Of a DNA stretch of 64,000 bases, positions 1 to 64,000 are shown piece by piece. The stretch comes from Dehalococcoidia bacterium. Its GTDB lineage: Bacteria > Chloroflexota > Dehalococcoidia > Lucifugimonadales > Australimonadaceae. The notes under the pieces were generated by a model, which saw only the letters and a program-made list of their open reading frames with translations, ran no database searches and was not told the origin of the DNA. Positions within the stretch are counted from its first letter, which is position 1; the number at the start of each line of letters is the position of its first letter. The position numbers were made by a program, and so were the translations under genes. Location of the stretch: the NCBI GenBank assembly GCA_965248455.1, contig OZ252105.1, positions 200,993-264,992 of the forward strand, in the 5' to 3' direction.

Positions 1-1
1 G

Positions 2-385
2 AAGATCATCATCATCGCTTCCACGGCGGGAAAACGAGGGCTGCCGAGGTATTCGGCCTACACCGCATCGAAGTTCGCGTTGGTGGGCTTCACGCAGTCA
101 GTGGCGCACGAACTGGGGGCGTACGGCGTGAACGTCAACGCGATATGCCCGGGCCTGGCCGAGACCGAGCGCGTCATCCATATCGCCAACGCTGTGCGCT
201 CTGCCGATCAGACGGCTGAGGAGCACCTGCGCGAGATGGTATCCGAGCGGTCGTCGGCCAACCCGCTCGGTCGCATTACGGAGACACGCGACATCGCTCG
301 GATGGCCGCCTTCCTGGCGTCTTCCGAGTCGGACTATCTCACGGGATTGGCCGTCTCCGTCTCAGGCGGGGACGTGATGTACTGA
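2..385 (+). CDS. short-chain dehydrogenase/reductase, 5'-truncated by window edge
   Basis: Frame open from nt 2. Translation KIIIIASTAGKRGLPRYSAYTASKFALVGF... has the SDR catalytic YxxxK (YTASK) and ICPG. Stop at 383-385. Confidence 0.85.
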   Translation, partial: KIIIIASTAGKRGLPRYSAYTASKFALVGFTQSVAHELGAYGVNVNAICPGLAETERVIHIANAVRSADQTAEEHLREMVSERSSANPLGRITETRDIARMAAFLASSESDYLTGLAVSVSGGDVMY

Positions 386-441
386 AGAATCGAGGAGGGC
401 CTGGCTACGCGCCGGGCCCTCTCCCAGCGGCCCCGAGGGCC

Positions 442-597
442 TTACTTCATGTCCGCCATCTTCTTGCCGATGATGTTCAAGCCGGTGCCACAGGTGGGGC
501 AAGAGCCCTTGATGATGGGCTTCCCGTTCTTCGTCATCTCGTCGCGAGGGGCTGTCATCTCACGCTTCTCTCGACACTTGACGCAGTATGCCTGCAT
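442..597 (-). CDS. small zinc-ribbon protein (DUF5679-like)
   Basis: MQAYCVKCREKREM...GSCPTCGTGL has two CxxC pairs. The internal ATG at 597 is preceded by GGAGG (revcomp of 604-610), so the longer 660 start was rejected. Confidence 0.55.
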   Translation of the reverse strand: MQAYCVKCREKREMTAPRDEMTKNGKPIIKGSCPTCGTGLNIIGKKMADMK

Positions 598-801
598 GCA
601 TTTCCTCCTTCGCCGTCCCTTGCGGGCTCGTGATACTCTCAATCCTTTCCTACTGCGCATAGCGTCTACAACACTTTATGAACACGTTTTTCGTGTGTTT
701 TGAGACAGGAATGGAAACGAGGACAGGCTTCATCGGTGTGATTGGCGCACTTTTGAGCGCTCCGATAGACTGCCTACAGCCTGAACATGAGGGAGAACGG
801 C

Positions 802-1413
802 ATGCTTTACGAACTACGCACCTATAACCTGACTGCGAACTCCGTGCCAGAGGTGGAGCGGCGTTTCGCCGAGAAGATCGAGGCTCGCATGAAGCTGTCA
901 CCGCTGGTGGGCTTCTGGCACACGGACATCGGCCCGCTCAACCAGATCGTGCATCTGTGGGCGTACGAGTCCCTGCAGCATCGCGCCGACACCCGAGCCA
1001 AGGCTATAGCCGACAAGGTGTGGCCTCCCGACATCACCGAGTTCATCGTTTCCATGGAGAGCGACATCCTCACCCCGTCGCCGGTGAACGACCCGCTCGA
1101 CGGCCCGCGGGAGTGGGGCAACTTGTACGAGCTGCGCATGTACACCTATCCCTCAGGGGCGGTTCGTTCGATCATGCAGCAGTTCACCGAACAGGCGCCG
1201 AGGCGTCTGGCGCTTTCGCCGGGCTGCTTCTTCGCCAGCGACCTGGGGCAACTCAACCGCTTCTATCAGCTCTGGCCGTACAAGGACTGGGATCATCGGG
1301 ACGAAATGAGGAAGGTGTACAGCCAGGGCATCTGGCCGCCGCACACCGACGAGCACCCCGTGCAGCAACTGGTGCGGCACATGGTTCCGGCGGCGTTCTC
1401 TCCCCTCCATTAA
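802..1413 (+). CDS. NIPSNAP family protein (two tandem domains)
   Basis: MLYELRTY... and a second LYELRMYTY repeat are typical of NIPSNAP. GAGGGAG RBS lies 6 nt before ATG 802. Confidence 0.8.
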   Translation: MLYELRTYNLTANSVPEVERRFAEKIEARMKLSPLVGFWHTDIGPLNQIVHLWAYESLQHRADTRAKAIADKVWPPDITEFIVSMESDILTPSPVNDPLDGPREWGNLYELRMYTYPSGAVRSIMQQFTEQAPRRLALSPGCFFASDLGQLNRFYQLWPYKDWDHRDEMRKVYSQGIWPPHTDEHPVQQLVRHMVPAAFSPLH

Positions 1414-1497
1414 GGCTCGTTTGACCGGCTCAGGGGCGGGTGGTACCTTCCACGTGATCAAAGAAGACACGTGATCAGGCTGGCGAAGGAGGAATCG

Positions 1498-2352
1498 ATG
1501 CGGTTGGTGAGCTTTGACGACTACCAGATAGGGGTACTGACTGAGAACGACGAGGTCGTGGACATAACCGACCTGATTCCCGAACTGCCTGCCGAATTGC
1601 AGTCGTTCCGGATGCTGCTGCTTATCGAGCGATGGGACGGGTTGCGCTCGAAAGTGGAGGAGATGGCCGCTGCCGGAGGCGGCGTGCCGTTGTCCTCGGT
1701 AGGTTTGCTGGCTCCGGTGCCCGCGCCGCGCAAGGTCTACGCGCAGCCTACGAACTACAAGGCTCACTCGGAGGAGATGCAGGGAAGCCCCTGGGGCGGT
1801 ACCGCTCCGCAGGTTACGGCAGATCAGGGGATGTTCCTCAAAGCGTCGAGCGCGGTGTCCGGCCCCAACGACGCGATACAGCTGCCGTATTCCGACCGGG
1901 TGATCCATCACGAGTCGGAGTTGGTGATGGTGATCGGCAAGGGGGGCAGCATGATTCCGGTGGAGGAAGCGCTCTCCCACGTTTTCGGCTACACCTGCGG
2001 TTTGGATATAACCGTGAGAGGGCCGGAGGATCGGAGCAAGCGCAAGTCTTTCGACACGTTCGCTCCAATCGGCTCGTGCATCGTTACGGCGGACGCGATC
2101 CCTGATCCGCAGGATCTGGAGATCAACCTGTGGGTGAACGAGGAGCTTCGGCAGCACGCGTTCACGAAAGACATGATCGTCGATTGCAAGAACCAGATAG
2201 CGAACATGTCCTGGGTTGCGAAGATGGAGCCGGGCGACCTGGTGTTCACGGGCACGCCCGAGGGCGTTGGGCCCGTCGCGCCCGGCGACCTGGTAACCAT
2301 CAACATCAGCGACGTTGGGGAGTTGTCCGCCAAGGCGGAGTCTCGCGAGTAA
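1498..2352 (+). CDS. fumarylacetoacetate hydrolase (FAH) family protein; candidate fumaryl/maleylpyruvate hydrolase
   Basis: MRLVSFDD..., HHESELVMVIGKGG and FTGTPEGVGP motifs match the FAH fold. AAGGAGGA RBS precedes ATG 1498. Confidence 0.85.
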   Translation: MRLVSFDDYQIGVLTENDEVVDITDLIPELPAELQSFRMLLLIERWDGLRSKVEEMAAAGGGVPLSSVGLLAPVPAPRKVYAQPTNYKAHSEEMQGSPWGGTAPQVTADQGMFLKASSAVSGPNDAIQLPYSDRVIHHESELVMVIGKGGSMIPVEEALSHVFGYTCGLDITVRGPEDRSKRKSFDTFAPIGSCIVTADAIPDPQDLEINLWVNEELRQHAFTKDMIVDCKNQIANMSWVAKMEPGDLVFTGTPEGVGPVAPGDLVTINISDVGELSAKAESRE

Positions 2353-2385
2353 GTTATCCGCGAGTAGTTAAAAGAGGAGGCTGCG

Positions 2386-3441
2386 ATGTCCTGGACGATG
2401 CCGGAGACCGAGAAAGCGTACCATCAGGAGCTCGATGACGAGAACATCAACCCGCTGTGGGTGATGCACGCCAACCCGCCGGAGCGGCCGAAGATCGAGC
2501 CGTACGTCTGGCGCTGGGAGCGTATGCGCGAGTTGGCGATGCAGGCAGGTGCGCTGGAGAGCCTGAAGGGCCAGGGCTTCCGCCGTGCGCTGACCATGCG
2601 GAACCCGGGTCTGAAGAACCCGCAGGCGGGCGCGACCAAGACCATGTCCGCTGCTGTCCAGATCGTGTGGCCCGGCGAGATCGCGGAGGCGCACCGCCAC
2701 ACAGCGGCAGCGATCCGTTTCGTCATCGAGGGCGAGGGCGCGTTCACCGTTCAGGACGGCGAGCGTTTCCGCATGGAAGCTGGCGACCTGACGCTCACGC
2801 CGAGTTGGGCATGGCACGACCATAACAACCCGGAAGACAAACCCGTCATCTGGCTGGACTGCCTGGACGCTCCGATGGTGGGGTACTTCGACGCTATGTT
2901 CCAGGAGCCGTACCCGGAGGACGTGCAGCCGATCACGAAGCCCGTTGGCTACACGAACGCCTCCATCGGCAACGGCCTGATGCGGGCAAACCTCAATGAC
3001 GTATCGGGCGGGACGCTGCCGATCACGTATAAGTGGAACGACGCCTATGGCGCACTCCTGGGCTACGGCGAGGAGGATCGTTTCGACGGGGTGCTGATGG
3101 AGTACGCCAACCCGGTTACGGGCGGGCACAGCATGCCGACGCTGGCGCTGAAGTTGCAGCGGCTGGCCCCCGGCTCCCACACGGACGCCCATCGTCATAC
3201 GTCCAGCGTCGTCTATCACGTTGCCAAGGGCGAGGGGTACTCGATCATTGCGGGCAAGCGACTCGAATGGTTCAAGGGCGACACGTTCGTCCTGCCGTCG
3301 TGGTCGTTGCACGAACACGGTACGGATTCGCAGGACGACGCTGTGCTGTTCTCGATGAGCGATCTGCCGATCGTCGAGGCGATGGGTCTCTACCGCGAGG
3401 AAGAGGGCCAGCGTCAGGAAGTCGTCGGCGCCATCGGTTAG
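2386..3441 (+). CDS. gentisate 1,2-dioxygenase-like bicupin dioxygenase
   Basis: 351 aa. HRHTAAAIRFVIEGEG and a second cupin HRHTSSVVYHVAKGEG. Length and motifs are typical of gentisate / 1-hydroxy-2-naphthoate dioxygenases. Confidence 0.8.
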   Translation: MSWTMPETEKAYHQELDDENINPLWVMHANPPERPKIEPYVWRWERMRELAMQAGALESLKGQGFRRALTMRNPGLKNPQAGATKTMSAAVQIVWPGEIAEAHRHTAAAIRFVIEGEGAFTVQDGERFRMEAGDLTLTPSWAWHDHNNPEDKPVIWLDCLDAPMVGYFDAMFQEPYPEDVQPITKPVGYTNASIGNGLMRANLNDVSGGTLPITYKWNDAYGALLGYGEEDRFDGVLMEYANPVTGGHSMPTLALKLQRLAPGSHTDAHRHTSSVVYHVAKGEGYSIIAGKRLEWFKGDTFVLPSWSLHEHGTDSQDDAVLFSMSDLPIVEAMGLYREEEGQRQEVVGAIG

Positions 3442-3453
3442 GTTGGCATTGAC

Positions 3454-3484
3454 GTGAAGGGGCGCTGCGAACGCGCCCCTTCAC
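3454..3484 (+). terminator. GC-rich hairpin after the dioxygenase gene (terminator-like, no U-tract)
   Basis: gtgaaggggcg (3454-3464) pairs perfectly with cgccccttcac (3474-3484). Confidence 0.4.
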
Positions 3485-3508
3485 TGTGCTCATCGATAAG
3501 GAGATTCC

Positions 3509-4768
3509 ATGACCACTGTTCACCCGGACGGCTCCATCAAGCCGCTGAAGATGGGAATCATCGGCGTTGGGGTTGGCGCCACGCAGATCATGCCCAGCAT
3601 GGAGAGCATGGCGGAGATCGACCTGATGGCCGCCGCCGATACGAGCCCCCGCGTTCGGGAAGCGTTCCAGCAACGCTTCCCGGATGCACGCGTCTACGAT
3701 AGCGCGGAGGCGCTCTGCGCCGATCCTGACGTGGAGGCGGTCTGGGTTGCGACTCCCAACAACTTCCACAGTCCGCATGTGGTGCTGGTAGCCAACTCCG
3801 GTAAGCACGCCGTCTCCGAGAAGCCTATGGCGCTGAACATGCGTGAGGCCGAGGCGATGGTGGACGCTGCTGCGAAAAACGGCGTGAAGCTCCTGTGCGG
3901 CCACACGCTGGGGTTCAGCCCTCCGGTGATGGCTATGCGGCGCATCATCCAGTCGGGCGAGTTGGGGCCGCTGAAGGCGCTCAACAATTGGGCGTTCACC
4001 GATTGGATGCTGCAGGCGCGGCAACCCGAGGAGCTGGATGAGAGCGTTGGCGGCGGCGTGCTGTACCGCCAAGGGCCGCACCAGCTCGACAGCCTGCGGT
4101 TGCTGGGCGGAGGCATGGTGCGAACGCTCCGAGGGACGACCGGCAAATGGTGGCCCGAGCGCAACGCCGTGGGGTACTACTCCGCGCTGATGGAGTTCGA
4201 GGACGGCGTAACGGCGAGCGTTACCAACAACGGCTACGGCTACTCCATGACCGCCGACCTGATGCCGTGGAGCGACGAGCAGGGCAGGGGCCTGATCGAG
4301 GGGTACACCCACGACGACCGTGTGCGTATCCGCGCTGAACTGAAGGACGGCACACGCGACGAGTTCGAGGCGAAGGACGCCCTGCGCATCGGGTCAGAGC
4401 ACGAGCGCCGCTTCTGGCGGGAAACACCGAAAGAGAAGCCGCCCTGGCGTCCGACGAACCTTGGCATCCTCGTTGCGACTTGCGAGCGGGGCGACCTGCG
4501 GCAGTCGCGGTACGGGTTGTACGTCTACAAGGACGGCAGCGTCGAGGATCGTGCGCTGCCTGAGTCGGGGTACCACGCGGGGCGCGAAGATTTGATCGAG
4601 CTGTGCAACGCGGTACGGAACGGCGCTCCCGTGTTCCACGATGGGCGATGGGGGATGGCGACGCTGGAACTCATCACCGGCATCATGGAGTCCTCCCGCA
4701 CCGGCAGGGACGTGCAGCTGACGCATCAGGTGCCGATGTCCCCGGAGTACGACGCAGCGGCGAGCTGA
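3509..4768 (+). CDS. Gfo/Idh/MocA family oxidoreductase (copy 1)
   Basis: N-terminal Rossmann MGIIGVGVGATQ, EKP motif (VSEKPMAL). AAGGAG RBS. Confidence 0.85.
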   Translation: MTTVHPDGSIKPLKMGIIGVGVGATQIMPSMESMAEIDLMAAADTSPRVREAFQQRFPDARVYDSAEALCADPDVEAVWVATPNNFHSPHVVLVANSGKHAVSEKPMALNMREAEAMVDAAAKNGVKLLCGHTLGFSPPVMAMRRIIQSGELGPLKALNNWAFTDWMLQARQPEELDESVGGGVLYRQGPHQLDSLRLLGGGMVRTLRGTTGKWWPERNAVGYYSALMEFEDGVTASVTNNGYGYSMTADLMPWSDEQGRGLIEGYTHDDRVRIRAELKDGTRDEFEAKDALRIGSEHERRFWRETPKEKPPWRPTNLGILVATCERGDLRQSRYGLYVYKDGSVEDRALPESGYHAGREDLIELCNAVRNGAPVFHDGRWGMATLELITGIMESSRTGRDVQLTHQVPMSPEYDAAAS

Positions 4769-4803
4769 CCAAGGGTCTGCCCGCCGCTGCATTGCGGTCT
4801 TCC

Positions 4804-4849
4804 CCGAACCCTCACTCTAACCCTCTCCCAGAGGGCGAGGGGATTTGCG
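4804..4849 (+). repeat. interspersed hairpin repeat, module A
   Basis: ccgaaccctcac.ct.accctctcccagagggcgaggggat.tgc is nearly identical to 6321-6366. Reverse-orientation relatives at 60861-60903 and 60955-61002. Confidence 0.8.
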
Positions 4850-4873
4850 CCCCCCATCCCATCGAGAGCGGGA

Positions 4874-6139
4874 CTAGGCGAAATTCGCGTCGATCTCCGG
4901 GGCGAGTTGCGCCTCGATCAATGGCTTCAGGTTCGGCTTGTCCCTGAACGGTCCTCCCGTAACCTCGTAACCGGGGAAGTAGGAGTGCTCCTGCGGGAGG
5001 GTGATGACGCCCTTGTCCTCGCGGTGGACGTTCATCGGCTCGCCGCCGTCCTCGACGATCTGCATCTGCTCCTCCAGCATCTTGCGATAGAGGATGATGC
5101 CCACGTCCGTTACACCCAGGGCCTCGGTCGTGCGGTCGCTGATGGGGCCCTGCATGATCCAGGCGGCCTGATCCTGCCCCAGCACCCAGTCGGCACGGAT
5201 GCGGCCGTCGTCCTTGAAGACGTTCTCGTAGACGTAGGGAATCTCGGTCTGCTCGATTACCTCTCCGGGGTCGGGCACACGCACGCGCAGCACGATGTGG
5301 TAGGTGTGCGTGTCGTCCATGGGGACGCGCATCTGGAAGGCGTGGCTGCGCTGCTGGCCTACGCGGAGGATGTTGGGGAACAGCACCGGGTGGCCGATGC
5401 GCCACCACTCGTTCTCCTCCGTGTCGCCCTGCATCAGCCGACGCTTGATGACGCCGTACTCGAAGCGGTCGAAGCCGACCTTGACCTCGTGGCGTCCACG
5501 AGCGCCGTCGCCCTGCATCTGCTTCTTCCACTGTTCGCGCTCTTCCACGGGCTTCTCCATGCCGAGGACGTAGGAGCCCCAGTAGTTGTGCAGCCATTCG
5601 AAGTGGACGGGGTCGAGGGAGTTATCCATGCACTGGAGCCAGTTGCACGGCAGTTCCATGGCGATGACGCGACGCTCGACGCCCTCCCACATGAGGATGT
5701 CCCACTGGGGGAGCATCGGCGCGGGGGCTTCGCCCATGTAGGCCCAGACGATCCCTGAGCGCTCCTGGACGGGGTAGGCCTTGATGCGCACCTTGTCCTT
5801 GAATTTCGAGCCTTCCGGCTCCGAGGGCTGATCCATGCACTGGCCGGTCTCATTGAATATCCAGCCGTGGTAGGCGCAGCGGATGCCGTTCTCCTCAGGG
5901 ATGCCGTAGGAGAGGTTCGCCTTCCGGTGGGCGCAGGAGGGCTCGATCAGCCCCAGCGTGCCCTTTGCGTCGCGGTAGAGAACGAGGTCTTCGCCCAGGA
6001 TGCGAACCTCTTTCGTTGGGTTGTCAGCGGTGAGCTCGCCGCTCGGCGAGATGGGATGCCAGTAGTGGCGCAGCAACTCGCCCATCGGTGTGCCCTTGCC
6101 GACACGAGTGAGCCGTTGGTTCTGTTCCATCGTAAGCAT
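4874..6139 (-). CDS. Rieske [2Fe-2S] aromatic ring-hydroxylating oxygenase alpha subunit, paralog 1 (subfamily A)
   Basis: CAHRK...CAYHGW Rieske motif and NSLDPVHFEWLH iron motif. 421 aa. GGGAGGA RBS. Confidence 0.9.
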   Translation of the reverse strand: MLTMEQNQRLTRVGKGTPMGELLRHYWHPISPSGELTADNPTKEVRILGEDLVLYRDAKGTLGLIEPSCAHRKANLSYGIPEENGIRCAYHGWIFNETGQCMDQPSEPEGSKFKDKVRIKAYPVQERSGIVWAYMGEAPAPMLPQWDILMWEGVERRVIAMELPCNWLQCMDNSLDPVHFEWLHNYWGSYVLGMEKPVEEREQWKKQMQGDGARGRHEVKVGFDRFEYGVIKRRLMQGDTEENEWWRIGHPVLFPNILRVGQQRSHAFQMRVPMDDTHTYHIVLRVRVPDPGEVIEQTEIPYVYENVFKDDGRIRADWVLGQDQAAWIMQGPISDRTTEALGVTDVGIILYRKMLEEQMQIVEDGGEPMNVHREDKGVITLPQEHSYFPGYEVTGGPFRDKPNLKPLIEAQLAPEIDANFA

Positions 6140-6267
6140 CGGGAGTCCTCCCTCTCAGTGTGTGCTCGTAATGACTACATCCAAGCTTCTGTGTGCATCT
6201 TACTCCAAACGGGTAAGTCAAGGGGTAGGGGGTTCAGCAGCACTTGGACGTTGGGATGCCAGGCGTG

Positions 6268-6390
6268 GCGAAACTTTAATTCAGTCTCATTTAGTCTCAT
6301 TCCGTCTCATTTCCTGTCGTCCGAACCCTCACCCTTGCCCTCTCCCAGAGGGCGAGGGGATCTGCCTTCCAAACCAGGGATGCGAGGTTC
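6268..6390 (+). repeat. mosaic repeat: module E (3 x 10-nt GTCTCATTTN) + module A + 5' part of module B, cut by IS30
   Basis: E flanks (gcgaaactttaattca / cctgtcgtc) match 7612-7667. A matches 4804-4849. B (gggatgcgaggttc) continues at 7418. Confidence 0.8.
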
Positions 6391-7417
6391 GCTGGATTCA
6401 CAAACGAAGTGCAACATCAGATTAAGGTGTTGCCATGGGATACACACAGGTCACCATTGAGGAACGGTGTGAGATTGCCCGCCTACGTGCCGCGGGCACC
6501 TCGATCCGGCAAGTCGCTGCAGGTCTAGATCGCGCGCCATCGACGGTTGCTCGGGAGCTGAAGCGCAACGCTTCACGCACCACGGGCTACCGGCCGTCGT
6601 ACGCGCAGGAGCAGTCCCGCGCGCGCCGCTGGTCCGGTTCCCGGTTGGAGCGGGATACGGCTCTGCGTGCCTGCGTCCTCGAACGCCTCGGTTGGGGTGG
6701 TCGCCGGAGCAGGTATGCGGGCATTTGGCGCGGGGGGCGGGCAGAACGGTCATCTCCTACGAGAGCATCTACCGGTTCATCTACGCGCAGAAAGCGCGGC
6801 ACAAAGACCACGGCTGGAGGCAGTATCTGCCGGAGGCGAAGTGGAAACGCGGCAGGCGTGTGCGCCAAAGGAGCAGTTCGGTCTCCTTCATCCTCGAGCG
6901 TCACTCGCTCGCCGAGCGCCCGCCCGCCGTTGCAGACCGACAGACCTTCGGCCACTGGGAGGCTGACCTGATGCAGTTTGGGAGGTCGGGGGCGGTGGTG
7001 CTGGTGCTGCACGAGCGGCACTCGCGCCTGATGATGGCCGTCCGGCTGCCTTCGAAGGAAGCAGGACCGGTCGTGAAGGCCATGGCGCGCCTCCTGGGGC
7101 CGTTGCCGCCGGAGTTCCGGCAGACGGTGGCGCTCGACAACGGGACGGAGTTCGTGCGGCATCATGAACTGCACGCCTTGGGGATCGAAACGTTCTTCTG
7201 CGACACGCACTCGCCGTGGCAGAAGGGGGGTGTGGAGAATGGGATCGGTCGGCTGCGTCGCGTGCTGCCCCGGAAGACGAACCTGGGAGAGATGTCTGAC
7301 GAGCGGTTTACGGGGCTGCTGCAGGGGTATAACAATACGCCGCGCAAGTGCCTCGGCTACCAGAGCCCATCCGAAATATTCTGGAGTCAAGTGTTGCACT
7401 TCAAATGTGAATCCACC
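6391..7417 (+). mobile_element. IS30-family insertion sequence (about 1.03 kb)
   Basis: Terminal inverted repeats g.tggattcaca...gaagtgcaaca at 6391-6416 and 7392-7417 (22 of 26 by hand). TTC is duplicated at 6388-6390 and 7418-7420. Joining the flanks restores an intact module B. Confidence 0.8.
6435..7415 (+). pseudogene. IS30-family DDE transposase, interrupted by a frameshift near 6690
   Basis: HTH N-terminus in frame 0 (…VLERLGWG), then GWSPEQVCGHL…HWEADLM…LDNGTEF…PWQKGGVEN in frame 2. The shift lies in the run ggttggggtgg. The frame has no stop inside the IS and reads on to 7918. Confidence 0.6.
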
Positions 7418-8070
7418 TTCCCGCCTTCGCGGGAACGACGAGGGGGGGTGAACCCTGGCCCTATTTGGCCCTGTTTGGCCTCGTTTACTCCTAGCGGCGA
7501 GGCTGAAAATGAGGCCACCGTGGCCTCATTTGGCACTGCGCTCACTCGTACGCGGTGGGCCAGTTGGCCCTGGTTGTGGCCTTGGTTGGCCTCGTCAGGA
7601 GTGCCCGGAGTGACGAAACCTTTAATTCAGTTGCATTTGGTTGCATTTGGTTGCATTTCCTATCGTCTACGCGGGGCAGGGATGCGTCGTTCCCGCGAAG
7701 GCAGGAACGACGAAGACCAATGTAGCAGTCAGCGGCGCTATGCCGTAATGGGCAGTTGTCGTTGGTTTGGGGGTTGGGCGTATGTTGGGGATGGCATGGC
7801 GTTCGGGCGATTCGCGAACGGCCCCTACAATCTAGGCAGGGGCCTGACATGCGCGGTTCCCGTCTGCATGGGAACGACGTATGCGAACAATGTAGCAATC
7901 AGCGAGGCTATGGCGTAATGGGCAGTTGTCGTTGGTTCGGGGGTTGGGCGTATGTTGGGGATGGCATGACGTTAGGGTCGTTCGCGAACGGCCCCTACAT
8001 CCAGACAGGGGGCAGGGATGCGAGGTTCCCGCGTTCGCAGGGAACGACGGAGCCTTCGCAGGAACGACGG
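7418..8070 (+). repeat. about 650-bp non-coding repeat array: rest of module B, three sets of 3x short tandem repeats, a 12-bp-stem palindrome, module E, then (B-D)x2-B
   Basis: 3x TGGCCNNNTT at 7456-7485. Palindrome at 7507-7531. 3x GTTGGCC.. at 7563-7594. 3x GTTGCATTTG at 7630-7659. D copies at 7718-7829 and 7888-7999. B hairpins at 7672-7713, 7836-7879 and 8010-8070. Confidence 0.85.
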
Positions 8071-8105
8071 CCCCAAGGCGTACCTATTGCAGATTGCGCT
8101 TGACG

Positions 8106-8954
8106 TTACGTGACACGGGTCATTCGAACTGCGAAGTCGCGGAGATTCGGTGCGCTGGCGCGCGCCGTGTCGATGACCATTGCGAGCGCCCACCCCACAG
8201 CGCTCGCTGTCCATTCAGGTAGGGTAACCGACACGCCGAGGCCGGAGTGCGCAGGGGAGATGGGGTGGTCCGGCGCCCCGAAGAACGACTTTTTGATTGA
8301 GCGCTCATCAGGCACGGCTACTACCGGTCCGAACTCGAATGGTGGTGTGTACTCCCGCCGGAGGCTGGCGAGCAACTCTGCCTCGGTATGTCCCCCGAGC
8401 AATCCCTGGTCGAAGGCGATGAGCGCGTCTGCTTGCTCCTTCTGAGTAGTGTTAAACCAATTGAGCTCAGAAACGAGATCGCCAAGTGGGGATCGTGTCC
8501 TAGGGTCCAGGAAATGTGCCGTAACCTGGAACCCGGACAACTCGACGACCCCAAAGCGGCGGAGTGCGTCATCGAAACACTGAATCAACGCCGGCAGCGC
8601 CAAAGCTAGCTCCACCTCGCTTAGCCGCCGTTTCGATAGCGGCGCATACGCATAACCTACAAAACCTGGGGGCGGCGGGCTGCCTGACTCGACGACATCA
8701 CCTGTCGGATCATCCGCCAGTCCTACCTGCACCCATCCGAGCCGGGATGCGCCGGTTCCGGCGGTCAACTCCGCATCGTTCATATTCCAGAGCGACGAGC
8801 GGCGGTGAGGGTGGCGATTCGACGGCAGGGTGGACCAACCCATCAATTCAGCACGCGCGTTGAAAACGCTATAGAGGTCCTCCTCGTCGGAATCAATCAG
8901 GTTCGTGCCGGGGGCAAGTTGCCCGAAAGCCTCAACGAAAAGCACCGACGGCAT
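8106..8954 (-). CDS. hypothetical protein (282 aa), no family recognised
   Basis: Uninterrupted ORF with a strong AAGGAGGG RBS (revcomp of 8960-8970). By eye slightly less GC-rich than neighbours. Confidence 0.55.
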   Translation of the reverse strand: MPSVLFVEAFGQLAPGTNLIDSDEEDLYSVFNARAELMGWSTLPSNRHPHRRSSLWNMNDAELTAGTGASRLGWVQVGLADDPTGDVVESGSPPPPGFVGYAYAPLSKRRLSEVELALALPALIQCFDDALRRFGVVELSGFQVTAHFLDPRTRSPLGDLVSELNWFNTTQKEQADALIAFDQGLLGGHTEAELLASLRREYTPPFEFGPVVAVPDERSIKKSFFGAPDHPISPAHSGLGVSVTLPEWTASAVGWALAMVIDTARASAPNLRDFAVRMTRVT

Positions 8955-9096
8955 GACAACTGCCCTCCTTCAACCCGGAGACTGCCTTGGCAACACTCCC
9001 ACGCCTGACTATCTCATGTTTTCTCGAAATCGTGTTCGTTTCTGTTGCTATCCAACCTCTGGGCAACTCCTCGCTATCCGCACTTACCCTCCCAAG

Positions 9097-9129
9097 CCAG
9101 GGATGCGAGGTTCCCGCCTGTAAACAACG
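9097..9129 (+). repeat. solo module B
   Basis: ccagggatgcgaggttcccgcc... matches the B consensus. Confidence 0.7.
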
Positions 9130-9188
9130 TCCTTGGGAACTACAGCGGGCGTATCCTGCGCCAAGTCTGCGGCTATACTCCCGCAACC

Positions 9189-10175
9189 ATGGTCAGGGCA
9201 TCCAGGGCGGTATGGCGGTACCGGTGGGAGATTGCGCCGTTCCTTCTGGCCGGCGCAGCGCAGGCTGTCCCCTATTGGTTCATCGCTCTGCTCCACAATT
9301 TCGGTCTGCTCTCCTCTGCGAGGTGGGCTACGGGACGTTCAGGTTGGCAGGCGGCCTACCCGGGGGACGCAGTTTGGTTCCTGTCCGGCATCGTTGGATT
9401 CGCTCTGTTATTCGTTGTGTTACGACATGGCATCCGTCGGTTGGAGGCTCTGGGTCGCCCCGTTACGAAAGCGCTATGGGAGGCGTTGCTGTTGGCGCTG
9501 GGGGTGTCGCTGCTCGCCTATGCTGCGTGGCATGCCCTGACCGTATTCCTTGGGTTGGGTGTCTGGTGGAACGTTTACCCGTGGTTCTACTACCTTGTTC
9601 TTCTTTCGATCGTGGGGATCGTGGGGTGGGCGGTACGCACACTCTGGAGCAGGGGGGCAGCAACCGCGCTTTTCATAGTCATCGCCGCCATCATCGTCGC
9701 AGGCTCCGCTGCTCCTAGGATGTACACTGTGCGCTTGGAAGCCGAGGTGCTGTGGCTTGGCGCTTGGCTAACTATCTGGGCTATCTTCGCTGCTCAGCTG
9801 CTGCTCCTCCTACTCACGGGAGTGCTCGCCCACCATCTGCCATCCCAACCCGCGTGGCGGCAATGGCTGATGACGGGAGGACTCCTCACCACTGCAAGCG
9901 CCGTAAGGGTCGCCACTCTGGTACTACTGGAAGCGTTGGGGAGCACATCCCTTCCTTTCTGGTTCGGCTACGTCTGGGATCTGCTTGAGAGCGGCGACAC
10001 GCCTCTTCGTGTTCCTCCTGTTGGTGTTGTTGTGGCTACCAACCTGGCGCACGTCTATGCAGTCGCAGCACTCGCATTCGTGGCTTCGTTCGGATTCCAC
10101 ACGCTGCTTCGGAGGCGCCACTCCGCCGCCTCTGAAGCCGACCCCCCGCCTGCGCCGGCTAGCGAAGAGCGCTGA
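9189..10175 (+). CDS. hypothetical polytopic membrane protein
   Basis: Multiple long hydrophobic segments (FLLAGAAQAVPYWFIALL, LLALGVSLLAYAAW, ...). ATG 9189 was chosen because the upstream ORF part runs through repeat B. No clear RBS. Confidence 0.5.
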   Translation: MVRASRAVWRYRWEIAPFLLAGAAQAVPYWFIALLHNFGLLSSARWATGRSGWQAAYPGDAVWFLSGIVGFALLFVVLRHGIRRLEALGRPVTKALWEALLLALGVSLLAYAAWHALTVFLGLGVWWNVYPWFYYLVLLSIVGIVGWAVRTLWSRGAATALFIVIAAIIVAGSAAPRMYTVRLEAEVLWLGAWLTIWAIFAAQLLLLLLTGVLAHHLPSQPAWRQWLMTGGLLTTASAVRVATLVLLEALGSTSLPFWFGYVWDLLESGDTPLRVPPVGVVVATNLAHVYAVAALAFVASFGFHTLLRRRHSAASEADPPPAPASEER

Positions 10176-10182
10176 GTATCCT

Positions 10183-10279
10183 GGGGTTCACCCTCATCCC
10201 CGCCTGGATTCCAGCCTTCGCTGGAATGACGGGGACAGGGGGCCGGGGATGCGAGGTTCCCGCCTTCGTGAGAACGACG
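10183..10279 (+). repeat. partial module A + hairpin variant + module B
   Basis: ggggttcaccctcatcc (A tail), attccagccttcgctggaat palindrome, ggggatgcgaggttcccgccttcgtgagaacgacga (B). Confidence 0.7.
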
Positions 10280-10351
10280 AACCACTAACGACTGAGGTTG
10301 CATGTGAGGCGTGTCTCCGTGAAGATGCGGTGCAGGGAGCGTGTGAGCCTT

Positions 10352-10573
10352 ATGCGATGGCCTGAGTCGCCGGATGAGATCGTTGTGCGGGATGGTCATC
10401 TGACTATCAAGCTGTTCAAGCTTGACGGCGGCTGGTACGCACAGGTGGAGTCTTCGCTGGAGGGTAAGATCTTCGAGGGGCGCGTGACGGAGATGTCCGG
10501 CCTGCTCGCGGGGCATCCGCTCGTGAGTACGCTGGTCGAGACTGGCGACGATGAAAATACCAATGGTGGATAG
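10352..10573 (+). CDS. small hypothetical protein
   Basis: ORF only (MRWPESPDEIVV...). No recognised motifs and a weak RBS. Confidence 0.25.
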   Translation: MRWPESPDEIVVRDGHLTIKLFKLDGGWYAQVESSLEGKIFEGRVTEMSGLLAGHPLVSTLVETGDDENTNGG

Positions 10574-10585
10574 GAGAGGGGCCAG

Positions 10586-11407
10586 GTGACTGACAGACTT
10601 GCCGGGAAGGTTGCGATCGTAACGGGGGCAGGGTCGAGCGGGGCGGGAGTCGGCAACGGGAAGGCTGCGTCCATTCTGTTCGCTCGGGAGGGCGCGAGCG
10701 TCCTGCTGGTGGATCGTGAACTGGAGCGCGCGCAGGAGACGCTCGCGCTGATCGAGGCGGAGGGCGGCACAGCGTCGGCTATCGCGGGCGACGTTACGAG
10801 CGCGGCGGACTGCGAGAACATCGTGCGCGCCGTCGTCGAGCGGTACGGACGGCTCGACATACTGCACAACAACGTGGGCATCTCCACGCGCGCTAACGTG
10901 GTGGAGGTAACCGAGGAGCAGTGGGATCACATCATGGCGGTGAACGTCAAGAGCATCGTGCTGACCTCGAAGTACGCTATCCCTGAGATGAAGAAGAACG
11001 GCGGCGGGTCGATCATCAACCTTGCGTCCATTGCCGGGCTGCGGGCGAACAGCAGCGCTCCGTATACGGCGTCGAAAGCGGCAGTTATCGGCCTTACGAC
11101 GTCGATGGCGGGCGACCACGGAGGGGATGGCATACGGGTGAACTGCATCGCCCCGGGGCTGGTGTACACGCCGATGGTTGCGCCGCGCATGGATGACGAT
11201 CTGCGGCAGGTACGCAAGCGCGCCGCGCCGCTCGGCACGGAGGGCACCGCCTGGGACGTTGCATGGGCGGCGGTGTACCTGGCAAGCGACGAGGCTCGCT
11301 GGGTTACCGCCATCACGTTGCCGGTCGACGCGGGTCTGCTGGCGACCTCTCCCGTTACGTACAACAGACTCGGTCAGCAGCAGCACGGAGGCCCCGTCAC
11401 CGGATAG
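10586..11407 (+). CDS. SDR family oxidoreductase
   Basis: GKVAIVTGAGSSGAGVG glycine-rich loop and YTASKAAV catalytic motif. GTG start after GGAGAGGGG. Confidence 0.85.
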   Translation: MTDRLAGKVAIVTGAGSSGAGVGNGKAASILFAREGASVLLVDRELERAQETLALIEAEGGTASAIAGDVTSAADCENIVRAVVERYGRLDILHNNVGISTRANVVEVTEEQWDHIMAVNVKSIVLTSKYAIPEMKKNGGGSIINLASIAGLRANSSAPYTASKAAVIGLTTSMAGDHGGDGIRVNCIAPGLVYTPMVAPRMDDDLRQVRKRAAPLGTEGTAWDVAWAAVYLASDEARWVTAITLPVDAGLLATSPVTYNRLGQQQHGGPVTG

Positions 11408-11469
11408 CGGGCGTGTGGTACGCTCTCGCAGGGCTTGGCAGACTAGGCGCCCTATGCGCTGGAGGAGAC

Positions 11470-12561
11470 ATGAAAGCGGCTGTTCTGGTTGAAAGCAATG
11501 CACCACTCGTCATCACGGATGTCGAGCTGGACCCACCCAAGGCGCATGAGGTTCGCGTGCGCATCGCGGCGGCGGGCGTCTGCCGCAGCGACCTGCACTT
11601 CATGCGCGGCGAGGCGGTCATCGCGCGGCCTGCCGTGCTGGGCCACGAAGGCTCCGCCATCGTGGAGGAGGTGGGCGAAGGGGTAACGCGGGTAGCGCCC
11701 GGCGACCACGTCATCCTCTCGTTCGTTCCGTTCTGCGGGCATTGCAACTCCTGCCTGAGCGGCAGGGCGAACATCTGCGATACGCATCTCAAGACGGGCC
11801 CCAATATGTTCGACGGGACGCGCCGCCTCCACTGGAACGGGCAGGACGTGGCGCACATGGGCAAAGTCGCGTGCTTCGCGGAGCATGCCGTCGTCCCGGA
11901 GACGGGCTGCGTGAAGATATCGCCGGACTTTCCGCTTCCGCAGGCGGCGTTGATCGGGTGCAGCGTTACGACGGGCGTCGGCGCGGCGCTCTTCAACGCG
12001 AAGATCGAGCCCGGCAGCACCGTTGCGGTCATCGGCTGCGGCGGCGTGGGGCTGAACATCGTGCAGGGCGCACGGCTGGCCGGCGCGAGCAGGATCATCG
12101 CCGTTGACATCAACGACGCAGCGCTCGAGTTCGCCACGCGGTTCGGCGCCACCGACGCCGTGAACGCAAAGCAGACGGACGCACTGAAAGCGGTGCGCGA
12201 TCTGACCGACGGCGGCACGGATTACAGCTTCGAGTCGTTCGGCTCGTCGGAGACCGTAACGCTCGCGTTCGACTCGGCGCGCAAGGGCGGGACGGCGATC
12301 ATTGTGGGGCTTGCGGCTGTGGGAGACTACGCCAGCATCGATCCGGTGGCGCTCGTGCGGCAGGAGAAGACGCTCAAAGGCTCGTACTACGGCACCTCCC
12401 GCCCGGCGATCGACTTCCACCGGATGGTGGACCTGTACAACCGCGGGCAGATCGACGTCGATGGGTTGATCACGCGGACGTACACGCTCGATCAGATCAA
12501 TGAAGCCTATGATGAGTTGGGGCGCGGCGTCGTTGGGCGCGGCGTGATCACGTTCGGGTAG
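11470..12561 (+). CDS. zinc-dependent alcohol dehydrogenase family protein
   Basis: GVCRSDLH, GHEGSAIVEEVGEGV and GCGGVGL Rossmann motif. GGAGGAG RBS before ATG 11470. Confidence 0.85.
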   Translation: MKAAVLVESNAPLVITDVELDPPKAHEVRVRIAAAGVCRSDLHFMRGEAVIARPAVLGHEGSAIVEEVGEGVTRVAPGDHVILSFVPFCGHCNSCLSGRANICDTHLKTGPNMFDGTRRLHWNGQDVAHMGKVACFAEHAVVPETGCVKISPDFPLPQAALIGCSVTTGVGAALFNAKIEPGSTVAVIGCGGVGLNIVQGARLAGASRIIAVDINDAALEFATRFGATDAVNAKQTDALKAVRDLTDGGTDYSFESFGSSETVTLAFDSARKGGTAIIVGLAAVGDYASIDPVALVRQEKTLKGSYYGTSRPAIDFHRMVDLYNRGQIDVDGLITRTYTLDQINEAYDELGRGVVGRGVITFG

Positions 12562-12564
12562 GGC

Positions 12565-13038
12565 ATGACACACGTTACGCTGACAGTCAACGGCAAACGC
12601 CGCTCCGCAGAGGTCGAGGACCGCGACCTGCTGGTCGATCTGCTGCGCGAGAAGCTGCGCCTTACGGGAACGCACGTGGGCTGCGATACGAGTCAGTGCG
12701 GTGCGTGTACGGTGCTGGTCAACGGCGCGGCGGTGAAGTCGTGCTCGATGTTCGCGGTGCAGGCGGAGGGCGCGCGCGTCACGACGATAGAGGGCCTCGC
12801 GAAAGGCGAGACGCTCCATCCCATACAGCAGGCGTTCCATGAGCAGCACGGCTTACAGTGCGGCTTCTGCACTCCGGGGATGGTGATGATGCTGCACGAG
12901 TTCCTGAGGCGAAACCCCGACCCCTCCGAGCACGAGGTACGCTCCGCTCTGAGCGGGAACATGTGCCGCTGCACCGGCTACCAGAACATCGTCGCTTCCG
13001 CGCTGCATGCCGCGAAGACGATGCAGGCGCGAACGTGA
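12565..13038 (+). CDS. (2Fe-2S)-binding small subunit of the xanthine dehydrogenase/CoxS family
   Basis: [12 protein letters not shown] and CGFCTPG...CRCTGY cluster motifs. Confidence 0.85.
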
Positions 13039-13910
13039 TACCCGCGACGTTTGCCTATCACGCGCCCAAGTCGCTTCGCGAGGCGGTGCGTCTGCTGCGC
13101 GAGCACGAGGGCGAGGCGCGGGTCGTCTCCGGCGGGATGAGCCTGATCCCGGCGATGAAGCTCCGGCTCGTTCAGCCCGAGCATCTCGTCGATATCGGGA
13201 GGCTGGACGAGCTCTCCTATGTCCAGCGGGCGGGCGATGGTTTACGCATCGGCGCTGCGACTACCTACCGAGACATCGAGAAGTCGCGCATCGTGGAGAG
13301 TGTTGCGCCGTTGCTCACGGAGACCGTCCGTGTGGTGGGCGACCTGCAGGTGCGGAACAAGGGCACCATCGGTGGCGCGGCGGCGCATGCCGACCCCGCG
13401 GCTGACGTTCCTGCTGCGCTGCTTGCGCTGGAGGCGAGGCTTCGCGTCGTGGGCGGGCGGCGGTCGCGCGTCATCCCCGCGCATCGATTCTTCGTCGATG
13501 CTTACGAGACGGTCCTGGGGCCGACCGAAGTGCTGACGGAGGTGGAGATTCCCAAGATGCCTCCGCGCACCGGGTGGGCCTACGTGAAATTCGCGAACAA
13601 GGCGTCGCGGTTCGCCATCGTGGGCGTTGCTGCGTTGCTGACGCTCGACCGCAAGGGCGGCGTTACGCGAGCACGGATAGCCGTCACCGGCGCAGGGCCG
13701 AGGCCGGTTCGCGCCAGGGTGAGCGAGCGACTGCTGACGGGACGGTCGGCATCGAGCGCCGCTATCGAGGCCGCCGGGGATAGAGCCTCACGCGGGATGG
13801 AGTTCCTCTCGGACATACATGGTTCCGAGGAGTACCGCGAGCATCTGACGGGAGTCATCACGAAGCGTGCGCTCGAAACGGCAGCGGAGCGCGCCGGCAT
13901 CGCGTTGTAG
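13035..13910 (+). CDS. FAD-binding medium subunit of the xanthine dehydrogenase/CoxM family
   Basis: [28 protein letters not shown] motifs. GTG 13035 overlaps the coxS-like stop (GTGA). Confidence 0.8.
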
Positions 13911-13921
13911 GGAGGGGACTT

Positions 13922-14311
13922 ATGGCTATGACGGCAGAGCGCGTGATGAAGATTCTGGCGCAATCACGGGCGAAATCGGCGGAGCTTGGTTTGCTGACTA
14001 CGACGGCGGTCGTTGACGAGAACGGCCTGCTGCAAGGTCTGCTGCGGATGGAAGGCGCTCGCTTCACGACGGTGGAGATCGCGCAAGGCAAGGCGAGAGG
14101 GTGCGCCGGCGCTCGCCGCCCCACCGTGGAGATGGCGGAACGCGCGCAGCGCCCCGTTTTCATGTATCAGGCCATCCACCAGGGCTTCATCTTCGCGCAG
14201 GGCGGCGTGCCGATCATGGACGGCGAAGCGTTCGTTGGGGCGGTTGGCGTCTCAGGCGCAACCGACCCCAACGACGACGAGGCCATCGCTTACGCGGGCC
14301 TCGCCGATTAG
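13922..14311 (+). CDS. GlcG/HbpS-like (DUF336) heme-binding protein
   Basis: 129 aa. ...AQGGVPIMDGEAFVGAVGVSGATDPNDDEAIA is typical of the GlcG family. Confidence 0.75.
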   Translation: MAMTAERVMKILAQSRAKSAELGLLTTTAVVDENGLLQGLLRMEGARFTTVEIAQGKARGCAGARRPTVEMAERAQRPVFMYQAIHQGFIFAQGGVPIMDGEAFVGAVGVSGATDPNDDEAIAYAGLAD

Positions 14312-14342
14312 CGTCGGATAGCAGCGGCTTTCGCGGGCATCA

Positions 14343-14450
14343 CGCGGCATGGAATGCATCGGGGATATCCACGGCTCGGAGGAGTACACACGAGCATCTG
14401 CACCCGCGTCATCACTCAGTGCGCGTTGGAAGAGGCCTTCCGTGGATTGG
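14343..14450 (+). pseudogene. degenerate fragment of a CoxM-like 3' end
   Basis: Reads [15 protein letters not shown], then a 1-nt indel, versus [29 protein letters not shown] at the real coxM-like end (13790-13880). Aligned by hand at nucleotide level. Confidence 0.5.
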
Positions 14451-14633
14451 GCGCCATTCAGATGCCTGCTCAGGTAACACGGTAGCGATCACAGGTGTTT
14501 CGTGATCCGCAAACTCAACCACGAACGCCTTGCCAGACGCATGAACATGCACGATTGTCCCAACCTCCCCAGCCTGTAAACCGTCCTGTGGAAGGGCAGT
14601 TGTAAGAGTGATGATGTCATGTTCCTTGAGCAT
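14412..14633 (-). CDS. DUF4926 domain protein
   Basis: MLKEHDIITLTTALPQDGLQAGEVGTIVHVHASGKAFVVEF resembles DUF4926. GGGAGG RBS before ATG 14633. Confidence 0.6.
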   Translation of the reverse strand: MLKEHDIITLTTALPQDGLQAGEVGTIVHVHASGKAFVVEFADHETPVIATVLPEQASEWRPIHGRPLPTRTE

Positions 14634-14728
14634 CTCGCCTCCCAAGCGGGTAAGCCGTAATCAGCCGTGGACTAGTGTTCCCTGTGTCTACGACCGGTTA
14701 ACGTGGGCCTGTCTCGCATTCGGAAGCC

Positions 14729-15340
14729 TCAACCCCGGTTGTCCCACTTGTCCCAGTGCGTTACCTCGGAGGAGGGTCGGCGGGTCGTTGGGCCGTAGTT
14801 ATGCCCATCCTGCGGCCAGCCCAGGGGGATCATGGCGGCGGTTACCCAATCGTCCGGCAGGCCGATGGCCTCGCGGATCTGGGGCTCGAAACCTCGGCGC
14901 ACGCGCGTCGTCAGCACGCTGCCGAGCCCGTAAGCTCGCGCGGCGAGCAGCATGTTCTGCACGGCGGGGTAGATGGACGCGCCGTGATGCACATCCGTTC
15001 CGGGGTGGTGCGTCACGGCCAGTATCCACACAGGAACGTCCATGACGTGCTGCGCGAGGTAGTCCGCCGACGCAGCGGCGCGCTCCTCGGAGGGAGTCGA
15101 CGCTTCGCCGTGGTTCGGGCGGGCGGTCGCCGGGTAGTGCTCGGCGATGATGCGCTTGGTGGCCTCATCCTTGATGACGACGAACCCCCACTGCTGCGAG
15201 TTCCCGCCGTTGGGGGCGCGTATGCCTGCGTCGATCACCTTGCGGACGAGGTCATCCGGGACAGGGTCGGGTTTCAGGTAGCGCAGCGCTCGCTGCGTGT
15301 ACATGGCATCGAACAGACCGATATCTTCACTCATTGTCAC
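14729..15340 (-). CDS. nitroreductase family protein
   Basis: RALRYLKPDPVPDDLVRKVIDAGIRAPNGGNSQQW is a typical nitroreductase N-terminus. Confidence 0.85.
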   Translation of the reverse strand: MTMSEDIGLFDAMYTQRALRYLKPDPVPDDLVRKVIDAGIRAPNGGNSQQWGFVVIKDEATKRIIAEHYPATARPNHGEASTPSEERAAASADYLAQHVMDVPVWILAVTHHPGTDVHHGASIYPAVQNMLLAARAYGLGSVLTTRVRRGFEPQIREAIGLPDDWVTAAMIPLGWPQDGHNYGPTTRRPSSEVTHWDKWDNRG

Positions 15341-15429
15341 CGCACCTCGTTAGTATGCGTCTTGCGCGTTGGAGTAAACTTACCACGGTAACGGCTCCTA
15401 CGCTTACGCTGCCCACAACTGGAGGAAGC

Positions 15430-16662
15430 ATGCTGACCACTGATATGAATGACCGCTTGACGCAGGTTGGCCCGGGGACGCCGATGGGCGGATTGATGCG
15501 CCGCTATTGGCATCCGATAGCCGCCAGCGTAGAGCTCACCGCCGACAACCCGACGAAAGAGATTCGCCTGCTCGGCGAGGACCTGGTGCTGTACCGCGAC
15601 GCCAAGGGCACGGTCGGATGCATCGAGCCGTCCTGCGCGCATCGCAAGGCGAACCTCTCCTACGGCATACCTGAGGAGAACGGCATCCGCTGTGCGTACC
15701 ACGGCTGGATATTCAACGAGACCGGCCAGTGCATGGACCAGCCCTCGGAGCCGGAAGGTTCGAAGTTCAAGGACAAGGTGCGCATCAAAGCGTATCCCGT
15801 CGAGGAGAAGGGCGGCGTCATCCACGTCTACATGGGCCCCACGCCGGTTCCCGTTCTGCCGAACTGGGACCTCTATCAGTGGGAGGGCGTCGAGCGCTCC
15901 ACCTACGCGGTGATGCTTCCGTGCAACTGGCTGCAGTGCCACGAGAACTCGCTGGACCCCGTCCACTTCCAGTGGCTGCACCGCTACTACGGCATGTGGC
16001 GAGCGGCCAAGATCATGGGAGAGGAGACCCGCGAGGAGTTCGACCGGATATCGGCGGCTCGGGGCAGGGCGCACGTCAAGATCGGATTCGACCGCTTCGA
16101 GTACGGCATCATCAAGCGTCGGATGCTGGAAGGCGAGGATGAGAACAGCGAATGGTGGCGCATCGGCCACCCGATCCTGTTCCCGTACACGTTGCGGGTA
16201 GGGCAGGAGCGATGGTTCGAGTTCCAGCACCGCGTGCCCGTGGACGACACGCACACGCTCCATTTCGGCTACACGATCCGCGTCCCGGATCCGGGCGAGA
16301 CGATCGAACCTGCGCCGATGGTTCACGACCCCAGGCCCGCTTTCTTCGATAACGGCCGCGTGAAAGACGACTGGGTGGTGGGGCAGGATCAGCTCGCGTG
16401 GATCATCCAGGGCCCGCGGATGGACCGGAGCACCGAGGCGCTCGGCGTTACGGACATCGGGCTTATCATGTTCCGCAACCTGCTGAACGAGCAGATCCAG
16501 ATCGTGGAGGACGGCGGCGATCCGCTGAACGTTCACCGTCAGGAGAAGGAGATCATCGAGCTGCCCACGGAACATGCGTACTTCCCCGGCTACGAAGTTA
16601 CGGGAGGGCCGTTCGCGGGCTTGCAGCCCGGCCCTGTGGAGCTCGAACGCTCGCTCCTCTGA
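15430..16662 (+). CDS. Rieske oxygenase alpha subunit, paralog 2 (subfamily A)
   Basis: CAHRK...CAYHGW and NSLDPVHFQWLH. GGAGGA RBS before ATG 15430. Close to paralog 1. Confidence 0.9.
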   Translation: MLTTDMNDRLTQVGPGTPMGGLMRRYWHPIAASVELTADNPTKEIRLLGEDLVLYRDAKGTVGCIEPSCAHRKANLSYGIPEENGIRCAYHGWIFNETGQCMDQPSEPEGSKFKDKVRIKAYPVEEKGGVIHVYMGPTPVPVLPNWDLYQWEGVERSTYAVMLPCNWLQCHENSLDPVHFQWLHRYYGMWRAAKIMGEETREEFDRISAARGRAHVKIGFDRFEYGIIKRRMLEGEDENSEWWRIGHPILFPYTLRVGQERWFEFQHRVPVDDTHTLHFGYTIRVPDPGETIEPAPMVHDPRPAFFDNGRVKDDWVVGQDQLAWIIQGPRMDRSTEALGVTDIGLIMFRNLLNEQIQIVEDGGDPLNVHRQEKEIIELPTEHAYFPGYEVTGGPFAGLQPGPVELERSLL

Positions 16663-16693
16663 GCGCGCTCGGGCGCATAACGGACGTATGAGT

Positions 16694-16728
16694 AAGGGGG
16701 CTGTCGTTGCGATAGCCCCCTTCTTTTG
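16694..16728 (+). terminator. rho-independent terminator
   Basis: aagggggct (16694-16702) pairs with agccccctt (16714-16722), followed by cttttg. Confidence 0.65.
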
Positions 16729-16750
16729 AGGACGACCGGGCATGAACCGG

Positions 16751-17176
16751 TCACGGCAATTCAAGGGCGACGCGCTCATTGACAGCGTCAAAGGTACACC
16801 GGAATTGGTTAAGGATGTCGCGGCCTAGCAGCGATGGCAGTTGCGCGTCTGTCTTGCCTGCAATGAGATCGATAGCAATCTCGATTTCACGGAAACCGCC
16901 AAGGGCAGCAGTATCGTGAAATCGGAGGATAGCCTCCGTCTTCTTGGACCGTGTCTCACCGCCCACGCCGTTCGCGGTCTGGTAGCGTCCCTTGACTGAT
17001 GACATCTGGATACCCATCCTGCCCACGTCATAGGGTAGTAGCGAAGTACCATCTGCTCCCGTGTCCACGAGGAATTCTATATCTGCGTGAAGTCTTAGAG
17101 CAGGAAGGTAGACCTGAGCTAGGATGTAAGGCGCAGGCGGGGTATCGTCGTGCTGGTAGTACCCGTGTATCGCCAC
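16751..17176 (-). CDS. retropepsin-like (clan AA) aspartic protease, single lobe, copy 1
   Basis: FLVDTGADGTSL catalytic DTGA and LLGRDILNQF. GTG start lies 1 nt after the upstream stop. Confidence 0.75.
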   Translation of the reverse strand: MAIHGYYQHDDTPPAPYILAQVYLPALRLHADIEFLVDTGADGTSLLPYDVGRMGIQMSSVKGRYQTANGVGGETRSKKTEAILRFHDTAALGGFREIEIAIDLIAGKTDAQLPSLLGRDILNQFRCTFDAVNERVALELP

Positions 17177-17177
17177 G

Positions 17178-17435
17178 TTACAGAATCAAGCGCCTCGGTT
17201 TCTTGGACGCGTATCTGAGGACGGCGTGGTTCTTGGGCACTCCCTTGTTATCCATCTCCTTCAAGACGCCTTTCAATGTCTTGTGGGTAGCCACAATCGT
17301 GCCCTTGTAGACTGCCACGTAGCTGTCAGGGTACTTCTTGCGCACCTGTGGCCAGATAGAGCTGAGATAGTCGCCGTCTTCACGGAACTGCGTGTGCGTC
17401 GCCAGATCAAAGCTCGGTATGCTCTCGGTAGTCAT
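17178..17435 (-). CDS. small partner protein (DUF5678-like), copy 1
   Basis: 85 aa. ...KKYPDSYVAVYKGTIVATHKTLKGVLKEM... AGGAG RBS. Homologous by eye to 48206-48502. Confidence 0.55.
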   Translation of the reverse strand: MTTESIPSFDLATHTQFREDGDYLSSIWPQVRKKYPDSYVAVYKGTIVATHKTLKGVLKEMDNKGVPKNHAVLRYASKKPRRLIL

Positions 17436-17592
17436 GGTCAGTGACTCCTAATCCTTCTCTCTTCGTCGTATGACTTCCCCATAGGAGAATTCATTTAGCA
17501 TGATAGCAAACGCGGACGCTCGGGACGCAGCGGGTTGTTGTTGCGGAGTGGGTTTCGGTGATGCGGAGGTTGATCCATGACGAGTGCTCTGT

Positions 17593-17628
17593 TTGACAGG
17601 CCCCTTGAGTTAGTCACATACTTAGTCA
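17593..17628 (+). promoter_or_regulatory. candidate phd-vapC promoter with direct-repeat operator
   Basis: TTGACA (17593-17598), 18-nt spacer, CATACT (17617-17622). TTAGTCA is repeated at 17610-17616 and 17622-17628. Confidence 0.35.
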
Positions 17629-17650
17629 GGATGCCCATCAAGGAGCCGCG

Positions 17651-17881
17651 ATGTTAACGGTGAACGTGCACGAAGCAAAGACCCACTTGTCACGGTTGCT
17701 GGCGAAAGTCGAGGCTGGCGAGAACGTCATCATCGCCCGCAGCGGCAAGCCGGTTGCGCGGTTGGTGGGATACCAGCGCCAGGGTAAACCGCAGTTCGGC
17801 TCCTGGAAGGGCCGGATATCGCTTGACGATAGCTTCTTCGACCCACTCCCGGAGGAGGAGTTGGCCGCTTGGGAGAGATGA
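17651..17881 (+). CDS. type II antitoxin, Phd/YefM family
   Basis: MLTVNVHEAKTHLSRLLAKVEAGENVIIARSGKPVARLV is the canonical Phd N-terminus. Confidence 0.8.
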   Translation: MLTVNVHEAKTHLSRLLAKVEAGENVIIARSGKPVARLVGYQRQGKPQFGSWKGRISLDDSFFDPLPEEELAAWER

Positions 17882-17884
17882 GCA

Positions 17885-18271
17885 TTGCGGCTGCTGCTCG
17901 ATACTCACGCGTTCATATGGTGGCTTGCCGGAAGCGAACGGCTGCCGGTCATCGCCCGCCGCGCCATCGGTGACGAATCGAACGACATACTGATCAGCGC
18001 AGCGTCTGCCTGGGAGATTGCCACCAAGCATCGTCTCGGCAAGCTTCCGGGAGCCGAAGCCCTTGCGTACGACGTTGCCGGAGCCATTGCCGACGAGGGC
18101 TTTGAAGAGTTGCCCATCACCATTGAAGACGCTGCACACGCGGGAAGATTGCCCGGCTCCCATCGCGACCCCTTCGACCGGATGCTCATTGCGCAAGCGC
18201 TGAGGCGCGACCTGACGCTCATATCGAGCGAATCGTTGTTCGACCAGTACAGCGTCAGCCGTATCTGGTGA
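17885..18271 (+). CDS. vapC: type II toxin, PIN-domain VapC
   Basis: LLLDTHAFIWW...SAASAWEIATK...DPFDRMLIAQA PIN acidic residues. TTG start. Confidence 0.85.
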   Translation: MRLLLDTHAFIWWLAGSERLPVIARRAIGDESNDILISAASAWEIATKHRLGKLPGAEALAYDVAGAIADEGFEELPITIEDAAHAGRLPGSHRDPFDRMLIAQALRRDLTLISSESLFDQYSVSRIW

Positions 18272-18344
18272 ATCGACGGGCGAACCCTGACGGGTCTGCA
18301 CATTCATTGCCCACGAGGGACGCCCCTACGACAAATCGCCGCTA

Positions 18345-18374
18345 CTAGGAGACGCCCTGGCCGGAGTAGGCTAC
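18345..18374 (-). repeat. degenerate duplicate of the Gfo/Idh/MocA (copy 2) 3' end
   Basis: 24 of 30 nt identical to 18780-18809, including a 19-nt perfect run. Reads VAYSGQGVS* versus the real IAYSGQGVG*. Confidence 0.75.
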
Positions 18375-18761
18375 TTATTGTTCGGCTGACTGTTGGTAAC
18401 GAGAGATGATGCTCGTAACGCCGGGGTACACAGAGACTTGTTCTTTGCCGTCCCACCAGATATACGCTTCCAGCTCGCTGCGGTTGAGTTTCACTTTTCC
18501 GCCAGCATGTACTAGCACCACCTTGTGAACGTTGAAACTCTCCTCGCTGTTGTAATCAAAAAGCCGTTCCGCTTTGTATGCCCGCAATCCCAACTCTTCG
18601 CTGAGTTCGCGGCAAGCGGCGGTAAGGGCAGCCTCGCCTCGTTCGATGCCGCCGCCGGGCAATGAGTAATGCTGTCTGCCCTTATCGAGTACCAACAGGT
18701 ACTTACCATCTCTGATTACAAGGGCAGTGGCGCGTTGGCGTTTAGCAACACCTTTACTCAT
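18375..18761 (-). CDS. NUDIX hydrolase (copy 1)
   Basis: Nudix box GGGIERGEAALTAACRELSEELGL. Visibly AT-richer than its surroundings. Confidence 0.85.
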   Translation of the reverse strand: MSKGVAKRQRATALVIRDGKYLLVLDKGRQHYSLPGGGIERGEAALTAACRELSEELGLRAYKAERLFDYNSEESFNVHKVVLVHAGGKVKLNRSELEAYIWWDGKEQVSVYPGVTSIISRYQQSAEQ

Positions 18762-18779
18762 GCCAGACGGACTGCACGG

Positions 18780-20006
18780 CTAACCCACACCCTGGCCGGA
18801 GTAGGCTATCTGGTGCTCCATGAAAACTTCTCGGCGCTCCTCGGAGGATTTGATGATGCCGAGGATGACCTCCTGCGTGGCCTTGCCCCAGTGCGCGTCG
18901 TGGATGCGGACGGGCGTGTCTTCTCGGGTGGCGCGGCACATCTCGTCGACCTCTACGGAGCAGTAGCGCCGGTTGTAGCCGTCGCCCGCGGACACCTCCA
19001 GCTCCTCGTTGCCGTCGTTGCCGTAGATGGTCAGGCCCGTTGGCGTCTGGCGCATGTCGCCGTGCTCGCACGAGACGAGCGTGAGGCCGAAGAACGCATG
19101 CCGCCTGTCCGGCGAGACCGGGTGGTCGATGGGGCGGTTGAGGGAGCCTCCGTAGCGAGTCGTGTCCTTGTACGCCTCCTCGGCGTCGGCGTCGGGGAAG
19201 GCGGCGATGCGCTTCCGGGAACTGACGTGCAGATCCGGGTTCATCGTCGTGCCCTGGAGCGTATAACCGAACGTCAGCTCGGCGCTGTTGAAGTGGCCGT
19301 AGCCGTCGTAAGTGATGGTTGCGGTGTGCCCGTCCACGAAGTCGAGGAACGCGGTGAAGCTGCCGTCGATGGGGCGGTTCGTGTCGACGATGTTGGTCCT
19401 GGCGCGCACGGAGCGCACCATGCCGCCGCCGACCATCCGTGCGATGTCCACCTGGATAGGCCCCTGGCGGCGGACGATGCTGCCGCCCCGGTGCTGCATC
19501 AGCTCCTCCTTGGCGCGCGGACGGTAGATCCAGTCGCTGTAGAACATCGTGTGAATCATCACGACGTTCCCAAGCCTGCCACTGTTGGCGATCTCCGCCA
19601 TCTTCAGAATCGGCAAGTCGAGGCTCTGGGAGTGGCCTACGATCACGCGCGTGCCGTTCCGCTCCGTCGCTTCGATGATGGAATCGCACTCGTCCAGCGT
19701 CAGCCCCATCGGCTTGTCGAGGATGACCTGCTTGCCGCGCTCCGCCGCCATGACGGTATGCGAGGCGTGCATCTCGTCCGGCGTCATCACGTAGACGACG
19801 TCCACCTCGGGGTCGGCGCACAGGCCCTCTGCGTCATCGTAGGCGCGCCCGCCGAAATCGCGCTCGAACCGTTCGCGGGCTTCCGGTCGCGGGTCGGCTG
19901 CCGCCACGATGCGGGCGTTAGGGTTCGCGCGCAGTTCAGGAATCATGTTCATCGCGCCTGCGCCCAGGCCGATGATGCCGAAATTGAGGGGCGTTGAGTT
20001 GGTCAT
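18780..20006 (-). CDS. Gfo/Idh/MocA family oxidoreductase (copy 2)
   Basis: FGIIGLGAGAMN Rossmann motif and ILDKPMGL. ATG 20006 after GGGAG. Lies 90 nt downstream of Rieske paralog 3. Confidence 0.85.
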   Translation of the reverse strand: MTNSTPLNFGIIGLGAGAMNMIPELRANPNARIVAAADPRPEARERFERDFGGRAYDDAEGLCADPEVDVVYVMTPDEMHASHTVMAAERGKQVILDKPMGLTLDECDSIIEATERNGTRVIVGHSQSLDLPILKMAEIANSGRLGNVVMIHTMFYSDWIYRPRAKEELMQHRGGSIVRRQGPIQVDIARMVGGGMVRSVRARTNIVDTNRPIDGSFTAFLDFVDGHTATITYDGYGHFNSAELTFGYTLQGTTMNPDLHVSSRKRIAAFPDADAEEAYKDTTRYGGSLNRPIDHPVSPDRRHAFFGLTLVSCEHGDMRQTPTGLTIYGNDGNEELEVSAGDGYNRRYCSVEVDEMCRATREDTPVRIHDAHWGKATQEVILGIIKSSEERREVFMEHQIAYSGQGVG

Positions 20007-20096
20007 GGTTGCTCCCTGGTAGACGCTTGAAGTGGAACGGACGAAGCGGGAGCGGGCATCCGCCGCCCCCTGCTTCCAACGCAACGCATAGGCGAA

Positions 20097-21374
20097 TCAA
20101 GCCGTTGCGTGCTCCTTCGAGACGTAGTCGGTCTGTGCGAGGAGGTCGACGATCAGGGGCTTGAGCTTGCTCCCGTAGCGCGCGACCTCGTCGATATCGG
20201 ACGTTCGGCTGAGCGTTCCCCAGCCCTCCTGCGGCACGTGGATCATCACGTTCTCCGCCGGGTCGCGGATGACGTTGAGCGGCTCGCCGTTGTCCTCGAC
20301 CACGGACGTCTGCTCGTCGAGCATCTTGCGGTAGAACACCAGCCCACGGTCGGACTCGCCGAGGCGCTCCATCGTGCGGTCCATGACGGGGCCTTGGAGA
20401 ATCCAGACGACGTGATCCTGAGCGAGCGTATCGTCGCTGCGCCATGCGCCGTCCGGGCGCGTCAGCGCGATGTTCGTGTACGGCACTTCATCCTGCTCCG
20501 GCACCTCGATGTCCTCGGGGAACCAGTAGCTCGTCAGTTCGACATGCCATGTGTGGGTATCGTCTATCGGCACGCGGTACTGGAAGAAGTAACGTCCGCC
20601 TCCGCCCTGCTGCAGGAGGTTCGGGAAGAGCAGGGGGTGGCCCACGCTCCACTTGGGGGACTCCTTCGTCGTGTTGCCGTAGATGCGCCGCTTGACGATG
20701 CCGCGCTCGAACTGGTCGAAGCCTATCTCCTTGTGGCGGTCGTAGGCGGCGAGGCTCTCAGCGACGGCGTCGCGCCGTCCTTCCAGCCTGGCGGTGTGCG
20801 CGCCGTAGACGCCGTGCAGCCATTCCAGGTGCACCGGATCCACCGAGTTCTCCATGCATTGCAGCCAGTTGATCGGCAGCTCAGCGATGAACGCCTCGCG
20901 GAGGACGCCCTTCGTCTGAGCGAGGATGTCGTAGTTGGGCAGCAATGGAGCGGGCTGCGGCCCCATGTATGCGAAAACGAGGCCTCCCAGTACCTGCACG
21001 GGGTAGCCCGCGATCTTCACCTTCTCCTTGAAGCGTCCGTCGGGATGCACCGTCTCTTCGAACGGCTGTTCGATGCACTGGCCGGTCTCGTCCATCATCC
21101 AGCCGTGGTACATGCAGCGCAGGCCGTGCTCCTCCGGTATGCCGTAGGAGAGATCGACGCGTCGATGCGGGCAGGCGCGTTCGATGAGTCCGAGCGTACC
21201 GGACTTGTCGCGGTAGAGGACGAGGTCTTCTCCGAGCAGGCGCACCGACTTGGTGGGGCGTTCGTTGAGCTCGGCGGCGGCGGAGATGGGATGCCAGTAG
21301 CGGCGCATCAGTTCGCCCATGGGCGTACCGGGGCCGACTCGTGTTATTCGTTCGTTCTGCTCAGCGGTCAGCAC
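20097..21374 (-). CDS. Rieske oxygenase alpha subunit, paralog 3 (subfamily B)
   Basis: CPHRR...CMYHGW and NSVDPVHLEWLH. GTG start after GGGAGG. Confidence 0.9.
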   Translation of the reverse strand: MLTAEQNERITRVGPGTPMGELMRRYWHPISAAAELNERPTKSVRLLGEDLVLYRDKSGTLGLIERACPHRRVDLSYGIPEEHGLRCMYHGWMMDETGQCIEQPFEETVHPDGRFKEKVKIAGYPVQVLGGLVFAYMGPQPAPLLPNYDILAQTKGVLREAFIAELPINWLQCMENSVDPVHLEWLHGVYGAHTARLEGRRDAVAESLAAYDRHKEIGFDQFERGIVKRRIYGNTTKESPKWSVGHPLLFPNLLQQGGGGRYFFQYRVPIDDTHTWHVELTSYWFPEDIEVPEQDEVPYTNIALTRPDGAWRSDDTLAQDHVVWILQGPVMDRTMERLGESDRGLVFYRKMLDEQTSVVEDNGEPLNVIRDPAENVMIHVPQEGWGTLSRTSDIDEVARYGSKLKPLIVDLLAQTDYVSKEHATA

Positions 21375-21433
21375 TGCCGAACCTCCCTCATACGTTCAGT
21401 ACGCTTTCGGACTTTCGGAGATTGTAACGCTCC

Positions 21434-21958
21434 TCAGGCTCCGTACCACCCATGCTTGTCCACCAAGCCTCGGACGTAGGCGATCTGTCCTGTGTGCTGG
21501 ATGAGGTCTCCGGTTACGCGGGCGATGGAGATCTTGATGGTTTCGTTCTGTGGAACGCCTACCGCGCTCGGCTTCTCCAGGTCCTCGTCCTTTACCGCCT
21601 CGAGGAATGCGCGGGATTTTTCACGCGCGGCTACGAAATAGGCCATGAGCGTTTCGGCGTCCACGGGGTCGAATCCGCGCACCTGTTCCAGCGAGTCGCC
21701 GTTGCCCGTCCCTCTGTCCGGCGCGAGGCCGAAGCGTTCGTGCCAGCTGTCGGCCACCCATGCCTCTTCGGTGCCGAGGAGCTGGGAGTAGTTCCTGTCC
21801 TGCGTACGGGTGAGGTGCCAGGCCGTCCAGCCGATAGGGTTGCCTTCCGGGCCGGATGGCTGCGCCTTGAGCTGCTCGATGCTCAGGCCGGTGAGGGCGC
21901 GGTTGAATACGCCGCCGATGCGGTCGTACGCCGCGTTGGAAATCTCTCCTGCGCTCAT
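21434..21958 (-). CDS. DinB family protein
   Basis: 174 aa. WTAWHLTRTQD and DLIQHTGQIAYVRG are typical DinB/DUF664 His motifs. The longer ORF to 22723 is antisense to the crotonase gene. Confidence 0.75.
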   Translation of the reverse strand: MSAGEISNAAYDRIGGVFNRALTGLSIEQLKAQPSGPEGNPIGWTAWHLTRTQDRNYSQLLGTEEAWVADSWHERFGLAPDRGTGNGDSLEQVRGFDPVDAETLMAYFVAAREKSRAFLEAVKDEDLEKPSAVGVPQNETIKISIARVTGDLIQHTGQIAYVRGLVDKHGWYGA

Positions 21959-22063
21959 TGAAGACCTCGTGTTTTCACGTTGGGTATGGCAGAAGACTAG
22001 CCGCCGTTTCGGAGCCTCGTCAATCGTAGCGTTCATTGGACACCGGGGGAGAGCGTCCATAGA

Positions 22064-22951
22064 ATGCTGCGCGGGCTTCTGCATGGAGCGAGGAGAGAGA
22101 TCACGGCCAATTTCATCGATGTTCAGCGGACCGACGGCGTTGTCCTGATCACGCTCGACCACCCGGAGACGCGGAATGCGCTCGGTGGTGAGATGGCGGC
22201 GGAACTGTACGAGGAGTTCGACCGATTCGAGTCGAGCGCGGAGGATCGCGTGCTGGTGCTCACGGGGCGCGACCCCTCGTTCTGCTCGGGCGCGAACATC
22301 CGGCGCTTCGACGAGGTGATTGACCGCATCGAAAGCAGCGAGCCTGAGTCGCTGCCCTGGGGCGGCATGGAGGCCAGGCTTGGCCAGCCTCAGGCGGGCA
22401 GGGCGGAGGCCGGGTTTGGCTCGGTGTCCAACGTGCCCCTGCGCATCAACGAGATACAGAAACCGACGATAGCGGCGGTGAATGGCCATGCGATAGGCGT
22501 CGGCCTGGGCCTGGCACTGTCGTGCGACATCCGCATTGCATCGGAGAAGGCGGAGTTCGCGGAGGCGTTCGTGCGGATGGGGCTCGTTCCGGGCGACGGC
22601 TCGTGCTGGCAGTTGCCGCGTCTCATCGGCCTGAGCAATACGTACTACATGCAGTACACGGGCGAGCGTTTGAGCGCGGCAGAGGCGTACCGCATGAATC
22701 TGGTGAGCAAGGTGCACCCGCACGACGAGATGCTGACATCAGCGCTCGAATTCGCCGCGCGGCTTGCGGCAGGCGCGACCTACGCGATGTCGCTCACCAA
22801 ATATCTCGTGCAGAAGTCACACAGCATGGAACTCGGCGAGAGCCTGCGGCTTGCGCAAGCGGCGCAGGAGTTGGCCCGGCGTTCCGACGATCATAAGGAA
22901 GCGGTCAAGGCGTTCATCGAGAAGCGTCAGCCGGAGTACAAAGGCAGGTGA
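22064..22951 (+). CDS. enoyl-CoA hydratase/isomerase (crotonase) family protein
   Basis: VVLITLDHPETRNAL, FCSGANI and AAVNGHAIGVGLGLALSCDIRIAS. Start uncertain. Confidence 0.8.
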   Translation: MLRGLLHGARREITANFIDVQRTDGVVLITLDHPETRNALGGEMAAELYEEFDRFESSAEDRVLVLTGRDPSFCSGANIRRFDEVIDRIESSEPESLPWGGMEARLGQPQAGRAEAGFGSVSNVPLRINEIQKPTIAAVNGHAIGVGLGLALSCDIRIASEKAEFAEAFVRMGLVPGDGSCWQLPRLIGLSNTYYMQYTGERLSAAEAYRMNLVSKVHPHDEMLTSALEFAARLAAGATYAMSLTKYLVQKSHSMELGESLRLAQAAQELARRSDDHKEAVKAFIEKRQPEYKGR

Positions 22952-22955
22952 TGCA

Positions 22956-23828
22956 GTGAAGGTTGGAGTGGGGCTCCCGTTCAAGATGCCGACCGATAGC
23001 TGGGACTATATCTCCGAGTTGGCGCGCCGCGCGGACGAAGGGCCGTTCTCCTCGTTCTCCGCGCTCGACCGTCTGGCGTACGACAACTTCGAGGCGATGG
23101 CCGAACTCGCGGCGGTCGCTGCTATCACCAAGCGTCTGCGCCTCGTCACAGCCATCCTGATGGCCCCGCTTCGGAACTCGGGGGTTCTCGCCAAGCAGGC
23201 GGCGACGATCGACGCTATCTCGAACGGCAGGCTGACATTGGGGCTCGCCGTCGGAGGGCGCGAGGACGATTCCATCGTTGCGCCGGTGGAGTTTCACGAT
23301 CGGGGGGACCGATTCGACGAGCAGTTGGTGCACATGCGCCGCATCTGGGCGGGCGAGGTGCTGGAAGGCGCGCAGAGGCCGGTGGGCCCCGCGCCCGTTC
23401 AGCCGGGCGGCCCTGAGATCCTCATAGGAGGCCTGAGCCGGAGGGCGATCGCACGCGTGGGCAAATTCGCGAATGGATACGTCATGGGCGGCAGGGCGCT
23501 CGAGGCCGAGTGGGCGAAAGAGGTCATCACCGACGTCGAGAAGTCGTGGGCGGATCATGGACGCGAGGGCAAGCCGCGTATCATCGTTACGCTGCCGTGC
23601 GCGCTTGGCCCCGGCGCCGAGGACGCAGTCTCCGATGCGCTCGGCGACTACTACGGCGGTCGGCAAGCCTCGGCTGCTTCCCGCCAGGCGCGCCTGCAAC
23701 CCACGTCCCCGGAGATCATCAGAGACGCCATCCGATTGCACGAGGAGCTGGGCACGGACGAGATAATCTTCCGCTCCGTGACGGCGGATCTGGATCAGCT
23801 CGACAGGTTGGCTGACGCCATCAGCTGA
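22956..23828 (+). CDS. luciferase-like (LLM class) flavin/F420-dependent oxidoreductase
   Basis: VKVGVGLPF..., ISNGRLTLGLAVGGREDD and RFDEQLVHMRRIWAGE. GTG start just after the crotonase stop. Confidence 0.8.
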   Translation: MKVGVGLPFKMPTDSWDYISELARRADEGPFSSFSALDRLAYDNFEAMAELAAVAAITKRLRLVTAILMAPLRNSGVLAKQAATIDAISNGRLTLGLAVGGREDDSIVAPVEFHDRGDRFDEQLVHMRRIWAGEVLEGAQRPVGPAPVQPGGPEILIGGLSRRAIARVGKFANGYVMGGRALEAEWAKEVITDVEKSWADHGREGKPRIIVTLPCALGPGAEDAVSDALGDYYGGRQASAASRQARLQPTSPEIIRDAIRLHEELGTDEIIFRSVTADLDQLDRLADAIS

Positions 23829-23830
23829 CC

Positions 23831-25117
23831 ATGACAACCGAGCCGGAAGGACAGGAACCCGATACGCTGGAGGCTCCTCCTCCGCCTCGCGGTATACGGG
23901 AGTGGGCGAGGCGTAACGATACCCTCGTCGCGCTCCTTCTTCCTGCGTTCCTCCTTGGTTTGGGCAGAGGTTTCATCGTTCCGGTGCTGCCGGGGATAGC
24001 GATGGGTTTCGGCGCGAATGCCGCCGGAGCCGGTCTCATGATATTCGTGCCCATGCTCGGCGGGGTCTTCTCGACGTTGCCGACCGGCTACTTCATCGAC
24101 AAGATAGGCCGCAGGAAGATCCTCATATCGAGCACGCTGCTGGCGTCCGCCTCGGCGCTGCTTGCGCTCCGCGCCACCAGTTACGCCGAGCTTCTGCTCT
24201 ACCTTGGCCTTGGCGGAGTCGCGCAGCAGGTATGGCAGATGAGCCGCCTGACGGTGATCGCCGACTCCGGAGCGCAGTCTCAGCGCGGGCGGATGATCAC
24301 GGGCATGGCGGGAGCGAGCCGCGCCGGCATGATGCTTGGTCCGCTGCTGGGCGGCATCGTCGGCGAGGTGTTCAGCTTGCGCGCGCCCTTCCTGCTGTTC
24401 GGCATCGCGGCGTTTCTCGCTACGATTCCCACCTACCTGTTCGTACTGGAGACAGCGCCAACGGTGCTCGCGCGGCGCAGGGGCGAGAGCGTCGATACGA
24501 CGGATACGTCGTGGAGCAAACTGCTCACGCGCTCGGTGGTCGTGTTGTTCGCGGCGCAGTTCATGGCGAACATCGGACGAGGCGGCGCGCAGGGGCAGGC
24601 GGGCATCTACGTCATCTTTGCTGCATATGCGTACGGCCTCAGCGCTGGCGCTCTAGGCGGCGTCAGTTCCGCGATGGCAGTGATCAGCATCCCCGTTACG
24701 CTGATGGCAGGCCAGGTGATGGACCGCTTTGGCCGCAAGCGCACCATCGTTCCGGCGAGCGCGCTGCTGGGCGTGGGCCTCTGGTCGATGGCGTCAGTGG
24801 CAGGCGGCGAGTTCCCGCTGCCGTTCTTTATCATCGCGTTCATCATCATCAACCTGGCCGTGTCGTTCATGGCGGGTTCGATGCAGACGCTGGGCTCGGA
24901 CATAGCGCCTCCCGGAGCGCGAGGCAAGTTCTTCGGCGTCAACCGTCTCATCGCAGAGGCTGGCTCGATGAGCAACCCGGGCATCTTCATCGTGGCGACG
25001 GCGCTGGTGACCGGCGCGGCGGGGTTTGCGGCGGCGTTCGCGTCCATGGGGGCGTTTGCGCTGATCGCATCGTCGCTCGTGGGGCTTCTGCTGCGGGAGA
25101 CGTTGCGGAAGGGTTAG
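23831..25117 (+). CDS. MFS transporter
   Basis: About 12 hydrophobic segments and the MFS loop motif GYFIDKIGRRK. Confidence 0.85.
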   Translation: MTTEPEGQEPDTLEAPPPPRGIREWARRNDTLVALLLPAFLLGLGRGFIVPVLPGIAMGFGANAAGAGLMIFVPMLGGVFSTLPTGYFIDKIGRRKILISSTLLASASALLALRATSYAELLLYLGLGGVAQQVWQMSRLTVIADSGAQSQRGRMITGMAGASRAGMMLGPLLGGIVGEVFSLRAPFLLFGIAAFLATIPTYLFVLETAPTVLARRRGESVDTTDTSWSKLLTRSVVVLFAAQFMANIGRGGAQGQAGIYVIFAAYAYGLSAGALGGVSSAMAVISIPVTLMAGQVMDRFGRKRTIVPASALLGVGLWSMASVAGGEFPLPFFIIAFIIINLAVSFMAGSMQTLGSDIAPPGARGKFFGVNRLIAEAGSMSNPGIFIVATALVTGAAGFAAAFASMGAFALIASSLVGLLLRETLRKG

Positions 25118-25194
25118 GCGCGCGGCATGAAGCGCATCGAGCAACAGTGAACACATCTGTTGACTGCAACAGAACTTTGCATATGCTATAGGCG

Positions 25195-25383
25195 ATGACC
25201 GCGAATGAACTGCGTCGCTGGCTCAGGAGCCGGGGTTGTACTTTCCACACACACAAAGGCGGCAGTGGACACCTCACGGTCAGACACGAAAACCGCACAT
25301 CGCAACTGCCGATGCATGGTAATCAGAAAGAACTCGGCCCGAAGCTTGTCGCGAAGATCAAGAAAGACCTGGGGTTGGAGTGA
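25195..25383 (+). CDS. hicA: type II toxin HicA (mRNA interferase)
   Basis: 62 aa. ELRRWLRSRGCTFHTHKGGSGHLTV is the canonical HicA sequence. Confidence 0.85.
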   Translation: MTANELRRWLRSRGCTFHTHKGGSGHLTVRHENRTSQLPMHGNQKELGPKLVAKIKKDLGLE

Positions 25384-25799
25384 TGATTGACTACCCGATT
25401 CGATTGGAAGCCGACGACGACGGCAGCATGCTGGTAACCGCGCCTGACTTTGCGGAGCTCACCACGTTCGGGGAGGATCGGGATGAGGCTCTCATCCGCG
25501 CGGTGGATGCGCTGGAAGAGGCCATCGCGGCGCGGATACATGCCGGTCAGGACATCCCTACGCCCTCGCCAGGTCAGATTCGTGTCGTGTTGCCAACCCT
25601 TACGGCAGTGAAAGTTGCTCTCTACCAGACCATGAGAAACCAGGGCATCGGCAAGGCCGAGTTGGCGCGCCGCCTGGGCTGGCATCTGCCGCAGGTCGAT
25701 CGTGCGCTGGACATTCAGCATCACTCACGGATGGACCAGATGGACGCTGCCCTAGGCGCGGTCGGCTACAGGCTTCAGGTCAGCGCTTCGCCAAGGTAG
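25380..25799 (+). CDS. hicB: type II antitoxin HicB with C-terminal HTH
   Basis: Overlaps the hicA stop by 4 nt. YPIRLEADDDGSMLVTAPDF HicB fold plus an IGKAELARRLGW HTH. Confidence 0.8.
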   Translation: MMIDYPIRLEADDDGSMLVTAPDFAELTTFGEDRDEALIRAVDALEEAIAARIHAGQDIPTPSPGQIRVVLPTLTAVKVALYQTMRNQGIGKAELARRLGWHLPQVDRALDIQHHSRMDQMDAALGAVGYRLQVSASPR

Positions 25800-25842
25800 T
25801 GGCTCCACGCTTTGCCGCTACGCAACGTTTCTCGGGACACGC

Positions 25843-27012
25843 CTAGGCGAGCAGCGGGGCGCGCTGAGCCGGCGCTGGCGGCAGTTCGTGGGTACGCGGC
25901 TGCCCGACCGAACCGCCATCGAGGTTCTCGATAGACATCGTGCTTGCGCCATACACGATGTACTCCTGCCCCGTCTGGAAGCGCTCGCGCTCGATCATGC
26001 TGGAGAGCAGTTGCGCTGCGCCGCGCCCCACACGACCGATGGGGATGGTTACGAAGGTGAAGGGCCTGCGGTCGTGCTGAGGGAGCACCTCCCGATTGCC
26101 GAGGGAGATGATGCTGATGTCGTCAGGCCAGCGTACCCCTGCCGCGTAGCAGGCGCGCACGAGGAGAGAGAGATGCGAAGGGGGCGTGAAGATCGCCGTG
26201 GCGCTTGCAAAGGCCTCCGTGAGCTCCGGGCTCGCCTCCGTGTCGGATTCCCATACCAGCGCATCCTCATCGAAAGGCAGGCCCAGGTTCGCCCAGGCTT
26301 TGTCCAGCCCGCGGTAGCGTCCGCCGAAACCGGCACCGGTTCCACCGAGGACGGCTCGTATCCGGGAATGGCCGAGGTTCGCCAACACTCCCACCGCGCG
26401 TTCGACGGCGGCTACCGAATCCCACCCGATGCTGCCTACGCCGGGGGGTAACGAAACGGAGCCGGTCCAAGGCTTCAGGAGCACGACGGGGATGTCGGCG
26501 GCGACGGCGGGCCCCAGCGAAGAGAACAGATCGTCGTCGGGATCCGGTACGTCTCCGGGAACGCCGCAGAGCAACAGCCCCGCGACGCCGGTCGTTACCG
26601 CCTGCCGTATGTATGCTCGCCGCAGCCGGTGCTCAGCGGTGCAATCAACGATCAGGCACTGATAGCCCAACCCTTCGAGGGCGTTGCGGACGACGATGGT
26701 GATGGGCCCGAACAGTCCGGAGTTCATCAGATTCCAGGTCATCAACATGACGGTAGGCTGAGAGCCCTGTGCCTTCAGCGTGAACCTGCCGGGAGCGAGG
26801 CCCTGCGCCTCGAGTTCGCGCACGACCATTTGGGAGAGTTCGTCCGAGGGGACGCCCATGTCCTCAAGCAATGCGCAGAGCTGGCCTATCTTCCGGGTCG
26901 GGATGCTAACCCGTCCGCTGCACCAGTTATGCACCGTCTGCACAGAGACGTTGAGCCTGTGCGCCAGATTGGAGCGGGAGAGGTGGTGTGATTTGAGCAA
27001 TAGACTGAGCAT
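25843..27012 (-). CDS. transcriptional regulator: XRE-type HTH fused to a LacI-type periplasmic-binding-protein-like sensor domain
   Basis: LSRSNLAHRLNVSVQTVHNWCSG HTH, then a PBP-like domain. Divergent from the tctC genes. Confidence 0.75.
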   Translation of the reverse strand: MLSLLLKSHHLSRSNLAHRLNVSVQTVHNWCSGRVSIPTRKIGQLCALLEDMGVPSDELSQMVVRELEAQGLAPGRFTLKAQGSQPTVMLMTWNLMNSGLFGPITIVVRNALEGLGYQCLIVDCTAEHRLRRAYIRQAVTTGVAGLLLCGVPGDVPDPDDDLFSSLGPAVAADIPVVLLKPWTGSVSLPPGVGSIGWDSVAAVERAVGVLANLGHSRIRAVLGGTGAGFGGRYRGLDKAWANLGLPFDEDALVWESDTEASPELTEAFASATAIFTPPSHLSLLVRACYAAGVRWPDDISIISLGNREVLPQHDRRPFTFVTIPIGRVGRGAAQLLSSMIERERFQTGQEYIVYGASTMSIENLDGGSVGQPRTHELPPAPAQRAPLLA

Positions 27013-27142
27013 GTGATGCCTTGGGCAAGCCAACCCAACGAAATTACAGCATCCAGGCACGGAGTTTGCAATCATTCGGGGCAGTGCCTATGCTCCAGTG
27101 GATTAAATCGGCAATCCGTTATGCACCGGGTAGGGAGGGAAC

Positions 27143-28495
27143 ATGCGACTACGACTAAATGGGTGGACGGCCGCCTTCGCGGCTGGAGCAGCGATGTTGC
27201 TCGTGCTGGCCGCTTGCGGCGGCGATGACCCCACCGCGGCGCCAGCTGCGACGTCGACACCGACGCCGGAAGCGATGATGGAGGCGACAGCGACGCCTGA
27301 CGCGATGGTGGCGACGGCAGCGCCGACGGCAGCACCGGCAGGGGCGACAGCCGCGCCAGCTGCGACGGCAGGACCGACAGCAGCGCCAACAGCAGCGCCG
27401 ACGGCAGCCCCAACGGCAGTGCCCGCGGTTCCCGACCCGGCGGTCACGTTTGAAGGGAGGACCATCCGCATCGTGGCGAACTCGTCTCCGGGCGGCGGCA
27501 CGGACACGCAGGGGCGCGTTATGGCGGCGTTCATGAGCCAGTACATACCGGGCAACCCGCGCGTGGTGTTCACGAACCAGCCGAACAAGCCACTGGAGTA
27601 CATTTTCGCAGCGACAGAAGCGCCCAAGGATGGCACGTACATCTCCTGGAACAGCTCGCCGCAGTTGAATTACGGCTTCAATGCGGACACGAAGTTCATC
27701 AAACGCAGCACGTTCGAGCCTCTGGGCTCGACCATCGATCCGACCCGCGCATGGATAACGTATGACGCGGTGGGCAACCTGGGTCCAAGCGCAGCTACGA
27801 ACTGCCTTTGGGACTACTCCGGCATGAGCAGCACGGGCGGCGGCACGCATGGCGAATTCCTGCTGGCCGATGAACTCTCCGACATCGCCCAGGGCAACCC
27901 CACGCTGTTGTCGACGGTGTACGCGTCCGAGCAGTTGGACATCCCGTTCCGCTTCTTCGGTTTCACCACTGTTGACACGAATGCGTTGTTCCTGATGTGG
28001 GCGCGTGGAGATGTCAACAGCACCGTGCAGCCCAGCTACTGGCACCGGTTCCCGCTGGAGAACCCGGGCTGGTTGGAAACCGGCTTCGTCCGGCAGTTGG
28101 CGGGCATGGGCCCTGGCACCATGAAGCCCAACTCGCTGGGTCCACCGCAGTGCGGCGATATGCGCGATTACCTCAACGATGAGCAGAAGTTCATCTACAA
28201 CTCCATGATCGGCCCGCCGAATTACGCATCGAAGGCGCTTTGGCTGCCGCCGGGCACACCGGACAACATCGCCGACACGCTTTCAGCGGCGTTCGAAACA
28301 GCGTTGACGCAAGACGAAGAACTGATTCGGAAGTATGCGGGAGTAGCGGGCGAGAGCCCCGGTTGGATCGGCCGTGACGAACTGACTGCGGCGACAATCG
28401 AGAACGAGATGCTGTACGAAGGCGCTCAAGCGGTTGTCGAGGCGCAGATGGATCGGCTGCTGCCCAAGTACTTCTCCGATTACATCGGCAGGTAG
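27143..28495 (+). CDS. tctC: tripartite tricarboxylate transporter substrate-binding lipoprotein (TctC/Bug family), copy 1
   Basis: Lipobox LVLAACGG, a long Ala/Pro/Thr linker, then IRIVANSSPGGGTDTQGR Bug-family motif. Confidence 0.75.
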   Translation: MRLRLNGWTAAFAAGAAMLLVLAACGGDDPTAAPAATSTPTPEAMMEATATPDAMVATAAPTAAPAGATAAPAATAGPTAAPTAAPTAAPTAVPAVPDPAVTFEGRTIRIVANSSPGGGTDTQGRVMAAFMSQYIPGNPRVVFTNQPNKPLEYIFAATEAPKDGTYISWNSSPQLNYGFNADTKFIKRSTFEPLGSTIDPTRAWITYDAVGNLGPSAATNCLWDYSGMSSTGGGTHGEFLLADELSDIAQGNPTLLSTVYASEQLDIPFRFFGFTTVDTNALFLMWARGDVNSTVQPSYWHRFPLENPGWLETGFVRQLAGMGPGTMKPNSLGPPQCGDMRDYLNDEQKFIYNSMIGPPNYASKALWLPPGTPDNIADTLSAAFETALTQDEELIRKYAGVAGESPGWIGRDELTAATIENEMLYEGAQAVVEAQMDRLLPKYFSDYIGR

Positions 28496-28583
28496 TACGA
28501 CCTAACGCAGTGGGGGAGCGGCGGCCCCTGGATACCGCAGGAGCCGCCCTTCCTCCGAAGTTGGAAGCTGCATATAAATAAAA

Positions 28584-28612
28584 TTGCAATATTCTGTGAT
28601 ATGATTTGTAAT
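28584..28612 (+). promoter_or_regulatory. candidate sigma70-type promoter inside an AT-rich island (about 28571-28650)
   Basis: TTGCAA, 17-nt spacer, TGTAAT. A second weaker candidate is TTGACG (28618), 18-nt spacer, GATAAA. Confidence 0.3.
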
Positions 28613-28780
28613 AAATCTTGACGATTGCGTATGCTCCTCGTGATAAACATGCACGGGTGTGCGGCTGACCCGTAAGGGTCATTCGTGCGTAGTGTCTTAT
28701 CCCTCAGGGAGGAAGGCGAAGAAACGCCGGTGGCTTACGTTCGAGTAGAGACGCACATGGAAAGCAACAGGGAGGATGAG

Positions 28781-30139
28781 ATGCGGATTACGACTAAATG
28801 GGTGGCCGCCTTCACGGCTGGCGCAGCGATGCTGCTCGTGCTGGCCGCTTGCGGCGGCGACGACCCCACCGCTGCGCCTGCTGCGACGGCGACGCCAACG
28901 CCGGAAGCGATGGCGGCGACAGCAGCGCCGACGGCAGCCCCGGCACCAGGGGCGACAGCAGCGCCAACGGCAGCCCCGGCACCAGGGGCGACAGCAGCGC
29001 CAGCTGCGACGGCAGCGCCCGCTGCGACGGCAGCGCCCGCTGCGACGGCAGCCCCAACGGCAGCGCCTGCGGTTCCAGACCCGGCGGTCACCTTTGAGGG
29101 CCGGACGGTTCGCATCGTGGCGAACTCGTCTCCCGGTGGTGGCACGGACACACAGGGGCGCGTCTTGGCGGCATTCATGAGTAAGTACATCCCCGGCAAC
29201 CCGCGCGTGGTGTTCACGAACCAGCCGAACAAGCCGCTGGAATACATCTACTCAGCGACGGAAGCGCCCAAGGATGGCACGTACATCTCCTGGAACAGCA
29301 CGCCCCAGTTGGACTTCGGCTTCAATGAGAGCACGCAGTTCATCAGGCGCAGCACGTTCGAACCCATCGGTTCCACGATCGACCCGACGCGCAGTTGGAT
29401 GACGTACGATCCGGTAGGCAACCTGGGCCCCAGCGCGGCCAACAGCTGCATCTGGGACTACTCCGGCATGAGCAGCACGGGCGGCGGGAACCATGGCGAG
29501 TTCCTGCTGGCAGACGAACTCTCCGACATCGCTGAGGGCAATCCCACGCTGTTGGCCACGGTGTATGCGTCTGAGCAGTTGGACATTCCGTTCCGCTACT
29601 TCGGATTCACCACTGTTGACACGAACGCGGTGCGCACGATGTGGGCACGCGGAGACATCAACTCCACGGTGCGGTCCAGCCTCTGGTACCGCTTCCCCGT
29701 GGAGAACCCGGACTGGATTCCTTCCGGCCTGATGCGCGTGATGGCGGGCATGGGCCCGGGCATGTTGCGGGCTAATGCACAGACCGAACCGCACTGCCCC
29801 GACGTGCGCGGACAGTTCGACGACGACCAGACCTTTATCTACAACTCACTGATCGGCCCGACGAACTACGCGTCGAAGGCGCTTTGGCTGCCGCCCGGCA
29901 CACCGGAAAATATCGCGGACACGCTGACGGCGGCGTTCGAGACGGCGCTGACGCAGGATCAGGACTTGATTCAGAAGTACGCCGGAGTCGCGGGCGAAAG
30001 CCCCGGCTGGATCGGCCGTGCCGAGTTGAAGGCCGCGACGATCGAAAACGAGATGCTGTTCGAAGGCGCTCAAGCGGTTGTCGTGGCGCAGATGGAGCGG
30101 TTGCTGCCGAAGTACTTCTCCGACTACATCAGCGGATAG
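28781..30139 (+). CDS. tctC: TctC/Bug family substrate-binding lipoprotein, copy 2 (tandem paralog)
   Basis: Same architecture as copy 1. GGGAGGA RBS before ATG 28781. The linker is built from nucleotide tandem repeats. Confidence 0.75.
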   Translation: MRITTKWVAAFTAGAAMLLVLAACGGDDPTAAPAATATPTPEAMAATAAPTAAPAPGATAAPTAAPAPGATAAPAATAAPAATAAPAATAAPTAAPAVPDPAVTFEGRTVRIVANSSPGGGTDTQGRVLAAFMSKYIPGNPRVVFTNQPNKPLEYIYSATEAPKDGTYISWNSTPQLDFGFNESTQFIRRSTFEPIGSTIDPTRSWMTYDPVGNLGPSAANSCIWDYSGMSSTGGGNHGEFLLADELSDIAEGNPTLLATVYASEQLDIPFRYFGFTTVDTNAVRTMWARGDINSTVRSSLWYRFPVENPDWIPSGLMRVMAGMGPGMLRANAQTEPHCPDVRGQFDDDQTFIYNSLIGPTNYASKALWLPPGTPENIADTLTAAFETALTQDQDLIQKYAGVAGESPGWIGRAELKAATIENEMLFEGAQAVVVAQMERLLPKYFSDYISG

Positions 30140-30158
30140 CAACTGAGAGACTGCTAAC

Positions 30159-30199
30159 GGAAGGGGCGGCGCATGGCGCCACCGTGGCCGCCCCTTTCC
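30159..30199 (+). terminator. GC-rich hairpin after tctC copy 2 (terminator-like)
   Basis: ggaaggggcggc ... gccgcccctttcc. Confidence 0.45.
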
Positions 30200-30323
30200 G
30201 GCGCTAAGGTGAGTGAACGGACGAGTATGCTCCCCCGCCTGCGAGGCGGGCCGGGGCTGAGCTTCTATCCCTTGGTTCCGAACGTCGAATGCTTGGCATG
30301 GCGGCGTGATTGGAGCGGATGCG

Positions 30324-32363
30324 ATGCTGGGTGATTTTGCAGACGGACTCGCTTATCTGGGCACCGTTAGCTACTGGGGGGCGTTCCTGTTGGCCGTATT
30401 CATCACCGTGCCGATTGCCCTGATACCGGGCATCTCGGCCACGCTGGTGATGGCCATCATGATTCCGTTCATCGTTATCCAAGTGGACGATCCGGTGATT
30501 GGCTTGGTTATGCTGGCGACGCTCACCGGCATCGACAATACACTGGATTCCATCCCCTCGATTCTCCTGGGGATGCCAGGCGGCGCGACGCAGGTAACGT
30601 TCCTCGAAGGGAATCAGTTAGCCCAGAGAGGGCAGGCTGCGCATACGTTGGGCGCCGTCTACGCCGTTTCAGCCATTGGCGGGGTTGTCGGCGCGTTGTC
30701 ACTTGCCATCATTATCCCCGTCATCTCACCGTTCGTACTGGCGTTCGGTTTCGCGGAGATCGGCGCGATGGCCTTGTTCGGCGTCGCGATGGTGGCGGCA
30801 TTGAGCGGCGGCGCGATGATCAAGGGAATCGCTGCTGCCATTGTCGGGATGCTGCTCAGCACCGTCGGCCCTGCCGGTCTCGACTTCCGTTATTCGTTCG
30901 ACCAGCAGTGGTTGATGTGGACCGGATTCCCGCTTATCGCGACGACCATCGGCGTGTTCGCGCTGCCGGAGATCATCGACCTCACCATGACGCGCAAACC
31001 TCTCGCGCCTCCGAATGCGAAGATCAGCTACAACGAGATATTCAGCGGCGCGAGGTATGGCTTCAAGCGATGGCCCATAGCCATCCGCCAGTCGCTCTTC
31101 GGCGTCTTCCTGGGCGCAGTGCCCGGCATCGGCAGCGGTGTCGTGGACTGGATGTCCTACGCCTTCGGCATCTTCTGGACGAAGGACAAGAGCCAGTTCG
31201 GCAAAGGATCGCTGGACGGCGTGTTGTTCGCGGAATCGGCGCAGAACGCGAAAGAAGGCGGCCAGGCGGTGCCAACGTTGGCATTGGGCATCCCGGGCGG
31301 ACGCGCATGGGCTTTCGTCATCGTCGCCATGCTGTCATACGGCATCGCGCCAGGCCCCCGGATGCTGGAGGAGCATGCCGACATCACCATCATGATCATC
31401 CTGAGCCTCGGGCTAGGAAACCTCATGGTGACGATGCTCGGCATGGGCTTCACGCGGCAGATGGCGCGTCTCACCCTGATTCCGTACCCCGTCCTCGGTT
31501 TCCTCATCATTCCCATCTCGCTCCTGGCTGCGTTCCAGGACACGCGGGATGTGAGCGCGATCGCTATCGTACTGGGCGGCGCGGCGCTGGGCATGCTCAT
31601 GAAGCGCTACCGCTGGCCGAGGCCCCCGCTGCTCATCGGGTTCATTCTGGGGTCGATCATCGAGAAGAACATCACGGACTCGGTGGCACGATACGACTGG
31701 GTGGGGACGTTTACGCGTCCGTTGTTCATCATCCTGGTGATACTGGCAATCGCGATAGCAGCGCTGTTCACGAAATTCATGAGCGGCGGAACGAACACCT
31801 CTCCGGTGGAGGGCGTTCCGATTCCACCGGCGGGTGAATCGCAGGACGCGCCGGTTCGCCGTTCCTCACGGTTCAGCAACATGCGATGGCGTTGGCGTGA
31901 AGAACAGATATTCACCCTGACCGCCATACTGGTGATGGGCTACGTTATCTGGGAAGCGCAGTTCTTCTCATTCTTCGGGCGATGGTTCCCCATGAGCCTC
32001 GGCATAGTCGGGCTCGTCCTCGTGATCGCGCAGTTCATCCGTGAAGGCCTTGGCGCCAAGACGGGCGACATCATGGATATCGGCATCCGCAGCAGAGGAA
32101 TGGAGGGCGCGCGATCCGCAGGGCTCATCTTCCTCGGTTTGCTGTTAGGCATGCTGGTCATAGCGGGTCTCATCGACGAGGGGTTGAAGTGGGGAGCGAT
32201 AGTGATTGCGCTCCTTGGACCGCCTCTCATCATGCAGAACCGCACCGGCGTGATTGGCGGTATCCTCGCGGCGACGTTGCTTCTGAATCTGAATGTGTGG
32301 TTCTTCGATTACCTGCTTGCCGTGATCTGGCCGAATGCCTTCATCCTTCGCTGGTTCAGCTAG
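30324..32363 (+). CDS. tctA: TctA-family permease with a C-terminal 4-TM TctB-like extension
   Basis: 679 aa versus about 500 for TctA alone. After a polar linker (…GESQDAPVRRSSRFSNMRW…) come four more hydrophobic helices. No separate tctB ORF. Confidence 0.75.
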   Translation: MLGDFADGLAYLGTVSYWGAFLLAVFITVPIALIPGISATLVMAIMIPFIVIQVDDPVIGLVMLATLTGIDNTLDSIPSILLGMPGGATQVTFLEGNQLAQRGQAAHTLGAVYAVSAIGGVVGALSLAIIIPVISPFVLAFGFAEIGAMALFGVAMVAALSGGAMIKGIAAAIVGMLLSTVGPAGLDFRYSFDQQWLMWTGFPLIATTIGVFALPEIIDLTMTRKPLAPPNAKISYNEIFSGARYGFKRWPIAIRQSLFGVFLGAVPGIGSGVVDWMSYAFGIFWTKDKSQFGKGSLDGVLFAESAQNAKEGGQAVPTLALGIPGGRAWAFVIVAMLSYGIAPGPRMLEEHADITIMIILSLGLGNLMVTMLGMGFTRQMARLTLIPYPVLGFLIIPISLLAAFQDTRDVSAIAIVLGGAALGMLMKRYRWPRPPLLIGFILGSIIEKNITDSVARYDWVGTFTRPLFIILVILAIAIAALFTKFMSGGTNTSPVEGVPIPPAGESQDAPVRRSSRFSNMRWRWREEQIFTLTAILVMGYVIWEAQFFSFFGRWFPMSLGIVGLVLVIAQFIREGLGAKTGDIMDIGIRSRGMEGARSAGLIFLGLLLGMLVIAGLIDEGLKWGAIVIALLGPPLIMQNRTGVIGGILAATLLLNLNVWFFDYLLAVIWPNAFILRWFS

Positions 32364-32607
32364 GTCTTATGCAAACGAAGGCTTTCGGACGGGGTGCCCG
32401 TGTGGAGGTTCCGTCCGCTGCCTATCGGCGGGCTTTCACCCTGGTTGCAACGGGAGTAGATCGGCGGGAGAGGCGCGATGCGCGCGATCGCTGATGGTGG
32501 CTCACAGCCTTTAAATGAATGGCTGATCGCCCTCGGCGTGATTGGACTCGCGATAGATGGACTAGGTGCGTTTTGCTCGCACACTTCCGTGAAAAAGGAG
32601 AAGGTTG

Positions 32608-32814
32608 ATGTCTAATCGGCAAAAGCTCTGGCGACAGGCGGCGTTGGGGGTTATGGCTTTGGTTTTGGTGGTGGCGGCGGCGGCGGGCGCGGGTATGGTG
32701 ACAGAGGCGGGAGAGATGGCGTTGGCGGCGTTTTCACTAACGTCGATAGTGGTGGCTGCGGGGTTGGTGATAGTGGCGAGGAGAATCGCAGAATGGGGAG
32801 GGATGGAAAGATGA
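32608..32814 (+). CDS. small hypothetical membrane protein
   Basis: AAGGAGAAGG RBS and two hydrophobic helices. Confidence 0.35.
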   Translation: MSNRQKLWRQAALGVMALVLVVAAAAGAGMVTEAGEMALAAFSLTSIVVAAGLVIVARRIAEWGGMER

Positions 32815-32864
32815 CACTTGGCCGCCGTGGCAGAAGGTCGGCGGTGGCGCGCGATGGGTGACGA

Positions 32865-33326
32865 ATGAGAATTACCATGAAGCTGGCGCTGGCTGCATTC
32901 GTAGTGGGGCTGGTAGCTGCGCTGGTCGGCTGGGTGTGGCTCGGCGAGGTGGGGGAACTGAAATCGCGCACGGAACGCTCGGTTGCCACCTACCAGGACG
33001 GGATGCTGATCTACACGACGCTCGCCGGAACAGAGGCCACGATTCCGGTGTGGGACGAGTGCAAGAATCTGGGCCCGCGTCCTGCGAACGAGTGCATTGC
33101 GTACTACGAGAACGGCGATGAAGTAGTCATTACGTACGATTCGGCAGAGCCCACGCACGCGTGGCGTGGCCCGACGCCTAACGGCGTGCCAGCAACCGGG
33201 TTGTTCTGGGGCGGCATCGCGCTGGGGATATTCGCGCTGTTCGGAATCTGGTTCACGTCGTCGTGGTACCGGCGACTCAGCCGCCCCACCATCGCAGGGC
33301 AGGGCGCTCCTCCTGTGGAGGATTAG
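32865..33326 (+). CDS. hypothetical membrane protein (DUF3592-like topology)
   Basis: N-terminal TM, soluble middle part, C-terminal TM (LFWGGIALGIFALFGIWF). Confidence 0.45.
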   Translation: MRITMKLALAAFVVGLVAALVGWVWLGEVGELKSRTERSVATYQDGMLIYTTLAGTEATIPVWDECKNLGPRPANECIAYYENGDEVVITYDSAEPTHAWRGPTPNGVPATGLFWGGIALGIFALFGIWFTSSWYRRLSRPTIAGQGAPPVED

Positions 33327-34885
33327 TCCAGCACCTCCGCCGTCTGCTTCTCGATCTCAGGGAAGAGCAGCGACTTCACCACGACAGGGACGACGCGCGC
33401 CGGGTAGATCATCTCCCCGATGTCTATGTAATCGAACTCCTGCAGGAACAGGTTGTCTATGGAGATGACCGGGTTCGTGATGCCAATGTCCTTCGTGATG
33501 GTTTCGCCGATGAGCTTGGCGAAATCGCCCGTGAACACCAGCATCAGCGGCGACCCGTTCGCCAGCGACCGGGGCATCGCCGCAACGATGCCGTCCGCGA
33601 TCTTCCGTATCTGCGAGTAGCGGGGCAGACCATCCCAATCGAAAGCGAGCGCCACCTGCTGCCCTCCCTCGGTGAGGTCCTGACGCTCGAACGCCTGGTT
33701 GACCAGTGCGGCAACCTCCTCCGGCTGCACTTCGTGATCCTCCGACAGCTTCGAGATGAGCACCGGCACGTTCCGGTACGGCAGAAGCGACGTGTCGGAG
33801 ATGGAGAGCGTGTTGCCGCTCAACTGAACCGTGAATTGCGATGCACCTATCACCGTAGCCCTGATGCGCTCCGTCGCGGGCTGTACGGGCGCGGGAAGGG
33901 CGTTCTCGGCCATCTTACGGCTCACTGCGTCGGCCAACGCCATGGCCAGATCGCCGAAGTCTTTGGTCTCGTTACCGTAGATGTACTCCGAGACGCCGCC
34001 GGAGAAGACGAGAGCGTCGTAGGCCATGTCGGCTGGCATATCGGGCGTCAGGAGCAGCGCCTGCGTCAGTTCGGAGCGCGGACGGCCCTGGATGACGTCG
34101 ATGATGACTTCTCCGAGCGCGTCAGCGATAGCGATCCTGCTCTGATCCGACAGCGGTTCGCCGAAGCTCAGGGGAACGCTGATGGCGTCGGCGGTGGTGT
34201 GCGCCGCTTCCTCGACGCGCGTGATGCTGCCGTCAGCGCCGGTGGCGACGAGCCTGCCGCCGACGTTGACCGTGGCGGTCTGCGCGACGCGTCCGTCCTT
34301 GACCAGTGCGAATTTCGTCGTGCCCCCTCCGATGTCCACGTTGAGCACCGTCTGATGCGGATTGCGCGAGAGCTTCACCGCGCCGGAGCCGTTCGCTGCC
34401 AGCACCGATTCCAGGTTGTGGCCGGCTGAGGCGCACACGAACTTGCCCGCGTGATCGGCGAAGATGTCGGCTATGGCGTGAGCGTTGCGACGCTTGATCG
34501 CCTCGCCGGTGAGGATGATAGCTCCGCTGTCGATGTCCTGCGCCTGAAATCCCGCCTCTGCGTAGGAGTCAGCGATGAACCCTTCGAGGAGTTGTGTGTT
34601 GATGAGGTTGTCGTGCGTGTACGGCGTCAGCAGGATGGGCGACTTGTAGAGCGTCTGCCGGTCGACGACGACGTACCTGCTCGAGTGCATCTCCTGCACG
34701 CGCTGCAGCGTGATGTTGGAGAACATCAGGTGCGAGGTTGACGACCCGATGTCTATCCCGACGGTCTTGAGTTCGATGACCTCGTGATGGTAGTAGTCGT
34801 GGTCCGGGTTGTTCAGCTCGATAGAGAGCTTCGCCAGCCGCTCTTCGTCGGGATCGTGGGCATGCGCCCAGGGCTCATCGTGCAT
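33323..34885 (-). CDS. EutA-like ASKHA-superfamily ATPase, copy 1
   Basis: 520 aa. VGIDIGSSTSH and NVDIGGGTTKF phosphate-binding motifs. His/Asp-rich N-terminus MHDEPWAHAHDPDEE. Confidence 0.8.
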   Translation of the reverse strand: MHDEPWAHAHDPDEERLAKLSIELNNPDHDYYHHEVIELKTVGIDIGSSTSHLMFSNITLQRVQEMHSSRYVVVDRQTLYKSPILLTPYTHDNLINTQLLEGFIADSYAEAGFQAQDIDSGAIILTGEAIKRRNAHAIADIFADHAGKFVCASAGHNLESVLAANGSGAVKLSRNPHQTVLNVDIGGGTTKFALVKDGRVAQTATVNVGGRLVATGADGSITRVEEAAHTTADAISVPLSFGEPLSDQSRIAIADALGEVIIDVIQGRPRSELTQALLLTPDMPADMAYDALVFSGGVSEYIYGNETKDFGDLAMALADAVSRKMAENALPAPVQPATERIRATVIGASQFTVQLSGNTLSISDTSLLPYRNVPVLISKLSEDHEVQPEEVAALVNQAFERQDLTEGGQQVALAFDWDGLPRYSQIRKIADGIVAAMPRSLANGSPLMLVFTGDFAKLIGETITKDIGITNPVISIDNLFLQEFDYIDIGEMIYPARVVPVVVKSLLFPEIEKQTAEVLD

Positions 34886-34984
34886 CGTGTGCGTTCCTTT
34901 CCGTATTCCGATTGCGTTTCGGGACGCACGGGGCTGGCGCGCGTTGAACGCACGTCAGTTCCCACCGGCGCTGCGCGCCCGCTG

Positions 34985-36079
34985 TTAGTGGTCAGCGACG
35001 CCTGTGTAGTCCCATTGATAGTTGACGTCGCGGTATGCCCCGTCCGGCATCCCGCACGGGATGTCGCGCTTGGCGAGCTCCTCCTCGAACATCTGCCGGA
35101 TCCACGGCTCCTCGTTCGGGTATTCGATCTGGTCTTCGGACAGATTCTGCACCTGCTCCGACATGCCCATGAACTGGTTGGGCGGATGGAGCGCGAGGTA
35201 GCGCCCGTGGGTCGCGCCCAGGTTGAAATGCTGATGGAACCAACGGTCGGGGGGAACGAAGCAACTGGCCTCGTGCCACGGCACCACGACCTTCTCCTTG
35301 CCTTCCTGCCACATGATCGAATAGCCCTCGCCGCCGGGGATGACGATGACGCGCCCCGGCCCGTGGCGGTGGCCCTTCTTGTAGGTGCCGGTAGGGAAGA
35401 CGGACATGTGCGCATGCAGCTCCGACCCCGGAATCTGCATGTAGACCGACCGGTTGACGGAGCCTCGCCCTGGCCGGTGCATCAGCTTGTCCCAGACGCC
35501 CATGTCAGGGAAGAAGTTGCCGAACCAGAGGGTGCGCCCGGCGGCCCCTTCCGCGACGTGTTCCTGTGTCGTCGCCTCGGCTTCGGAGTAGAACTCCTGG
35601 CCGCTGAGCACGTCCTCCTCGAACGGGTTGTTGAAGAAGAAGGCGGGGTTCGGAATCGCGGACATCGCGATGGGCAGGTAGTTGTAGTGCAGCAGCCGCA
35701 CCGGACGGTCGCCGTGCATATTGTTGAACTGCGCCCACGAGTTGCGGGGGATGAGGAAGAGCGAGCGCGGAGACCACTCGAACGTGTGGCGCTCGCTGCC
35801 TTCGCTGCTCCAAACGACGGTTGTGCCCTGACCGCTCAGCACGTAGACCATCTCGTCTATCGCCTGCTTGAAGGGTTTGAGCGTACCGCCGGGCGGAATC
35901 TCCTGCACGCGCCCCTCCACGACGCCGGGCATACCCTCCAGCTGGATGAACGCAGCATCGCACTCGCGGAGGCTCCATGGTCCGACTTCCACGTTGCGGA
36001 GGTCTTCGAGGTAGTAACCCCGATGCACAGGGACGCCTTGCTCATTCATCCATCGGTCGTAGGTGAAATCGTTGGCCAT
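34985..36079 (-). CDS. bicupin protein, copy 1 (unknown function)
   Basis: 364 aa with two cupin barrels. The C-terminal barrel has LHAHM, KKGHRHGPG and WFHQHFN. GGAGGAG RBS. Confidence 0.8.
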   Translation of the reverse strand: MANDFTYDRWMNEQGVPVHRGYYLEDLRNVEVGPWSLRECDAAFIQLEGMPGVVEGRVQEIPPGGTLKPFKQAIDEMVYVLSGQGTTVVWSSEGSERHTFEWSPRSLFLIPRNSWAQFNNMHGDRPVRLLHYNYLPIAMSAIPNPAFFFNNPFEEDVLSGQEFYSEAEATTQEHVAEGAAGRTLWFGNFFPDMGVWDKLMHRPGRGSVNRSVYMQIPGSELHAHMSVFPTGTYKKGHRHGPGRVIVIPGGEGYSIMWQEGKEKVVVPWHEASCFVPPDRWFHQHFNLGATHGRYLALHPPNQFMGMSEQVQNLSEDQIEYPNEEPWIRQMFEEELAKRDIPCGMPDGAYRDVNYQWDYTGVADH

Positions 36080-36205
36080 ATCTCCTCCGTGGGCCTCGAT
36101 GGTCGGCCCGGATCCCTCGCTGGTAGTGGCGTTGCGCGCGTTGCCGCCACGCCATCACCAGCATATTATGCCACTGCGGGAATCATCGGCGAGGTGACTA
36201 TAGTA

Positions 36206-37855
36206 GTGAGCAGCATATTGAACAGATCGCATAGCCCCATTTATACCACCCGAGGCATCGTTGGCTCGGCTTCTCCGCTCGCAGGAGCGGCGGGCGCGCA
36301 CGTTCTGCGCGAGGGCGGCAACGCCTTCGACGCCGCCATCGCAGTGGCCGCCGCGGAGGCCGTCACGCTTCCCATGATGTGCGGCATCGGCGGTGAAGTG
36401 TTCGCGCTTCTCTACCATGCGGCCTCCGGCAAGATATACGGCATCTCCGGCTCAGGGAAGGCTTCCCTCAGCGCGACACGCGACTATTTCGTGAGCCGGG
36501 GGTACGTGAAGATGCCGGCGGACGGTCCACTTACCCCTGCCGTGCCCGGCGAGGTACACGCCTGGCAGACGATCCTCGACAACTTCGGGTCGAGGACGCT
36601 CGCGCAGCTCATCGAGCCGGCCATCACGCTTGCGACCGATGGCTTCTCGTTGCCTCCGCGCTCGGCCAGCTACTTCACGGATCACTACACGAAGCTCTCC
36701 AAGTACCCCACGACGGCCAAGGTATTCATCAAACCGGACGGCTCGCCGTACCTGTTGGGCGACGTGTTCGCGCAGCCCGCTCTGGCTCGCTCCCTCCGCC
36801 GGGTAGCGGACGGCGGCCCGGACGAGTTCTACCGAGGCGCGCTTGGCAAGGAGATTGCGCAGGGCATCGCCGACGGCGGAGGGCTCATCGACGAGGACGA
36901 CCTTGCGCAGCACGAGACGCTCTTCTATGACGACCCGCCTTCCGTGGGCTACCACGGGCATACGGTGTACGCAACGGGCCTACCGTCCCAGGGAGCGCTG
37001 ACGCTCGAACTGTTGAGCCTTCTCGATGGGTTCGACCTCGCCGCGCTTGGCCACAACACGGCGGAGTGCATTCATACCATGGTAGAGGCGAAGCGTCTCG
37101 CGTTTGCCGACCGCCTCGCCTACATAGGCGACCCTGAATTCGTGCGCGTGCCGCTCGATGAACTGCTCTCTCCTGAATACGCCGCGCGCCGCCGGTCGCT
37201 CATCGACCCTGAACGGGCAGCGGGAAGCATCGTTCGCGCGGGCGAGCTGGCGCATTCCGTGTCGCCCTCACCGACTACGTCGTATTTCAACGTCATCGAC
37301 AGCGAGGGCAATGCCGTCTCGTTCATCCACAGCCTTTCGATGTACTTCGGTAGCGGGTTCGTTGCAGGCGACACCGGCGTTCTGCTGAACGACCGCGTGG
37401 GCCGCGGCTTCTCCCTCGAAGAAGGACACGTCAACGTCGTTGCTCCGGGGAAGAAGACGATCAACACGATTCACTCCTACATGGTGTTTCAGGACGGCAA
37501 ACCCGTGCTCGTCGGCGGTACGCCTGGCGGGGACAATCAGCCTCAGTGGAACGCGCAGGCTATCTCCAACGTCATCGATCACGGGATGGACGTGCAGCAG
37601 GCCGCCGATGCTCCGCGATGGACGCACTTCCCCGGAACGGATCCGCGCTCCATCGACCAGGAGATGGCGCTGCGGATGGAAGACGGCTTCAGCGAGGAGG
37701 TCACACGCAGCCTCGCAGCGAAAGGCCACAACGTCGCCGGCTATCCCACGGTGGGTACGCCGGGCGCGGTTCAACTCATCGCGATAGATCATGAACGGGG
37801 CGTTCGCACCGGCGGCACGGACCGCCGTTCGGACGGCTACCCCACACCGGAGTAA
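36206..37855 (+). CDS. ggt: gamma-glutamyltransferase family protein
   Basis: GIVGSASPLAGAAGAHVLREGGNAFDAAIAV and later the GGTPGGDNQPQ motif. GTG 36206 after GAGGTG. The upstream part of the 1023-aa ORF is antisense to the bicupin gene. Confidence 0.85.
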   Translation: MSSILNRSHSPIYTTRGIVGSASPLAGAAGAHVLREGGNAFDAAIAVAAAEAVTLPMMCGIGGEVFALLYHAASGKIYGISGSGKASLSATRDYFVSRGYVKMPADGPLTPAVPGEVHAWQTILDNFGSRTLAQLIEPAITLATDGFSLPPRSASYFTDHYTKLSKYPTTAKVFIKPDGSPYLLGDVFAQPALARSLRRVADGGPDEFYRGALGKEIAQGIADGGGLIDEDDLAQHETLFYDDPPSVGYHGHTVYATGLPSQGALTLELLSLLDGFDLAALGHNTAECIHTMVEAKRLAFADRLAYIGDPEFVRVPLDELLSPEYAARRRSLIDPERAAGSIVRAGELAHSVSPSPTTSYFNVIDSEGNAVSFIHSLSMYFGSGFVAGDTGVLLNDRVGRGFSLEEGHVNVVAPGKKTINTIHSYMVFQDGKPVLVGGTPGGDNQPQWNAQAISNVIDHGMDVQQAADAPRWTHFPGTDPRSIDQEMALRMEDGFSEEVTRSLAAKGHNVAGYPTVGTPGAVQLIAIDHERGVRTGGTDRRSDGYPTPE

Positions 37856-37859
37856 CGAC

Positions 37860-38783
37860 ATGCCCATCACGCTCATGGCGGATCATGAATACGCCGCCGA
37901 ATACCTCGCGAACGGCTCTATCAAGGTCGAAGGATTCGACGTCGAGACGGTCTGGCCGGAGGGAGGCTCAGCGTCCGTCTACGCCAAACTGTTCACGGAA
38001 CCTCCCTACGATGTGATGGTGGTGCCCATCACGAACTTCCTCATCGCGGTTGACCTCGGCAGGCCGTTGGCGGGCATCCCCGTGTTCCCGGACGTGTCGT
38101 TTGCGCACACCGGCGCGCAGGTGAATACGAACGCCGGTATCACGAGCCCCAAGGATCTCGAAGGCAAGCGCGTCGGTGTTCGCGGGTGGGGCTTCAACCC
38201 TGGGACATGGCTGCGAGGCGCGCTCGCGGATGTCTACGGCCTCGACGCTACACGGGTGCATTGGGTGGAGGCGGAGCCCAACTCACTGATGAACGCGGAC
38301 TACCCCCGCGATTCCCGGTTCAGCGTCTCCAAGGGCGGCGACCAGATCGCGGAGCTGGAGAGCGGCGCGTTGGACGCGGTGCTGTTCGACCGCTCCGGCC
38401 CGCCGCTCGCAGGAAACCGCGCCCGGCTGTTCGACGACCCTTTGGCCGCAGCGCTGGAATATCACGCGCAGACGAGCGTGCTGCCGGTGAACGTGATGCT
38501 GGTGGCGAAGCGGGATGTGCTCGATGCGAACCCCGGCCTCGCACAGGCGGTCGTCGAGGCGTCGGACAAAGCGCGTGAAGCGTATTACGCCCACGCTTCC
38601 GACGACGATGAGCATATGGGCTTGCCCATCGGCTGGCTGCGGCAGCACGGCCTGTTCCCGCACGAGAACGGGTTGGAGCGCAACCGCAACGCCATCGAGA
38701 CCATCGTCCGCTACGCGGCAGACCTCGGCCTCATCAGCCGTCGCTTTACGCCGGAGGAGCTGTTCTTCGACGGCGTGCGTTAG
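37860..38783 (+). CDS. 4,5-dihydroxyphthalate decarboxylase-like (PBP-fold) protein, copy 1
   Basis: IPVFPDVSFAHTG…GITSPKDLEGKRVGV pattern is shared with copy 2 (57360-58337) and with my recollection of PhtD/Pht5-type decarboxylases. Confidence 0.65.
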   Translation: MPITLMADHEYAAEYLANGSIKVEGFDVETVWPEGGSASVYAKLFTEPPYDVMVVPITNFLIAVDLGRPLAGIPVFPDVSFAHTGAQVNTNAGITSPKDLEGKRVGVRGWGFNPGTWLRGALADVYGLDATRVHWVEAEPNSLMNADYPRDSRFSVSKGGDQIAELESGALDAVLFDRSGPPLAGNRARLFDDPLAAALEYHAQTSVLPVNVMLVAKRDVLDANPGLAQAVVEASDKAREAYYAHASDDDEHMGLPIGWLRQHGLFPHENGLERNRNAIETIVRYAADLGLISRRFTPEELFFDGVR

Positions 38784-38882
38784 GAGTGGCACGGGCGATA
38801 TATAGCAAAGTTAGGGAGTTTATCAAAATTCGATAACTTTCCTAACCTTACTAACTTCCATAACTTCGCTAACTTTGCTATA
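38739..38882 (+). repeat. direct repeat L: last 14 codons of the decarboxylase-like gene + TAG + AT-rich palindrome with 5 x 9-nt TAACTTNNC units
   Basis: tatagcaaagttag (38801-38814) pairs with ctaactttgctata (38869-38882). 9-mers at 38834-38878. Matches 40048-40164. Confidence 0.8.
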
Positions 38883-38892
38883 AACTGGATGC

Positions 38893-40092
38893 ATGGATCC
38901 TATACGTAACCCGTACGCGCCTGGCGCGGGAACACAGCCTCCGGAACTGGCAGGCCGCCAGGAGATACGCGAAGCCGCGCGTATCGCGCTGGAACGGATT
39001 CGGAGGGGACGTCCCAACAAGAGCATGATGATGGTGGGCTTGCGGGGCGTGGGGAAAACGGTGTTGCTCGACCGGGTGAGGCTGGACGCAGAGGCCGCCG
39101 GGATCGTCGCCTTGCGTGTGGAAGCCGCTGATGACCGCTCGCTCCCATCGATGCTTGCGCCGGAATTGCGCGCAGCCTTGTTGCGTCTGTCGATGAAGGA
39201 TGCCGCCAGGGAGTTAGCGCAACGCGCTTTGAGAGGTCTCGCGGGGTTCGTCGGCGCGCTCAGAGTGAGGTACCACGACATCGAGGTCGGCCTGGACTTG
39301 GAACCGGAACCGGGGTTGGCGGACAACGGGGACTTGGAGATTGACCTGCAGAGCCTGTTCGAAGCGGTAGGGGCTGCCGCAAAGGCGGATGGAACCTGCA
39401 TAACACTCTTCGTCGACGAACTCCAGTATGTGAAGGTGAACGAACTCGCGGCGCTGATTACCGCATTGCACCGGATGGCGCAGCGGCAGCTCCCTGTCAC
39501 TATGGTTGGGGCGGGCTTGCCCCAGGTGCGGGGCCGCATGGGGAATGCGAAATCCTACGCAGAGCGGCTTTTCGATTTCCCCGAAATCGGGCCGTTATCC
39601 CCCCAAGATGCCAAACTGGCCATCGTCAAGCCCGCTGAGGACGAGGGCGTGACGATAGAGGAGCCCGCCCTCGACGCCATCGTTGCCAGAACGGGGTGCT
39701 ACCCTTACTTCCTACAAGAGTGGGGAAAACATCTGTGGGATGCCGCCGAAAGTTCCCCTATCACCATCGCCAGTGTGGAGACTGCCTCTGCGCAGGCCAT
39801 AGCCGATCTGGATGCGAGCTTCTTCATGGTCAGGTTCGACCGGCTGACCCAGTCAGAGAAGAGATACCTCCGAGCGATGGCCAGCCTTGGCGATGGGATC
39901 CACCGCTCCGGTGACATCGCCCAAGCGATGGGCCGCAGCGTCAGTTCCCTCGCGCCCACTCGCAGCCAGCTCATCAACAAGGGCATGGTCTGGAGTCCGA
40001 GCCATGGAGATACCGCCTTCACCGTCCCCATGTTCGACGAGTTCATGCGGCGCATCATGCCGGAGGAACGGCTCTTCGATGGCGCTGAATAG
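38893..40092 (+). CDS. AAA+ ATPase with C-terminal winged-helix-like domain
   Basis: Walker A GLRGVGKT and Walker B LFVDELQ. The last 14 aa RRIMPEERLFDGAE resemble RRFTPEELFFDGVR at the end of the preceding gene. Confidence 0.75.
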   Translation: MDPIRNPYAPGAGTQPPELAGRQEIREAARIALERIRRGRPNKSMMMVGLRGVGKTVLLDRVRLDAEAAGIVALRVEAADDRSLPSMLAPELRAALLRLSMKDAARELAQRALRGLAGFVGALRVRYHDIEVGLDLEPEPGLADNGDLEIDLQSLFEAVGAAAKADGTCITLFVDELQYVKVNELAALITALHRMAQRQLPVTMVGAGLPQVRGRMGNAKSYAERLFDFPEIGPLSPQDAKLAIVKPAEDEGVTIEEPALDAIVARTGCYPYFLQEWGKHLWDAAESSPITIASVETASAQAIADLDASFFMVRFDRLTQSEKRYLRAMASLGDGIHRSGDIAQAMGRSVSSLAPTRSQLINKGMVWSPSHGDTAFTVPMFDEFMRRIMPEERLFDGAE

Positions 40093-40164
40093 GAGTGGCG
40101 CAGTACATTTATAGTAAAGTTAGGGAAGTTAGCAAAATTCGATAAACTACCTAACTTTGCTATA
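40048..40164 (+). repeat. direct repeat R: copy of the decarboxylase-like 3' end + TAG + AT-rich palindrome with 2 x 9-nt units
   Basis: 32 of 45 coding nt identical to 38739-38783 by hand. TAGGAGTGGC is shared. Palindrome arms at 40110-40123 and 40151-40164. 27 nt (3 units) shorter than copy L. Confidence 0.8.
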
Positions 40165-40211
40165 AATGGCGTTATACCTCCGCACGCAGCACATGTAACC
40201 GACGGCGCGCG

Positions 40212-40805
40212 TTAACGCAGGAGCGCCTGTCCGGCTGCAACTGCGGCTTCCCATTCCGGCGTTCCGAGCAGCTCCGGGAGACCCAGCGGCTCCGCAGGAG
40301 GGAAGTTGGCGTTTCCCAGCATGTACTCCAGCCATATGACGTCTCTCCACGCTCCAAGCTTGTAGCCGACCTCGTGAAATGTGCCGATCTGCTCGAAGCC
40401 CATGGCCTCGTGTAGTCCGATGCTTGCAGGGTTCGGCTCCGTGACTCCGGCGTAGGCGCGGCGGTATCCGAGCAGGCGGAGCGTTCCCAAGAGAGCGATG
40501 TACAACGCTGTGCCGATGCCCGTGCGGTGGTGCTTCGGGTGGATATAGATGGTGGTCTCGACAGACCAGCGGTAGGCAGGGGAGACGCGGTGCGGGCTGG
40601 CGTAGGCGTAGCCGGTCACGAGGCCATCGCGCTCGCAGACGAACCATGGCAACCGATCGATTGACCTCTGGATGCGGTCGCGGAAATCAGCGCCGGTGGG
40701 AGCTGTGTAGACGAAGGTTATCGCCGTATCGCGGGCGTAAGGCTCGTAGATCGCCGCGATCTGGTCGGCGTCGTCTTCGCGAACGAGCCGGAGGGTAGTT
40801 GGCAT
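40212..40805 (-). CDS. GNAT N-acetyltransferase (phosphinothricin/YncA-like)
   Basis: IHPKHHRTGIGTALY…GLHEAMGFEQIG is the acetyl-CoA-binding region. Confidence 0.8.
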   Translation of the reverse strand: MPTTLRLVREDDADQIAAIYEPYARDTAITFVYTAPTGADFRDRIQRSIDRLPWFVCERDGLVTGYAYASPHRVSPAYRWSVETTIYIHPKHHRTGIGTALYIALLGTLRLLGYRRAYAGVTEPNPASIGLHEAMGFEQIGTFHEVGYKLGAWRDVIWLEYMLGNANFPPAEPLGLPELLGTPEWEAAVAAGQALLR

Positions 40806-40808
40806 AGC

Positions 40809-42125
40809 CTACGCATCGCGGACGGCTGCGACTCCGGCGCGGAATGCTTCGATGGTGCGCTCGATGTCCTCGTCGGTGTGGCAGACGCCGACGTACAGCT
40901 TGCCGGAGGGCTTGAAGACGCCGTGCTCCAGCAGCGTGTTGTCGAATATGCGGTTGAGCGTCTTGTCCACCAGCGTGGAGCGGTAGTCGACGATGGGTTG
41001 CTCGGTGAAGTAGACATCGAACATCACGTCGACGCCGCTCACGACCGCAGGAACCTCCGCCTCGTCGAAGAGGCGTTGGAGCGTGTTGCGGAGCCTTGCA
41101 GCGCGCTCGTGGTACGCCCCGTACGTCCCGGGTACGCTCAGGACATCCAGCGTTGCGAGGCCTGCCGCCGCCGCGACCGGGTTGCCGTTCAGCGTGCCTG
41201 TCTGCGGCACGTAGCGGTCAGCGGGCGCAGTGCGAGGGTCGTACGCTTCCAGCAGGTCGCGCCGTCCAACGACCGCTGCCAGGGGGAAGCCGCCCCCCAC
41301 GATCTTGCCGATGGCCGCGATGTCCGGCACGACGCCGTAGTGTTCCTGCGCGCCGCCGTAGGCGAGGCGGAAGCTCGTGACGACCTCGTCGAAGATGAGC
41401 AGAACGCCGTAGCGCTCCGTCAGCGTGCGCAGTCCGGCGAGGAATCCCGGCTGCGGTGCGATGACGCGCTGCACCGGCTCCACGATGACCGCCGCGAGTT
41501 CGTCGTGGTACCGGTCGAGCAGGTCCTCCACCATGTTGAGGTCGTTGAATGGCGCGACAAGCACCGTCTCCTGGACGGCCTTGGGTATGCCCGCGGAGCT
41601 CGGTTCACCGTGAGGGAACTCCGTCTTCCCGGAAGGCGACAGGCTCATCAGTGAGTAGTCGTGCATCCCGTGGAAGCCGCCCTCGAATTTGAGGATCTTC
41701 TCCCGTTTGCGGAACGAACGCGCGATCTTCAACGCGTTGTAGGTCGCCTCGGTGCCGGTGCTGACGAAGCGCACCTGCTCCGCGCACGGCATCGCTTCGA
41801 TGATGCGCTCGGCCAGTGCGATAGCGTACTCGTTCTGCGTGAAGAACGTCGTGCCCTTGGCCATCGCCGCGCTTGCGGCTTCGATGACCTTGGGGTGGGC
41901 ATGGCCAAGCACCATCGGCCCCGACCCCAGCAGATAGTCGATGTAGGAGTTGCCGCTCATGTCGCTGATGTGCGACCCGTGGCCCTCGCGTACGACGAAC
42001 GCATAATCGTCATCGAGCCGCAGGTTCCCGAGCGTACCGCCGGGCAGCGCGCGCGCCGCTCTCGCGAGCATCTCTCGTTCTTCAGGTGTCCTGTTCAAGC
42101 GTGACAAGGGGCAACTCCTCTCCAT
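40809..42125 (-). CDS. class III aminotransferase / glutamate-1-semialdehyde aminomutase-like
   Basis: LPGGTLGN…YIDYLLGSGPMVLGHAHP…FVSTGTEAT…FDEVVTSFR motifs. Start uncertain. Confidence 0.8.
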   Translation of the reverse strand: MERSCPLSRLNRTPEEREMLARAARALPGGTLGNLRLDDDYAFVVREGHGSHISDMSGNSYIDYLLGSGPMVLGHAHPKVIEAASAAMAKGTTFFTQNEYAIALAERIIEAMPCAEQVRFVSTGTEATYNALKIARSFRKREKILKFEGGFHGMHDYSLMSLSPSGKTEFPHGEPSSAGIPKAVQETVLVAPFNDLNMVEDLLDRYHDELAAVIVEPVQRVIAPQPGFLAGLRTLTERYGVLLIFDEVVTSFRLAYGGAQEHYGVVPDIAAIGKIVGGGFPLAAVVGRRDLLEAYDPRTAPADRYVPQTGTLNGNPVAAAAGLATLDVLSVPGTYGAYHERAARLRNTLQRLFDEAEVPAVVSGVDVMFDVYFTEQPIVDYRSTLVDKTLNRIFDNTLLEHGVFKPSGKLYVGVCHTDEDIERTIEAFRAGVAAVRDA

Positions 42126-42364
42126 CGTCTATCGTTGAATCGTCCGGTCGATTCTGCCATGCGCGCCGACGCGTTGCTACTGCCGGGGCGCTGTCCTCCG
42201 AACGATCAGGCGCGAGATGGGGCTGTGGCCTTCCAAGGCGCTGGCGTTGTGATAGGCTTTCGGTTGGCGTCGGTTCGTTGCCGAGGCGCGCGGCTGGCGG
42301 CAGTAGAGGTTGGGCGTGCAAACGCGCCTACCTTGAAAATCTTGTGAATACGCGGAGGGAGAGC

Positions 42365-43099
42365 ATGGCAATAAAGGAAGTTGCGGAAGTCAGCGCTGGG
42401 GGAGACCCGATGCCGGTTCATACGGCACGTCCGGATGGCGACGGGAAGAGCCCGGCAGTCATCGTGATTCAGGAGGTATTCGGCGTCAACAACCACATGA
42501 AGAGCATCGTTGATCGCTTTGCCGCCGAGGGCTACTTCGCCGCTGCGCCCGAGCTGTTCCACCGCTCCGGCGCGGGCACAGAGGTTGCGTTCACGGACAT
42601 GGAGCGCGCGTTCGCCGAGCGGGGCAAGCTGTCCATGGAGGACATCAACGCCGACGTGCAGGCGACGATAGACTACCTGCGCAGCAACCCGAACGTGGAC
42701 GCCGACAACATCGGCATCGTTGGCTTCTGCTTCGGCGGCATGGTGTCGTACCTCGGCGCGACCATGGACGGTATCAAGGCGGCAGCCGTGTACTACGGCG
42801 GAGGCATCCTGCCGCGACCGGACGCAGCGGAAGGCACGCCGCGTCTCCTCGACCAGACCGCCGACAGCGTGCAGGCGCCGATCATCGGCTTCTGGGGCGA
42901 TCAGGACGGCGGCATACCCGTCTCCAACGTCGACGCCATCGAGGCCACGTTGAAGGAGAAGGGCAAGTCCATCGAGAACCACGTCTACGAGGGCGCGGGG
43001 CACGGCTTCTTCTGCGACGAGCGCGGCAGCTACAACGAGGCCGCTTCGAACGACGCATGGCCCAAGACGCTCGCGTTCTTCGGTGCGAACCTCAAGTAA
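42365..43099 (+). CDS. dienelactone hydrolase family protein
   Basis: AVIVIQEVFGVNNHMK and GIVGFCFGG nucleophile elbow. GGAGGGAG RBS before ATG 42365. Confidence 0.85.
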   Translation: MAIKEVAEVSAGGDPMPVHTARPDGDGKSPAVIVIQEVFGVNNHMKSIVDRFAAEGYFAAAPELFHRSGAGTEVAFTDMERAFAERGKLSMEDINADVQATIDYLRSNPNVDADNIGIVGFCFGGMVSYLGATMDGIKAAAVYYGGGILPRPDAAEGTPRLLDQTADSVQAPIIGFWGDQDGGIPVSNVDAIEATLKEKGKSIENHVYEGAGHGFFCDERGSYNEAASNDAWPKTLAFFGANLK

Positions 43100-43128
43100 T
43101 CGCGAAGCGGTACACGATACGCAAAGCG

Positions 43129-43163
43129 AAGGGCCGGAGCTGATGCTCCGGCCCTTTCTCGTT
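43129..43163 (+). terminator. bidirectional rho-independent terminator between convergent genes
   Basis: aagggccggagc (43129-43140), tgat loop, gctccggccctt (43145-43156), then tctcgtt. Confidence 0.6.
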
Positions 43164-43215
43164 GGCCTCTCATGGCGTCGGCGGGCGCATCGAGCCACCC
43201 GTCGCGGTTCGCGCC

Positions 43216-44736
43216 TCAACCCGACTGTGAGCGTAAGGAAAAGACGAGCGACTTGACCGTTACGGGGATAACCTCCGACGCGCCCATAGGCTTGCCGATG
43301 TCCACGTAGTCAAGGTCGCCGACCTCAATGCCGTCTATGGCGATGATAGCGCGATTGAAGTTCAACTCCTCACGGATGATGCCGCCGAGCGATTTGGCGA
43401 CGTCCACGTCAACGACGAGGAAAACGGGTGCTTCGGGCGGCTCGTCGGCGACCGTCTTGATGATCGACTCAGCAAGGCGGCGGATGTACCAGTAATCGGG
43501 TTGGCCGGCGATGGACATGGCGAGGACCATCGAGGAGGGCAGCCTGTCCATGTCGTACTTACCGACGCCTGCTGCGAGCGCGGCCTCCATCTCCTCCGCG
43601 CTTTGCTCCTTATTGATGAAGGCGCGTGCCACCTGTACGCCCCGGACGGGGAGCACGTCAGCGGTTGCGATGTAACTCGTGCTGCCGCTGGCCTGCAGCG
43701 TGTACTCGCCCGCGCCGATGACCGTAGCGCGGATGCCCTCCGCAGGGGTGATGAGCACGCCGGGCCGGAATGTTCCCATGGAGCGCTCGCGGACGATTCT
43801 GCCGAACCAAGGGCCTACGTCTCCGTACGACTCGCTCGTACGGTCGTAGACGTACTCCGAGACGCCGCCTGAATAGACGATATGGTCGATGTCGTGCAGG
43901 GACGATACGCGCAGGCCGTCGGTCAGCAGAAGGGACTCGGTAAGTGGGTCCACGTCGCCGCCGCTGATGACGTCGAACAGGATGTCGGTCATCCTGGCAA
44001 CGAATTGATCGCGCTGGGCCTCGGTCAGCTTGCCGCCGACCGCGACCTCGTGGCCGAGCGTCTTCATGATGGTGCGCGCGGGCTGTTCGACCCGCGTGAT
44101 CGTCATATCGTCGTCGTAGGCGATGAGCCGCGCGCCGATCTCGACCACCACCATCTGGGAGATCTCGCCGCCTTGGATGAGCGATATCTTGGTCGTTCCG
44201 CCGCCCATGTCTATGTCGAGCACGGAATTGGAGTGGCTCTTGGAGATGGCGACTGCGCCCGACCCGAAGGCCGCGAGGAGCGCCTCGTGCATCGGCCCTG
44301 CAGACGCGCAGATGAACCCGCCGGACTTTTCGGAGAAGTACTCCAGGATGGGCTGAGCGTTCTCCTTCTTGAGCGCCTCGCCCGTGATGACGACTGCGCC
44401 CGTATCGATGTCGCCCGGGGTGAACCCGGCCTCGCTATAGGACTCCTCGATGAACTGCTGCACGCTGTCCGTGTCGATGGCCGTGTTGGAGGAGTACGGC
44501 GTGAGCATGATGGGGGAGCGGTAGAGCACGTCACGGTTGGTGACGACGAACTTCGCCGACAGCCCCGCCCCCTCGCGCCGCAGGATGAGCCTGGAGAAGA
44601 TGGTGTGTGTGGTGGAGGAGCCTATATCAATGCCCACGCTGTGCAACGTGAACTTCTCGATTCCCTCGATGTCCTCGGCATCCTCGCTGTAGAGGAGGTC
44701 GAGGGCGTGTCCGTGATCGTGATCGTCGTCGTGCAT
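43216..44736 (-). CDS. EutA-like ASKHA-superfamily ATPase, copy 2
   Basis: 506 aa. VGIDIGSSTTH and DIDMGGGTTKI. His/Asp-rich N-terminus MHDDDHDHGHALD. Confidence 0.8.
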   Translation of the reverse strand: MHDDDHDHGHALDLLYSEDAEDIEGIEKFTLHSVGIDIGSSTTHTIFSRLILRREGAGLSAKFVVTNRDVLYRSPIMLTPYSSNTAIDTDSVQQFIEESYSEAGFTPGDIDTGAVVITGEALKKENAQPILEYFSEKSGGFICASAGPMHEALLAAFGSGAVAISKSHSNSVLDIDMGGGTTKISLIQGGEISQMVVVEIGARLIAYDDDMTITRVEQPARTIMKTLGHEVAVGGKLTEAQRDQFVARMTDILFDVISGGDVDPLTESLLLTDGLRVSSLHDIDHIVYSGGVSEYVYDRTSESYGDVGPWFGRIVRERSMGTFRPGVLITPAEGIRATVIGAGEYTLQASGSTSYIATADVLPVRGVQVARAFINKEQSAEEMEAALAAGVGKYDMDRLPSSMVLAMSIAGQPDYWYIRRLAESIIKTVADEPPEAPVFLVVDVDVAKSLGGIIREELNFNRAIIAIDGIEVGDLDYVDIGKPMGASEVIPVTVKSLVFSLRSQSG

Positions 44737-44781
44737 CCGTCAGTTATCCCTCAATGTTGATGTAGTGTCTGGCGGGGCGGG

Positions 44782-45882
44782 TCAGGCTTTCGCGGCCTCG
44801 TAGTTCCATTCGTACGCGTGGTTCTTGTAGGCCTCGTCCGGAATCTCGGAGGTCATGCCGCGCTCGGCCAGCTGACCCTCGAAGTATTCGCGTATCCACG
44901 GATCCTCGTCGGGGTACTCGATCTGGTCGCGTCCGCGGTCTTCTACCTTCTCGCTCATGCCCATGAACTGGTTGGGTGGATGGAGCGCGAGATAGCGTCC
45001 GTCCGCCTTGCCCAGGTTGAAGTGCTGATGGAACCAGCGGTCGGGCGGAACGAAGCAACTGGCCTCGCGCCAGTGGATAACGACCTTCTCCTGGCCTTCC
45101 TCCCACATGACGGAGTAGCCCTCGCCGCCGGGGATGACGATGACGCGTCCCGGGCCGTGGCGATGGCCCTTCTTATACGTTTTCGCGGGGAAGACGGACA
45201 TGTGCGCGTGCATCTCCGAGCCGGGGGATTGGATGAACACCACGTGCCCACCTGCGCCCCGTCCCCAGAAAGGCACGAGCTTGTCCCAGGCGGCCATGTC
45301 GGGGAAGAAGTTGCCGTGCCATACCTGGCGCCCGCGTCCGGCGAAAGCGCCCTCGCCCGCTTCCATGATGGCCTTTGCCTCGGAGTAGAACTCGTCGGTG
45401 CTGTGCAGGAAGCTACTCTCGGAGTAGGGGTTGTTGAAGAAGAATTCCGGGTCGGGCGTGGCGGACATCGCGATAGGCAGGTAGTTGTAATGGAGGAGCC
45501 GCGCGGGATTCTGGCCGTCCATGTTCGTGAGTTGGCAGTGCGAATTGCGCGGGATGAGGAAGAGGCTGCGCGTCGCCCACTCGAACGTCTTCTTGGGTCG
45601 TGAGTCGTCCGTCCATACGGTGGCGACGCCGCGCCCGCCGAGGACGTAGACCTGCTCGTCGACCGCGAGTTTCAGCGGCGGGAGCGTGCGGCCGGGCGGA
45701 ATCTCCTCGATGCGCCCCTCGACGACGCCTTCCATGCCTCGCAACTGCATGAACGCTGCATCGACCTGGCGGTCCTCCCACCAGCCGAGTTCAACGGTGC
45801 GCAGGTCTTCCACGTAGTAGCCCCGGTGAACGGGTATCCCCTGTGCTTCCATCCAGTCGTCATACGTGAAACGTCGTGCCAT
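44782..45882 (-). CDS. bicupin protein, copy 2
   Basis: 366 aa, collinear with 34985-36079. Same MHAHM, KKGHRHGPG and WFHQHFN motifs. Confidence 0.8.
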   Translation of the reverse strand: MARRFTYDDWMEAQGIPVHRGYYVEDLRTVELGWWEDRQVDAAFMQLRGMEGVVEGRIEEIPPGRTLPPLKLAVDEQVYVLGGRGVATVWTDDSRPKKTFEWATRSLFLIPRNSHCQLTNMDGQNPARLLHYNYLPIAMSATPDPEFFFNNPYSESSFLHSTDEFYSEAKAIMEAGEGAFAGRGRQVWHGNFFPDMAAWDKLVPFWGRGAGGHVVFIQSPGSEMHAHMSVFPAKTYKKGHRHGPGRVIVIPGGEGYSVMWEEGQEKVVIHWREASCFVPPDRWFHQHFNLGKADGRYLALHPPNQFMGMSEKVEDRGRDQIEYPDEDPWIREYFEGQLAERGMTSEIPDEAYKNHAYEWNYEAAKA

Positions 45883-46080
45883 CGCTAAGCCTCCTCTGGC
45901 TTGCTAGCCGTGGTGCATCTTACCTGAGTGGCGGGGTTGGCGGTAGACGGGGCGGGAGGAGCTTTGGAGGAGGTATTCGGCGGATACGCCGCCGGACGCG
46001 GTGATGCCTCTCGCCGGCTCCGCATTGCGCCCCGCTGGCGGCGCAGCAGGGAAAGGACGCTCTCCACCGCGCTGCTATCA

Positions 46081-46482
46081 TCACTTAATCTCTTTTGTCT
46101 GTGTTCCTTGCTTCGATGCCTTCCACAAACCCAGGGCCTTACTGTCATAACCAAAGGCAAGCTCCCATAGTTCAATATTCCATGGATTCCGCCATCGAGC
46201 ATCCATGCACTCTTTACGCTGAAAATGCAGGTTGCCCCCCGTGGGACGACCAGTGAATACCGTAATAGGATGTTTGTTTCCAGTGAACAATATGCCGGTT
46301 ATTTCTACGATAATGCCGGTTTCTTCCTTGGTTTCACGATAGGCAGCATGGCGACTTCTTTCATGGTGGTCAACATGACCGCCTGGCAACGCCCACTTCC
46401 CCTTCCGTGACCCATATGCCCGCTGCACAAATAGAGTTTCCCCATGGTCGTTTCCGACCAAACAAGCCGCCACCCTCGTCAT
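46081..46482 (-). CDS. NUDIX hydrolase (copy 2, divergent from copy 1)
   Basis: Nudix box GGHVDHHERSRHAAYRETKEETGI. AAGGAG RBS before ATG 46482. Visibly AT-richer than its surroundings. Confidence 0.75.
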   Translation of the reverse strand: MTRVAACLVGNDHGETLFVQRAYGSRKGKWALPGGHVDHHERSRHAAYRETKEETGIIVEITGILFTGNKHPITVFTGRPTGGNLHFQRKECMDARWRNPWNIELWELAFGYDSKALGLWKASKQGTQTKEIK

Positions 46483-46635
46483 GGTATTATCTCCTTCTGC
46501 ACCTGCGCCCGTGCCGAACAATTTATCTTCATCGCCTAACCTCAAAGCCTCGCTCGATATCGAAGATGTCATAGAAGTCTTCCGCCAAGCGCTCTCTGTA
46601 GGCTTCCTCGGGGCGGGGAGCCGCCGCCTGCGCGC

Positions 46636-47745
46636 CTAGTCGCGTATGTCCTGGAGGAACCACTCGGTGGGGAGCTCGTGGCCGAGGCCCTGAGCCTTCG
46701 CCAGCTCGTAGGCGCGGCCTGCCACGGCGAAGAACTGCGCGCCCTGGATGTTCCCGCGCTCCGAGTAGGTTACCGCGCTGTTGCTCGGCCTGCCTTCCGC
46801 GCCCTCGATCATCTCTTGCAGGAAGACGACGCGGCCCTCCGCGACGATACCGTGGGCGCGGCTGACGCGCGACCGCGATTGGTTGCTGGACGCCGGGCGT
46901 CCGCCGGGCGCGTTGGCCTCGTAGGCGATGAACTCGTCGTGCAGCGCCATCTCCGGTATGCCGACAGGGGCGGGCGCGGAGCCGAGGCGCAACGAGCGGT
47001 CTATGCGCTCCATGGCCTCTCCATCTATGCGCCCGCCGACGCAGGTGATGTGCGCGCCGTCCTCGATGTCCTTGCCGAAGATGACCGGCTCCACGGAGTC
47101 GGTGCAGCCTGCGACGATGTGCGCTCCCTTGCACGCTTCGGCGGCGCTCGTGACAGGGATGACCTCGATGCCCAGCTTCTCCTGAATCTCAGCGGCGTAC
47201 GCTTCCCGGTTGGCCTTAGTGGGGCTGAACACCTGGATGCGCTTGATGTCGCGGACGGCGGCGAACGATTCGGCGTGCGAGCGCGCCATACCGCCTGAGC
47301 CGATCATCGCGACGACCGAGGCATCCTCGCGCGCCATGTACCCCGCGCCGATGCCGGAGTCCGCGCCGACGCGCATGTGCTGCAGAAAGCCGTCGTTCAT
47401 GATCGCCAGAGGTTCGCCGTTCTCGGTGCTCATCAGGAAGATGAGGCCGCAGAAGAGGCCGGGCTGCACGCAGTACTTCTCCTCCGTGCGTACGCCCTCG
47501 TACTCCTGTTCGTACACCACGTCGGACTTCATGCGAATGGCGAAGTAGCCGGATGCGGAGCCTCCCTCCATCGTGCCCCACTGGTACATCTTGTTCGGGT
47601 CGGACGTGGGGATGCGCAGATCGATGCGCGGCCTGCAGACCGCCTCAGTGCGCGCGAGCTCCTCATAGGCGCGCTTCAGCGAGTCGATGGTGTCCTGCAT
47701 CGTGAGGACGGCTGCGACGTTGTCGTTGTTCAGGATGAGCGTCAT
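46636..47745 (-). CDS. ornithine cyclodeaminase / mu-crystallin family protein
   Basis: MTLILNNDNVAAVLTMQDTIDSLKRAYEELA N-terminus and MIGSGGMARSH Rossmann motif. ATG 47745 overlaps the protease stop (ATGA). Confidence 0.8.
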   Translation of the reverse strand: MTLILNNDNVAAVLTMQDTIDSLKRAYEELARTEAVCRPRIDLRIPTSDPNKMYQWGTMEGGSASGYFAIRMKSDVVYEQEYEGVRTEEKYCVQPGLFCGLIFLMSTENGEPLAIMNDGFLQHMRVGADSGIGAGYMAREDASVVAMIGSGGMARSHAESFAAVRDIKRIQVFSPTKANREAYAAEIQEKLGIEVIPVTSAAEACKGAHIVAGCTDSVEPVIFGKDIEDGAHITCVGGRIDGEAMERIDRSLRLGSAPAPVGIPEMALHDEFIAYEANAPGGRPASSNQSRSRVSRAHGIVAEGRVVFLQEMIEGAEGRPSNSAVTYSERGNIQGAQFFAVAGRAYELAKAQGLGHELPTEWFLQDIRD

Positions 47746-48206
47746 GGGGTAGGCTCCTGTCGTGGGTAGGACTCGAAAGTAACGCGGCCGGTAACGCCGT
47801 TGTAAGTCATGGTGAAGCGCCGGAGAATGTCCCTGCCAATGATGGCATAGTAGGGCAGGCCCCCACTTGTCAGATGAACGCCTGCGAATTGGCCGTTGAT
47901 CGTGAAGTCGAAATGGGGGATATGAACCTGCGCTAGGTGCATGTTCATCGCGGCTGGGCCATGAATCCCAGTTATGACCTGGTGATCCACTACGGGAAGG
48001 CGCAGGTTGTCGGCAAGGCTTGTGTCGATGCAACTTTCTGAGGCGCCCGTATCGATGAGAGCGGGGAACTGGTCAGACCCAAGGTTAGGCTGGTTGCCGC
48101 TGTCAGGGTCGTAAGAAGTGTCAAGGCCAATTCGGACAGCCAGTGTTGGCCCTATGCTCACCAGCATGTCCGGCTGCCCGTCGAATCCGCAGTCGGCAAC
48201 TGGCAT
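47742..48206 (-). CDS. retropepsin-like aspartic protease, copy 2
   Basis: ALIDTGASESCI (DTGA) and IIGRDILRRF. The ATG overlaps the upstream stop by 1 nt. Confidence 0.7.
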   Translation of the reverse strand: MPVADCGFDGQPDMLVSIGPTLAVRIGLDTSYDPDSGNQPNLGSDQFPALIDTGASESCIDTSLADNLRLPVVDHQVITGIHGPAAMNMHLAQVHIPHFDFTINGQFAGVHLTSGGLPYYAIIGRDILRRFTMTYNGVTGRVTFESYPRQEPTP

Positions 48207-48502
48207 CAGTGAATCCCGAAAACGAGGGACGGAGGCAACTGCAACGGCCCTTTCCCTACTTTGCGAATGAGGTACGGCCCGCGACCGAAGCGGCGCATCG
48301 CCACCCGGGCCGCATCCTCAAATGCCGGATAGGTTCCGATGAGTTCCCCGTCACGCACGATGACCCACTCGCCGAAGTGGTCGGTTTCCAGCAAGTCCTG
48401 CATCCGCTCGTAGGCGGCAATCTCTTCACTCAACTTGGCCATGGCGTCCCCCGCCGGTTGTTCGCCAACCTCATGGGTAGATTGCTGCCTATTAGCGCGC
48501 AT
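48206..48502 (-). CDS. small partner protein (DUF5678-like), copy 2
   Basis: …DHFGEWVIVRDGELIGTYPAFEDAARVAMRRF… aligns with copy 1. Start is either 48502 (overlapping the Rieske stop) or ATG 48442. Confidence 0.5.
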   Translation of the reverse strand: MRANRQQSTHEVGEQPAGDAMAKLSEEIAAYERMQDLLETDHFGEWVIVRDGELIGTYPAFEDAARVAMRRFGRGPYLIRKVGKGPLQLPPSLVFGIH

Positions 48503-49785
48503 CAGCCTTTTGCTGCTGCAGCCTCGCGTCTGTCCAGGATGGGGCTGTACATCGTGGCGGCACCCTGGCGAGAGGACGTGTCCACGTAGTTGTGCTGCTC
48601 CGTCATGAACGGGATGTAGGCGTTCTGCTCAGCGTCTCGGTAGACCTCCATGGGGTCTCCGCCGTCCTCGACGATGCGGATGTTGTCCTCCAGCATCTGC
48701 CGGAACATGATGATGCCCTTGTCGGAGCGTCCCAGATGCTCGCCGGTGCGGTCCGCGATATCGCCCTGCGTGATCCACGCAGCGGGGTCTTGCGAGGAAT
48801 TGCTGCGCAATTCCGGGTAGACCGGCTGACCATTCACGTCCAGCATGGGAACGGGCGGGCGGTAGAAGGGAATCTCCTCCGCTGTCTGTTCCTCGTCGCC
48901 TGCGACCATCGGGTAGCACGCCACCCACCAGTGGCCGGTCGTGTAGTCGTCGATGGGGGTGCGAATCTGGAACGCGGGGCCCATCGAGAAGCTGCCCCGG
49001 TACGTGCCGTCGGTGATGTTGAAGCCGTCGCCGCCCTGGCGCAGGTAGTTCGGGAAGATGATGGGGTGCCCATCCTTCCATTCGGTGTCTTCCTCGGAGC
49101 CGCCTTCCCAGATACGGCGCTTGATGATGCCGTGCTCGAACGCGTCGAAGTGGATGACCTTGTGAGGGCGGCGCGTACGCCGATCCTCATCGCCGTTCAT
49201 CTCTCGGATGAAGTTTGCCCACGCGACGTGCAGCCATTCGAGGTGTACGGGGTCGAGCGAGTTCTCCTGGCACTGCAGCCAGTTGCACGACAGTTCAGCG
49301 TAGCCGATGTCGCGCAGGACGCCGGTTGCGGAGAAGACATCGTAGTTGGGGATGAGCGGCACGGGCGTGGGGCCCATGTAGGCGAACACCAACCCAGCCT
49401 TCACCTCCACCGGGTACGCCTTCATCTTGATCTTGTCCTTGAACCGCGCCTCCGGGTCCTCCGTCTCCTCGTACGGCTGCTCGATGCACTGCCCCGTCTC
49501 GTCGTACAGCCATCCGTGATACGGACAGCGCAGACCATGCTCCTCCGGTATGCCGTAGATCACGTTCATGCGCCGGTGAGCGCAGTGCGGCTCCATGAGG
49601 CCGAATGTGCCGGAGCGATCCTTGTACAGGATGAGATCCTCGCCCAGGAGGCGCACCTTCATCGTCCACTTGTCGTTCATCTGCGAAACGGCGGCGATGG
49701 GGTGCCAGTAGCGGCGCATCAGCTCGCCCATCGGCGTGCCGGGGCCGACTCGGGTATAGCGGTCGTTAGCTTCCTGTGTCAGCAT
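48502..49785 (-). CDS. Rieske oxygenase alpha subunit, paralog 4 (intermediate subfamily)
   Basis: CAHRR...CPYHGW and NSLDPVHLEWLH. AAGGAGAG RBS. Confidence 0.9.
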   Translation of the reverse strand: MLTQEANDRYTRVGPGTPMGELMRRYWHPIAAVSQMNDKWTMKVRLLGEDLILYKDRSGTFGLMEPHCAHRRMNVIYGIPEEHGLRCPYHGWLYDETGQCIEQPYEETEDPEARFKDKIKMKAYPVEVKAGLVFAYMGPTPVPLIPNYDVFSATGVLRDIGYAELSCNWLQCQENSLDPVHLEWLHVAWANFIREMNGDEDRRTRRPHKVIHFDAFEHGIIKRRIWEGGSEEDTEWKDGHPIIFPNYLRQGGDGFNITDGTYRGSFSMGPAFQIRTPIDDYTTGHWWVACYPMVAGDEEQTAEEIPFYRPPVPMLDVNGQPVYPELRSNSSQDPAAWITQGDIADRTGEHLGRSDKGIIMFRQMLEDNIRIVEDGGDPMEVYRDAEQNAYIPFMTEQHNYVDTSSRQGAATMYSPILDRREAAAAKG

Positions 49786-49852
49786 GAGAATTCTCTCCTT
49801 GTGCTGTGGTTACCGGATTCTGTGCGATTTGGCCAGAGTATAGCAGTCCTTC

Positions 49853-51130
49853 CTATGCTCCCTGTGCTGCCCCCGCGGTGCGGGGTATGCTGCGCAGGCC
49901 TTCCCAGCTTTCCAACGTCTCATCCACGAGCGAGGCGACTGTTGGCTCGCCGGCCTCGACGAGCGTGTAGCCGAAGCGGCGGCGATTGCCGAACTTCACG
50001 TGCTCCAGCGGCAGGTGGATGGCCTCGTTCGTCGCAGGGTCGCGGAACGTGTTCATGGGGTCGCCCCCGTCCGCGACGAGTTGCGCCTGCTCCTGAAGGA
50101 GCTTGCGGAAGAGGATGATGCCCTTGTCCGACTCACCAAGATGTTCGAGGTTGCGCTTGGCGACGGGGCCCTGCGTTATCCACGCGAGGTAATCCTGGTT
50201 GAAGAGGATGTCGCTGATGTAGCGCCCCTCGTCGTTCTTGAGCGGGATGTAGCGGTAGGGGACGACGTCCTGACGCGGCGCCTGCGACCCAGGTGCGGGC
50301 CGCCAGGCGTAATAGGAGACGTGGTAGGTGTGCGTGTCGTCCGCGGGCACACGGAACTGGAAGGTGGAGCGTACCTCGTCCCCGACGAGCAGGATGTTGG
50401 GGAACATGATGGGGTGCCCCTCTGACCAGTCGTCGTCTTCCTCCGTGTAGCCTGCCTCGACGCGGCGCTTGATGATGCCGTGCTCGAAGACGTCGAATCC
50501 GATCTTCAGATGCGTGCCTCGCAGTTCAGGCAGTGCGTGGACGCCGTTGCGCTGCACGTTGGTGTAGTAGGCGTGGAGCCACTCGTTGTGAACCGGGTCG
50601 AGCGAGTTCTCCTGGCACTGCAGCCAGTTGCACGGGAGCTCCGATATGCAGACCTCCCGCACGGCGTTGTCCCAGGTCAGCTGCTCCCAACGCGGCAGCA
50701 GCGGCGCAGGCTGCGGACCCATGTATGCGAAGACGAGGCCTCCCAATTCCTGCACCGGGTAGCCCGCGATCTTCACCTTCTCCTTGAAACGTCCGTCCGG
50801 GTGCACCGTCTCCTCGAACGGCTGCTCTATGCACTGGCCGGTCTCGTCCATCATCCAGCCGTGGTACATGCAGCGCAGGCCGTGCTCCTCCGGTATGCCG
50901 TAGGTGAGATCGACCCTGCGATGCGGGCAGGCGCGCTCGATGAGTCCGAGCGTACCGGACTTGTCGCGATAGAGAACGAGATCTTCGTTGAGCAGGCGCA
51001 CTGGCTTGGTGGGGCGCTCGTTGAGTTCAGCGGTAGCGGCGATGGGATGCCAGTAGCGGCGCATCAGTTCGCCCATAGGCGTACCCTGACCTACTTTCGT
51101 AAGGTCTTCGTTGGCTTTGACGCTAAGCAT
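49853..51130 (-). CDS. Rieske oxygenase alpha subunit, paralog 5 (subfamily B)
   Basis: CPHRR...CMYHGW and NSLDPVHNEWLH. GGGAG RBS. Confidence 0.9.
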   Translation of the reverse strand: MLSVKANEDLTKVGQGTPMGELMRRYWHPIAATAELNERPTKPVRLLNEDLVLYRDKSGTLGLIERACPHRRVDLTYGIPEEHGLRCMYHGWMMDETGQCIEQPFEETVHPDGRFKEKVKIAGYPVQELGGLVFAYMGPQPAPLLPRWEQLTWDNAVREVCISELPCNWLQCQENSLDPVHNEWLHAYYTNVQRNGVHALPELRGTHLKIGFDVFEHGIIKRRVEAGYTEEDDDWSEGHPIMFPNILLVGDEVRSTFQFRVPADDTHTYHVSYYAWRPAPGSQAPRQDVVPYRYIPLKNDEGRYISDILFNQDYLAWITQGPVAKRNLEHLGESDKGIILFRKLLQEQAQLVADGGDPMNTFRDPATNEAIHLPLEHVKFGNRRRFGYTLVEAGEPTVASLVDETLESWEGLRSIPRTAGAAQGA

Positions 51131-51190
51131 GCATTATCTCCCGAGTCTGGAGTTAGGCGATAGCGTAGTTAAGCAGGAAGCACTCGTCAA

Positions 51191-51224
51191 GGAGAGAACG
51201 TGCGCGGGTCAGCGAACGTAGGCG
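51191..51224 (+). repeat. direct repeat flanking the higBA cassette (left)
   Basis: ggagag..g.gcgcggg.tc.gcgaacgtaggcg is shared with 51971-52006, with a perfect 13-nt core gcgaacgtaggcg. Confidence 0.45.
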
Positions 51225-51262
51225 TGGGATCGGGGATGATCATCGAAGTGTCATGAGCGGCT

Positions 51263-51586
51263 TTAGTGGGCAGGCGCGTAGAGGGAGAGCTTCTCTTCAT
51301 CCAGGAGCTTGGCACGGCGCTCGACCCCCTCGACGGGGGATTGATCCCGCCAGAGTTGCCATCGCACTTCTAGGTTGAGCCAGACCTCGGCGCTCGTCCC
51401 GAAGGCGGCCCCTAGTTCTCTGGCTGTCTGGCTGGTGATTGCCCGCTTGCCATTGATCAGTTCGCTGACCTTCGGTTCGCTTCTGCCTAGAACCTTGGCG
51501 AGGTCGCGCTGAGTCCAGCCGCGTGCCTCGATCTCATCCTTGATGTACGCACCGGGAGGATATGCTTCCGCAACTGTCCGTTCCAT
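51263..51586 (-). CDS. higA: type II antitoxin HigA (XRE HTH)
   Basis: PGAYIKDEIEARGWTQRDLAKVLGRSEPKVSELINGKRAIT. Confidence 0.8.
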   Translation of the reverse strand: MERTVAEAYPPGAYIKDEIEARGWTQRDLAKVLGRSEPKVSELINGKRAITSQTARELGAAFGTSAEVWLNLEVRWQLWRDQSPVEGVERRAKLLDEEKLSLYAPAH

Positions 51587-51615
51587 GTCCTCGCCCTCGC
51601 GGCCTTGCGCCGGAT

Positions 51616-51912
51616 TCAGTGGTAATCGGTGACCTCTACCAAAACAACTCTGGAGCGTCCACCCGCCTTTTCAAGTTCGATGATGAGCCTGTATTGATCG
51701 TTCAGGCGCATCGAGTGCTGGTGGCTGCGGTTGCCGCGAAGCTTCTCGAAACGCAACGACCGCATCTGCCGCAGATCCCGCTCGTCCTGGGCCGCCCGAA
51801 TCCAGCCGATGACCTTGCGGTAACTCTTGACCACGCCAACGGGCAACCCCGCGTCAACCCCAGGGTCAGTCTCCAAGCGATCCAGTTCTTCATCCGCGAA
51901 CTCGATATCCAC
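51616..51912 (-). CDS. higB: type II toxin HigB / RelE-ParE superfamily
   Basis: …SLRFEKLRGNRSHQHSMRLNDQYRLI… killer-protein motif. Lies upstream of higA, the usual HigBA order. Confidence 0.8.
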   Translation of the reverse strand: MDIEFADEELDRLETDPGVDAGLPVGVVKSYRKVIGWIRAAQDERDLRQMRSLRFEKLRGNRSHQHSMRLNDQYRLIIELEKAGGRSRVVLVEVTDYH

Positions 51913-51970
51913 AGGCTAGCTCACTTTACCAGGTTACCACAAGGTGATAACTCCATCTATCTCGTCTTAC

Positions 51971-52006
51971 GGAGAGCGCCGCGCGCGGGGTCGGCGAACG
52001 TAGGCG
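51971..52006 (+). repeat. direct repeat flanking the higBA cassette (right)
   Basis: See 51191-51224. Confidence 0.45.
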
Positions 52007-52111
52007 GCTGCTATTATGGCTTGCCAACCAAACCGCGCACAGCCCGGAGCCTCACTGCTTGCAGGGTGGTACCACATAGTCGCAGTGCTTTACGCATGCA
52101 ACCACATGTAG

Positions 52112-52495
52112 GTGTACGACATGGCCACCTACAGCATAAGAGAATTCAAAACCAGAGTCAGCGGCATACTCAGGAACCTCGACAATGGCGAAGAAGTGAT
52201 CATCACCCGCCGCGGGGAACCGTGCGCTAGGCTCATGCCTGTCCAGCGTTCCATTGGGGGAAGGCCTTCACTCGGCACACTCAGGGGAGCCTTGGCCAAC
52301 CTGCCGGACGCGAGTTACGAGGACTTCCAGAAATCTACCAGCTCGATCCCCACTTCCTGTAATCGAGACAGAGACCGCCACGAGGGCGGTCTCCACTCTA
52401 CCGGCGAAACGTCAGGGATAGCGCCATACGAACGCGCCCGCACTATCGGCCCAGCGTGGCCTCCACGCCGAGGTAGTCTACCCAGGTGCGCATGA
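52112..52495 (+). CDS. orphan Phd/YefM-type antitoxin; only the N-terminal 70-80 aa look genuine
   Basis: MATYSIREFKTRVSGILRNLDNGEEVIITRRGEPCARLMPV. The ORF then runs through a hairpin and 53 nt into the 3' end of Rieske paralog 6. No toxin gene follows. Confidence 0.4.
   Translation: MYDMATYSIREFKTRVSGILRNLDNGEEVIITRRGEPCARLMPVQRSIGGRPSLGTLRGALANLPDASYEDFQKSTSSIPTSCNRDRDRHEGGLHSTGETSGIAPYERARTIGPAWPPRRGSLPRCA
52369..52393. other. conserved GC hairpin downstream of Rieske paralog 6
   Basis: cagagaccgcc acgag ggcggtctc. The same sequence occurs at 58500-58525. Confidence 0.6.
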
Positions 52496-53711
52496 CCTCC
52501 TCGATGTCGGTTACGGCGGTGGTGTCGCCCGCCTCAGGCGGGATGTAGCGTGCCTGCGCCCGCATGCCGAACTTGACCTTCTCCACAGGGGCGTGGAGCA
52601 GCTGATCAGGGTCGTTGCGGAAGACGTTCATCGGGTCGCCGCCGTCCTGGGCGATGGCGATGTTACGCTGCAACTGCTTACGGAACAGGATGATGCCGAC
52701 GTCCGACGCGCCGAGCTTCTCCTTCTCGCGCTTGGCGATCGGACCCTGAGTCGCCCACGCCATGTAGTCCTGGTTGAACGTCCAGTCGACGATGAAGCGG
52801 CCCTCGTCGTCCTTGAGGGGGACGTAGCGGTAGGGCACGGTCTCCTGTCGCGGGGCGGCTGCGCCGGGAGCGGCGCGGTAGTTGTAGATCGACACATGCA
52901 GCGTGTTGGAGTCGTCGACGGGTACGCGGAACTGGAAGGTGGCGCGCGCCTCGTTGCCCACGAGCAGGATGTTGGGGAAGAGGACGGGGTGCCCCTCGGC
53001 CCACTCGTCGTCGGTTTCGTCCTTCCCGAACAACAGGCGGCGCTTGATGATGCCGAACTCGAATTCGTCGAACCCGATATTCATATGCTTCCGGGATGAA
53101 CCCTGTTGGGAAACGGCGATGCGATCCGTGTTGCGGTACGCGCCCATGTACGCGTGAAGCCATTCGACGTGAACCGGGTCGAGCGAATTCTCCTGGCATT
53201 GCAGCCAGTTGCAGGGGATCGTCGTGATCGCGATGTCGCGGACGGCGTTATCCCACAGCAGGTGCTCCCAGCGCGGCAGCAAGGGGGTGGGCTGCGGGCC
53301 CATGTAGGCGAAAACAAGCCCTGCCATCTCCTGCACGGGGTAGCCCGCGATCTTCACCTTCTCCTTGAAGCGTCCGTCCGGGTGAACGGTCTCCTCGAAC
53401 GGCTGCTCGATACACTGGCCGGTCTCGTCCATCATCCAGCCGTGGTACATGCAGCGCAGACCGTGCTCCTCCGGTATGCCGTAGGAGAGATCGACGCGGC
53501 GATGCGGGCAGGCGCGCTCGATGAGTCCGAGCGTACCGGACTTGTCGCGATAGAGCACCAGGTCCTCGCCCATGAGTCGCACGGCCTTGGTGGGGCGTTC
53601 GTCGAGCTCGGCGGTAGCGGCGATGGGATGCCAGTAGCGGCGCATCAGATCGCCCATCGGCGTACCGGGGCCGACCTGTGTGAGTTCTGCGTTCTCCTGG
53701 GTGCTCAACAT
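52443..53711 (-). CDS. Rieske oxygenase alpha subunit, paralog 6 (subfamily B)
   Basis: CPHRR...CMYHGW and NSLDPVHVEWLH. GGAGGGA RBS before ATG 53711. Confidence 0.9.
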   Translation of the reverse strand: MLSTQENAELTQVGPGTPMGDLMRRYWHPIAATAELDERPTKAVRLMGEDLVLYRDKSGTLGLIERACPHRRVDLSYGIPEEHGLRCMYHGWMMDETGQCIEQPFEETVHPDGRFKEKVKIAGYPVQEMAGLVFAYMGPQPTPLLPRWEHLLWDNAVRDIAITTIPCNWLQCQENSLDPVHVEWLHAYMGAYRNTDRIAVSQQGSSRKHMNIGFDEFEFGIIKRRLLFGKDETDDEWAEGHPVLFPNILLVGNEARATFQFRVPVDDSNTLHVSIYNYRAAPGAAAPRQETVPYRYVPLKDDEGRFIVDWTFNQDYMAWATQGPIAKREKEKLGASDVGIILFRKQLQRNIAIAQDGGDPMNVFRNDPDQLLHAPVEKVKFGMRAQARYIPPEAGDTTAVTDIEEVMRTWVDYLGVEATLGR

Positions 53712-53736
53712 GGACTGATCCCTCCACACGTGCAGA

Positions 53737-53757
53737 TTGGCGGCATTGTAGCACTGC
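53737..53757 (-). promoter_or_regulatory. conserved 21-nt motif carrying an extended -10-like TGCTACAAT
   Basis: Revcomp reads gcagTGcTACAATgccgccaa, 25 nt upstream of the paralog 6 ATG. An identical 21-mer lies at 56210-56230. Confidence 0.35.
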
Positions 53758-53974
53758 GCTAGCCCGGCGATGCAGTTGCCTGGGACTGTGTGGAACTATG
53801 CGCTATCGTGCAGCCGTGGGCGTAGTACGTGTGGCTGCTTAGTTGCACACAGGCATCGCAGCGCTGGTGTCTGCTACTGCTATCTTCCCTGCACCGCTGT
53901 CTACTGGGCGTGACTGTCAGCGTATAAGTGCCGCTTTCTCCTGCGAAGTTCTCCACACTTACGCAGTATTAGGC

Positions 53975-55258
53975 TCAACCTTGGTATCGGACGATGTCGC
54001 GAACCGTGAGCATCGCCACTACCAATGTCGCAACGCCGATAACGACACCCACGATGAGCGCGTTGGGCGCCAGGATCGCAGCCGCCATGCTCCCAAGGAT
54101 CAGCTGACCCAGCGACGGCCCGCCGCGATTCGAGAGTTGCAGCACGGCGGTCGCGCGGCCTCGTATGTCGTCGGGCACCGCCATCTGCAGGATCGTTGAG
54201 CGCATGATGGCGCCGATCCCGTCCGTCGCTCCCACCAACGTCAGCGCGAGCAGCGAGAGCAGATAGTTACGCGACAGTGCAAACACCGCCATCGAAGCGA
54301 GATACGCAGCGTAGGAGCCCACCACCACGAGTCCCTTGCGTTTGAAGTCACCGGCGATCAGCAGCGCGCCGGAGCCCAGCAGGAACCCCACCGCTGGCGC
54401 GGAGAACAGCACCCCGTAGCCGAACGTGCCGACCTCCAGGATGTCCTTGAACACCGGCACGAGGCCCCGATGGTTCGTGAACAGCATCGCCACGATATCC
54501 AGCAGCATCATGGCAAGTATCACGTGTGTGCTGAACACGAACCGGAAACCCTGCAGCATCGACTTCACGTCCATGCGCCGCCTGCCTCCCGATGTGCCGG
54601 GCGGCATCGCCTTGACCAGGAACAGTGCGCCGATGGAAGGGACGAAGATGAAGCAGACGGTGGCGTAGGTCCAGCCCGCGCCAACCAGTCCGATCAACAG
54701 TCCGCCTATGGCCGGGCCGATGAGCATCGCGGCGTGGCGTGCGGCTTGGTTCAACGTGATCGCGTTCATCAGGTGGCTGCGAGGCACCAGGTGGGGGAGC
54801 ATCGCCATGCGCGCCGGACCCTCGAACGTGTTCACCGCCGCAGTCACGAGGGTGGTTCCGTAGATGTGCCACACCTCGATGCTGTCGGTCAGCATCAGCG
54901 CCGCAAGCACACAGGCCAGCAGGAAATTGCCTGCCTGCGTGATGATTAGCAGCGTCCGGCGATCCACCATGTCGGCGATGGAGCCTCCGATGAACACGAG
55001 GAGGAGCATCGGCCCGAACTGGAAGACGCCGAGAAGACCGAGGCTGAAAGGGGAGCCGGTGATCTCCCAGATGACCAGGAGGTTGGTGATCTGCCGTATC
55101 TGAAAGCCGACGAAGCCGATGACAAAGCTGGCGAGCACCCATCGGAACTCGCCGAACCCGAACGAAGCCAGAGGTTTGATCCTGGCAACGCTTGGCTCGC
55201 GTTCAGGGGTTGGCCCGCGTCCGGCGGATGGAGAATCCGGGCCTAGCGTTTCAGCCAC
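53975..55258 (-). CDS. MFS transporter
   Basis: About 12 TM segments and GGSIADMVDRR loop motif. Confidence 0.8.
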   Translation of the reverse strand: MAETLGPDSPSAGRGPTPEREPSVARIKPLASFGFGEFRWVLASFVIGFVGFQIRQITNLLVIWEITGSPFSLGLLGVFQFGPMLLLVFIGGSIADMVDRRTLLIITQAGNFLLACVLAALMLTDSIEVWHIYGTTLVTAAVNTFEGPARMAMLPHLVPRSHLMNAITLNQAARHAAMLIGPAIGGLLIGLVGAGWTYATVCFIFVPSIGALFLVKAMPPGTSGGRRRMDVKSMLQGFRFVFSTHVILAMMLLDIVAMLFTNHRGLVPVFKDILEVGTFGYGVLFSAPAVGFLLGSGALLIAGDFKRKGLVVVGSYAAYLASMAVFALSRNYLLSLLALTLVGATDGIGAIMRSTILQMAVPDDIRGRATAVLQLSNRGGPSLGQLILGSMAAAILAPNALIVGVVIGVATLVVAMLTVRDIVRYQG

Positions 55259-56277
55259 GCAGCGCGATCCTCACGAAACAACTGCCGCAGCAGCGCGTAG
55301 ACCATCACGGTTACCAGGCTCCAGCCAAGGAAGTCGACTGCTCCAACGATGCTGGATGGTATCGCATCTCTGTACGAACTCCCCAGTACCAGCATGCGGC
55401 CTATGTAGAAACTTCCTAGGTGGAAGACAATAGCTTTGCTAACCACCGCGACTGCGACAAACCCTGCCAACGCGGTCAACTGCAAGCGTCGCGCGCTAGG
55501 GGAGCGGGAATCGAACCCGGATGCGATGACCGCAGCGCCCAACAGCATGAGCATGTAAACCAATATCGCCACCGGTGAGTACAGGTTGAAAGGGAAATCC
55601 AGCGGAGGCACCCCCAATAGTACCGGCGCATACGCTCCTTCACGTGCGAGGTGCACCGCAATCACGAACCACCCTCCGAAGGCGGCGCGCCGCGCTGAAT
55701 AGACTGCGAGGAGTGCCACAAACACGACGGACGCACTCCGCAGCAGGAGAAACCAAACCGCTGGCGGTAACTCATCTCTCTCAAATACCACCACCCCGAG
55801 AAACAGCGCCCACTGGAAGAAGGCGACCAGAAGCCACCCGGTAACCAGCGCCCATAGCGCGCGCTCCGCCACACCGAAGTCGCCGCGCCATACCCTCATG
55901 GTTCCCACCACCGCGATTCCAGCGGCCACGCCATAGCCCACGAAGCCGGCGGCTGACCATACGGAATACGAAGTGGCGCCTAACCACCGATACAACACGG
56001 ACGAAAACTGATACAGCTCGAACGAAACGAATACCTCCGATGCCAGCAGCAGGGAGACAGGAAGCAGCGTTCGTATTCGTAGCGGTTGCGAAATGAAGAC
56101 GGCAATCTCTCCGAGACTGTCTTCCCTTCCGAGACTAGGCGGACTGCGGGCAGCAACCAGCTTGGGGAGGCTGACCCTACAGGGACCAATTGTCCTTGAT
56201 GTTGTCCACTTGGCGGCATTGTAGCACTGCACCCAACCTGTCCCAGCACATACGGGATGACTATGAGGCGCGCTCAA
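55243..56277 (-). CDS. hypothetical polytopic membrane protein, start unresolved
   Basis: Hydrophobic throughout. The N-terminal about 36 codons of the ORF run through the Rieske remnant (56170-56230), so the true start must lie below 56170. It may be 5'-truncated. Confidence 0.4.
   Translation of the reverse strand: MSAPHSHPVCAGTGWVQCYNAAKWTTSRTIGPCRVSLPKLVAARSPPSLGREDSLGEIAVFISQPLRIRTLLPVSLLLASEVFVSFELYQFSSVLYRWLGATSYSVWSAAGFVGYGVAAGIAVVGTMRVWRGDFGVAERALWALVTGWLLVAFFQWALFLGVVVFERDELPPAVWFLLLRSASVVFVALLAVYSARRAAFGGWFVIAVHLAREGAYAPVLLGVPPLDFPFNLYSPVAILVYMLMLLGAAVIASGFDSRSPSARRLQLTALAGFVAVAVVSKAIVFHLGSFYIGRMLVLGSSYRDAIPSSIVGAVDFLGWSLVTVMVYALLRQLFREDRAAWLKR
56170..56230 (-). pseudogene. deletion scar of a Rieske oxygenase gene (upstream motif fused to the 3' terminus)
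   Basis: 56170-56209 matches 58548-58587 (last codons plus stop of paralog 7) at 37 of 40 nt. 56210-56230 is identical to the upstream motif of paralog 6. Confidence 0.55.
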
Positions 56278-56305
56278 GTCAGCGTCGTCCTGATATGGTG
56301 CTGAT

Positions 56306-56839
56306 ATGGAGATTGACTTGGCGAACGGCTACGTGCTCCGGCCTTGGGACACCGCGTGGCGGGACGGCGACCAGGGGCGTTTCGTCACGCTCGCGAACGA
56401 CTACGACATCTGGATAAACCTCCGCGACCGCTTCCCCCACCCATACACCCGCTCAGACGCCGAGGACTGGGTTGCCTTTCAATCGGGCCGGGACCCGACC
56501 ACGGTATTCGCGGTCTGCGACGCCGAAGGGCCGATCGGCGCCATCGGCCTGGAAACGCGCGAGGACGACTACCGGCACTCCGCCGAGATCGGCTACTGGC
56601 TGGGCAAGCCGTTCTGGGGACGCGGGATCATCACCTGCGCCGCAAAGGCCGTGACAGCCTACGGCTTCCAGACGCTGGGACTCATGCGCATCGACGCGCC
56701 TGTCAGGGCATCAAACGACGCCTCGGCACGCGTGCTGGAGAAGGCGGGCTACCAACGCGAAGGGCTGCTCCGCAAGGTCGCGCTGAAGGAAGGCGAGCCC
56801 GTGGACTACTTGCTCTTCGCCATCCTGCGAGAGGACTGA
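56306..56839 (+). CDS. GNAT N-acetyltransferase (RimJ/RimL-like)
   Basis: EIGYWLGKPFWGRGIITCA…NDASARVLEKAGYQREG. Confidence 0.8.
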   Translation: MEIDLANGYVLRPWDTAWRDGDQGRFVTLANDYDIWINLRDRFPHPYTRSDAEDWVAFQSGRDPTTVFAVCDAEGPIGAIGLETREDDYRHSAEIGYWLGKPFWGRGIITCAAKAVTAYGFQTLGLMRIDAPVRASNDASARVLEKAGYQREGLLRKVALKEGEPVDYLLFAILRED

Positions 56840-56840
56840 A

Positions 56841-57353
56841 TTGGACATTCCCGCTGGCAACTACCTGATCCGCTCATGGCGTCCCGAGGACGCCGAATCG
56901 TTGTCGGCGCACCTCGATAACCCGAACGTGACGGGCCAGCTCCTCGCCCGGCATCCGCGTCCCTACACCGTCGAGCGGGCGCGGGCGTGGATCGATCTCT
57001 GCGCCATCGAGGCCGACCCGGTCAACTTCGCAATCACCGACAAGCAGGACGCCATCGGCGGCATCAGCTTGTACCTTCAGCGCGGCGCCCGGGGGCGGTC
57101 CGCAGAGATCGGCTTCTGGGTCGCCGAGCCCTTCTGGGGGAAGGGCGTCGCTTCGGCGGCGGTTGGCGCGTTCGTGGACTACGCATTCACGCAGTTCGAC
57201 CTCGCCCGGCTGTACGCCAACGTGTTCAGTGGCAACGGGGCCTCCGTCCGGGTGCTCGAGAAGATAGGATTCGTCTACGAAGGAACGATGGCCAAGAGCG
57301 TATGGAAGGACGGGCGCTTCATCGACGAGCTCGTCTACGCGGTAGTGAGGTAA
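56841..57353 (+). CDS. GNAT N-acetyltransferase (RimJ/RimL-like), tandem paralog
   Basis: EIGFWVAEPFWGKGVASAA…NGASVRVLEKIGFVYEG. TTG start. Confidence 0.8.
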   Translation: MDIPAGNYLIRSWRPEDAESLSAHLDNPNVTGQLLARHPRPYTVERARAWIDLCAIEADPVNFAITDKQDAIGGISLYLQRGARGRSAEIGFWVAEPFWGKGVASAAVGAFVDYAFTQFDLARLYANVFSGNGASVRVLEKIGFVYEGTMAKSVWKDGRFIDELVYAVVR

Positions 57354-57359
57354 ACAACC

Positions 57360-58337
57360 ATGCCGAACCTGAAACTGACGATAGCAATTTCCCCTTGGGA
57401 CCGCATCAACCCCCTTCTGATCGGCGAGGTGAAGCCCGAGGGCATCACGCTGGAGCACCATAACATCCCGCTTCAGGACATCTGGCGTCGCCAGCTCCAG
57501 GACAACGAGTTCGACATCTCCGAGATGTCCATGTCCTTCACGCTGCAGGCCATCCCGCTGGGCTGGGACTACCGCGTCCTGCCCGTCTTCCACAACCGCA
57601 CCTTCTCCTACGTGAACACGATGATTCGCCTCGGATCCGGCATCCGGCAGGACCACCCCGAGGATATGATCGGTAAGCGCGTTGGCGTCGTCGATTACCA
57701 GATGACAGCGGCGCTCTGGACGCGAGGCATCTTGGAGCACGAGTTCGGCGTCGCCCCGCGCGGCGTCGAGTGGTTCCAGGGCAGGCTCGACCCCGCCATC
57801 CCCGGCCAGACGGAGCCCTTCCGCCCGCCGGAGGGAGTCGTGATCAACCCGCCGCCCAACAACCTCGAACAGCTGATGGCCAACGGCGCGCTTGATGCGA
57901 TGTACTCGGTCCATCCGCCCACGAGCGGCCCGCTGGCCGACCGCTCGCGCTTCGTTCCGCTGTTCGCGGACGGCGTCGCGGAATCGGAGCGTTACTACGC
58001 CAGGACGGGCGTCTTTCCCGCTCATCACGCGACGATCGTCCGTAAGAGCATGCTCGACGCGCATCCGTGGGCCGCGAAGAGCCTGCTCGATGCGCTCGTC
58101 GAGGCGCAGCGGCTGACGATGGAGCGCGCGATGAAGGAGCCGCCGTCAGCCCTCGTCTTCTCGCGGGAGATGATGGAGCGCCAGCGCGAGACGTTCGGTG
58201 ACAATCCCTACGCCTACGGCCTCGCCGCCAACGCGACGACCATCGACCTGGTCCAGACCTTCGCCGTCGAGCACGGCATGACGCCGCAGAAGCAGCCGCT
58301 CGCGGGGTTCATCGCGGCAGGGGCGCTGGATAGCTAA
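57360..58337 (+). CDS. 4,5-dihydroxyphthalate decarboxylase-like protein, copy 2
   Basis: LKLTIAISPWDRINPLLIGEVKPEGITL…EFDISEMSMS…GKRVGVVDYQMTAALWTRGILEHEFGV fits my recollection of PhtD/Pht5-type decarboxylases. Confidence 0.75.
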   Translation: MPNLKLTIAISPWDRINPLLIGEVKPEGITLEHHNIPLQDIWRRQLQDNEFDISEMSMSFTLQAIPLGWDYRVLPVFHNRTFSYVNTMIRLGSGIRQDHPEDMIGKRVGVVDYQMTAALWTRGILEHEFGVAPRGVEWFQGRLDPAIPGQTEPFRPPEGVVINPPPNNLEQLMANGALDAMYSVHPPTSGPLADRSRFVPLFADGVAESERYYARTGVFPAHHATIVRKSMLDAHPWAAKSLLDALVEAQRLTMERAMKEPPSALVFSREMMERQRETFGDNPYAYGLAANATTIDLVQTFAVEHGMTPQKQPLAGFIAAGALDS

Positions 58338-58380
58338 GCAGGGCAGCCCCCCGCCCGGTGTAGGCGCGGCCCCCTGTCCG

Positions 58381-58478
58381 GTGTAGGGGCCGTTCGCGAA
58401 CGGCCCTAACGTTATGCCACCCCAACGTACTTCCCAAATCAACGACAACTGCCCATTACGCCGTAACCTCGCTGATTT
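58381..58478 (-). repeat. module D repeat (reverse orientation)
   Basis: gtgtaggggccgttcgcgaacggccctaacg…caactgcccattacgcc… matches the revcomp of 7718-7829. Confidence 0.8.
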
Positions 58479-58499
58479 CACGCATGTTCAACCCAAAAG

Positions 58500-58525
58500 C
58501 AGAGACCGCCACGAGGGGCGGTCTC
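58500..58525. other. conserved GC hairpin downstream of Rieske paralog 7
   Basis: cagagaccgcc acgagg ggcggtctc. Copy of 52369-52393. Confidence 0.6.
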
Positions 58526-58553
58526 GACTCAACTGCTCTGATGCACGCTGACC

Positions 58554-59900
58554 CTACAGAGGCCAGTTGTCCTTGATGTTGTCCACAGCGCCGACCTTGC
58601 CGCCGCCGGCAGCGCGCTCGGTGAGCTCATTCTCGGAAGCGGCAGGCGCCTTGTCGGGGAGATCATCCCACGTCTGCAGCACCTGGTTGATAAGCTCGGC
58701 GTCGCGGGAATACCCAGCCTCCCCGGGGATGTACTTCTTCGCGCGCTTCATCCCGAACTTCACGCGCTCCAGCGGAGCGGTGATGCCGCCCTCCGGCGCG
58801 GGTGAGCGGAAAACGTTCATCGGGTCGCCGCCGTCCGCCGTGATATCCATCTGATCGCGCAGCAGCTTGCGGTAGAGGATGAGCCCGCGGTCGGACTCGC
58901 CAAGGTGTTCGAGGTTGCGTTTCGCGATGGGGCCTTGCGTTGCCCACATCGTGTAGTCCTGATTGAAGACAACGTCCACGATCCAGCGGCCGTTCTCGTC
59001 CAGCAGCGGTACCTCACGGTAGGGGACGGACTCCTGCGTCGGGACTGGCTGACCGGGAGCGCCGTGCCATGTGTAGAGCGAGACGTGCAAGGTGTGCTCG
59101 TCGTCTATCGGCACGCGGAACTGCATGGTCACGGATACCTCGCTGCCCACCAGCAGGATGTTCGGCACGAACACCGGGTGCCCGTGCTTCCAGTCGTCGT
59201 CCTCCTCGGTGTAGCCCCTGAACACGCGGCGCTTGACCACGCCGTGATCGAAGATGTCGAAACCGATCTTCTCGTGCTTCGGCAGGTCGAGCAGCGCGCC
59301 CTTGAATCCGGCCCCCTGCTGGACGTACTGCCCCCAGTACGAATGTGCCCACTCGACGTGGACGGGATCGAGCGAGTTCTCCTGGCACTGAAGCCAGTTG
59401 CACGGCAAGTGCGATATCGCGATGTCGCGCACGGCGTTGTCCCAGGCCATCGGCTCCCACATAGGCAGGAAGGGAACGGGCTGCGGGCCCATGTACGCGA
59501 ACACGAGCCCGGCTGCGGCCTGCACCGGGTACCCCGCAATCTTCACCTTCTCCTTGAAGCGTCCGTCCGGGTGAACGGTCTCCTCGAACGGCTGCTCGAT
59601 GCACTGGCCCGTCTCGTCCATCATCCAGCCGTGGTACATGCAGCGCAGCCCATGCTCCTCCGGTATGCCGTAGGAGAGATCGACGCGGCGGTGCGGGCAC
59701 GCGCGCTCGAGGAGCCCCAGCGTGCCGGACTTGTCCTTATAGAGCACGAGATCCTCGCCGAGGAGACGGACGGCCTTCGTAGGCCGGTCGTCGAGTTCAG
59801 CGGCGGCGGCGATGGGATGCCAGTAGCGGCGCATCAGTTCGCCCATCGGCGTGCCCGGACCGACTTTCGTAAGGTCTTCGTTGGCTTTGACGGTGAGCAT
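58554..59900 (-). CDS. Rieske oxygenase alpha subunit, paralog 7 (subfamily B, longer C-terminus)
   Basis: CPHRR...CMYHGW and NSLDPVHVEWAH. 448 aa. GGAGAG RBS. Confidence 0.9.
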   Translation of the reverse strand: MLTVKANEDLTKVGPGTPMGELMRRYWHPIAAAAELDDRPTKAVRLLGEDLVLYKDKSGTLGLLERACPHRRVDLSYGIPEEHGLRCMYHGWMMDETGQCIEQPFEETVHPDGRFKEKVKIAGYPVQAAAGLVFAYMGPQPVPFLPMWEPMAWDNAVRDIAISHLPCNWLQCQENSLDPVHVEWAHSYWGQYVQQGAGFKGALLDLPKHEKIGFDIFDHGVVKRRVFRGYTEEDDDWKHGHPVFVPNILLVGSEVSVTMQFRVPIDDEHTLHVSLYTWHGAPGQPVPTQESVPYREVPLLDENGRWIVDVVFNQDYTMWATQGPIAKRNLEHLGESDRGLILYRKLLRDQMDITADGGDPMNVFRSPAPEGGITAPLERVKFGMKRAKKYIPGEAGYSRDAELINQVLQTWDDLPDKAPAASENELTERAAGGGKVGAVDNIKDNWPL

Positions 59901-60027
59901 GTGTATCTCTCCTCAGCGTGGAGTGGTAAGCATAGAGGTAGTCGAGGATAAGGGTAGGCCGCAAGCCGCTGCGCGTCAATGCGCGCGAGGCGCGTTTCGT
60001 GCGGCGCCTCGCGCGTTTCCCGAGTCG

Positions 60028-60828
60028 TTACGGCCTTGATATCTGCGGAGCGGCCTCCGGGTTGTTCGTAACGATGCGCGTGTAGTACTGCCACACGCCG
60101 CCGACGACGGGACGCGAGCCCGGCGCCAGCACGCCCATGAAGTGCGGCAGTTCCGGCAACGGCGTGCGCCCGGACATCTCGTCCACGATCTCGTCTTCCA
60201 GGTAGGCGTGATCTGCCCCCGCGGCGGAGTAAGCCCAGTAGTTCATCTTGGCCTGCTCCTCCAGCTGGATCATCGTCATGACGGCGTTCTCCAGGCTGCT
60301 GTCTGCGGTGGTGGCCCCGTGGCCGCGCAGCAGGATGGCAGGGGAGTCCCCCATCAGGGTCGCGACTTCCAGCCCCTCCTCCTCGGTCTGGACGGTCTTG
60401 ACGTGCTCCCACACCGGCAGCTCTTTCTGCACGAGTTGCGCGCCCTCCTGGTTCATGGGACGGAGGCGCTTGCGGAGTGTCGTCGCAAGGATGGTGTAGT
60501 GCGGATGTACGTGTACGACCGAGTTCACCTCGGGGCGCAGCTTCATGATGGAGGAGTGCATCTTGACCTCGAACGGCTGCGAGGAACCGCGAGGCCCGTC
60601 AACCTTGTGGCCTTCGATGTCCACCACGATCATGTCCTGAGGGCGCATCGAGTACAGGGCGTCCACGGTGTAACCGCGCCCCTTCACGACGAACTTGTCA
60701 GGATCGTTCGGCAGTCGCAGGCTGGCATGTCCCAGCGACGCCCTGAATCCGGTCGCGAGCCCGACTTCAGCGAGCACGCGGTTAGCGACGGCGACTTCGT
60801 ACTTGATCTCGTCCCATTCCCTGGTCAT
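60028..60828 (-). CDS. class II aldolase/adducin-domain protein
   Basis: …NSVVHVHPHYTILATT… and LLRGHGATT His motifs of the class II aldolase fold. Confidence 0.85.
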   Translation of the reverse strand: MTREWDEIKYEVAVANRVLAEVGLATGFRASLGHASLRLPNDPDKFVVKGRGYTVDALYSMRPQDMIVVDIEGHKVDGPRGSSQPFEVKMHSSIMKLRPEVNSVVHVHPHYTILATTLRKRLRPMNQEGAQLVQKELPVWEHVKTVQTEEEGLEVATLMGDSPAILLRGHGATTADSSLENAVMTMIQLEEQAKMNYWAYSAAGADHAYLEDEIVDEMSGRTPLPELPHFMGVLAPGSRPVVGGVWQYYTRIVTNNPEAAPQISRP

Positions 60829-60860
60829 CTATATGTTCTCCTTACCTTGGTTTGCTTCTG

Positions 60861-61032
60861 GTCCCTTCTCCCTTGAGGGGAGAAGGCTAGGATGAGGGTG
60901 ACCTGCCTCCGTCGTTCCCGCGCAGGCGGGAACCTCGCATCCCTGCCCCCTTCAGATCCCTTCTCCCTTGAGGGGAGAAGGTGAGGATGAGGGTGAGGGT
61001 TCCCCTACGGAACCTCGCATCCCTGCCCCTGC
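60861..61032 (-). repeat. (module A - module B) x 2, reverse orientation
   Basis: A at 60861-60903 and 60955-61002 (cccttctcccttgaggggagaagg palindrome). B at 60910-60948 and 61005-61032 (…ggaacctcgcatccctgcccc). Confidence 0.8.
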
Positions 61033-62220
61033 TCAATCATGCACCTGCTTCTGATGCTGGAGGTATATCTCCTTGTGTTCGCGCGCGGATTGCAGCACGG
61101 AGAGGCAGACTTCGAGGTTCGCCTTCCCCCAGCGCCCGTCGTGCAGAGGCGGGACGCCGTTGACGATGGCGTCGTGCAGTTCCGTGAGGATGTTATCGCG
61201 TCCGGACGTGCCCTTGACCAGCTCGACCTCGCGTTGCCCATCCTCGGCATAGACGAGCAGGCCGTCGGGCGACTGGCGGATGTCGCCGCGTTCGCAACTG
61301 ATGAGGAGCAGGCCGTAGAAGGGAAGGTGCGACGGTGTGTTGCGGTTGCGCGCGCCGGATGCCCCGTAACGAACGCTGCGCTTCAGCGCCTGCTCATGCG
61401 CTTTATCGCCCTGCCGTAGCCTGGCGCGCGCCGCTCCGTAGGACGACACGTCGAACGGCTGTCCGCCCTCTCCTACGTTGAAGCCGAGCTCGGCGGTGCG
61501 GAAGCGGTCGTAACCGTTGTACACGGCTGTTGCGGCCACCCCGTCCTCGAACTCCAGGAAGATGGTGTGCGCGCCCTCGGCAGGCCGCGAGGGGTCGAAC
61601 TTCCCCGTCATCGCGCGAACGCTGCGGACGAGCCCGCCTCCGATCAGCCTGATGACGTCGAACTGATGCGAACCCTGCCGGAAGGTGACGCCGCCCCCGA
61701 GCGAGGTGTCGAGCTCCTCCGGGTTGCGCGGTCGGTACATCCAATCGGTGTAGTACCAGTTGTGCAGCATGCGGAGCGGCCCCAACTCCCCGCTTGCGAC
61801 GAGTGTGCGTATCGCTTTGATGGGCGTTTCATAGCCGAACGAATGGCCGACCATGAACGTAACGCCCGCCTTGTCCGCCGCCTCGATCATCTTGTCGGCA
61901 TCGTCGAGGTTGGTGGCGATGGGTTTCTCGGATACGACGTGCTTGCCATTGGCTATCGCGGCAAGGACGTGGCCGGTGTGATGCTGCGTGGGCGTCGAGA
62001 CGAACAGTGCGTCGATGTTGGGCGACTCAGCGATCGCCTCGGCGCTGGTGAAGGTTTCGGCGTTGGGGAAGTCGGCCTTGAATCGGGCCAGCGTCTCCTC
62101 GTCGAGGTCTGCGGCGCCGGCCATCTCGAAGTTGGGGTTCTTCACGGCTGGAGGCACCAGAGCGCCCCCGGCGGTGCCGAGCCCGACGATTCCGAATCTG
62201 ATGGGTTTCGTAGTGGTCAT
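61033..62220 (-). CDS. Gfo/Idh/MocA family oxidoreductase (copy 3)
   Basis: IRFGIVGLGTAGG Rossmann motif and VVSEKPIAT. Collinear with copies 1 and 2. Confidence 0.85.
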   Translation of the reverse strand: MTTTKPIRFGIVGLGTAGGALVPPAVKNPNFEMAGAADLDEETLARFKADFPNAETFTSAEAIAESPNIDALFVSTPTQHHTGHVLAAIANGKHVVSEKPIATNLDDADKMIEAADKAGVTFMVGHSFGYETPIKAIRTLVASGELGPLRMLHNWYYTDWMYRPRNPEELDTSLGGGVTFRQGSHQFDVIRLIGGGLVRSVRAMTGKFDPSRPAEGAHTIFLEFEDGVAATAVYNGYDRFRTAELGFNVGEGGQPFDVSSYGAARARLRQGDKAHEQALKRSVRYGASGARNRNTPSHLPFYGLLLISCERGDIRQSPDGLLVYAEDGQREVELVKGTSGRDNILTELHDAIVNGVPPLHDGRWGKANLEVCLSVLQSAREHKEIYLQHQKQVHD

Positions 62221-62290
62221 TGCATACTCCGGCCAGCGGGATGGTAGCGAGTGGATAGTAGCGAGAATGGCGTCCGCTTGCTAGTGCCGC

Positions 62291-62677
62291 CCCCTCGTCG
62301 TTCCCCGCACTAGGCCCCGCCGTTCCCGTGGAGACGGGAACCTCGCATCCCTGCCCCTGTTCGGGTGTATGGGGCGGCCCCACCATCGTTCCCGCGAAGG
62401 CACGAACCTCGCATCCCTGCCCCTGCCCGGTGTTAGGGCCGTTCGCGAATGGCCCTAACGTCATGCCATCCCCAACGTACGCTCAACCCCCAAACCAACG
62501 ACAACTGCCCATTACGCCATAGCCCGCTGATTGCTACATTGTTCGCATACGTCGCTCCCGCGAAGGCACGAACCTCGTATCCCTGCCTCCTGCCCGGTGT
62601 TAGGGCCGTTCGCAAATGGCCCTAACGTCATGCCATCCCCAACGTACGCTCAACCCCCAAACCAACGACAACTGCCC
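62291..62677 (-). repeat. repeat array B-B-D-B-D(5' part), reverse orientation, cut by IS110
   Basis: B at 62291-62357, 62384-62427 and 62549-62590. D at 62431-62543 and 62598-62677, truncated at …caactgccc. Confidence 0.85.
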
Positions 62678-62684
62678 CTTGTAT

Positions 62685-62827
62685 GGTGGTGAGAGGCGGG
62701 GTAGGCCGTTTGCCCCTTGGTCGCTGAGACCGTGCGTAAGCATGACCGCCCCGCCTCTATTCCACCCGCCCTACCGGTAGCCCGAACAGTTGCCTGAGCT
62801 AGTGAGCTCGTATTCACAAGGCAGGGC
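62685..62827 (+). ncRNA. putative IS110 bridge RNA (two stem / internal-loop modules) in the left end
   Basis: Stem 62692-62701 pairs with 62749-62758 (10 bp), plus 62685-62689 with 62762-62766. Its loop holds tgcccct (62711-62717, same as target-left plus core) and gcgtaag (62734-62740, complement of cttacgc at 63810-63816). The second module holds acagttg (62786-62792, same as the right IS end) and acaag (62816-62820, complement of cttgt at the left junction). Confidence 0.55.
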
Positions 62828-62854
62828 ACGGAAGGGCAGTCAGGAGCATAGCGT

Positions 62855-63793
62855 ATGGACTCATCCCTCTGCATCGGCATAGACGTTTCCCAGGATTGGC
62901 TCGATCTCGCGGCTCACCCAACCGGACAACCCCAGCGCTTCAAGACCACTCCCGCCGGCCTGCATTCCCTCGTCGAGCACTGTCGCGATGCTCAGCCCCG
63001 CCTGATTGCCTTCGAAGCCTCCGGCGGTTACGAACGCCCTCTCTCCCACGCACTCACCCACGCCCAACTCCCCTTCGCCATCCTCAACCCCCGCAACGTC
63101 CGTTACTATGCCCGCTCCACCGGCGTCCTGGCTAAGACCGACCGCATTGATGCGGCCGTCATCGCCCAGTTCGCCCACGACATCCGCATCCAGCCGAAGC
63201 CTGCGCCGTCGCGCCCCGAGCAGACCGTGCGCGATCTTGCCACCCGCCGCAATCAACTGGTGGGGGACCACACGCGGGTGCGACACCAAGCCCGGCTGTT
63301 CTCCGGCGCAAGCCTGGCCAGCGCGAAGCGCCATCTCGCCTTCCTGAAGCGGGAGATCGCGGCGGTGGAGCAGGAACTGCGGAGGGTCATCGCCCAGGAT
63401 GTCTCCCTGCGCGAGCGTTGGGAGCGGCTGCGGAGCGTTCCTGGCGTGGGTGAGACCCTAGCGGCAGCGCTACTCGGCAGTATGCCGGAGCTGGGACACT
63501 TGAACCGAGCAGCGGTCGGGATGCTGGCAGGCCTCGCCCCGCACGCCCGCGACAGCGGGAAGCGCGAGGGGAAGCGCTTCTGCTGGGGCGGGCGTGCAAA
63601 CGTGCGGAGGGCGCTGTACATGCCTATGCTCTCGGCAGTCCAGCACAACCCCGTGATACGCACGTTCTACCAGCGGCTGCTGGACCAGGGTAAGCCGAGG
63701 AAGGTGGCGCTCGTCGCATGCATGCGCAAGATGCTGACCATACTGAATGCCATCCTGCGTGAGGAGACCACCTGGGACCCACAAATCGCTTGA
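62855..63793 (+). CDS. IS110-family transposase/recombinase (DEDD RuvC-like + Tnp domain)
   Basis: CIGIDVSQDWLD…AFEASGGYE…KTDRIDA… and C-terminal SVPGVGETLAAALL…GKR…GGRANVRRALYM motifs. AGGAG RBS. Confidence 0.9.
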   Translation: MDSSLCIGIDVSQDWLDLAAHPTGQPQRFKTTPAGLHSLVEHCRDAQPRLIAFEASGGYERPLSHALTHAQLPFAILNPRNVRYYARSTGVLAKTDRIDAAVIAQFAHDIRIQPKPAPSRPEQTVRDLATRRNQLVGDHTRVRHQARLFSGASLASAKRHLAFLKREIAAVEQELRRVIAQDVSLRERWERLRSVPGVGETLAAALLGSMPELGHLNRAAVGMLAGLAPHARDSGKREGKRFCWGGRANVRRALYMPMLSAVQHNPVIRTFYQRLLDQGKPRKVALVACMRKMLTILNAILREETTWDPQIA

Positions 63794-63810
63794 CCTGCTA
63801 TCACAGTTGC

Positions 63811-64000
63811 TTACGCCGTACCCCCGCCGACTGCTACATTGTTCGCATACGTCGTTCCCGCGAAGGCACGAACCTCGCCTCCCCGCCCCCTGTCTGGATG
63901 TAGGGGCCGTTCGCGAACGGCCCTAACGTCATGCCACCCCAACGTACCTCCCAAACCAACGACAACTGCCCATTGCGCCGCCATCGCGCCGGCCCTTACA
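63811..64000 (-). repeat. rest of the interrupted module D, then B, then another D; runs off the window
   Basis: ttacgccgta…ctgctacattgttcgcatacgtcgttcccgcgaaggcacgaacctcgc…gtaggggccgttcgcgaacggccctaacg…. Confidence 0.85.

What the first reader, a model, noticed from the sequence alone, without database searches (positions are those of the whole stretch)
33323..36079. Bicupin + EutA-like ATPase two-gene module with no B12 lyase partner (copy 1)
On the minus strand a 364-aa two-cupin protein (34985-36079) is followed 99 nt downstream by a 520-aa protein (33323-34885). The second protein has ASKHA phosphate motifs (VGIDIGSSTSH, NVDIGGGTTKF), and its size resembles EutA, the reactivase of B12-dependent ethanolamine ammonia-lyase. 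No EutB/EutC, diol dehydratase, aminomutase, cobalamin or microcompartment gene occurs anywhere in the 64 kb. The same gene order recurs at 43216-45882. Only the C-terminal cupin keeps His-rich candidate metal ligands (LHAHM, KKGHRHGPG, WFHQHFN). I know of no characterised cupin enzyme that needs an EutA-type partner. Working hypothesis: an ATP-dependent activation, repair or metallation chaperone dedicated to a cupin (di)oxygenase or isomerase acting on an aromatic-catabolic intermediate.
Basis: partly seen in the sequence, partly recalled or inferred. Interest (0 to 1): 0.8.

Follow-up and report, generated by a model that had tools for sequence, protein, structure and literature searches.

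The report
His-tailed EutA-like ATPase paired with bicupin
Two copies of a widespread, uncharacterised gene pair sit in this window: a divergent gentisate-dioxygenase-like metal enzyme and a relative of the vitamin-B12-enzyme repair ATPase EutA that has no B12 enzyme nearby but has gained a histidine-rich tail, which suggests an unfamiliar kind of ATP-driven helper that loads or repairs the enzyme's metal site.

Summary
Both pairs, bicupin then EutA-family ATPase, exist at the stated coordinates as self-contained two-gene units. The window holds no B12 lyase, cobalamin, microcompartment or riboswitch element.

- **Pairing from the bicupin side:** about 30 of 79 genome loci across about eight phyla carry an adjacent EutA-like gene.
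- **Pairing from the EutA-like side:** 37 of 45 metagenome loci with enough flank carry an adjacent bicupin, even at 32-37% bicupin identity.
- **No eut genes:** EutB, EutC and shell proteins gave zero hits in 166 loci. Four genuine EutA genes all sit beside eutBC.
- **New finding:** the cupin-linked clade keeps the ASKHA ATPase motifs but has an N-terminal M-H-[DE]-x(3-5)-H-x-H tail (at least 3 His in 116 of 123; poly-His in Micromonospora). Genuine EutA lacks it.
- **The bicupin:** a remote gentisate-dioxygenase relative whose N-terminal Fe site is degenerate. Four C-terminal His are invariant in 160 sequences.
- **Context:** Rieske oxygenases, a 4,5-dihydroxyphthalate-decarboxylase homologue and TTT transporters point to aromatic-carboxylate catabolism.

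Best reading, inferred and untested: an ATP-driven metal-site maturase or reactivase for a cupin oxygenase. No literature describes it, and databases probably misname the ATPase as EutA.

The parts
34985..36079 (-). Bicupin 1 (364 aa), a divergent gentisate-dioxygenase-superfamily bicupin and the putative metalloenzyme client
   Evidence: ORF, translation. AF2 model pLDDT 86.8, pTM 0.89, two beta-barrel cupins. Only a generic bicupin fold match in PDB, TM about 0.45. hhalign to the window's GDO: probability 87.8%, E 3e-6, colinear. More than 4400 homologues.
35222..35410 (-). C-terminal cupin His cluster of bicupin 1 (residues 224-286: H224, Y233-K-K, H237-R-H239, H282-Q-H284, N286), the predicted metal site
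   Evidence: H237, H239, H282 and H284 are 100% invariant and H224 is 99% invariant in 160 bicupins down to 28% identity. They align with the HRH...W.H.H motifs of GDO.
34886..34984 (-). 99-nt spacer between bicupin 1 and EutA-like 1, with a Shine-Dalgarno-like GGAAAGGA site before the ATG
   Evidence: Sequence read; no Rfam hit.
33323..34885 (-). EutA-like ATPase 1 (520 aa), ASKHA fold, cupin-linked clade
   Evidence: PF06277 E 9e-127, residues 38-508. Below the NCBIfam EutA cut-offs (349 bits against at least 598). 34% identical to E. coli EutA. AF2 pLDDT 75.9. Foldseek gives ASKHA ATPases only.
34763..34885 (-). N-terminal extension of EutA-like 1 (residues 1-41, MHDEPWAHAHDPDEE...DHDYYHH), a His/Asp-rich tail absent from genuine EutA
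   Evidence: Alignment A3 against E. coli EutA. H2, H8 and H10 invariant in A4. At least 3 His in 116 of 123 clade members. Predicted disordered.
34730..34762 (-). Phosphate-1 motif VGIDIGSSTSH (residues 42-52) of EutA-like 1
   Evidence: D45 and G47 are invariant and shared with genuine EutA.
34310..34342 (-). Phosphate-2 motif NVDIGGGTTKF (residues 182-192) of EutA-like 1; K191 is clade-specific (Asn in genuine EutA)
44782..45882 (-). Bicupin 2 (366 aa), a paralogue 64% identical to bicupin 1 with the same His cluster
43216..44736 (-). EutA-like ATPase 2 (506 aa), only 37% identical to copy 1, so the module duplicated or was acquired as a unit
   Evidence: PF06277 E 1e-124. Identity figures.
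44638..44736 (-). His/Asp-rich tail of EutA-like 2 (MHDDDHDHGHALD...). The start is fixed by an in-frame TGA two codons upstream.
37791..38783 (+). Context: signal-peptide-less PBP-fold protein of the 4,5-dihydroxyphthalate decarboxylase family, the third most frequent neighbour of the module elsewhere
   Evidence: Pfam NMT1. 25% identity, E 3e-23, to cluster mc7, which matches PDB 9jp7 4,5-dihydroxyphthalate decarboxylase at E 4e-64. mc7 is present in 26 EutA-seeded loci.
30306..32363 (+). Context: TctA-type tripartite tricarboxylate transporter permease. TTT components recur near the module in soil metagenomes and in Phyllobacterium.
42086..43099 (+). Context: dienelactone hydrolase, convergent with copy 2. 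The synteny is conserved in related Dehalococcoidia MAGs.

Best explanation
The pair is a conserved two-gene module. The bicupin is a remote relative of gentisate/salicylate 1,2-dioxygenases. It has lost the usual N-terminal Fe site and carries its metal centre (invariant H237, H239, H282, plus H284 and H224) in the C-terminal cupin. It most likely acts as an O2-dependent enzyme on a hydroxylated aromatic carboxylate produced by neighbouring Rieske oxygenases and non-oxidative decarboxylases. The partner descends from the EutA reactivase. It has kept the ASKHA nucleotide-binding core and been re-targeted from the B12 lyase to the bicupin. The proposed mechanism is as follows. Its disordered N-terminal H-x(5)-H-x-H tail captures a divalent metal (Fe(II), or possibly Ni or Co). 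ATP binding and hydrolysis drive a conformational change that opens the bicupin, so the metal is inserted or an oxidised or wrong metal is exchanged. EutA does the analogous job when it expels damaged cobalamin from ethanolamine ammonia-lyase.

Shown here: gene structure, family assignment, conservation and co-inheritance of the pair, absence of eut genes, the clade-specific His tail, and the invariant His cluster.

Inferred: physical interaction, metal binding by the tail, ATP dependence, identity of the metal and of the substrate.
For: 1. Adjacency and co-orientation are conserved. 37 of 45 EutA-like metagenome loci with enough flank have a bicupin, 39 of 58 immediately upstream on the same strand. 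About 30 of 79 bicupin loci have an EutA-like gene.
2. The pair persists when the bicupin is only 32-37% identical to the window's.
3. Partner distance matrices correlate (r = 0.82, Mantel p <= 0.001), and within-genome duplicates have both partners diverged.
4. Both window copies are bicistronic and flanked by convergent genes.
5. The ATPase core is retained: 54 of 112 clade-conserved positions are shared with four eutBC-linked EutAs, including the phosphate-1, phosphate-2 and adenosine motifs.
6. The tail is gained. M-H-[DE]...H-x-H is found in 114-116 of 123 members across all subclades and in 115 of 118 database hits. Micromonospora has a 19-His tail. All four genuine EutAs lack it, and tblastn alignments to canonical EutA start at residue 38-41.
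7. Four His are 100% invariant in 160 bicupins, and divergent partnered clades add further His at positions 244, 251 and 270.
8. One ATPase gene can serve one or two flanking bicupin genes, and tandem double modules exist. This fits an accessory factor better than a stoichiometric catalytic subunit.
9. Precedent for NTPase maturases of non-haem Fe or Co enzymes: the nitrile hydratase activator Nha3 (PMC11672702).
10. The only characterised activity of the EutA family is ATP-dependent cofactor exchange on a partner enzyme (own knowledge: Mori et al. 2004, J Bacteriol).
Against: - There is no experimental or structural evidence of interaction.
- About half of the bicupin paralogues (45 orphan against 40 partnered in the unbiased set) have identical His ligands but no adjacent EutA-like gene. 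The site does not obviously require a neighbour-encoded helper, although at least three genomes carry both orphans and modules.
- Characterised 3-His Fe(II) cupin dioxygenases load metal without a chaperone (own knowledge).
- All known nucleotide-dependent metallochaperones are P-loop G3E NTPases, not ASKHA proteins.
- No metal transporter or metal-sensing regulator recurs next to the module.
- 7 of 123 members lack a His-rich tail.
- The tail is modelled with low confidence.
Confidence: 0.45

Rival explanations
1. The EutA-like protein is a catalytic partner rather than a helper. It would be an ATP-dependent enzyme that phosphorylates or otherwise activates the substrate or an intermediate, as ASKHA kinases, hydantoinase/oxoprolinase-type ATPases or Ppx/GppA phosphatases do. 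The bicupin would then transform that product.
For: ASKHA proteins include many kinases and phosphatases. There are weak Pfam hits to Hydantoinase_A and Ppx-GppA, and Foldseek top hits include exopolyphosphatases. Clade-specific substitutions lie near the nucleotide site: K191 in the phosphate-2 motif, and C151. The two genes are tightly co-transcribed.
Against: No EutA-family member is known to act on small molecules (own knowledge). The full-length PF06277 match, including the C-terminal non-ASKHA domain, is retained. A His/Asp-rich disordered tail is not a feature of ASKHA kinases. The variable stoichiometry of bicupin genes per ATPase gene, and the many orphan bicupins, argue against an obligatory two-step reaction.
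Confidence: 0.2
2. The ATPase is a reactivase in the strict EutA sense but unrelated to metal delivery. It would pry open the bicupin to release a tightly bound dead-end ligand or suicide adduct, or remodel its oligomer. The His-rich tail would serve only for docking into or sensing the bicupin's metal site.
For: This stays closest to the ancestral EutA activity (own knowledge). Ring-cleaving dioxygenases are prone to mechanism-based inactivation, and a dedicated reactivating protein exists for catechol 2,3-dioxygenase (the XylT ferredoxin; own knowledge). All the conservation evidence fits equally well.
Against: The recurrent three-His pattern, and the poly-His expansion in Micromonospora, are more typical of metal storage or delivery than of docking. 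Nothing in the data separates this reading from metal exchange, because inactivation of Fe(II) enzymes usually is metal oxidation or loss.
Confidence: 0.2
3. It is a genuine EutA that services a B12-dependent ethanolamine ammonia-lyase, or another B12 enzyme, encoded elsewhere in the genome. The cupin adjacency would be incidental.
For: Full-length EutA Pfam match. Sources annotate these proteins as 'ethanolamine ammonia-lyase reactivating factor EutA'. Only 64 kb of the genome is visible.
Against: There are 0 EutB/C/shell/EutT hits in the window and 166 loci. All four reference EutAs are adjacent to eutBC. The proteins fall below all four NCBIfam EutA equivalog cut-offs. The clade has its own residues and tail. 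Bicupin adjacency is 82% from the EutA side, and there is no cobalamin riboswitch.
Confidence: 0.03
4. The EutA-like protein is an 'archerase'-type redox activator, like the 2-hydroxyacyl-CoA dehydratase activator HgdC. It would use ATP to inject a low-potential electron that re-reduces the bicupin metal.
For: The top Foldseek hit is HgdC, 1hux. There is a weak BcrAD_BadFG Pfam hit. Reactivation of Fe(III) to Fe(II) would be chemically sensible.
Against: HgdC-type activators hold a [4Fe-4S] cluster between two subunits using two Cys per monomer (own knowledge). Only one Cys (C151) is conserved in this clade. The Foldseek similarity is generic ASKHA (TM 0.3-0.55, 12% identity).
Confidence: 0.05

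Closest known systems
EutA, ethanolamine ammonia-lyase reactivase (E. coli b2451 and Salmonella; Pfam PF06277)
   Same: Same Pfam family over the full length, 33-35% identity, same ASKHA phosphate-1, phosphate-2 and adenosine motifs and the same C-terminal domain. It is encoded next to the enzyme it presumably services.
   Different: It is never linked to eutBC or microcompartment genes. It falls below the NCBIfam equivalog cut-offs. It has a 35-60-residue His/Asp-rich N-terminal tail and clade-specific residues (H2, C151, K191, R223, E225, Q354). The presumed client is a metal cupin rather than a cobalamin enzyme.
Gentisate and salicylate 1,2-dioxygenases (class III cupin ring-cleaving dioxygenases; GDOsp PDB 3bu7; TIGR02272)
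   Same: Bicupin of about 360 aa. It has HRH...W.H.H.N motifs and a colinear profile alignment with the window's own GDO (probability 87.8%). The genomic context is aromatic-acid catabolism.
   Different: No NCBIfam or TIGRFAM GDO hit. The sequence similarity is marginal (PDB profile E 9e-5) and the Foldseek TM is only about 0.44. The N-terminal cupin, which is catalytic in GDO and SDO (own knowledge), has lost its His ligands, and the metal site is in the C-terminal cupin. Canonical GDOs, including the window's 2386-3441, have no EutA-like partner.
Nucleotide-dependent metallochaperones (G3E P-loop GTPases: UreG, HypB, CobW, Fe-nitrile-hydratase activator Nha3) and His-rich Ni chaperones (HypA N-terminal MHE motif, HypB/UreE His tails)
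   Same: It is an NTPase gene adjacent to a metalloenzyme gene, and it has a His-rich flexible metal-binding segment. An M-H-[DE] N-terminus resembles the HypA MHE motif (own knowledge). Nha3 is a precedent for non-haem Fe enzyme maturation (PMC11672702).
   Different: The fold is entirely different, ASKHA rather than P-loop. There is no CxCC motif. Metal binding and transfer are untested.
Diol and glycerol dehydratase reactivases DdrAB and GdrAB
   Same: They are ATP-dependent, Hsp70/ASKHA-like chaperones that open a partner enzyme to exchange a damaged cofactor (own knowledge). This is the same concept proposed here.
   Different: No detectable sequence similarity, and they were not among the top 50 Foldseek hits. 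They are two-subunit factors and are specific to B12 enzymes.
XylT-type ferredoxins that reactivate catechol 2,3-dioxygenase
   Same: A dedicated accessory protein, encoded beside a ring-cleaving dioxygenase, that restores an inactivated Fe centre (own knowledge).
   Different: XylT is a small [2Fe-2S] electron donor with no ATP use, and it is an unrelated protein.

Membership tests
EutA family (Pfam PF06277) | Full-length match to the family HMM above the gathering score | tested here: met
   424.2 and 414.1 bits against a cut-off of 27, covering profile positions 2-474 of 475.
EutA, functional equivalog (ethanolamine ammonia-lyase reactivating factor, NCBIfam NF007991-NF007994) | Score above the curated equivalog cut-off | tested here: not met
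   Best scores are 349 and 360 bits against cut-offs of 598-952.
EutA, functional equivalog | Genomic linkage to eutB/eutC (and usually eut microcompartment genes) | tested here: not met
   0 tblastn hits to EutB/C/L/M/N/T/J/H in the window plus 86 loci and in 80 metagenome loci. All four reference EutAs are eutBC-adjacent.
EutA, functional equivalog | ATP-dependent reactivation of ethanolamine ammonia-lyase by cobalamin exchange | not testable with these tools
   Needs biochemistry.
ASKHA ATPase superfamily | Phosphate-1 (DxGxxT), phosphate-2 (DxGGGT) and adenosine (GG) motifs on an actin-like fold | tested here: met
   D45/G47/T50, D184/G186-188/T189 and G296/G297 are invariant. The AF2 model and Foldseek hits are all ASKHA proteins.
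Gentisate 1,2-dioxygenase family (TIGR02272 / class III cupin dioxygenases) | Match to the family model above cut-off | tested here: not met
   No TIGR02272 hit. There is only a 20.7-bit partial hit to the related MabB model (cut-off 650). The window's other bicupin scores 303.8 bits.
Gentisate 1,2-dioxygenase family | Bicupin fold | tested here: met
   AF2 pLDDT 86.8 with two jelly-roll barrels. Foldseek finds bicupins, including GDOsp 3bu7, at probability 1.0.
Gentisate 1,2-dioxygenase family | 3-His Fe(II) site in the N-terminal cupin | tested here: not met
   hhalign places K.A and (h/a)Q where GDO has HRH and WHDH. The His triad is retained only in the C-terminal cupin.
Gentisate 1,2-dioxygenase family | O2-dependent ring cleavage of a hydroxybenzoate | not testable with these tools
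   Needs an enzyme assay. The context is compatible.
Nucleotide-dependent metallochaperones (G3E P-loop NTPases) | P-loop G3E GTPase fold | tested here: not met
   The fold is ASKHA. The review lists only P-loop G3E and related NTPases.
Nucleotide-dependent metallochaperones (functional class) | Conserved His- or Cys-rich metal-binding segment and a gene adjacent to the client metalloenzyme | tested here: met
   His tail in 116 of 123 members. Bicupin adjacency is 82%.
Nucleotide-dependent metallochaperones (functional class) | Nucleotide-coupled metal binding and transfer to the client | not testable with these tools
   Needs ITC, ICP-MS and activity reconstitution.
HgdC/BcrAD-type [4Fe-4S] ATP-dependent activators | Two conserved Cys per monomer holding an inter-subunit [4Fe-4S] cluster | tested here: not met
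   Only C151 is conserved. The Pfam BcrAD_BadFG hit is below cut-off.

The most novel reading that the evidence does not exclude
The cupin-linked EutA clade would be the first actin-fold (ASKHA) nucleotide-dependent metallochaperone or metal-site reactivase. It would be a B12-enzyme reactivase scaffold that evolved a His-rich metal-carrying tail and was re-targeted to install or exchange the metal of a new family of C-terminal-site bicupin oxygenases. These oxygenases are used by SAR202 and soil bacteria to degrade aromatic polycarboxylates. That would add a second, unrelated protein fold to the known nucleotide-driven metal-insertion machinery. It would also show that some simple mononuclear cupin enzymes need ATP-dependent maturation.
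Probability: 0.35. Interest if true: 0.85.

Novelty: new variant of a known kind. Interest (0 to 1): 0.72.

Why it matters
- **A new accessory-factor type.** If the inference holds, the enzyme-reactivase principle known only for B12 enzymes extends to a mononuclear metal cupin. ASKHA ATPases would join P-loop G3E GTPases as nucleotide-driven metal-centre maturases.
- **A likely annotation error.** Members of this clade examined here are labelled 'ethanolamine ammonia-lyase reactivating factor EutA', for example WP_262291242.1 and the Chloroflexi and Dehalococcoidia MAG proteins. These proteins almost certainly do not service that enzyme, and metabolic reconstructions that infer ethanolamine use from such labels would be wrong.
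- **A new enzyme family.** The bicupin family has 316 clusters at 50% identity with E <= 1e-30, has no close structure, and has an inverted active-domain arrangement relative to gentisate dioxygenases.
- **Ecological relevance.** The family sits in catabolic islands of SAR202 Chloroflexota, a group thought to degrade recalcitrant marine organic matter.
- **Testable now.** The module also occurs in cultivable bacteria (Phyllobacterium zundukense, three Sinorhizobium species, Micromonospora).

Tried and rejected
- **Solved structures for the EutA-like protein.** A PDB sequence search returned nothing, so no EutA-family structure is detectable by sequence and no template-based inference is possible.
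- **Foldseek.** Both models gave only generic fold matches. Model coordinates are not exposed, so metal-site geometry and clustering of clade-specific residues could not be measured.
- **Source contig.** An exact-sequence look-up of the window's bicupin found no record.
- It was redone without that row.
- **atp-operon neighbours.** ATP synthase subunit clusters looked like 'conserved neighbours' of EutA-positive loci. They are lineage synteny within the Binatia and Thermodesulfobacteriota group, not functional partners.
- **orf105 and orf198.** The 105-aa ORF abutting bicupin 2 (45885-46202) and the 198-aa ORF after EutA-like 1 (32562-33158) were considered as third genes and rejected. They are not conserved and lack a coding GC3 signature. 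The conserved gene there is the convergent 32865-33326(+).
- **[4Fe-4S] archerase idea.** Rejected because only one Cys is conserved.
- **Metal-ligand differences between partnered and orphan bicupins.** None was found in the invariant His. Only peripheral positions and extra His in divergent partnered clades differ.
- **Literature.** Searches for EutA with cupin, 'EutA-like', SAR202 with cupin, the full EutA product name with cupin, and EutA, dioxygenase or metallochaperone found nothing on this pairing. The 'EutA' in ectoine papers is an unrelated gene name.
- **Crude gene caller.** A GC3-based gene caller mis-called the copy-1 region because of a 1023-aa shadow ORF. Homology resolved it.

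Full report
**Observation.** Bicupin 1 is 34985-36079(-), 364 aa. EutA-like 1 is 33323-34885(-), 520 aa, 99 nt downstream. Bicupin 2 is 44782-45882(-), 366 aa. EutA-like 2 is 43216-44736(-), 506 aa, 45 nt downstream. All quoted motifs are present. Both EutA-like starts are secure. Copy 1 uses the first start codon after a stop, preceded by GGAAAGGA. Copy 2 has an in-frame TGA two codons upstream of its ATG and a GAGGGA site. A 105-aa ORF abutting bicupin 2 and a 198-aa ORF after EutA-like 1 are not real genes. The conserved flanking genes are convergent: 32865-33326(+) and the dienelactone hydrolase 42086-43099(+). Each copy is therefore a self-contained two-gene unit.

**Family assignment.** Both long proteins match Pfam EutA (PF06277) end to end, with E 9e-127 and 1e-124. 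Other ASKHA families reach only about 1e-5. They fail all four NCBIfam EutA equivalog cut-offs, scoring 349-360 bits against 598-952. They are 33-35% identical to E. coli EutA. No EutA-family structure is detectable in PDB by sequence. The AF2 model (pLDDT 75.9) is an ASKHA fold plus a C-terminal alpha/beta domain. Its closest solved structures are only generic ASKHA proteins: the HgdC activator, Ppx/GppA, PilM, MreB and EutJ.

The bicupins get only sub-threshold Cupin_2 hits. They have more than 4400 homologues at 90% clustering, almost all unnamed. An exhaustive search found 316 representatives at 50% identity with E <= 1e-30. The AF2 model is confident (pLDDT 86.8, pTM 0.89) but has no close solved relative: vicilins, MncA, oxalate decarboxylase and GDOsp all score TM about 0.45.

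**No B12 partner.** Pfam scans of about 50 window ORFs found no B12 lyase, mutase, cobalamin or microcompartment gene. tblastn with E. coli EutB/C/L/M/N/T/J/H (fetched) gave no hit in the window or in 86 related loci, nor in 80 further metagenome loci. Rfam found nothing, so there is no cobalamin riboswitch. By contrast, genuine EutA genes from E. coli, C. difficile, Listeria and the haloarchaeon Natronorubrum all sit beside eutBC.

**Is the pairing conserved?**
- *From the bicupin side* (79 reference-genome loci), an EutA-like gene is adjacent in about 30 loci: 32 by tblastn and 29 by ORF clustering. These include Dehalococcoidia/SAR202, other Chloroflexota, Binatia, Thermodesulfobacteriota, Acidocella and Micromonospora.
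- *From the EutA-like side* (80 metagenome loci), 60 have a bicupin. Among the 45 with at least 1.2 kb on both sides, 37 (82%) do. The bicupin is usually immediately upstream on the same strand (39 of 58 loci with enough upstream flank).
- *Divergence.* The pairing persists where the bicupin is only 32-37% identical to the window's.
- *Cultured rhizobia.* Phyllobacterium zundukense has a 'hypothetical protein' (33% identical to bicupin 1, E 7e-58) directly upstream of an annotated 'EutA'. Three Sinorhizobium megaplasmids also carry EutA-like genes at 43% identity, each with the His tail where checked, but I did not test whether a bicupin is adjacent there.
- *Co-inheritance.* Distance matrices of the two partners correlate (r = 0.82, Mantel p <= 0.001). 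Where one genome holds two modules (the window and L005), both partners have diverged: 37-40% identity for the ATPase and 62-64% for the bicupin. So modules duplicate or transfer as units.
- *Stoichiometry.* 86 ATPase genes have one adjacent bicupin, 8 have two and 31 have none. Bicupin-EutA-bicupin and tandem double modules occur.
- *Orphans.* In the unbiased set, 45 bicupins are orphans against 40 partnered. Partner status is clade-structured: the nearest neighbour has the same status in 92% of cases against 50% expected. At least three genomes carry both an orphan and a module (MPMJ01, JADFQE01, OZ244621).

**New feature: a His-rich tail.** Aligning the clade with E. coli EutA shows an N-terminal extension of about 35-60 residues that genuine EutA lacks. 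It reads M-H-[DE]-x(3-5)-H-x-H. Copy 1 has MHDEPWAHAHD, copy 2 has MHDDDHDHGH, and soil clades have MHDLEFEHLH. H2, H8 and H10 are invariant in a 40-sequence alignment. Of 123 clade members from all loci, 116 have at least 3 His in the tail and 114 have H-x-H. Among database hits, 115 of 118 have H-x-H. The Micromonospora protein begins MSEHHHQGHHHDHGHHHHCHHDDHGHSH. The tail is predicted to be disordered.

The four eutBC-linked EutAs start 3-9 residues before the phosphate-1 motif, and tblastn alignments to canonical EutAs begin at query residue 38-41. The ATPase core is retained: 54 of 112 clade-conserved positions are shared with all four genuine EutAs. The clade has its own signature of C151, K191, R223, E225 and Q354. 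His-rich flexible tails and an N-terminal M-H-E motif are hallmarks of Ni, Co and Zn metallochaperones such as HypA, HypB and UreE (own knowledge). A 2024 review lists only P-loop G3E and related NTPases as nucleotide-dependent metallochaperones, including the Fe-nitrile-hydratase activator Nha3, and never mentions ASKHA proteins in the part of the text that is held.

**The bicupin's site.** In 160 bicupins, down to 28% identity, H237, H239, H282, H284 and E101 are 100% invariant. H224, Y233, K234 and K235 are at least 99% invariant. The motifs K-x-H-R-H ... W-x-H-Q-H-x-N mirror the AHRH ... W-x-W-H-x-H-x-N motifs of gentisate dioxygenase.

Profile comparison with the window's own near-canonical GDO gives 87.8% probability (E 3e-6) and a colinear two-domain alignment. 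That GDO is 2386-3441 and scores 303.8 bits to TIGR02272. In the alignment, the N-terminal HRH/WHDH Fe site of GDO is degenerate in the new family and the C-terminal His set is kept. Divergent partnered clades add further His at positions 244, 251 and 270.

**Pathway context.** The window is a catabolic island holding:
- seven LigXa/phthalate-dioxygenase-type Rieske oxygenases;
- three Gfo/Idh/MocA dehydrogenases;
- an FAA hydrolase plus a canonical GDO;
- a class II aldolase whose best NCBIfam hit is 3,4-dihydroxyphthalate decarboxylase PhtC (117 bits, below the cut-off of 200);
- two PBP-fold proteins;
- MFS and TctA transporters.

Around the divergent modules the most frequent extra neighbour (26 loci) is a signal-peptide-less PBP-fold protein. 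It matches the solved 4,5-dihydroxyphthalate decarboxylase 9jp7 at E 4e-64, and window 37791-38783 belongs to the same family. Next come class II aldolase-fold proteins (20 loci), TctC/TctA, MarR, CMD and aldehyde dehydrogenase. In Acidocella the order is IclR, EutA-like, bicupin, EutA-like, bicupin, unknown, ferredoxin reductase, Rieske oxygenase. In Phyllobacterium the pair lies among two TctABC sets, a TPP enzyme, an SDR, LysR and a class II aldolase. This supports, but does not prove, action on a hydroxylated aromatic (poly)carboxylate.

**Mechanism.** I commit to the following reading, at about 0.45 confidence. The ATPase is an EutA-derived accessory factor. It uses ATP-driven conformational work to insert or exchange the metal at the bicupin's C-terminal His site, and its His tail acts as the metal carrier.
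- *Shown:* gene structure, conservation, co-inheritance, loss of eut linkage, retention of the ATPase motifs, gain of the tail, and the invariant His cluster.
- *Inferred:* interaction, metal binding, ATP coupling, the metal and the substrate.
- *Main counter-evidence:* orphan bicupins have identical ligands. Known 3-His Fe(II) cupins self-load (own knowledge). No ASKHA metallochaperone is known. No metal-homeostasis genes recur near the module.
- *Rivals:* a catalytic ATP-dependent partner (0.2); a non-metal reactivase or remodeller (0.2); an archerase-type reductant (0.05; only one conserved Cys); a true EutA for a distant B12 enzyme (0.03).

**Comparison with known systems and novelty.** The protein is a member of the EutA Pfam family. 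It is not an EutA equivalog, because two defining features were tested and not met: the curated cut-off and eutBC linkage. The bicupin belongs to the GDO superfamily by remote homology but is not a GDO family member: it has no model hit and its N-terminal site is lost. The searchable literature holds nothing on this pairing. I rate it a new variant of a known kind, namely an enzyme reactivase or maturase re-targeted to a new client class. It has a realistic chance (about 0.35) of being the first ASKHA-type nucleotide-dependent metallochaperone. It also exposes a probable systematic mis-annotation of these proteins as ethanolamine ammonia-lyase reactivase.

Noticed in passing
window 1471-3441 (+): An FAA-hydrolase-family gene (1471-2352) is followed by a near-canonical gentisate 1,2-dioxygenase (2386-3441). 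The GDO scores 303.8 bits to TIGR02272 (cut-off 442) and has two strong Cupin_2 domains. This is a classical gentisate-pathway pair with no EutA-like partner, and it served as an internal contrast to the two atypical bicupins.
   Followed up: partly
window 4874-6139, 15334-16662, 20097-21374, 48502-49785, 49853-51130, 52443-53729, 58554-59900: There are seven paralogous Rieske + LigXa_C oxygenases in 64 kb. With them are three Gfo/Idh/MocA oxidoreductases (3509-4768, 18780-20084, 61033-62220), two 4,5-dihydroxyphthalate-decarboxylase-family proteins (37791-38783, 57360-58337) and a PhtC-like class II aldolase (60028-60828). No ferredoxin or reductase gene was recognised near them. This looks like a paralogue-rich phthalate-like aromatic-carboxylate island in a SAR202-type Dehalococcoidia genome.
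   Followed up: partly
window 27143-28495 and 28685-30139 (+): Two tandem paralogous ORFs of 450 and 484 aa have no Pfam hit. They lie just upstream of a long (685 aa) TctA gene. The cluster is conserved in 7 related loci, and an unannotated 453-aa gene sits beside TctA in SAR202 MAG contigs (L080-L082). They may be a novel solute-binding or accessory component of the TTT transporter.
   Followed up: no
window 36.2-42.1 kb: A block conserved in SAR202 MAGs lies next to module 1: gamma-glutamyltranspeptidase, PBP-fold decarboxylase homologue, (AAA_16 ATPase 38893-40092 in the window only), GNAT acetyltransferase, and a class-III aminotransferase (HemL/GSA-aminomutase-like; 394.9 bits against a subfamily cut-off of 398). 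This suggests an amino- or glutamyl-conjugated substrate.
   Followed up: no
window 46081-46572 (-): A NUDIX-domain ORF has atypical codon-position GC (GC3 0.49 against about 0.8 for neighbouring genes) and no orthologue in syntenic loci. It may be a recent acquisition or a decaying gene. It lies next to an OCD/mu-crystallin gene with a roughly 100-residue N-terminal extension (46636-48033).
   Followed up: partly
window 6692-7918 (+), 62855-63793 (+), 25380-25799 (+): Mobile or selfish elements are present in the island: an rve-type integrase (below the Pfam cut-off), an IS110-family transposase and a HicB-like antitoxin.
   Followed up: no
L040, L055, L075 and about 15 other bicupin loci (clusters c6 and c20): 'Orphan' bicupins (no adjacent EutA-like gene) are often next to an ABC transporter. 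It has an SBP_bac_1/6/8/11-type binding protein (checked by Pfam only in L075, a locus that does carry an EutA-like gene) and a fused two-domain permease. I know this architecture from Fe(III)/AfuA-type transporters. 15 of 17 such loci lack EutA-like. It is unclear whether this transporter imports the substrate or a metal.
   Followed up: partly
L068 2466-13355 (Acidocella sp. MAG): A tandem double module lies on one strand: IclR, EutA-like, bicupin, EutA-like, bicupin, 350-aa unknown, ferredoxin reductase, Rieske/LigXa oxygenase. The first EutA-like gene has a variant phosphate-1 motif (VGIDIGSSGT) but still carries the tail (MHERDQDHYHDDDD).
   Followed up: partly
L168 8926-10431 (Phyllobacterium zundukense plasmid, WP_262291242.1) and MAG proteins P0122, P0168, P0176, P0234: Public annotation calls these cupin-linked proteins 'ethanolamine ammonia-lyase reactivating factor EutA', although they fall below the NCBIfam equivalog cut-offs and have no eutBC nearby. 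This is a probable systematic over-annotation. A YjbE/TerC-family 'putative metal transport protein' lies 1.1 kb downstream in L168.
   Followed up: partly
L083/L084 7001-8566; L095: A His-tailed EutA-like gene (P0189) stands alone between gltX and a histidine kinase, with no bicupin within 7 kb. So some clade members are unlinked, perhaps acting in trans on bicupins elsewhere in the genome.
   Followed up: no

Follow-up and report, generated by a model that had tools for sequence, protein, structure and literature searches.

A single-gene module of 1.3 kb, in which an AT-rich dyad of 9-bp-phased TTA(G/T) repeats is followed 8 nt on by the ATG of an AAA+/winged-helix ATPase gene, was found between two host genes in the 64-kb stretch of DNA analyzed here (the window). 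Sequence comparison indicates that the palindrome (PAL) belongs to the ATPase gene, whose 5′ control region it forms in every relative. The account we favor, to which we assign a probability of about 60%, is that PAL and the ATPase gene were inserted together between host genes, that a gene end and PAL were then copied locally, and that PAL is the putative cognate operator/promoter of the ATPase gene.

Two palindromes within a composite direct repeat

The ATPase ORF (38893..40092, plus strand) stands between two copies of a direct repeat (38734-38853 and 40043-40162) that align over 120 nt without gaps at 75% identity; a gapped alignment gave 98 matches across 153 and 126 nt. Each copy contains a coding tail (CGTCGC..TAG, RRFTPEELFFDGVR plus stop, on the left; CGGCGC..TAG, RRIMPEERLFDGAE plus stop, on the right), and 32 of 45 nt are identical between the tails. 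This similarity was matched or exceeded by only 7 of 200,000 random pairs of 45-mers drawn from the window. Directly after both tails follows TAGGAGTGGC, starting at each TAG stop. On the left, the 17-nt spacer between host stop and palindrome (38784..38800, plus strand) opens with GAGTGGC, which completes the TAGGAGTGGC begun at TAG 38781-38783; on the right, the second TAGGAGTGGC is formed by the stop TAG (40090-40092) and the spacer copy (40093..40109, plus strand). Spacers homologous to the left one are 14-15 nt long in two related loci (L018 and L045).

The palindrome arm, TATAG(C/T)AAAGTTAG, matches exactly at 38801, 38869 (minus strand), 40110 and 40151 (minus strand) and nowhere else in the window; including a fifth match with three mismatches, five matches compare with 0.9 expected from shuffles. 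Both palindromes were also recovered by an inverted-repeat search (repeats I3 and I4). The left PAL (38801..38882, plus strand), delimited by arm matches, inverted repeats and Tandem Repeats Finder, carries the 9-bp units TATAGCAAA, GTTAGGGAG and TTTATCAAA in its left arm and five inverted TAACTTnnn units in its right arm (38834-38880; period 9, 5.2 copies by Tandem Repeats Finder). The right palindrome (40110..40164, plus strand; arm matches and inverted repeats) is the duplicate; its right arm has just two 9-mers, and no gene comes after it. The initial annotation had described a composite repeat whose tails share 32 of 45 nt and two palindromes with five and two 9-mers that differ by 27 nt in length, all of which was borne out (82 − 55 = 27 nt).

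Its description of the 9-mers as iteron-like likewise held, and their number changes fast: the left PAL has five right-arm units in the window and three in a 97% identical relative (L001), the counts for left plus right arm being 3+5 and 3+2 in the window and 3+3 and 4+2 in that relative. Such unequal unit numbers in the arms favor binding-site arrays over a strict hairpin. The arms co-vary, with an identity of 0.71 within a locus versus 0.47 between loci, and the PAL consensus shows TTA at a 9-nt period around an AT-rich center of only ~10-14 bp.

PAL accompanies the ATPase gene across phyla

In nearly all homologues (~77 genomes from at least six phyla), PAL precedes the ATG by 7-9 nt. The module occupies at least 65 distinct chromosomal neighborhoods, in Chloroflexota, Latescibacterota, Binatia, Entotheonellaceae, Trueperaceae and Thermodesulfobacteriota, and PAL and the ATPase gene also occur in the mobilome, namely on plasmids of proteobacteria, on viral contigs and within an integron cassette of Vibrio; phage portal genes adjoin some copies. 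Cultured carriers include Pseudomonas oryzihabitans FDAARGOS_657, Azoarcus sp. KH32C and Fluviicola taffensis. Plasmid and IMG/VR homologues (50-68% identity) have the same PAL phasing with different unit sequences. Across phyla the module reaches 73-81% amino-acid identity and, judging by taxa rather than metadata, the phyla that share it at this level would co-occur in sponge-associated communities. A conserved partner gene was not found, the biggest neighbor cluster covering 10 of 77 loci.

All extra PALs in 549 kb of the relatives' flanks lie within 450 nt of an ATPase ORF. Of 81 matches from a metagenome scan for the PAL pattern, 72 were chance matches; six of the eight credible PALs are followed by the ATPase and two are solo PALs. 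Extra copies recur in 8 of 77 loci, which hints that more than chance unequal crossing-over is at work. PAL flanks the ATPase gene on both sides in five lineages and is found in tandem in others; besides the window, downstream copies are present in L049, L050, L052 and L035. Short remnants of an ATPase start, judged by eye only, were seen behind extra PALs in L035 and L071.

Insertion site and origin of the borrowed tail

The module lies between an NMT1/THI5-like gene (37860..38783, plus strand; Pfam NMT1), whose relatives are named 4,5-dihydroxyphthalate decarboxylase, and a convergent gene for a GNAT acetyltransferase (ArsN1/PPT-like; 40212..40805, minus strand; Pfam and NCBIfam). Empty sites, a search for which the initial annotation had proposed, were found in close relatives (L084-L086), where the NMT1-like gene directly abuts the GNAT gene. 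In the window, a 15-nt target duplication has its left copy in the final codons of the NMT1-like gene (cgacggcgtgcgtta; 38768..38782, plus strand), a sequence that abuts the GNAT stop in the empty site L084. The right copy (cgacggcgcgcgtta; 40200..40214, plus strand) is the original NMT1-like 3′ end and overlaps the GNAT stop (40212-40214, minus strand). Two further relatives (L018 and L088) carry the insertion at the same site; their ATPase keeps its native tail, and PAL is absent downstream of it. From these alignments, the real insertion boundaries are the 15-nt duplication outside the 120-nt repeats, and the proposal that the repeats themselves are cassette ends or recombination sites was not upheld, given that their downstream copy is absent from L018 and L088 and that the duplication brackets the insertion further out. 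Host-sequence duplications around independent insertions vary from 12 to 285 nt, and variable flanking duplications also surround an HNH gene, a cargo unrelated to the ATPase. A 35-nt spacer (40165..40199, plus strand), for which the favored account does not provide, separates the right palindrome from the right copy of the target duplication. That 40165-40203 might be left over from the 5′ end of another ATPase copy, after tandem duplication and then deletion, found no support, its local score being equaled in 1150 of 2000 shuffles.

The last 14 codons of the NMT1-like gene (38739-38783) are the left copy of the repeated tail. Its homologues are 307 aa long and all end in RRF(T/A)PEELFFxGA(R/E/K) before the stop, a motif that the decarboxylase-like family has as its own in members with as little as 50% identity, and homologues of the ATPase end in ..FDEFMRRIMPG(D/E)EW.... 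These two native ends support the earlier suggestion that the ATPase of the window ends in a borrowed tail (EERLFDGAE plus stop; 40063..40092, plus strand), whose junction falls within an RR(I/F)(M/T)PEE microhomology (40048-40068). As the right PAL is accompanied by a host gene tail, it is a copy of the local left flank, and the aligned loci indicate that the 120-nt repeat is a later, lineage-specific duplication of host tail, spacer and PAL behind the ATPase gene. The two copies are just 75% identical although members of the lineage differ little, so the duplication would be old or its source a diverged allele.

A predicted promoter within PAL

The last 9-mer of the left PAL contains TGCTATAAA, an extended −10-like element (38876..38884, plus strand) with the ATG 8 nt on and no Shine-Dalgarno sequence. 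PAL carries a TGnTATAAA-like −10 element; across the 77 loci, the −10-like hexamer ends 7-9 nt ahead of the ATG in 57 and has the TGn extension in 32, and a Shine-Dalgarno-like tetramer precedes the ATG in none. Because of this spacing and the missing Shine-Dalgarno sequence, the ATPase mRNA is probably leaderless. A strict scan for sigma-70 promoters and terminators returned no match in the region, including the PAL copy of the window. The promoter assignment does not extend to the whole family, since some distant homologues have the TATA-like unit immediately next to the ATG.

Fold of the ATPase and its resemblance to initiators

The ATPase (399 aa; Walker A GLRGVGKT, Walker B LFVDELQ) comprises an AAA+ base, a lid and a C-terminal winged helix, as assigned with Pfam AAA_16, an AF2 model and Foldseek. 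Pfam AAA_16 (PF13191) matched residues 18-204 with 50.7 bits (gathering cut-off 32.6); nSTAND1 (PF20703) fell short with 18.6 vs 27.1 bits, and this 399-aa protein has no sensor domain. The AF2 model, which replaced an earlier one built from a shallow alignment (pLDDT 66), reached a pLDDT of 96.5 overall and a mean of 68 over the last 10 residues. In this model the winged helix follows the canonical DSSP order (helix 320-331, strand 336-337, helices 339-346 and 351-362, strands 366-367 and 373-376). Three helices (84-99, 106-123 and 148-165) follow strand 72-77 and precede the Walker B strand (170-175); by the order of DSSP elements, this would be compatible with the initiator-specific helical insertion (ISM) that Orc1/Cdc6 proteins have between beta2 and beta3. 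The best Foldseek matches were 2qby_A and 2v1u_A, archaeal Orc1/Cdc6 on DNA, together with 2fna and 2qen (PF01637). A profile search of the PDB reached ORC4 at 5e-9, and a single-sequence search of the PDB gave no match. Judged by the model, the ATPase is of ORC/Cdc6-type fold and stands outside the Orc1/Cdc6 family model (TIGR02928, 18 bits vs 181.3, with only residues 15-63 aligned). It is under purifying selection (dN/dS ~0.1).

The highest TM-scores (TMt 0.59-0.68) were obtained with the PF01637 ‘archaeal ATPase’ proteins PABY2304 (2qen) and Sso1545 (2fna), which share an xPxxFxGR-type N-terminal lead-in, the AAA+ plus winged-helix layout and an uncharacterized function with the ATPase; they differ in that the Pfam ATPase_2 match of the ATPase is below threshold (19.9 vs 33.2 bits). 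For PF01637 proteins, a conserved palindrome ahead of the gene is not known to us.

The family is large, with more than 1000 clusters at 50% identity (E<1e-30) and more than 8000 close relatives, and is annotated only as ‘ATP-binding protein’. Searches of PADLOC-DB v2 yielded no significant defense-component match (best E-value 0.014), which leaves a defense role as a guess from context, and PHROGs gave no informative match. The literature searched, on sponge symbiont ATPases, bacterial ORC/Cdc6, PF13191 in defense and integron cassettes, describes neither family nor palindrome; the repeat itself is ordinary, and the widespread gene-plus-palindrome module appears to be undescribed there.

The structural matches to Orc1/Cdc6 on origin DNA and the ORC4 profile match would also fit an integrated minimal replicon or extra origin, with the ATPase as initiator and PAL as an origin of ORB-like inverted repeats around an AT-rich center. 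Archaeal Orc1/Cdc6 proteins share the AAA+ base, lid and winged helix, inverted short-repeat arrays with an AT-rich center lie beside the gene as at archaeal oriC-cdc6 loci, and the module occurs on plasmids. We nevertheless consider this unlikely, as the family model failed by a wide margin (18 vs 181 bits), the carrier plasmids bring typed replicons and par genes of their own, and small circular forms were not found, the short contigs having no terminal overlap and carrying neighboring genes. Compared with archaeal oriC (ORB/mini-ORB), the AT-rich center is too short for an unwinding element, and the fixed distance from PAL to ATG is as expected for a promoter/operator. Hosts here are bacterial, plasmid or viral, the 9-bp units overlap the promoter and, to our knowledge, the MCM partner is absent from bacteria. 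The initiator idea is an analogy of structural resemblance only. An iteron-type plasmid replicon was rejected, since the protein is an AAA+ ATPase and not a WH-WH Rep, the units are 9 bp and inverted vs direct iterons of 17-22 bp, and the plasmids are otherwise typed.

We also give little credence to the idea that PAL and the ORC-like ATPase form an autonomous element, either as an Orc1/Cdc6-type initiator with a self-establishing or amplifying mini-origin or as a complex promoting its own insertion; if true, it would explain the recurrent tandem and flanking PALs and the variable-length duplicated ends of neighboring genes.

Unlikely readings of PAL as a recombination site or terminator

The initial annotation had also pointed to site-specific recombination architectures. 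In one such reading, PAL would be an att/attC-like site, the gene with two PALs the mobile form, and the recombinase supplied in trans. Flanking and tandem PALs, the many contexts and the two solo PALs speak for such a cassette, which we judge improbable because PAL is better read as the gene's 5′ control region and the insertion junctions lie outside it, bracketed by the host duplications. In most copies PAL is single and invariably on the 5′ side of the gene, the neighborhoods hold no associated recombinase, and the right PAL of the window carries the copied host gene tail. The order of the arms (GTT..AAC) is the inverse of that of attC, and the Vibrio homologue keeps its own PAL inside a cassette bounded by VCRs and not by PAL. 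An attC site was rejected on the same layout: PAL lies 5′ of the ORF with arms AAAGTTAG...CTAACTTT, whereas attC follows the ORF, in the order R''(RYYYAAC)...R'(GTTRRRY) and with the cassette boundary in GTT. An insertion sequence or transposon was rejected too, the ATPase being the only ORF, the duplications spanning 12-285 nt and conserved termini beyond PAL being absent. IS1634/IS1549-type insertions produce long, variable direct repeats, which the duplications bracketing the module resemble; the module differs from them in having neither a transposase nor terminal inverted repeats.

A reading of PAL as a generic terminator or a REP-like palindrome, with a chance similarity of the tails, can be set aside: although the right PAL has convergent genes on either side, as a terminator might, PAL is AT-rich without a T-tract, no terminator-like site was scored, the tail identity far exceeds chance, and the 64-kb, ~77-locus, 549-kb and metagenome data tie the palindrome to the ATPase gene, as the initial annotation had supposed, and not to the ends of unrelated genes.

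Discussion

In the reading we prefer, an inserted PAL-ATPase module followed by local copying, three steps are counted as established. In the ancestor of this genome, the module entered between the stops of the NMT1-like and the convergent GNAT genes, and ~15 nt from the 3′ end of the NMT1-like gene became duplicated. A later event, confined to this lineage, joined a copy of the NMT1 tail with stop, spacer and PAL onto the 3′ end of the ATPase gene, with a junction at the chance similarity RRFTPEE / RRIMPGEE, so that a borrowed nine-residue tail replaced a non-conserved, disordered native end. The number of 9-mers drifted afterwards, to differ even from the 97% relative. The copying may have proceeded by unequal, microhomology-mediated recombination, and the drift possibly through slippage. 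PAL is predicted to hold the promoter, with an extended −10 and a leaderless mRNA. The ATPase probably binds its own repeats; its winged helix would contact the 9-bp units, on which ATP-dependent oligomerization may take place, and the bound ATPase would control its own expression and build a nucleoprotein complex for its actual job.

DnaA, an initiator-clade AAA+ protein, recognizes 9-bp DnaA boxes, including those in its own promoter. The module resembles it in its arrays of 9-bp sites, here putatively within its own promoter, and some PAL units contain TTATC as in DnaA boxes; it differs in that the ATPase has a winged helix and not domain IV, and PAL has dyad symmetry and no CACA half. Phage and plasmid ‘morons’ and promoter-bearing integron cassettes are likewise lone accessory genes with their own promoter between unrelated genes, but the cis-element of the module is conserved family-wide and resembles a cognate operator beyond promoter plus terminator.

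For annotation, the locus is an example of a host gene 3′ end grafted onto a neighboring ORF, and, in these compact genomes, duplicated gene ends typically bracket gene insertions. The cognate, co-varying DNA element provides a ready-to-test protein-DNA pair for a bacterial ORC/Cdc6-fold ATPase. Given the plasmid, viral-contig and integron contexts, the ATPase may act in conflict or maintenance on mobile DNA, and its placement on plasmids, on prophage-like contigs and in an integron cassette makes the module a good candidate for an undescribed function of the mobilome.

Origin of the composite repeat

The 399-aa ATPase ORF (38893-40092, plus strand) lies between two AT-rich palindromes (PALs) built of 9-bp units, the left at 38801-38882 and the right at 40110-40164. 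A repeat search of the window returned a direct repeat of 120 nt with 75% identity (38734-38853 versus 40043-40162) and inverted repeats delimiting both palindromes. The two 45-nt coding tails, which translate to RRFTPEELFFDGVR and RRIMPEERLFDGAE before the stop, have 32 nt in common, a level equalled or exceeded in only 7 of 200,000 random 45-mer pairs drawn from the window, and TAGGAGTGGC follows both stops. The arm TATAG(C/T)AAAGTTAG has four exact matches in the 64 kb, two per palindrome and none elsewhere (five matches, including one with three mismatches, versus 0.9 expected). Tandem Repeats Finder detected an array with a period of 9 nt and 5.2 copies (38834-38880). In the right palindrome there are two of these units, and five left versus two right 9-mers explain the 27-nt difference between palindromes of 82 and 55 nt. 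Every part of the composite repeat described in the initial annotation was thus found. The cassette between direct repeats that it proposed is a real structure, but the repeats do not function as its ends. They arose by an ordinary secondary duplication of the host gene tail and the predicted operator of the ATPase gene itself.

The history of the locus was read from relatives. Empty sites, which had been suggested as a check, were present in loci L084-L086 (NMT1-like protein 81% identical, identical synteny EutA-cupin-GGT-NMT1-GNAT-aminotransferase), where the GNAT stop lies 6 nt after the stop of the NMT1-like, decarboxylase-like host gene. In the window, the whole insert between this gene (37860-38783, plus strand) and the GNAT gene (40212-40805, minus strand) is bracketed by cgacggcgtgcgtta (38768-38782) and cgacggcgcgcgtta (40200-40214), both corresponding to the final codons of that NMT1-like gene, and the overlap between right copy and GNAT stop is precisely that of the empty site. 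Two copies of a paralogous EutA-like and cupin gene pair (33323-36079 and 43216-45882, minus strand) flank the locus, as they also do in L084 and the 97% relative L001.

Relatives L018, L088 and L045 carry the module (ATPase gene plus upstream PAL) at the same site with homologous spacers and no downstream palindrome. Their ATPases keep family-typical ends (RRIMPGEEWRQDAGAR or RRIMPGDD before the stop; family pattern FDEFMRRIMPG(D/E)EW(R)), and in L018 the ORF runs into the right target copy (..DAGAR). The tail RRF(T/A)PEELFFxGA(R/E/K) is kept throughout the decarboxylase-like family, down to 50% identity, and is therefore native to the NMT1-like gene, which bears out the earlier claim that the ATPase tail is borrowed. 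Only ATPase residues after P390 are changed, the sole low-confidence stretch of the structural model (mean pLDDT 68). In the window lineage, which includes L001 and the close strain L156, a segment comprising NMT1 tail, TAG, spacer and PAL was copied behind the ATPase, with its junction inside the fortuitous similarity cgcttcacGCCGGAGGAG / cgcatcatGCCGGgaGAGGAG. In the simplest route, unequal recombination would have produced a tandem duplication from which the second gene copy was then lost; no trace of the lost gene could be demonstrated in the 35-nt spacer after the right PAL.

Other repeats were also observed in the window. An IS30-family transposase ORF from about 6436 (reading MGYTQVTIEERCEIARLRAAG...), with inverted ends of the GGATTCACA..GTGCAACA type, lies between two AT-rich 51-nt repeats (6261-6321 and 7617-7667), each holding three tandem 10-mers of differing sequence (AGTCTCATTT and GGTTGCATTT, three times each). 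Several families of GC-rich REP-like hairpins, e.g., CCCTCTCCCAGAGGGCGAGGG and GGGCCGTTCGCGAACGGCCC, occur at 4804-4848, 6321-6365, 60855-60996, 62313-62680 and 63823-63981, and they surround an inserted IS110-family transposase (62855-63793) that has repeats of 83-92 nt on either side. Tandem paralogue sets are found at 48502-55258 and 27143-30139. One consists of four genes, each of ~427 aa, in which segments are 70-85% identical. In the other, two genes have in common a GC-rich repeat array with starts spaced 9-18 nt apart, their bodies beyond it are 82-86% identical, and a strongly AT-rich island (28541-28661) lies between them.

The palindrome accompanies the ATPase gene

For comparison, 77 relatives' loci were fetched from species-representative genomes of Dehalococcoidia and other Chloroflexota, Caldilineaceae, Latescibacterota, Binatia, Entotheonellaceae, Trueperaceae and Thermodesulfobacteriota. 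In nearly all, a PAL immediately precedes the ATPase gene (rough consensus TTATAGCrAArTTAGCnnnnTTATnn...TTGTAAnnnnGnTAAnnTTGCTATAAnnnnnnnnATG), its two inverted arms being runs of 9-bp units with the core TTA(G/T/C). Arm identity is 0.71 within a locus versus 0.47 between loci. Homologues at 50-68% identity, located on Pseudomonas, Azoarcus, Sphingobium, Pantoea, Pandoraea and Protochlamydia plasmids and on IMG/VR contigs, keep the phasing with different unit sequences. Within 549 kb of flanking DNA, extra PALs were confined to the 450 nt before and the 270 nt after the ORF (8 loci). A metagenome pattern scan gave eight credible palindromes, six followed by the ATPase and two solo; the remaining 72 matches were due to chance. 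Two or three tandem PALs, spaced by 10-170 nt of GC-rich DNA, precede the ATPase in L045 (2585-2995), L022 (-441 to -19 from the ATG), L035, L050 and L052, and in L071 and L035 an extra palindrome is followed by a short sequence resembling the ATPase start.

In 57 of the 77 loci, 7-9 nt separate the end of the last TAYANH hexamer from the ATG, 32 loci have a TGn extended -10, and none has a Shine-Dalgarno-like tetramer; a strict sigma-70 scan returned nothing in the window copy. Given the association with the gene and this promoter geometry, the sequences suggest that PAL would be the promoter/operator of the ATPase gene, driving a leaderless mRNA. Unit counts are unequal (3+5 and 3+2 in the window, 3+3 and 4+2 in L001), which favors an array of sites over a strict hairpin, and the 9-mers are likely candidate binding sites for the ATPase winged helix. 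The predicted activity is binding of the ATPase to its own PAL and autoregulation.

A constrained ATPase with an ORC/Cdc6-type fold

Classification by HMM and structure, another check suggested in the initial annotation, placed the ORF above the Pfam AAA_16 threshold, with only sub-threshold matches to the ATPase_2, nSTAND1 and Orc1/Cdc6 models; PADLOC gave no match. An AlphaFold2 model from a diverse alignment (pLDDT 96.5) comprises an AAA+ base, lid and canonical C-terminal winged helix. Its top PDB matches by Foldseek were Sulfolobus Cdc6-1 and Aeropyrum ORC1, both bound to origin DNA. Sso1545 and PABY2304, archaeal ATPases of PF01637, ranked next (TMt 0.59-0.68), ahead of RuvB and eukaryotic ORC subunits; the family profile matched ORC4 at 5e-9. 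The architecture is thus of ORC/Cdc6 type, yet the protein falls outside that family by the family's own model, which argues against ATPase and PAL forming an initiator and origin, a reading we consider improbable.

The family is very large: close relatives exceed 8000 in number (identity 75-97% for the best 120), and 1044 clusters of a 50%-identity library match at E<1e-30, nearly all of them 385-405 aa long and aligned over their full length. The names given at source go no further than "ATP-binding protein", "ATPase" or "AAA family ATPase". With dN/dS of ~0.1 against relatives, synonymous sites saturated between phyla and G+C following that of the host, the gene is constrained and long-resident, not a decaying passenger. 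In L156 (NMT1-like protein 96% identical), several frameshifts break the ATPase frame (4000-5190), the left palindrome is degraded and the right intact; this reflects either real decay or long-read assembly error. In a 45% identical subfamily from metagenome contigs (L158-L167), a conserved 56-aa ORF, missing in the window's clade, overlaps the ATPase gene 3' end by 17 nt.

Mobility of a single-gene module

The 77 loci show 65 different neighbor signatures. Contexts include a position beside a portal-like protein (judged from sequence alone), one between a methyltransferase and a UvrD-like helicase, sites adjoining tRNAs, and a cassette in a Vibrio integron array. The last, a 57% identical homologue in Vibrio sp. 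HDW18 (NZ_CP049914.1, 571402-572577), is a bona fide cassette between two VCR (attC) repeats, within which it keeps a PAL-like array of its own with 9-bp phasing. Neither a recombinase nor a transposase was found with the module among the 77 loci, which argues against PAL serving as a recombination site, slightly less probable still than the origin reading. No conserved module termini were found beyond PAL and ~25 nt after the stop.

Host-sequence duplications, very different in length, often enclose independent insertions: 12 nt (L035), 15 nt (window), 19-26 nt (L072-L074), 25-39 nt (L054), 101 nt (L017, matching a putative tRNA gene identified by eye), 175 nt (L061) and 285 nt (L065). These may arise either from illegitimate insertion, with selection for intact neighbors in a genome that has hardly any intergenic space, or from an enzymatic staggered cut. 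An HNH endonuclease gene lies between GNAT and aminotransferase in L001 (5950-6775) and is absent from the window (empty site 40800-40830). This gene, unrelated to the ATPase, shows the same feature: a 23-nt direct repeat without mismatches, CATCACGCATCCCGGACGGCTGC, which combines the 3' end of the aminotransferase gene with the GNAT start codon, lies on either side of it, and a perfect hairpin (agcgtaacggtctactg..cagtagaccgttacgct) precedes it. At almost the same place in L090 (3426-4549), a degenerate GNAT and an unrelated gene lie between the copies of another perfect 23-nt repeat, tcacgcgtcgcggacggcggcga, from the aminotransferase 3' end. The interval from NMT1 to aminotransferase thus has the look of a hot spot for insertions, with ATPase, GNAT, HNH and gene X found there in different relatives.

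A literature search found no description of the ATPase family or the palindrome. Interest centers on the module of PAL and ATPase itself rather than the flanking repeats. It joins an uncharacterized and very widespread ATPase of ORC/Cdc6 fold to a co-varying dyad of 9-bp repeats at the start of the gene, and it moves between phyla and vehicles as a unit of one gene.

Follow-up and report, generated by a model that had tools for sequence, protein, structure and literature searches.

Two copies of a gene pair, each composed of a bicupin and an EutA-like ATPase of the ASKHA type, lie on the reverse strand of the window, the 64 kb stretch of DNA that was analysed as a whole. ORFs and translations agree exactly with the coordinates that an earlier note on this DNA had given for both pairs, and the 45 nt that it had placed between the bicupin and the ATPase of copy 2 were found as well. 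The following features were distinguished:

44782-45882 (-): bicupin copy 2, 366 aa, the proposed client metalloprotein (ORF and translation)
44980-45204 (-): C-terminal cupin His cluster of bicupin copy 2 (H227, H240-R-H242, H285-Q-H287-F-N289, R296-Y297, H301), a predicted metal site
43216-44736 (-): EutA-like ASKHA ATPase copy 2, 506 aa, starting with MHDDDHDHGHALD
44650-44736 (-): N-terminal tail of ATPase copy 2, residues 1-29, namely MHDDDHDHGH, a variable linker and the acidic motif EDIEGIEK (translation)
34985-36079 (-): bicupin copy 1, 364 aa
33323-34885 (-): EutA-like ATPase copy 1, 520 aa, starting with MHDEPWAHAHDPDEE
34760-34885 (-): N-terminal tail of ATPase copy 1, residues 1-42, MHDEPWAHAHDPDEE...NNPDHDYYHHE (translation)

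A purine-rich, RBS-like stretch is present upstream in both copies, and we propose that each copy is a co-transcribed two-gene cassette. Between the copies, the bicupins share 65% identity and the ATPases 37%. In the tree, the two copies group with separate sets of orthologues from other Dehalococcoidia MAGs (for bicupin copy 1, those of loci L014-L017, L025, L068 and L071, in which the tail type of ATPase copy 1 is also conserved). The duplication is therefore old, as the earlier note had supposed.

Both ATPases match the full model of Pfam family EutA (PF06277; E = 1e-123 for copy 2 and 9e-127 for copy 1). Identity to E. coli EutA is 33% across the entire core. The ASKHA phosphate-1 (DxG), phosphate-2 (DxGGGT) and adenosine (SGG) motifs are intact, are common to E. 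coli EutA and form invariant columns (D37/G39/T42, D176/G178-G180/T181 and S289-G291). The AF2 model of ATPase copy 2 (pLDDT 83) retrieves the ASKHA fold in Foldseek (HgdC, Ppx/GppA, PilM, actin, EutJ), and weak Pfam matches to Hydantoinase_A and BcrAD_BadFG were obtained. A PDB sequence search with bicupin and ATPase returned no usable relative and no EutA structure. The Foldseek matches of both models are generic only, so function cannot be transferred from them.

In the adenosylcobalamin-dependent ethanolamine ammonia-lyase, canonical EutA exchanges the damaged cofactor at the expense of ATP, and the homologues of the cassette ATPase are named EutA by PGAP and JGI. Together with the strong PF06277 match, this naming could mean that the protein is an ordinary EutA, reactivating a B12-dependent lyase encoded elsewhere, a reading that we consider extremely improbable. 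The scores fall far short of all four NCBIfam EutA equivalog cutoffs (best 360 bits against 598, the other three 229-275 against 769-952), and phmmer searches with E. coli EutB and EutC detected no eutB or eutC in the 64 kb window or in 87 related loci. True EutA genes adjoin eutBC, as in our controls (E. coli, C. difficile and two haloarchaea), whereas here the conserved neighbour is a bicupin. The cassette ATPase further differs from EutA in an extra His/Asp tail of 30-40 residues and in the signature residues S40, A121, A156, K183 and Q348 (e.g. K183 versus N), as compared with four canonical EutA proteins. It probably follows the general logic of EutA and assists one client enzyme as an ATP-driven accessory.

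The bicupin and its predicted metal site

The AF2 model of bicupin copy 2 consists of two β-barrels (pLDDT 91). In Foldseek it matches MncA, OxdC and vicilins (E ~1e-14), which are generic bicupin matches with a TM of ~0.47. No NCBIfam match was obtained for copy 2 and only a weak one for copy 1 (AminoSalDhMabB, 20.7 bits against a cutoff of 650). The 2557 relatives in the database are mostly unnamed or annotated as 'cupin domain-containing'. The family comprises more than 2500 clusters at 90% identity and retains ~60% identity between phyla; it is plentiful in Dehalococcoidia/SAR202-like bacteria, Binatia and some rhizobia, and has multiplied in uncultured lineages by which the carbon turnover of soils and the deep ocean is dominated.

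Invariant histidines are confined to the C-terminal barrel, and the N-terminal barrel has no HxH. The columns of the C-terminal cluster are invariant in alignments of 15 and 63 sequences, and H227, H240, H242, H285, R296 and Y297 are kept even in ~33% identical partners from rhizobia and metagenomes. Cupin motif 1 supplies HxH (H240-R-H242) and motif 2 supplies H(x)3N (H285-x3-N289), while the motif-1 Glu is absent. An oxygenase-like enzyme of the non-haem Fe(II)/Ni/Mn type is the most likely identity of the bicupin. Bicupins of the gentisate/salicylate 1,2-dioxygenase type with a 3-His site (e.g. PDB 3bu7) are similar in length (~360 aa) and in having an HxH...H site without the motif-1 Glu, and 3bu7 shows a weak sequence match to the C-terminal barrel (E = 0.046). 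The cassette bicupin differs from the gentisate 1,2-dioxygenase family in that no significant family match is found, the ligands are restricted to the C-terminal barrel and the structural similarity is of a generic kind (TM ~0.47).

Linkage of bicupin and ATPase genes across genomes

The two-gene cassette is widespread and previously undescribed. A literature search on EutA-like proteins with cupin or dioxygenase partners returned nothing relevant, the matches for EutA plus cupin being ectoine 'Eut' genes or EutQ. The linkage spans Chloroflexota, Binatia, 'delta' MAGs and cultured Alphaproteobacteria, where it is kept although the partner bicupin is just 33% identical, and it holds in six of nine distant EutA-like family representatives that were looked up. 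The partner cupins tested all reach 223-309 bits on the bicupin family profile. Cultured carriers are Phyllobacterium zundukense, Sinorhizobium terangae, Ensifer adhaerens, Brucella anthropi and Amycolatopsis acidiphila. Across 31 loci, the median gap between bicupin stop and ATPase start is 49 nt on the same strand; start and stop overlap in loci L098 and L100, and both gene orders are seen.

An adjacent ATPase accompanies 43 of the 98 family bicupins (~45%). Arrangements with one ATPase between two bicupins, or with a second bicupin further off, also occur, and sometimes a single ATPase is present per two or three bicupins; these proportions fit an accessory factor. The more than half of the bicupins that have no adjacent ATPase (55/98) either function alone or depend on an ATPase acting in trans. 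Pairing follows clades. Among residues that might separate paired from unpaired bicupins, only one weak position (F5) was found; in their metal ligands the two sets do not differ. The sole candidate for a natural bicupin-ATPase fusion (P0276, 606 aa, with a fragment of the C-terminal barrel) was rejected as probably an assembly or gene-calling artefact.

Within the window, the two copies have the following neighbours:

36152-37855 (+): GGT, neighbour of copy 1
42086-43099 (+): dienelactone hydrolase, neighbour of copy 2
40809-42125 (-): class-III aminotransferase, neighbour of copy 2
40212-40805 (-): GNAT, neighbour of copy 2

These four genes bear out the differing contexts described earlier, with the exception of the 'decarboxylase-like' genes reported near copy 1: the ORFs there (27143-28495, 28685-30139 and 32865-33326) match no Pfam or NCBIfam family. 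The view that the pair is a self-contained module was upheld beyond the window, as 106 neighbouring ORFs hold 81 Pfam families, none of which occurs more than six times, in a census that is approximate (ORF calls are faulty in GC-rich loci). The same 106 ORFs yielded no third constant cassette gene, and no metal-transport or metal-regulator gene was consistently nearby. Some bicupin relatives are located among Rieske oxygenases, an LigB-type dioxygenase and an FAA hydrolase. Rieske/LigXa_C oxygenases are common near unpaired bicupins and are not a fixed partner of the pair.

The distribution also bears on the possibility that both proteins take part in a single ATP-dependent reaction, whether as subunits or as enzymes acting in succession. 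The ASKHA protein would then phosphorylate or activate a substrate for conversion by the cupin, and a metal with a catalytic or structural role in the complex would be bound by the tail. The ASKHA superfamily is rich in kinases and ATP-dependent hydantoinase-type enzymes, the weak Hydantoinase_A and BcrAD_BadFG matches point in the same direction, and translational coupling occurs at some loci. We nonetheless regard this arrangement as quite improbable: if the ATPase were an obligatory catalytic partner, one would not expect so many unpaired bicupins or single ATPases that may flank two of them, the pathway genes alongside show no conservation, and the closest homologues by far are the EutA reactivases rather than kinases.

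The N-terminal tail of the ATPase

The acidic, His-rich starts noted earlier for both ATPases are confirmed by the translations and recur among homologues. The composition goes beyond chance: in 119 close homologues, His makes up 8.5% of the tail against 1.9% of the remaining protein (a 4.5-fold enrichment) and Asp plus Glu 33% against 13%. An M-H start is present in 108 of these 119 proteins, 103 of which continue as M-H-[D/E/G]-[D/E], with more His following in an acidic stretch. The same M-H tail type is carried by bicupin-adjacent ATPases in ~40 MAG loci (Dehalococcoidia, Binatia and "Deltaproteobacteria"). Proteobacterial and actinobacterial homologues start with MHD in 86 of 120 cases, typically as MHDxDxxHEHE, a start found in cultured Phyllobacterium, Sinorhizobium, Ensifer, Brucella and Amycolatopsis. 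The tail is thus found in orthologues across phyla.

When 98 distinct tails were re-anchored, M1 and H2 were present in all 98, D3 in 92% and D or E at position 3 in 94 of the 98; positions 7-10 are enriched in His and positions 11-14 are nearly random. A second conserved element, E-[DE]-I-E-G-[IL]-E, lies just before β-strand 1, and some relatives carry HxHxH repeats with up to 13 His in the tail. The tails are extra to the family, because the PF06277 model begins only at ATPase residue 30 or 38. In canonical EutA proteins encoded next to eutBC (E. coli, C. difficile and the two haloarchaea), the first ATPase motif is preceded by 8-12 residues without His. The earlier note had named two findings that would refute its view, loss of the tail in orthologues and a tail on EutA beside eutBC, and on both counts the outcome favours it.

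It is highly improbable that the tail is evolutionary noise, either as a low-complexity GAC/CAC-rich leader in a GC-rich genome or as a mis-called start. Such an origin would suit the disorder of residues 1-25 in the AF2 model of copy 2 and the high variability of the middle part. It conflicts, however, with the in-frame stop 3 nt upstream of the ATG of ATPase copy 2 and with several orthologues that have no alternative upstream start. Moreover, phyla that differ in GC content share a conserved M1, H2 and D3 as well as the HEHE block, and 'MPHD' variants would keep His in second place after the predicted removal of Met.

The expectation that the tail is conserved among cupin-linked EutA-like proteins stood as regards its frequency and failed as regards universality: among 138 family representatives, 69 tails contain at least three His and 37 contain none, and the ATPases P0250 and P0251 lack a His tail, yet adjoin family bicupins. 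Loss of His ligands in the bicupin partners of tail-less ATPases was considered and ruled out, since the ligands are kept. The tail is therefore not essential to the partnership.

Acidic, His-rich disordered tails can have roles in docking, autoinhibition or solubility, and the ATPase may be a reactivase or chaperone of the bicupin that carries no metal. ATP would then free a tight inhibitor, a dead-end product or an oxidised form, and the tail would be a docking or regulatory segment. EutA, DdrAB and Rubisco activase are precedents for such ATP-driven release. Cofactor or inhibitor exchange is the established function of the EutA family, the same bicupins are paired with tail-less members, the module is distributed like an accessory one, and E-[DE]-I-E-G-[IL]-E, acidic and free of His, could be a docking motif. 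We hold this explanation to be unlikely, as it leaves unexplained both the invariant His2 beside the free N-terminus and the HxH and HxHxH repeats with up to 13 His, which are hallmarks of metal-binding tails.

A proposed metallocentre ATPase and its known parallels

The reading that we prefer, with a probability of about 45%, is that the ATPase is an ATP-driven metallochaperone or reactivase for the metal centre of the cupin. A branch of the EutA family would have been retargeted to a cupin whose C-terminal barrel is predicted to hold a metal site built of His alone (HxH...H and a fourth invariant His). The disordered N-terminus would form a metal-holding arm, made up of the free α-amine and His2 followed by the HxH-rich acidic stretch, and ATP hydrolysis would open the bicupin client and insert or exchange the metal ion. 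We infer in this scheme a physical interaction between bicupin and ATPase, metal binding by the tail and the direction of transfer.

More tentatively, and with a lower probability, a large unrecognised branch of the EutA family may represent a new class of metallochaperone or metallocentre-repair ATPases on an actin/Hsp70-like scaffold, with a HypA-like arm that holds the metal and ATP used for loading or exchanging the metal of a dedicated bicupin. This branch makes up most of ~788 clusters at 50% identity and is annotated 'ethanolamine ammonia-lyase reactivating factor' everywhere. NTP-driven metallochaperones are usually built on G3E GTPase or MinD-type scaffolds, and a member with the ASKHA fold would, if the proposal is true, join their short list. 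To our knowledge, cofactor-exchange reactivases are known only for B12 enzymes; their logic would be extended to simple metal centres. The proposal would likewise open a first way into the function of a bicupin family that is very conserved, and would correct a systematic mis-annotation, namely the name 'EutA' in genomes that show no ethanolamine lyase. The cultured carriers make it directly testable.

The resemblance to metallochaperone tails that the earlier note had pointed out holds in a sharper form, by analogy, in that the invariant Met-His-Asp/Glu start matches the MHE motif of HypA. In HypA, this motif binds Ni(II) via the α-amine, the His2 imidazole and backbone amides (PMC7055735). 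HypA and the cassette ATPase thus have an invariant Met-His-acidic N-terminus in common, whereas they are unrelated in sequence and fold: the cassette protein has no HypA family match in Pfam or NCBIfam and no Zn CxxC site, and it bears the motif on the ASKHA ATPase itself, whereas HypA works with HypB as a separate NTPase.

Disordered stretches rich in His and Asp/Glu at a terminus, like that of the cassette ATPase, also occur in HypB, UreE, CooJ and SlyD. This group, made up of G3E GTPases, small dedicated chaperones and PPIases, serves Ni enzymes, whereas the cassette ATPase has an actin/Hsp70-like scaffold and a cupin as its proposed client. ASKHA-type ATPases that remodel a client for the release or transfer of a cofactor are exemplified by DdrAB and GdrAB, the reactivases of diol and glycerol dehydratase, and by the Hsp70 HscA in Fe-S transfer. 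They differ from the cassette ATPase in family and client, and we know of no metal-binding N-terminal tail on any of them. Finally, the ferredoxin XylT, which reactivates catechol 2,3-dioxygenase, is an accessory protein that is encoded beside a non-haem iron oxygenase and rescues its metal centre; in contrast to the cassette ATPase, it is a small [2Fe-2S] reductant that has no ATPase activity and no homology to it.

Two gene pairs and their surroundings

The two bicupin-ATPase pairs lie on the minus strand, exactly where the earlier note had placed their ORFs.

34985-36079 (-), bicupin copy 1, 364 aa
33323-34885 (-), EutA-like ATPase copy 1, 520 aa, N-terminus MHDEPWAHAHDPDEE
44782-45882 (-), bicupin copy 2, 366 aa
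43216-44736 (-), EutA-like ATPase copy 2, 506 aa, N-terminus MHDDDHDHGHALD
46081-46572 (-), NUDIX hydrolase gene (Pfam E 6e-17), between an ornithine-cyclodeaminase-like gene and bicupin copy 2
47742-48206 (-), 154-aa ORF with above-threshold Pfam matches to retroviral-type aspartyl protease families
20097-21374, 48502-49785, 49853-51130 and 52443-53729 (all -), Rieske [2Fe-2S] + LigXa_C-type oxygenases
27143-28495, 28685-30139 and 32865-33326 (all +), three ORFs with coding-like codon composition

The paired genes are co-transcribed and anciently conserved. In copy 2 they are separated by 45 nt and an in-frame stop lies 3 nt 5' of the ATPase ATG; a purine-rich, RBS-like stretch is found 5' of both copies. 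Among genomes, the best matches come from Dehalococcoidia MAGs (91-92% identity). The copies share 65% (bicupins) and 37% (ATPases) identity, and a tree built from 100 bicupins of the family places either of the two window bicupins with its own orthologues from other Dehalococcoidia MAGs; the duplication is therefore old, as the earlier note had proposed.

Several neighbours deserve mention in their own right. The NUDIX gene has a third-codon-position GC of 0.49 versus ~0.85 in its neighbours, with a local GC of ~0.5, and may be a recent insertion. The 154-aa ORF (Asp_protease_2, 28.5 bits vs cutoff 24.3) overlaps the 5' extension of the cyclodeaminase ORF. Three of the four paralogous Rieske genes lie just upstream of copy 2, and the same family recurs beside family bicupins in other MAGs (genome loci L007, L037 and L045). 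The three plus-strand ORFs, which lie on either side of a TctA-like gene (685 aa) downstream of copy 1, had no matches in Pfam or NCBIfam; one of them, of 153 aa, is syntenic in loci L014-L017 and L025.

Conservation and spread of the cassette

Bicupin relatives number 2557 among 90%-identity clusters, are ~60% identical between phyla and are almost all unnamed or annotated 'cupin domain-containing'. In a census of 80 genome loci with 98 family bicupins, 43 have a same-strand ATPase directly beside them (bicupin->ATPase in 34, ATPase->bicupin in nine; median gap 49 nt). Cultured Alphaproteobacteria carry the pair too, annotated as 'hypothetical protein' and 'EutA'; their bicupin is only 33% identical to that of the window. 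Six of nine distant ATPase representatives have a cupin of ~350-420 aa adjoining or in the same operon, the other three being on contigs of 2.4-5.5 kb; every partner cupin with DNA to score reached 223-309 bits against the family profile.

Pairing tracks clades of the bicupin tree, and ATPases relate to bicupins one-to-several in a clade-dependent manner. The remaining 55 bicupins are unpaired, some sitting among Rieske/LigXa_C oxygenases, solute-binding proteins and a LigB-type dioxygenase, and some loci have a bicupin-ATPase-bicupin order. Both the many unpaired bicupins and the bicupin-ATPase-bicupin loci argue against the ATPase as an obligatory catalytic, ATP-dependent partner of the cupin, a reading we consider quite unlikely.

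Surrounding genes differ widely between loci: GGT, an NMT1-type binding protein, TctA, dienelactone hydrolase, aminotransferase, Rieske oxygenases, luciferase-like monooxygenases and, in Binatia-like MAGs, an ATP synthase operon. Among 106 ORFs around paired modules, 81 Pfam families were found, each at most six times. There is no conserved third gene, and the view of a self-contained module was therefore right.

Certain settings stand out. In MAGs of Binatia/'Deltaproteobacteria', the cassette (frequently bicupin-ATPase-bicupin) is encoded immediately after atpF-H-A-G-D-C of the F1Fo ATP synthase, on the same strand as these genes (L044 34-9790; also L028, L034, L059, L060 and L074); for an enzyme supposed to be catabolic, such a housekeeping neighbourhood is odd. 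Several distant cassettes (L098 980-7483, a JGI 3300056388 contig, and L091 1-30) have the genes of an ABC importer next to them: a permease of ~580-610 aa in which two domains are fused, a binding protein (SBP_bac_6) and an ATPase (ABC_tran+TOBE_2). The set resembles Fbp-type iron transporters. L098 also has a CDF cation-efflux gene; together these genes may hint at a metal-supply link. In Phyllobacterium zundukense the cassette lies amid two TctABC transporter sets, a TPP enzyme and a class II aldolase, with a YjbE-family 'putative metal transport protein' gene, presumably TerC-type, two genes downstream (L089 12802-13443). At L004 an ArsR/SmtB-type (HTH_5) regulator gene (9144-9473) is directly downstream of the ATPase-bicupin pair on the opposite strand, and a flavin reductase gene is upstream.

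An EutA-family ATPase and a bicupin with a histidine site

Both ATPases match Pfam EutA (PF06277; E 1e-123 and 9e-127), with intact ASKHA nucleotide-binding motifs. Since the match does not begin until residue 30 or 38, their His/Asp-rich N-terminal stretches (the tails) lie outside the family core. An AF2 model gives an ASKHA fold (pLDDT 83) with residues 1-25 disordered. The protein is an intact member of the cofactor-exchange family, yet distinct from the known enzyme. It falls far short of the cutoffs of all four NCBIfam EutA equivalog models (best 360 bits vs cutoff 598), and five core positions (S40, A121, A156, K183 and Q348) split 142 non-canonical representatives from four canonical EutA. 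The first ATPase motif reads GIDIGSSTT/SH, versus GIDIGTTTTQ in canonical EutA. E. coli EutB/EutC queries gave no matches in the 64-kb window and 87 related loci, whereas eutBC adjoins eutA in the controls E. coli, C. difficile, Haladaptatus and Halalkalicoccus. The ATPase has no B12 client in the window or those loci, and a genuine EutA function, for which the Pfam match and the public annotation of these genes as EutA might speak, is scarcely credible.

A basal tail-less clade nearest canonical EutA (representatives P0334, P0317, P0370 and P0349; L093, L094) has neither eutBC nor cupin on its short contigs, has archaeal-looking neighbours (HVO_0163-type HTH, DUF7559) and may serve a third kind of client. 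Representative P0276 (606 aa) joins an EutA-like core to a bicupin C-terminal barrel fragment (profile positions 233-310, E 6e-22); this is a rare fusion, or else a product of misassembly or faulty gene calling.

The small window proteins gave only faint Cupin_2 matches in Pfam, while an AlphaFold2 model is clearly a bicupin (pLDDT 91). Canonical ligands are confined to the C-terminal barrel, as H240-R-H242 in motif 1, where the usual Glu is missing, and H285-x3-N289 in motif 2; the N-terminal barrel has no HxH. This His site is conserved, with H227, R296 and Y297 likewise universally kept even in ~33%-identical partners, and at the ligand positions paired bicupins are no different from unpaired ones. 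A His-only arrangement is characteristic of Fe(II) dioxygenases (gentisate 1,2-dioxygenase, thiol dioxygenases and Dke1, for instance). No match in PDB, NCBIfam or Foldseek was close enough to transfer a function (3bu7, E 0.046; 5-aminosalicylate dioxygenase model, 20.7 bits vs cutoff 650; TM ~0.47 to MncA, OxdC and vicilins).

The N-terminal tail and its proposed role

The ATPase carries a conserved, disordered, His-rich arm with a Met-His-acidic start. Among 119 close homologues of the copy 2 ATPase, 108 have an M-H start (MHDD 68, MHDE 23, MHDG 7, MHGD 4, MHED 3, and three others, MHDV, MHEE and LHED), and for about half of the other 11 the start was mis-called, an MHD lying further in. The bicupin-adjacent ATPases of the genome loci almost all begin MH[DE], and in several the ATG is the earliest possible start after a stop. 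His makes up 8.5% of the tail versus 1.9% of the remaining protein, and D+E 33% versus 13% (119 close homologues). In a profile of 98 distinct, re-anchored tails, M1 and H2 are invariant, D3 reaches 92%, positions 4-6 are D or E, and His accounts for 25-50% at positions 7-10; a close to random linker follows, then a conserved E-[DE]-I-E-G-[IL]-E-x-F-T-L directly ahead of beta-strand 1. In a rhizobial/betaproteobacterial/Amycolatopsis clade, 86 of 120 start with MHD (typically MHDxDxxHEHE) and another 22 with MPH or VPH. Methionine aminopeptidase removes Met ahead of Pro, which in these variants would again put His second from the free amine.

The tail is thus kept in orthologues, and the canonical EutA beside eutBC in the four controls have just 8-12 residues ahead of the first ATPase motif, without His; neither of the two outcomes that the earlier note had named as refuting its idea, a tail missing from orthologues or shared by canonical EutA, therefore occurred. 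Among 138 representatives at 50% identity, all of them nearer to copy 1 than is the EutA of E. coli, 69 tails have at least three His (some 10-13, in HxHxH repeats) and 37 have none, the His-free tails being scattered across the tree besides the basal clade. Of the representatives looked up, the four His-rich ones are all cupin-linked, but so are two of the five tail-less ones (P0250, P0251); the other three lie on contigs of 2.4-5.5 kb from which a cupin is absent. The tail is an add-on, not required for the ATPase-bicupin partnership. That it is meaningless is highly improbable beside the M-H conservation, even with a near-random linker.

We propose, with a probability of roughly 0.45, that the ATPase is an accessory factor that would draw on ATP to open up the cupin so that its metal can be inserted or exchanged, the ion being held by the tail. 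A metal-independent reactivase with a tail for docking would suit the cupin-linked tail-less ATPases, but leaves the invariant H2 and the HxHxH repeats unexplained; we regard it as unlikely.

No paper in the literature searched connects EutA homologues to cupins. What emerges is a proposed accessory ATPase of the EutA family whose client would be new and whose arm resembles those of metallochaperones; should metal delivery prove true, metallochaperones would gain a new class of scaffold. Cultured carriers make the idea testable. The closest precedent for the Met-His-acidic start is the MHE motif of HypA, which is strictly N-terminal and binds Ni(II) via the alpha-amine, the His2 side chain and backbone amides, function being lost in H2A or Leu-insertion mutants (PMC7055735).
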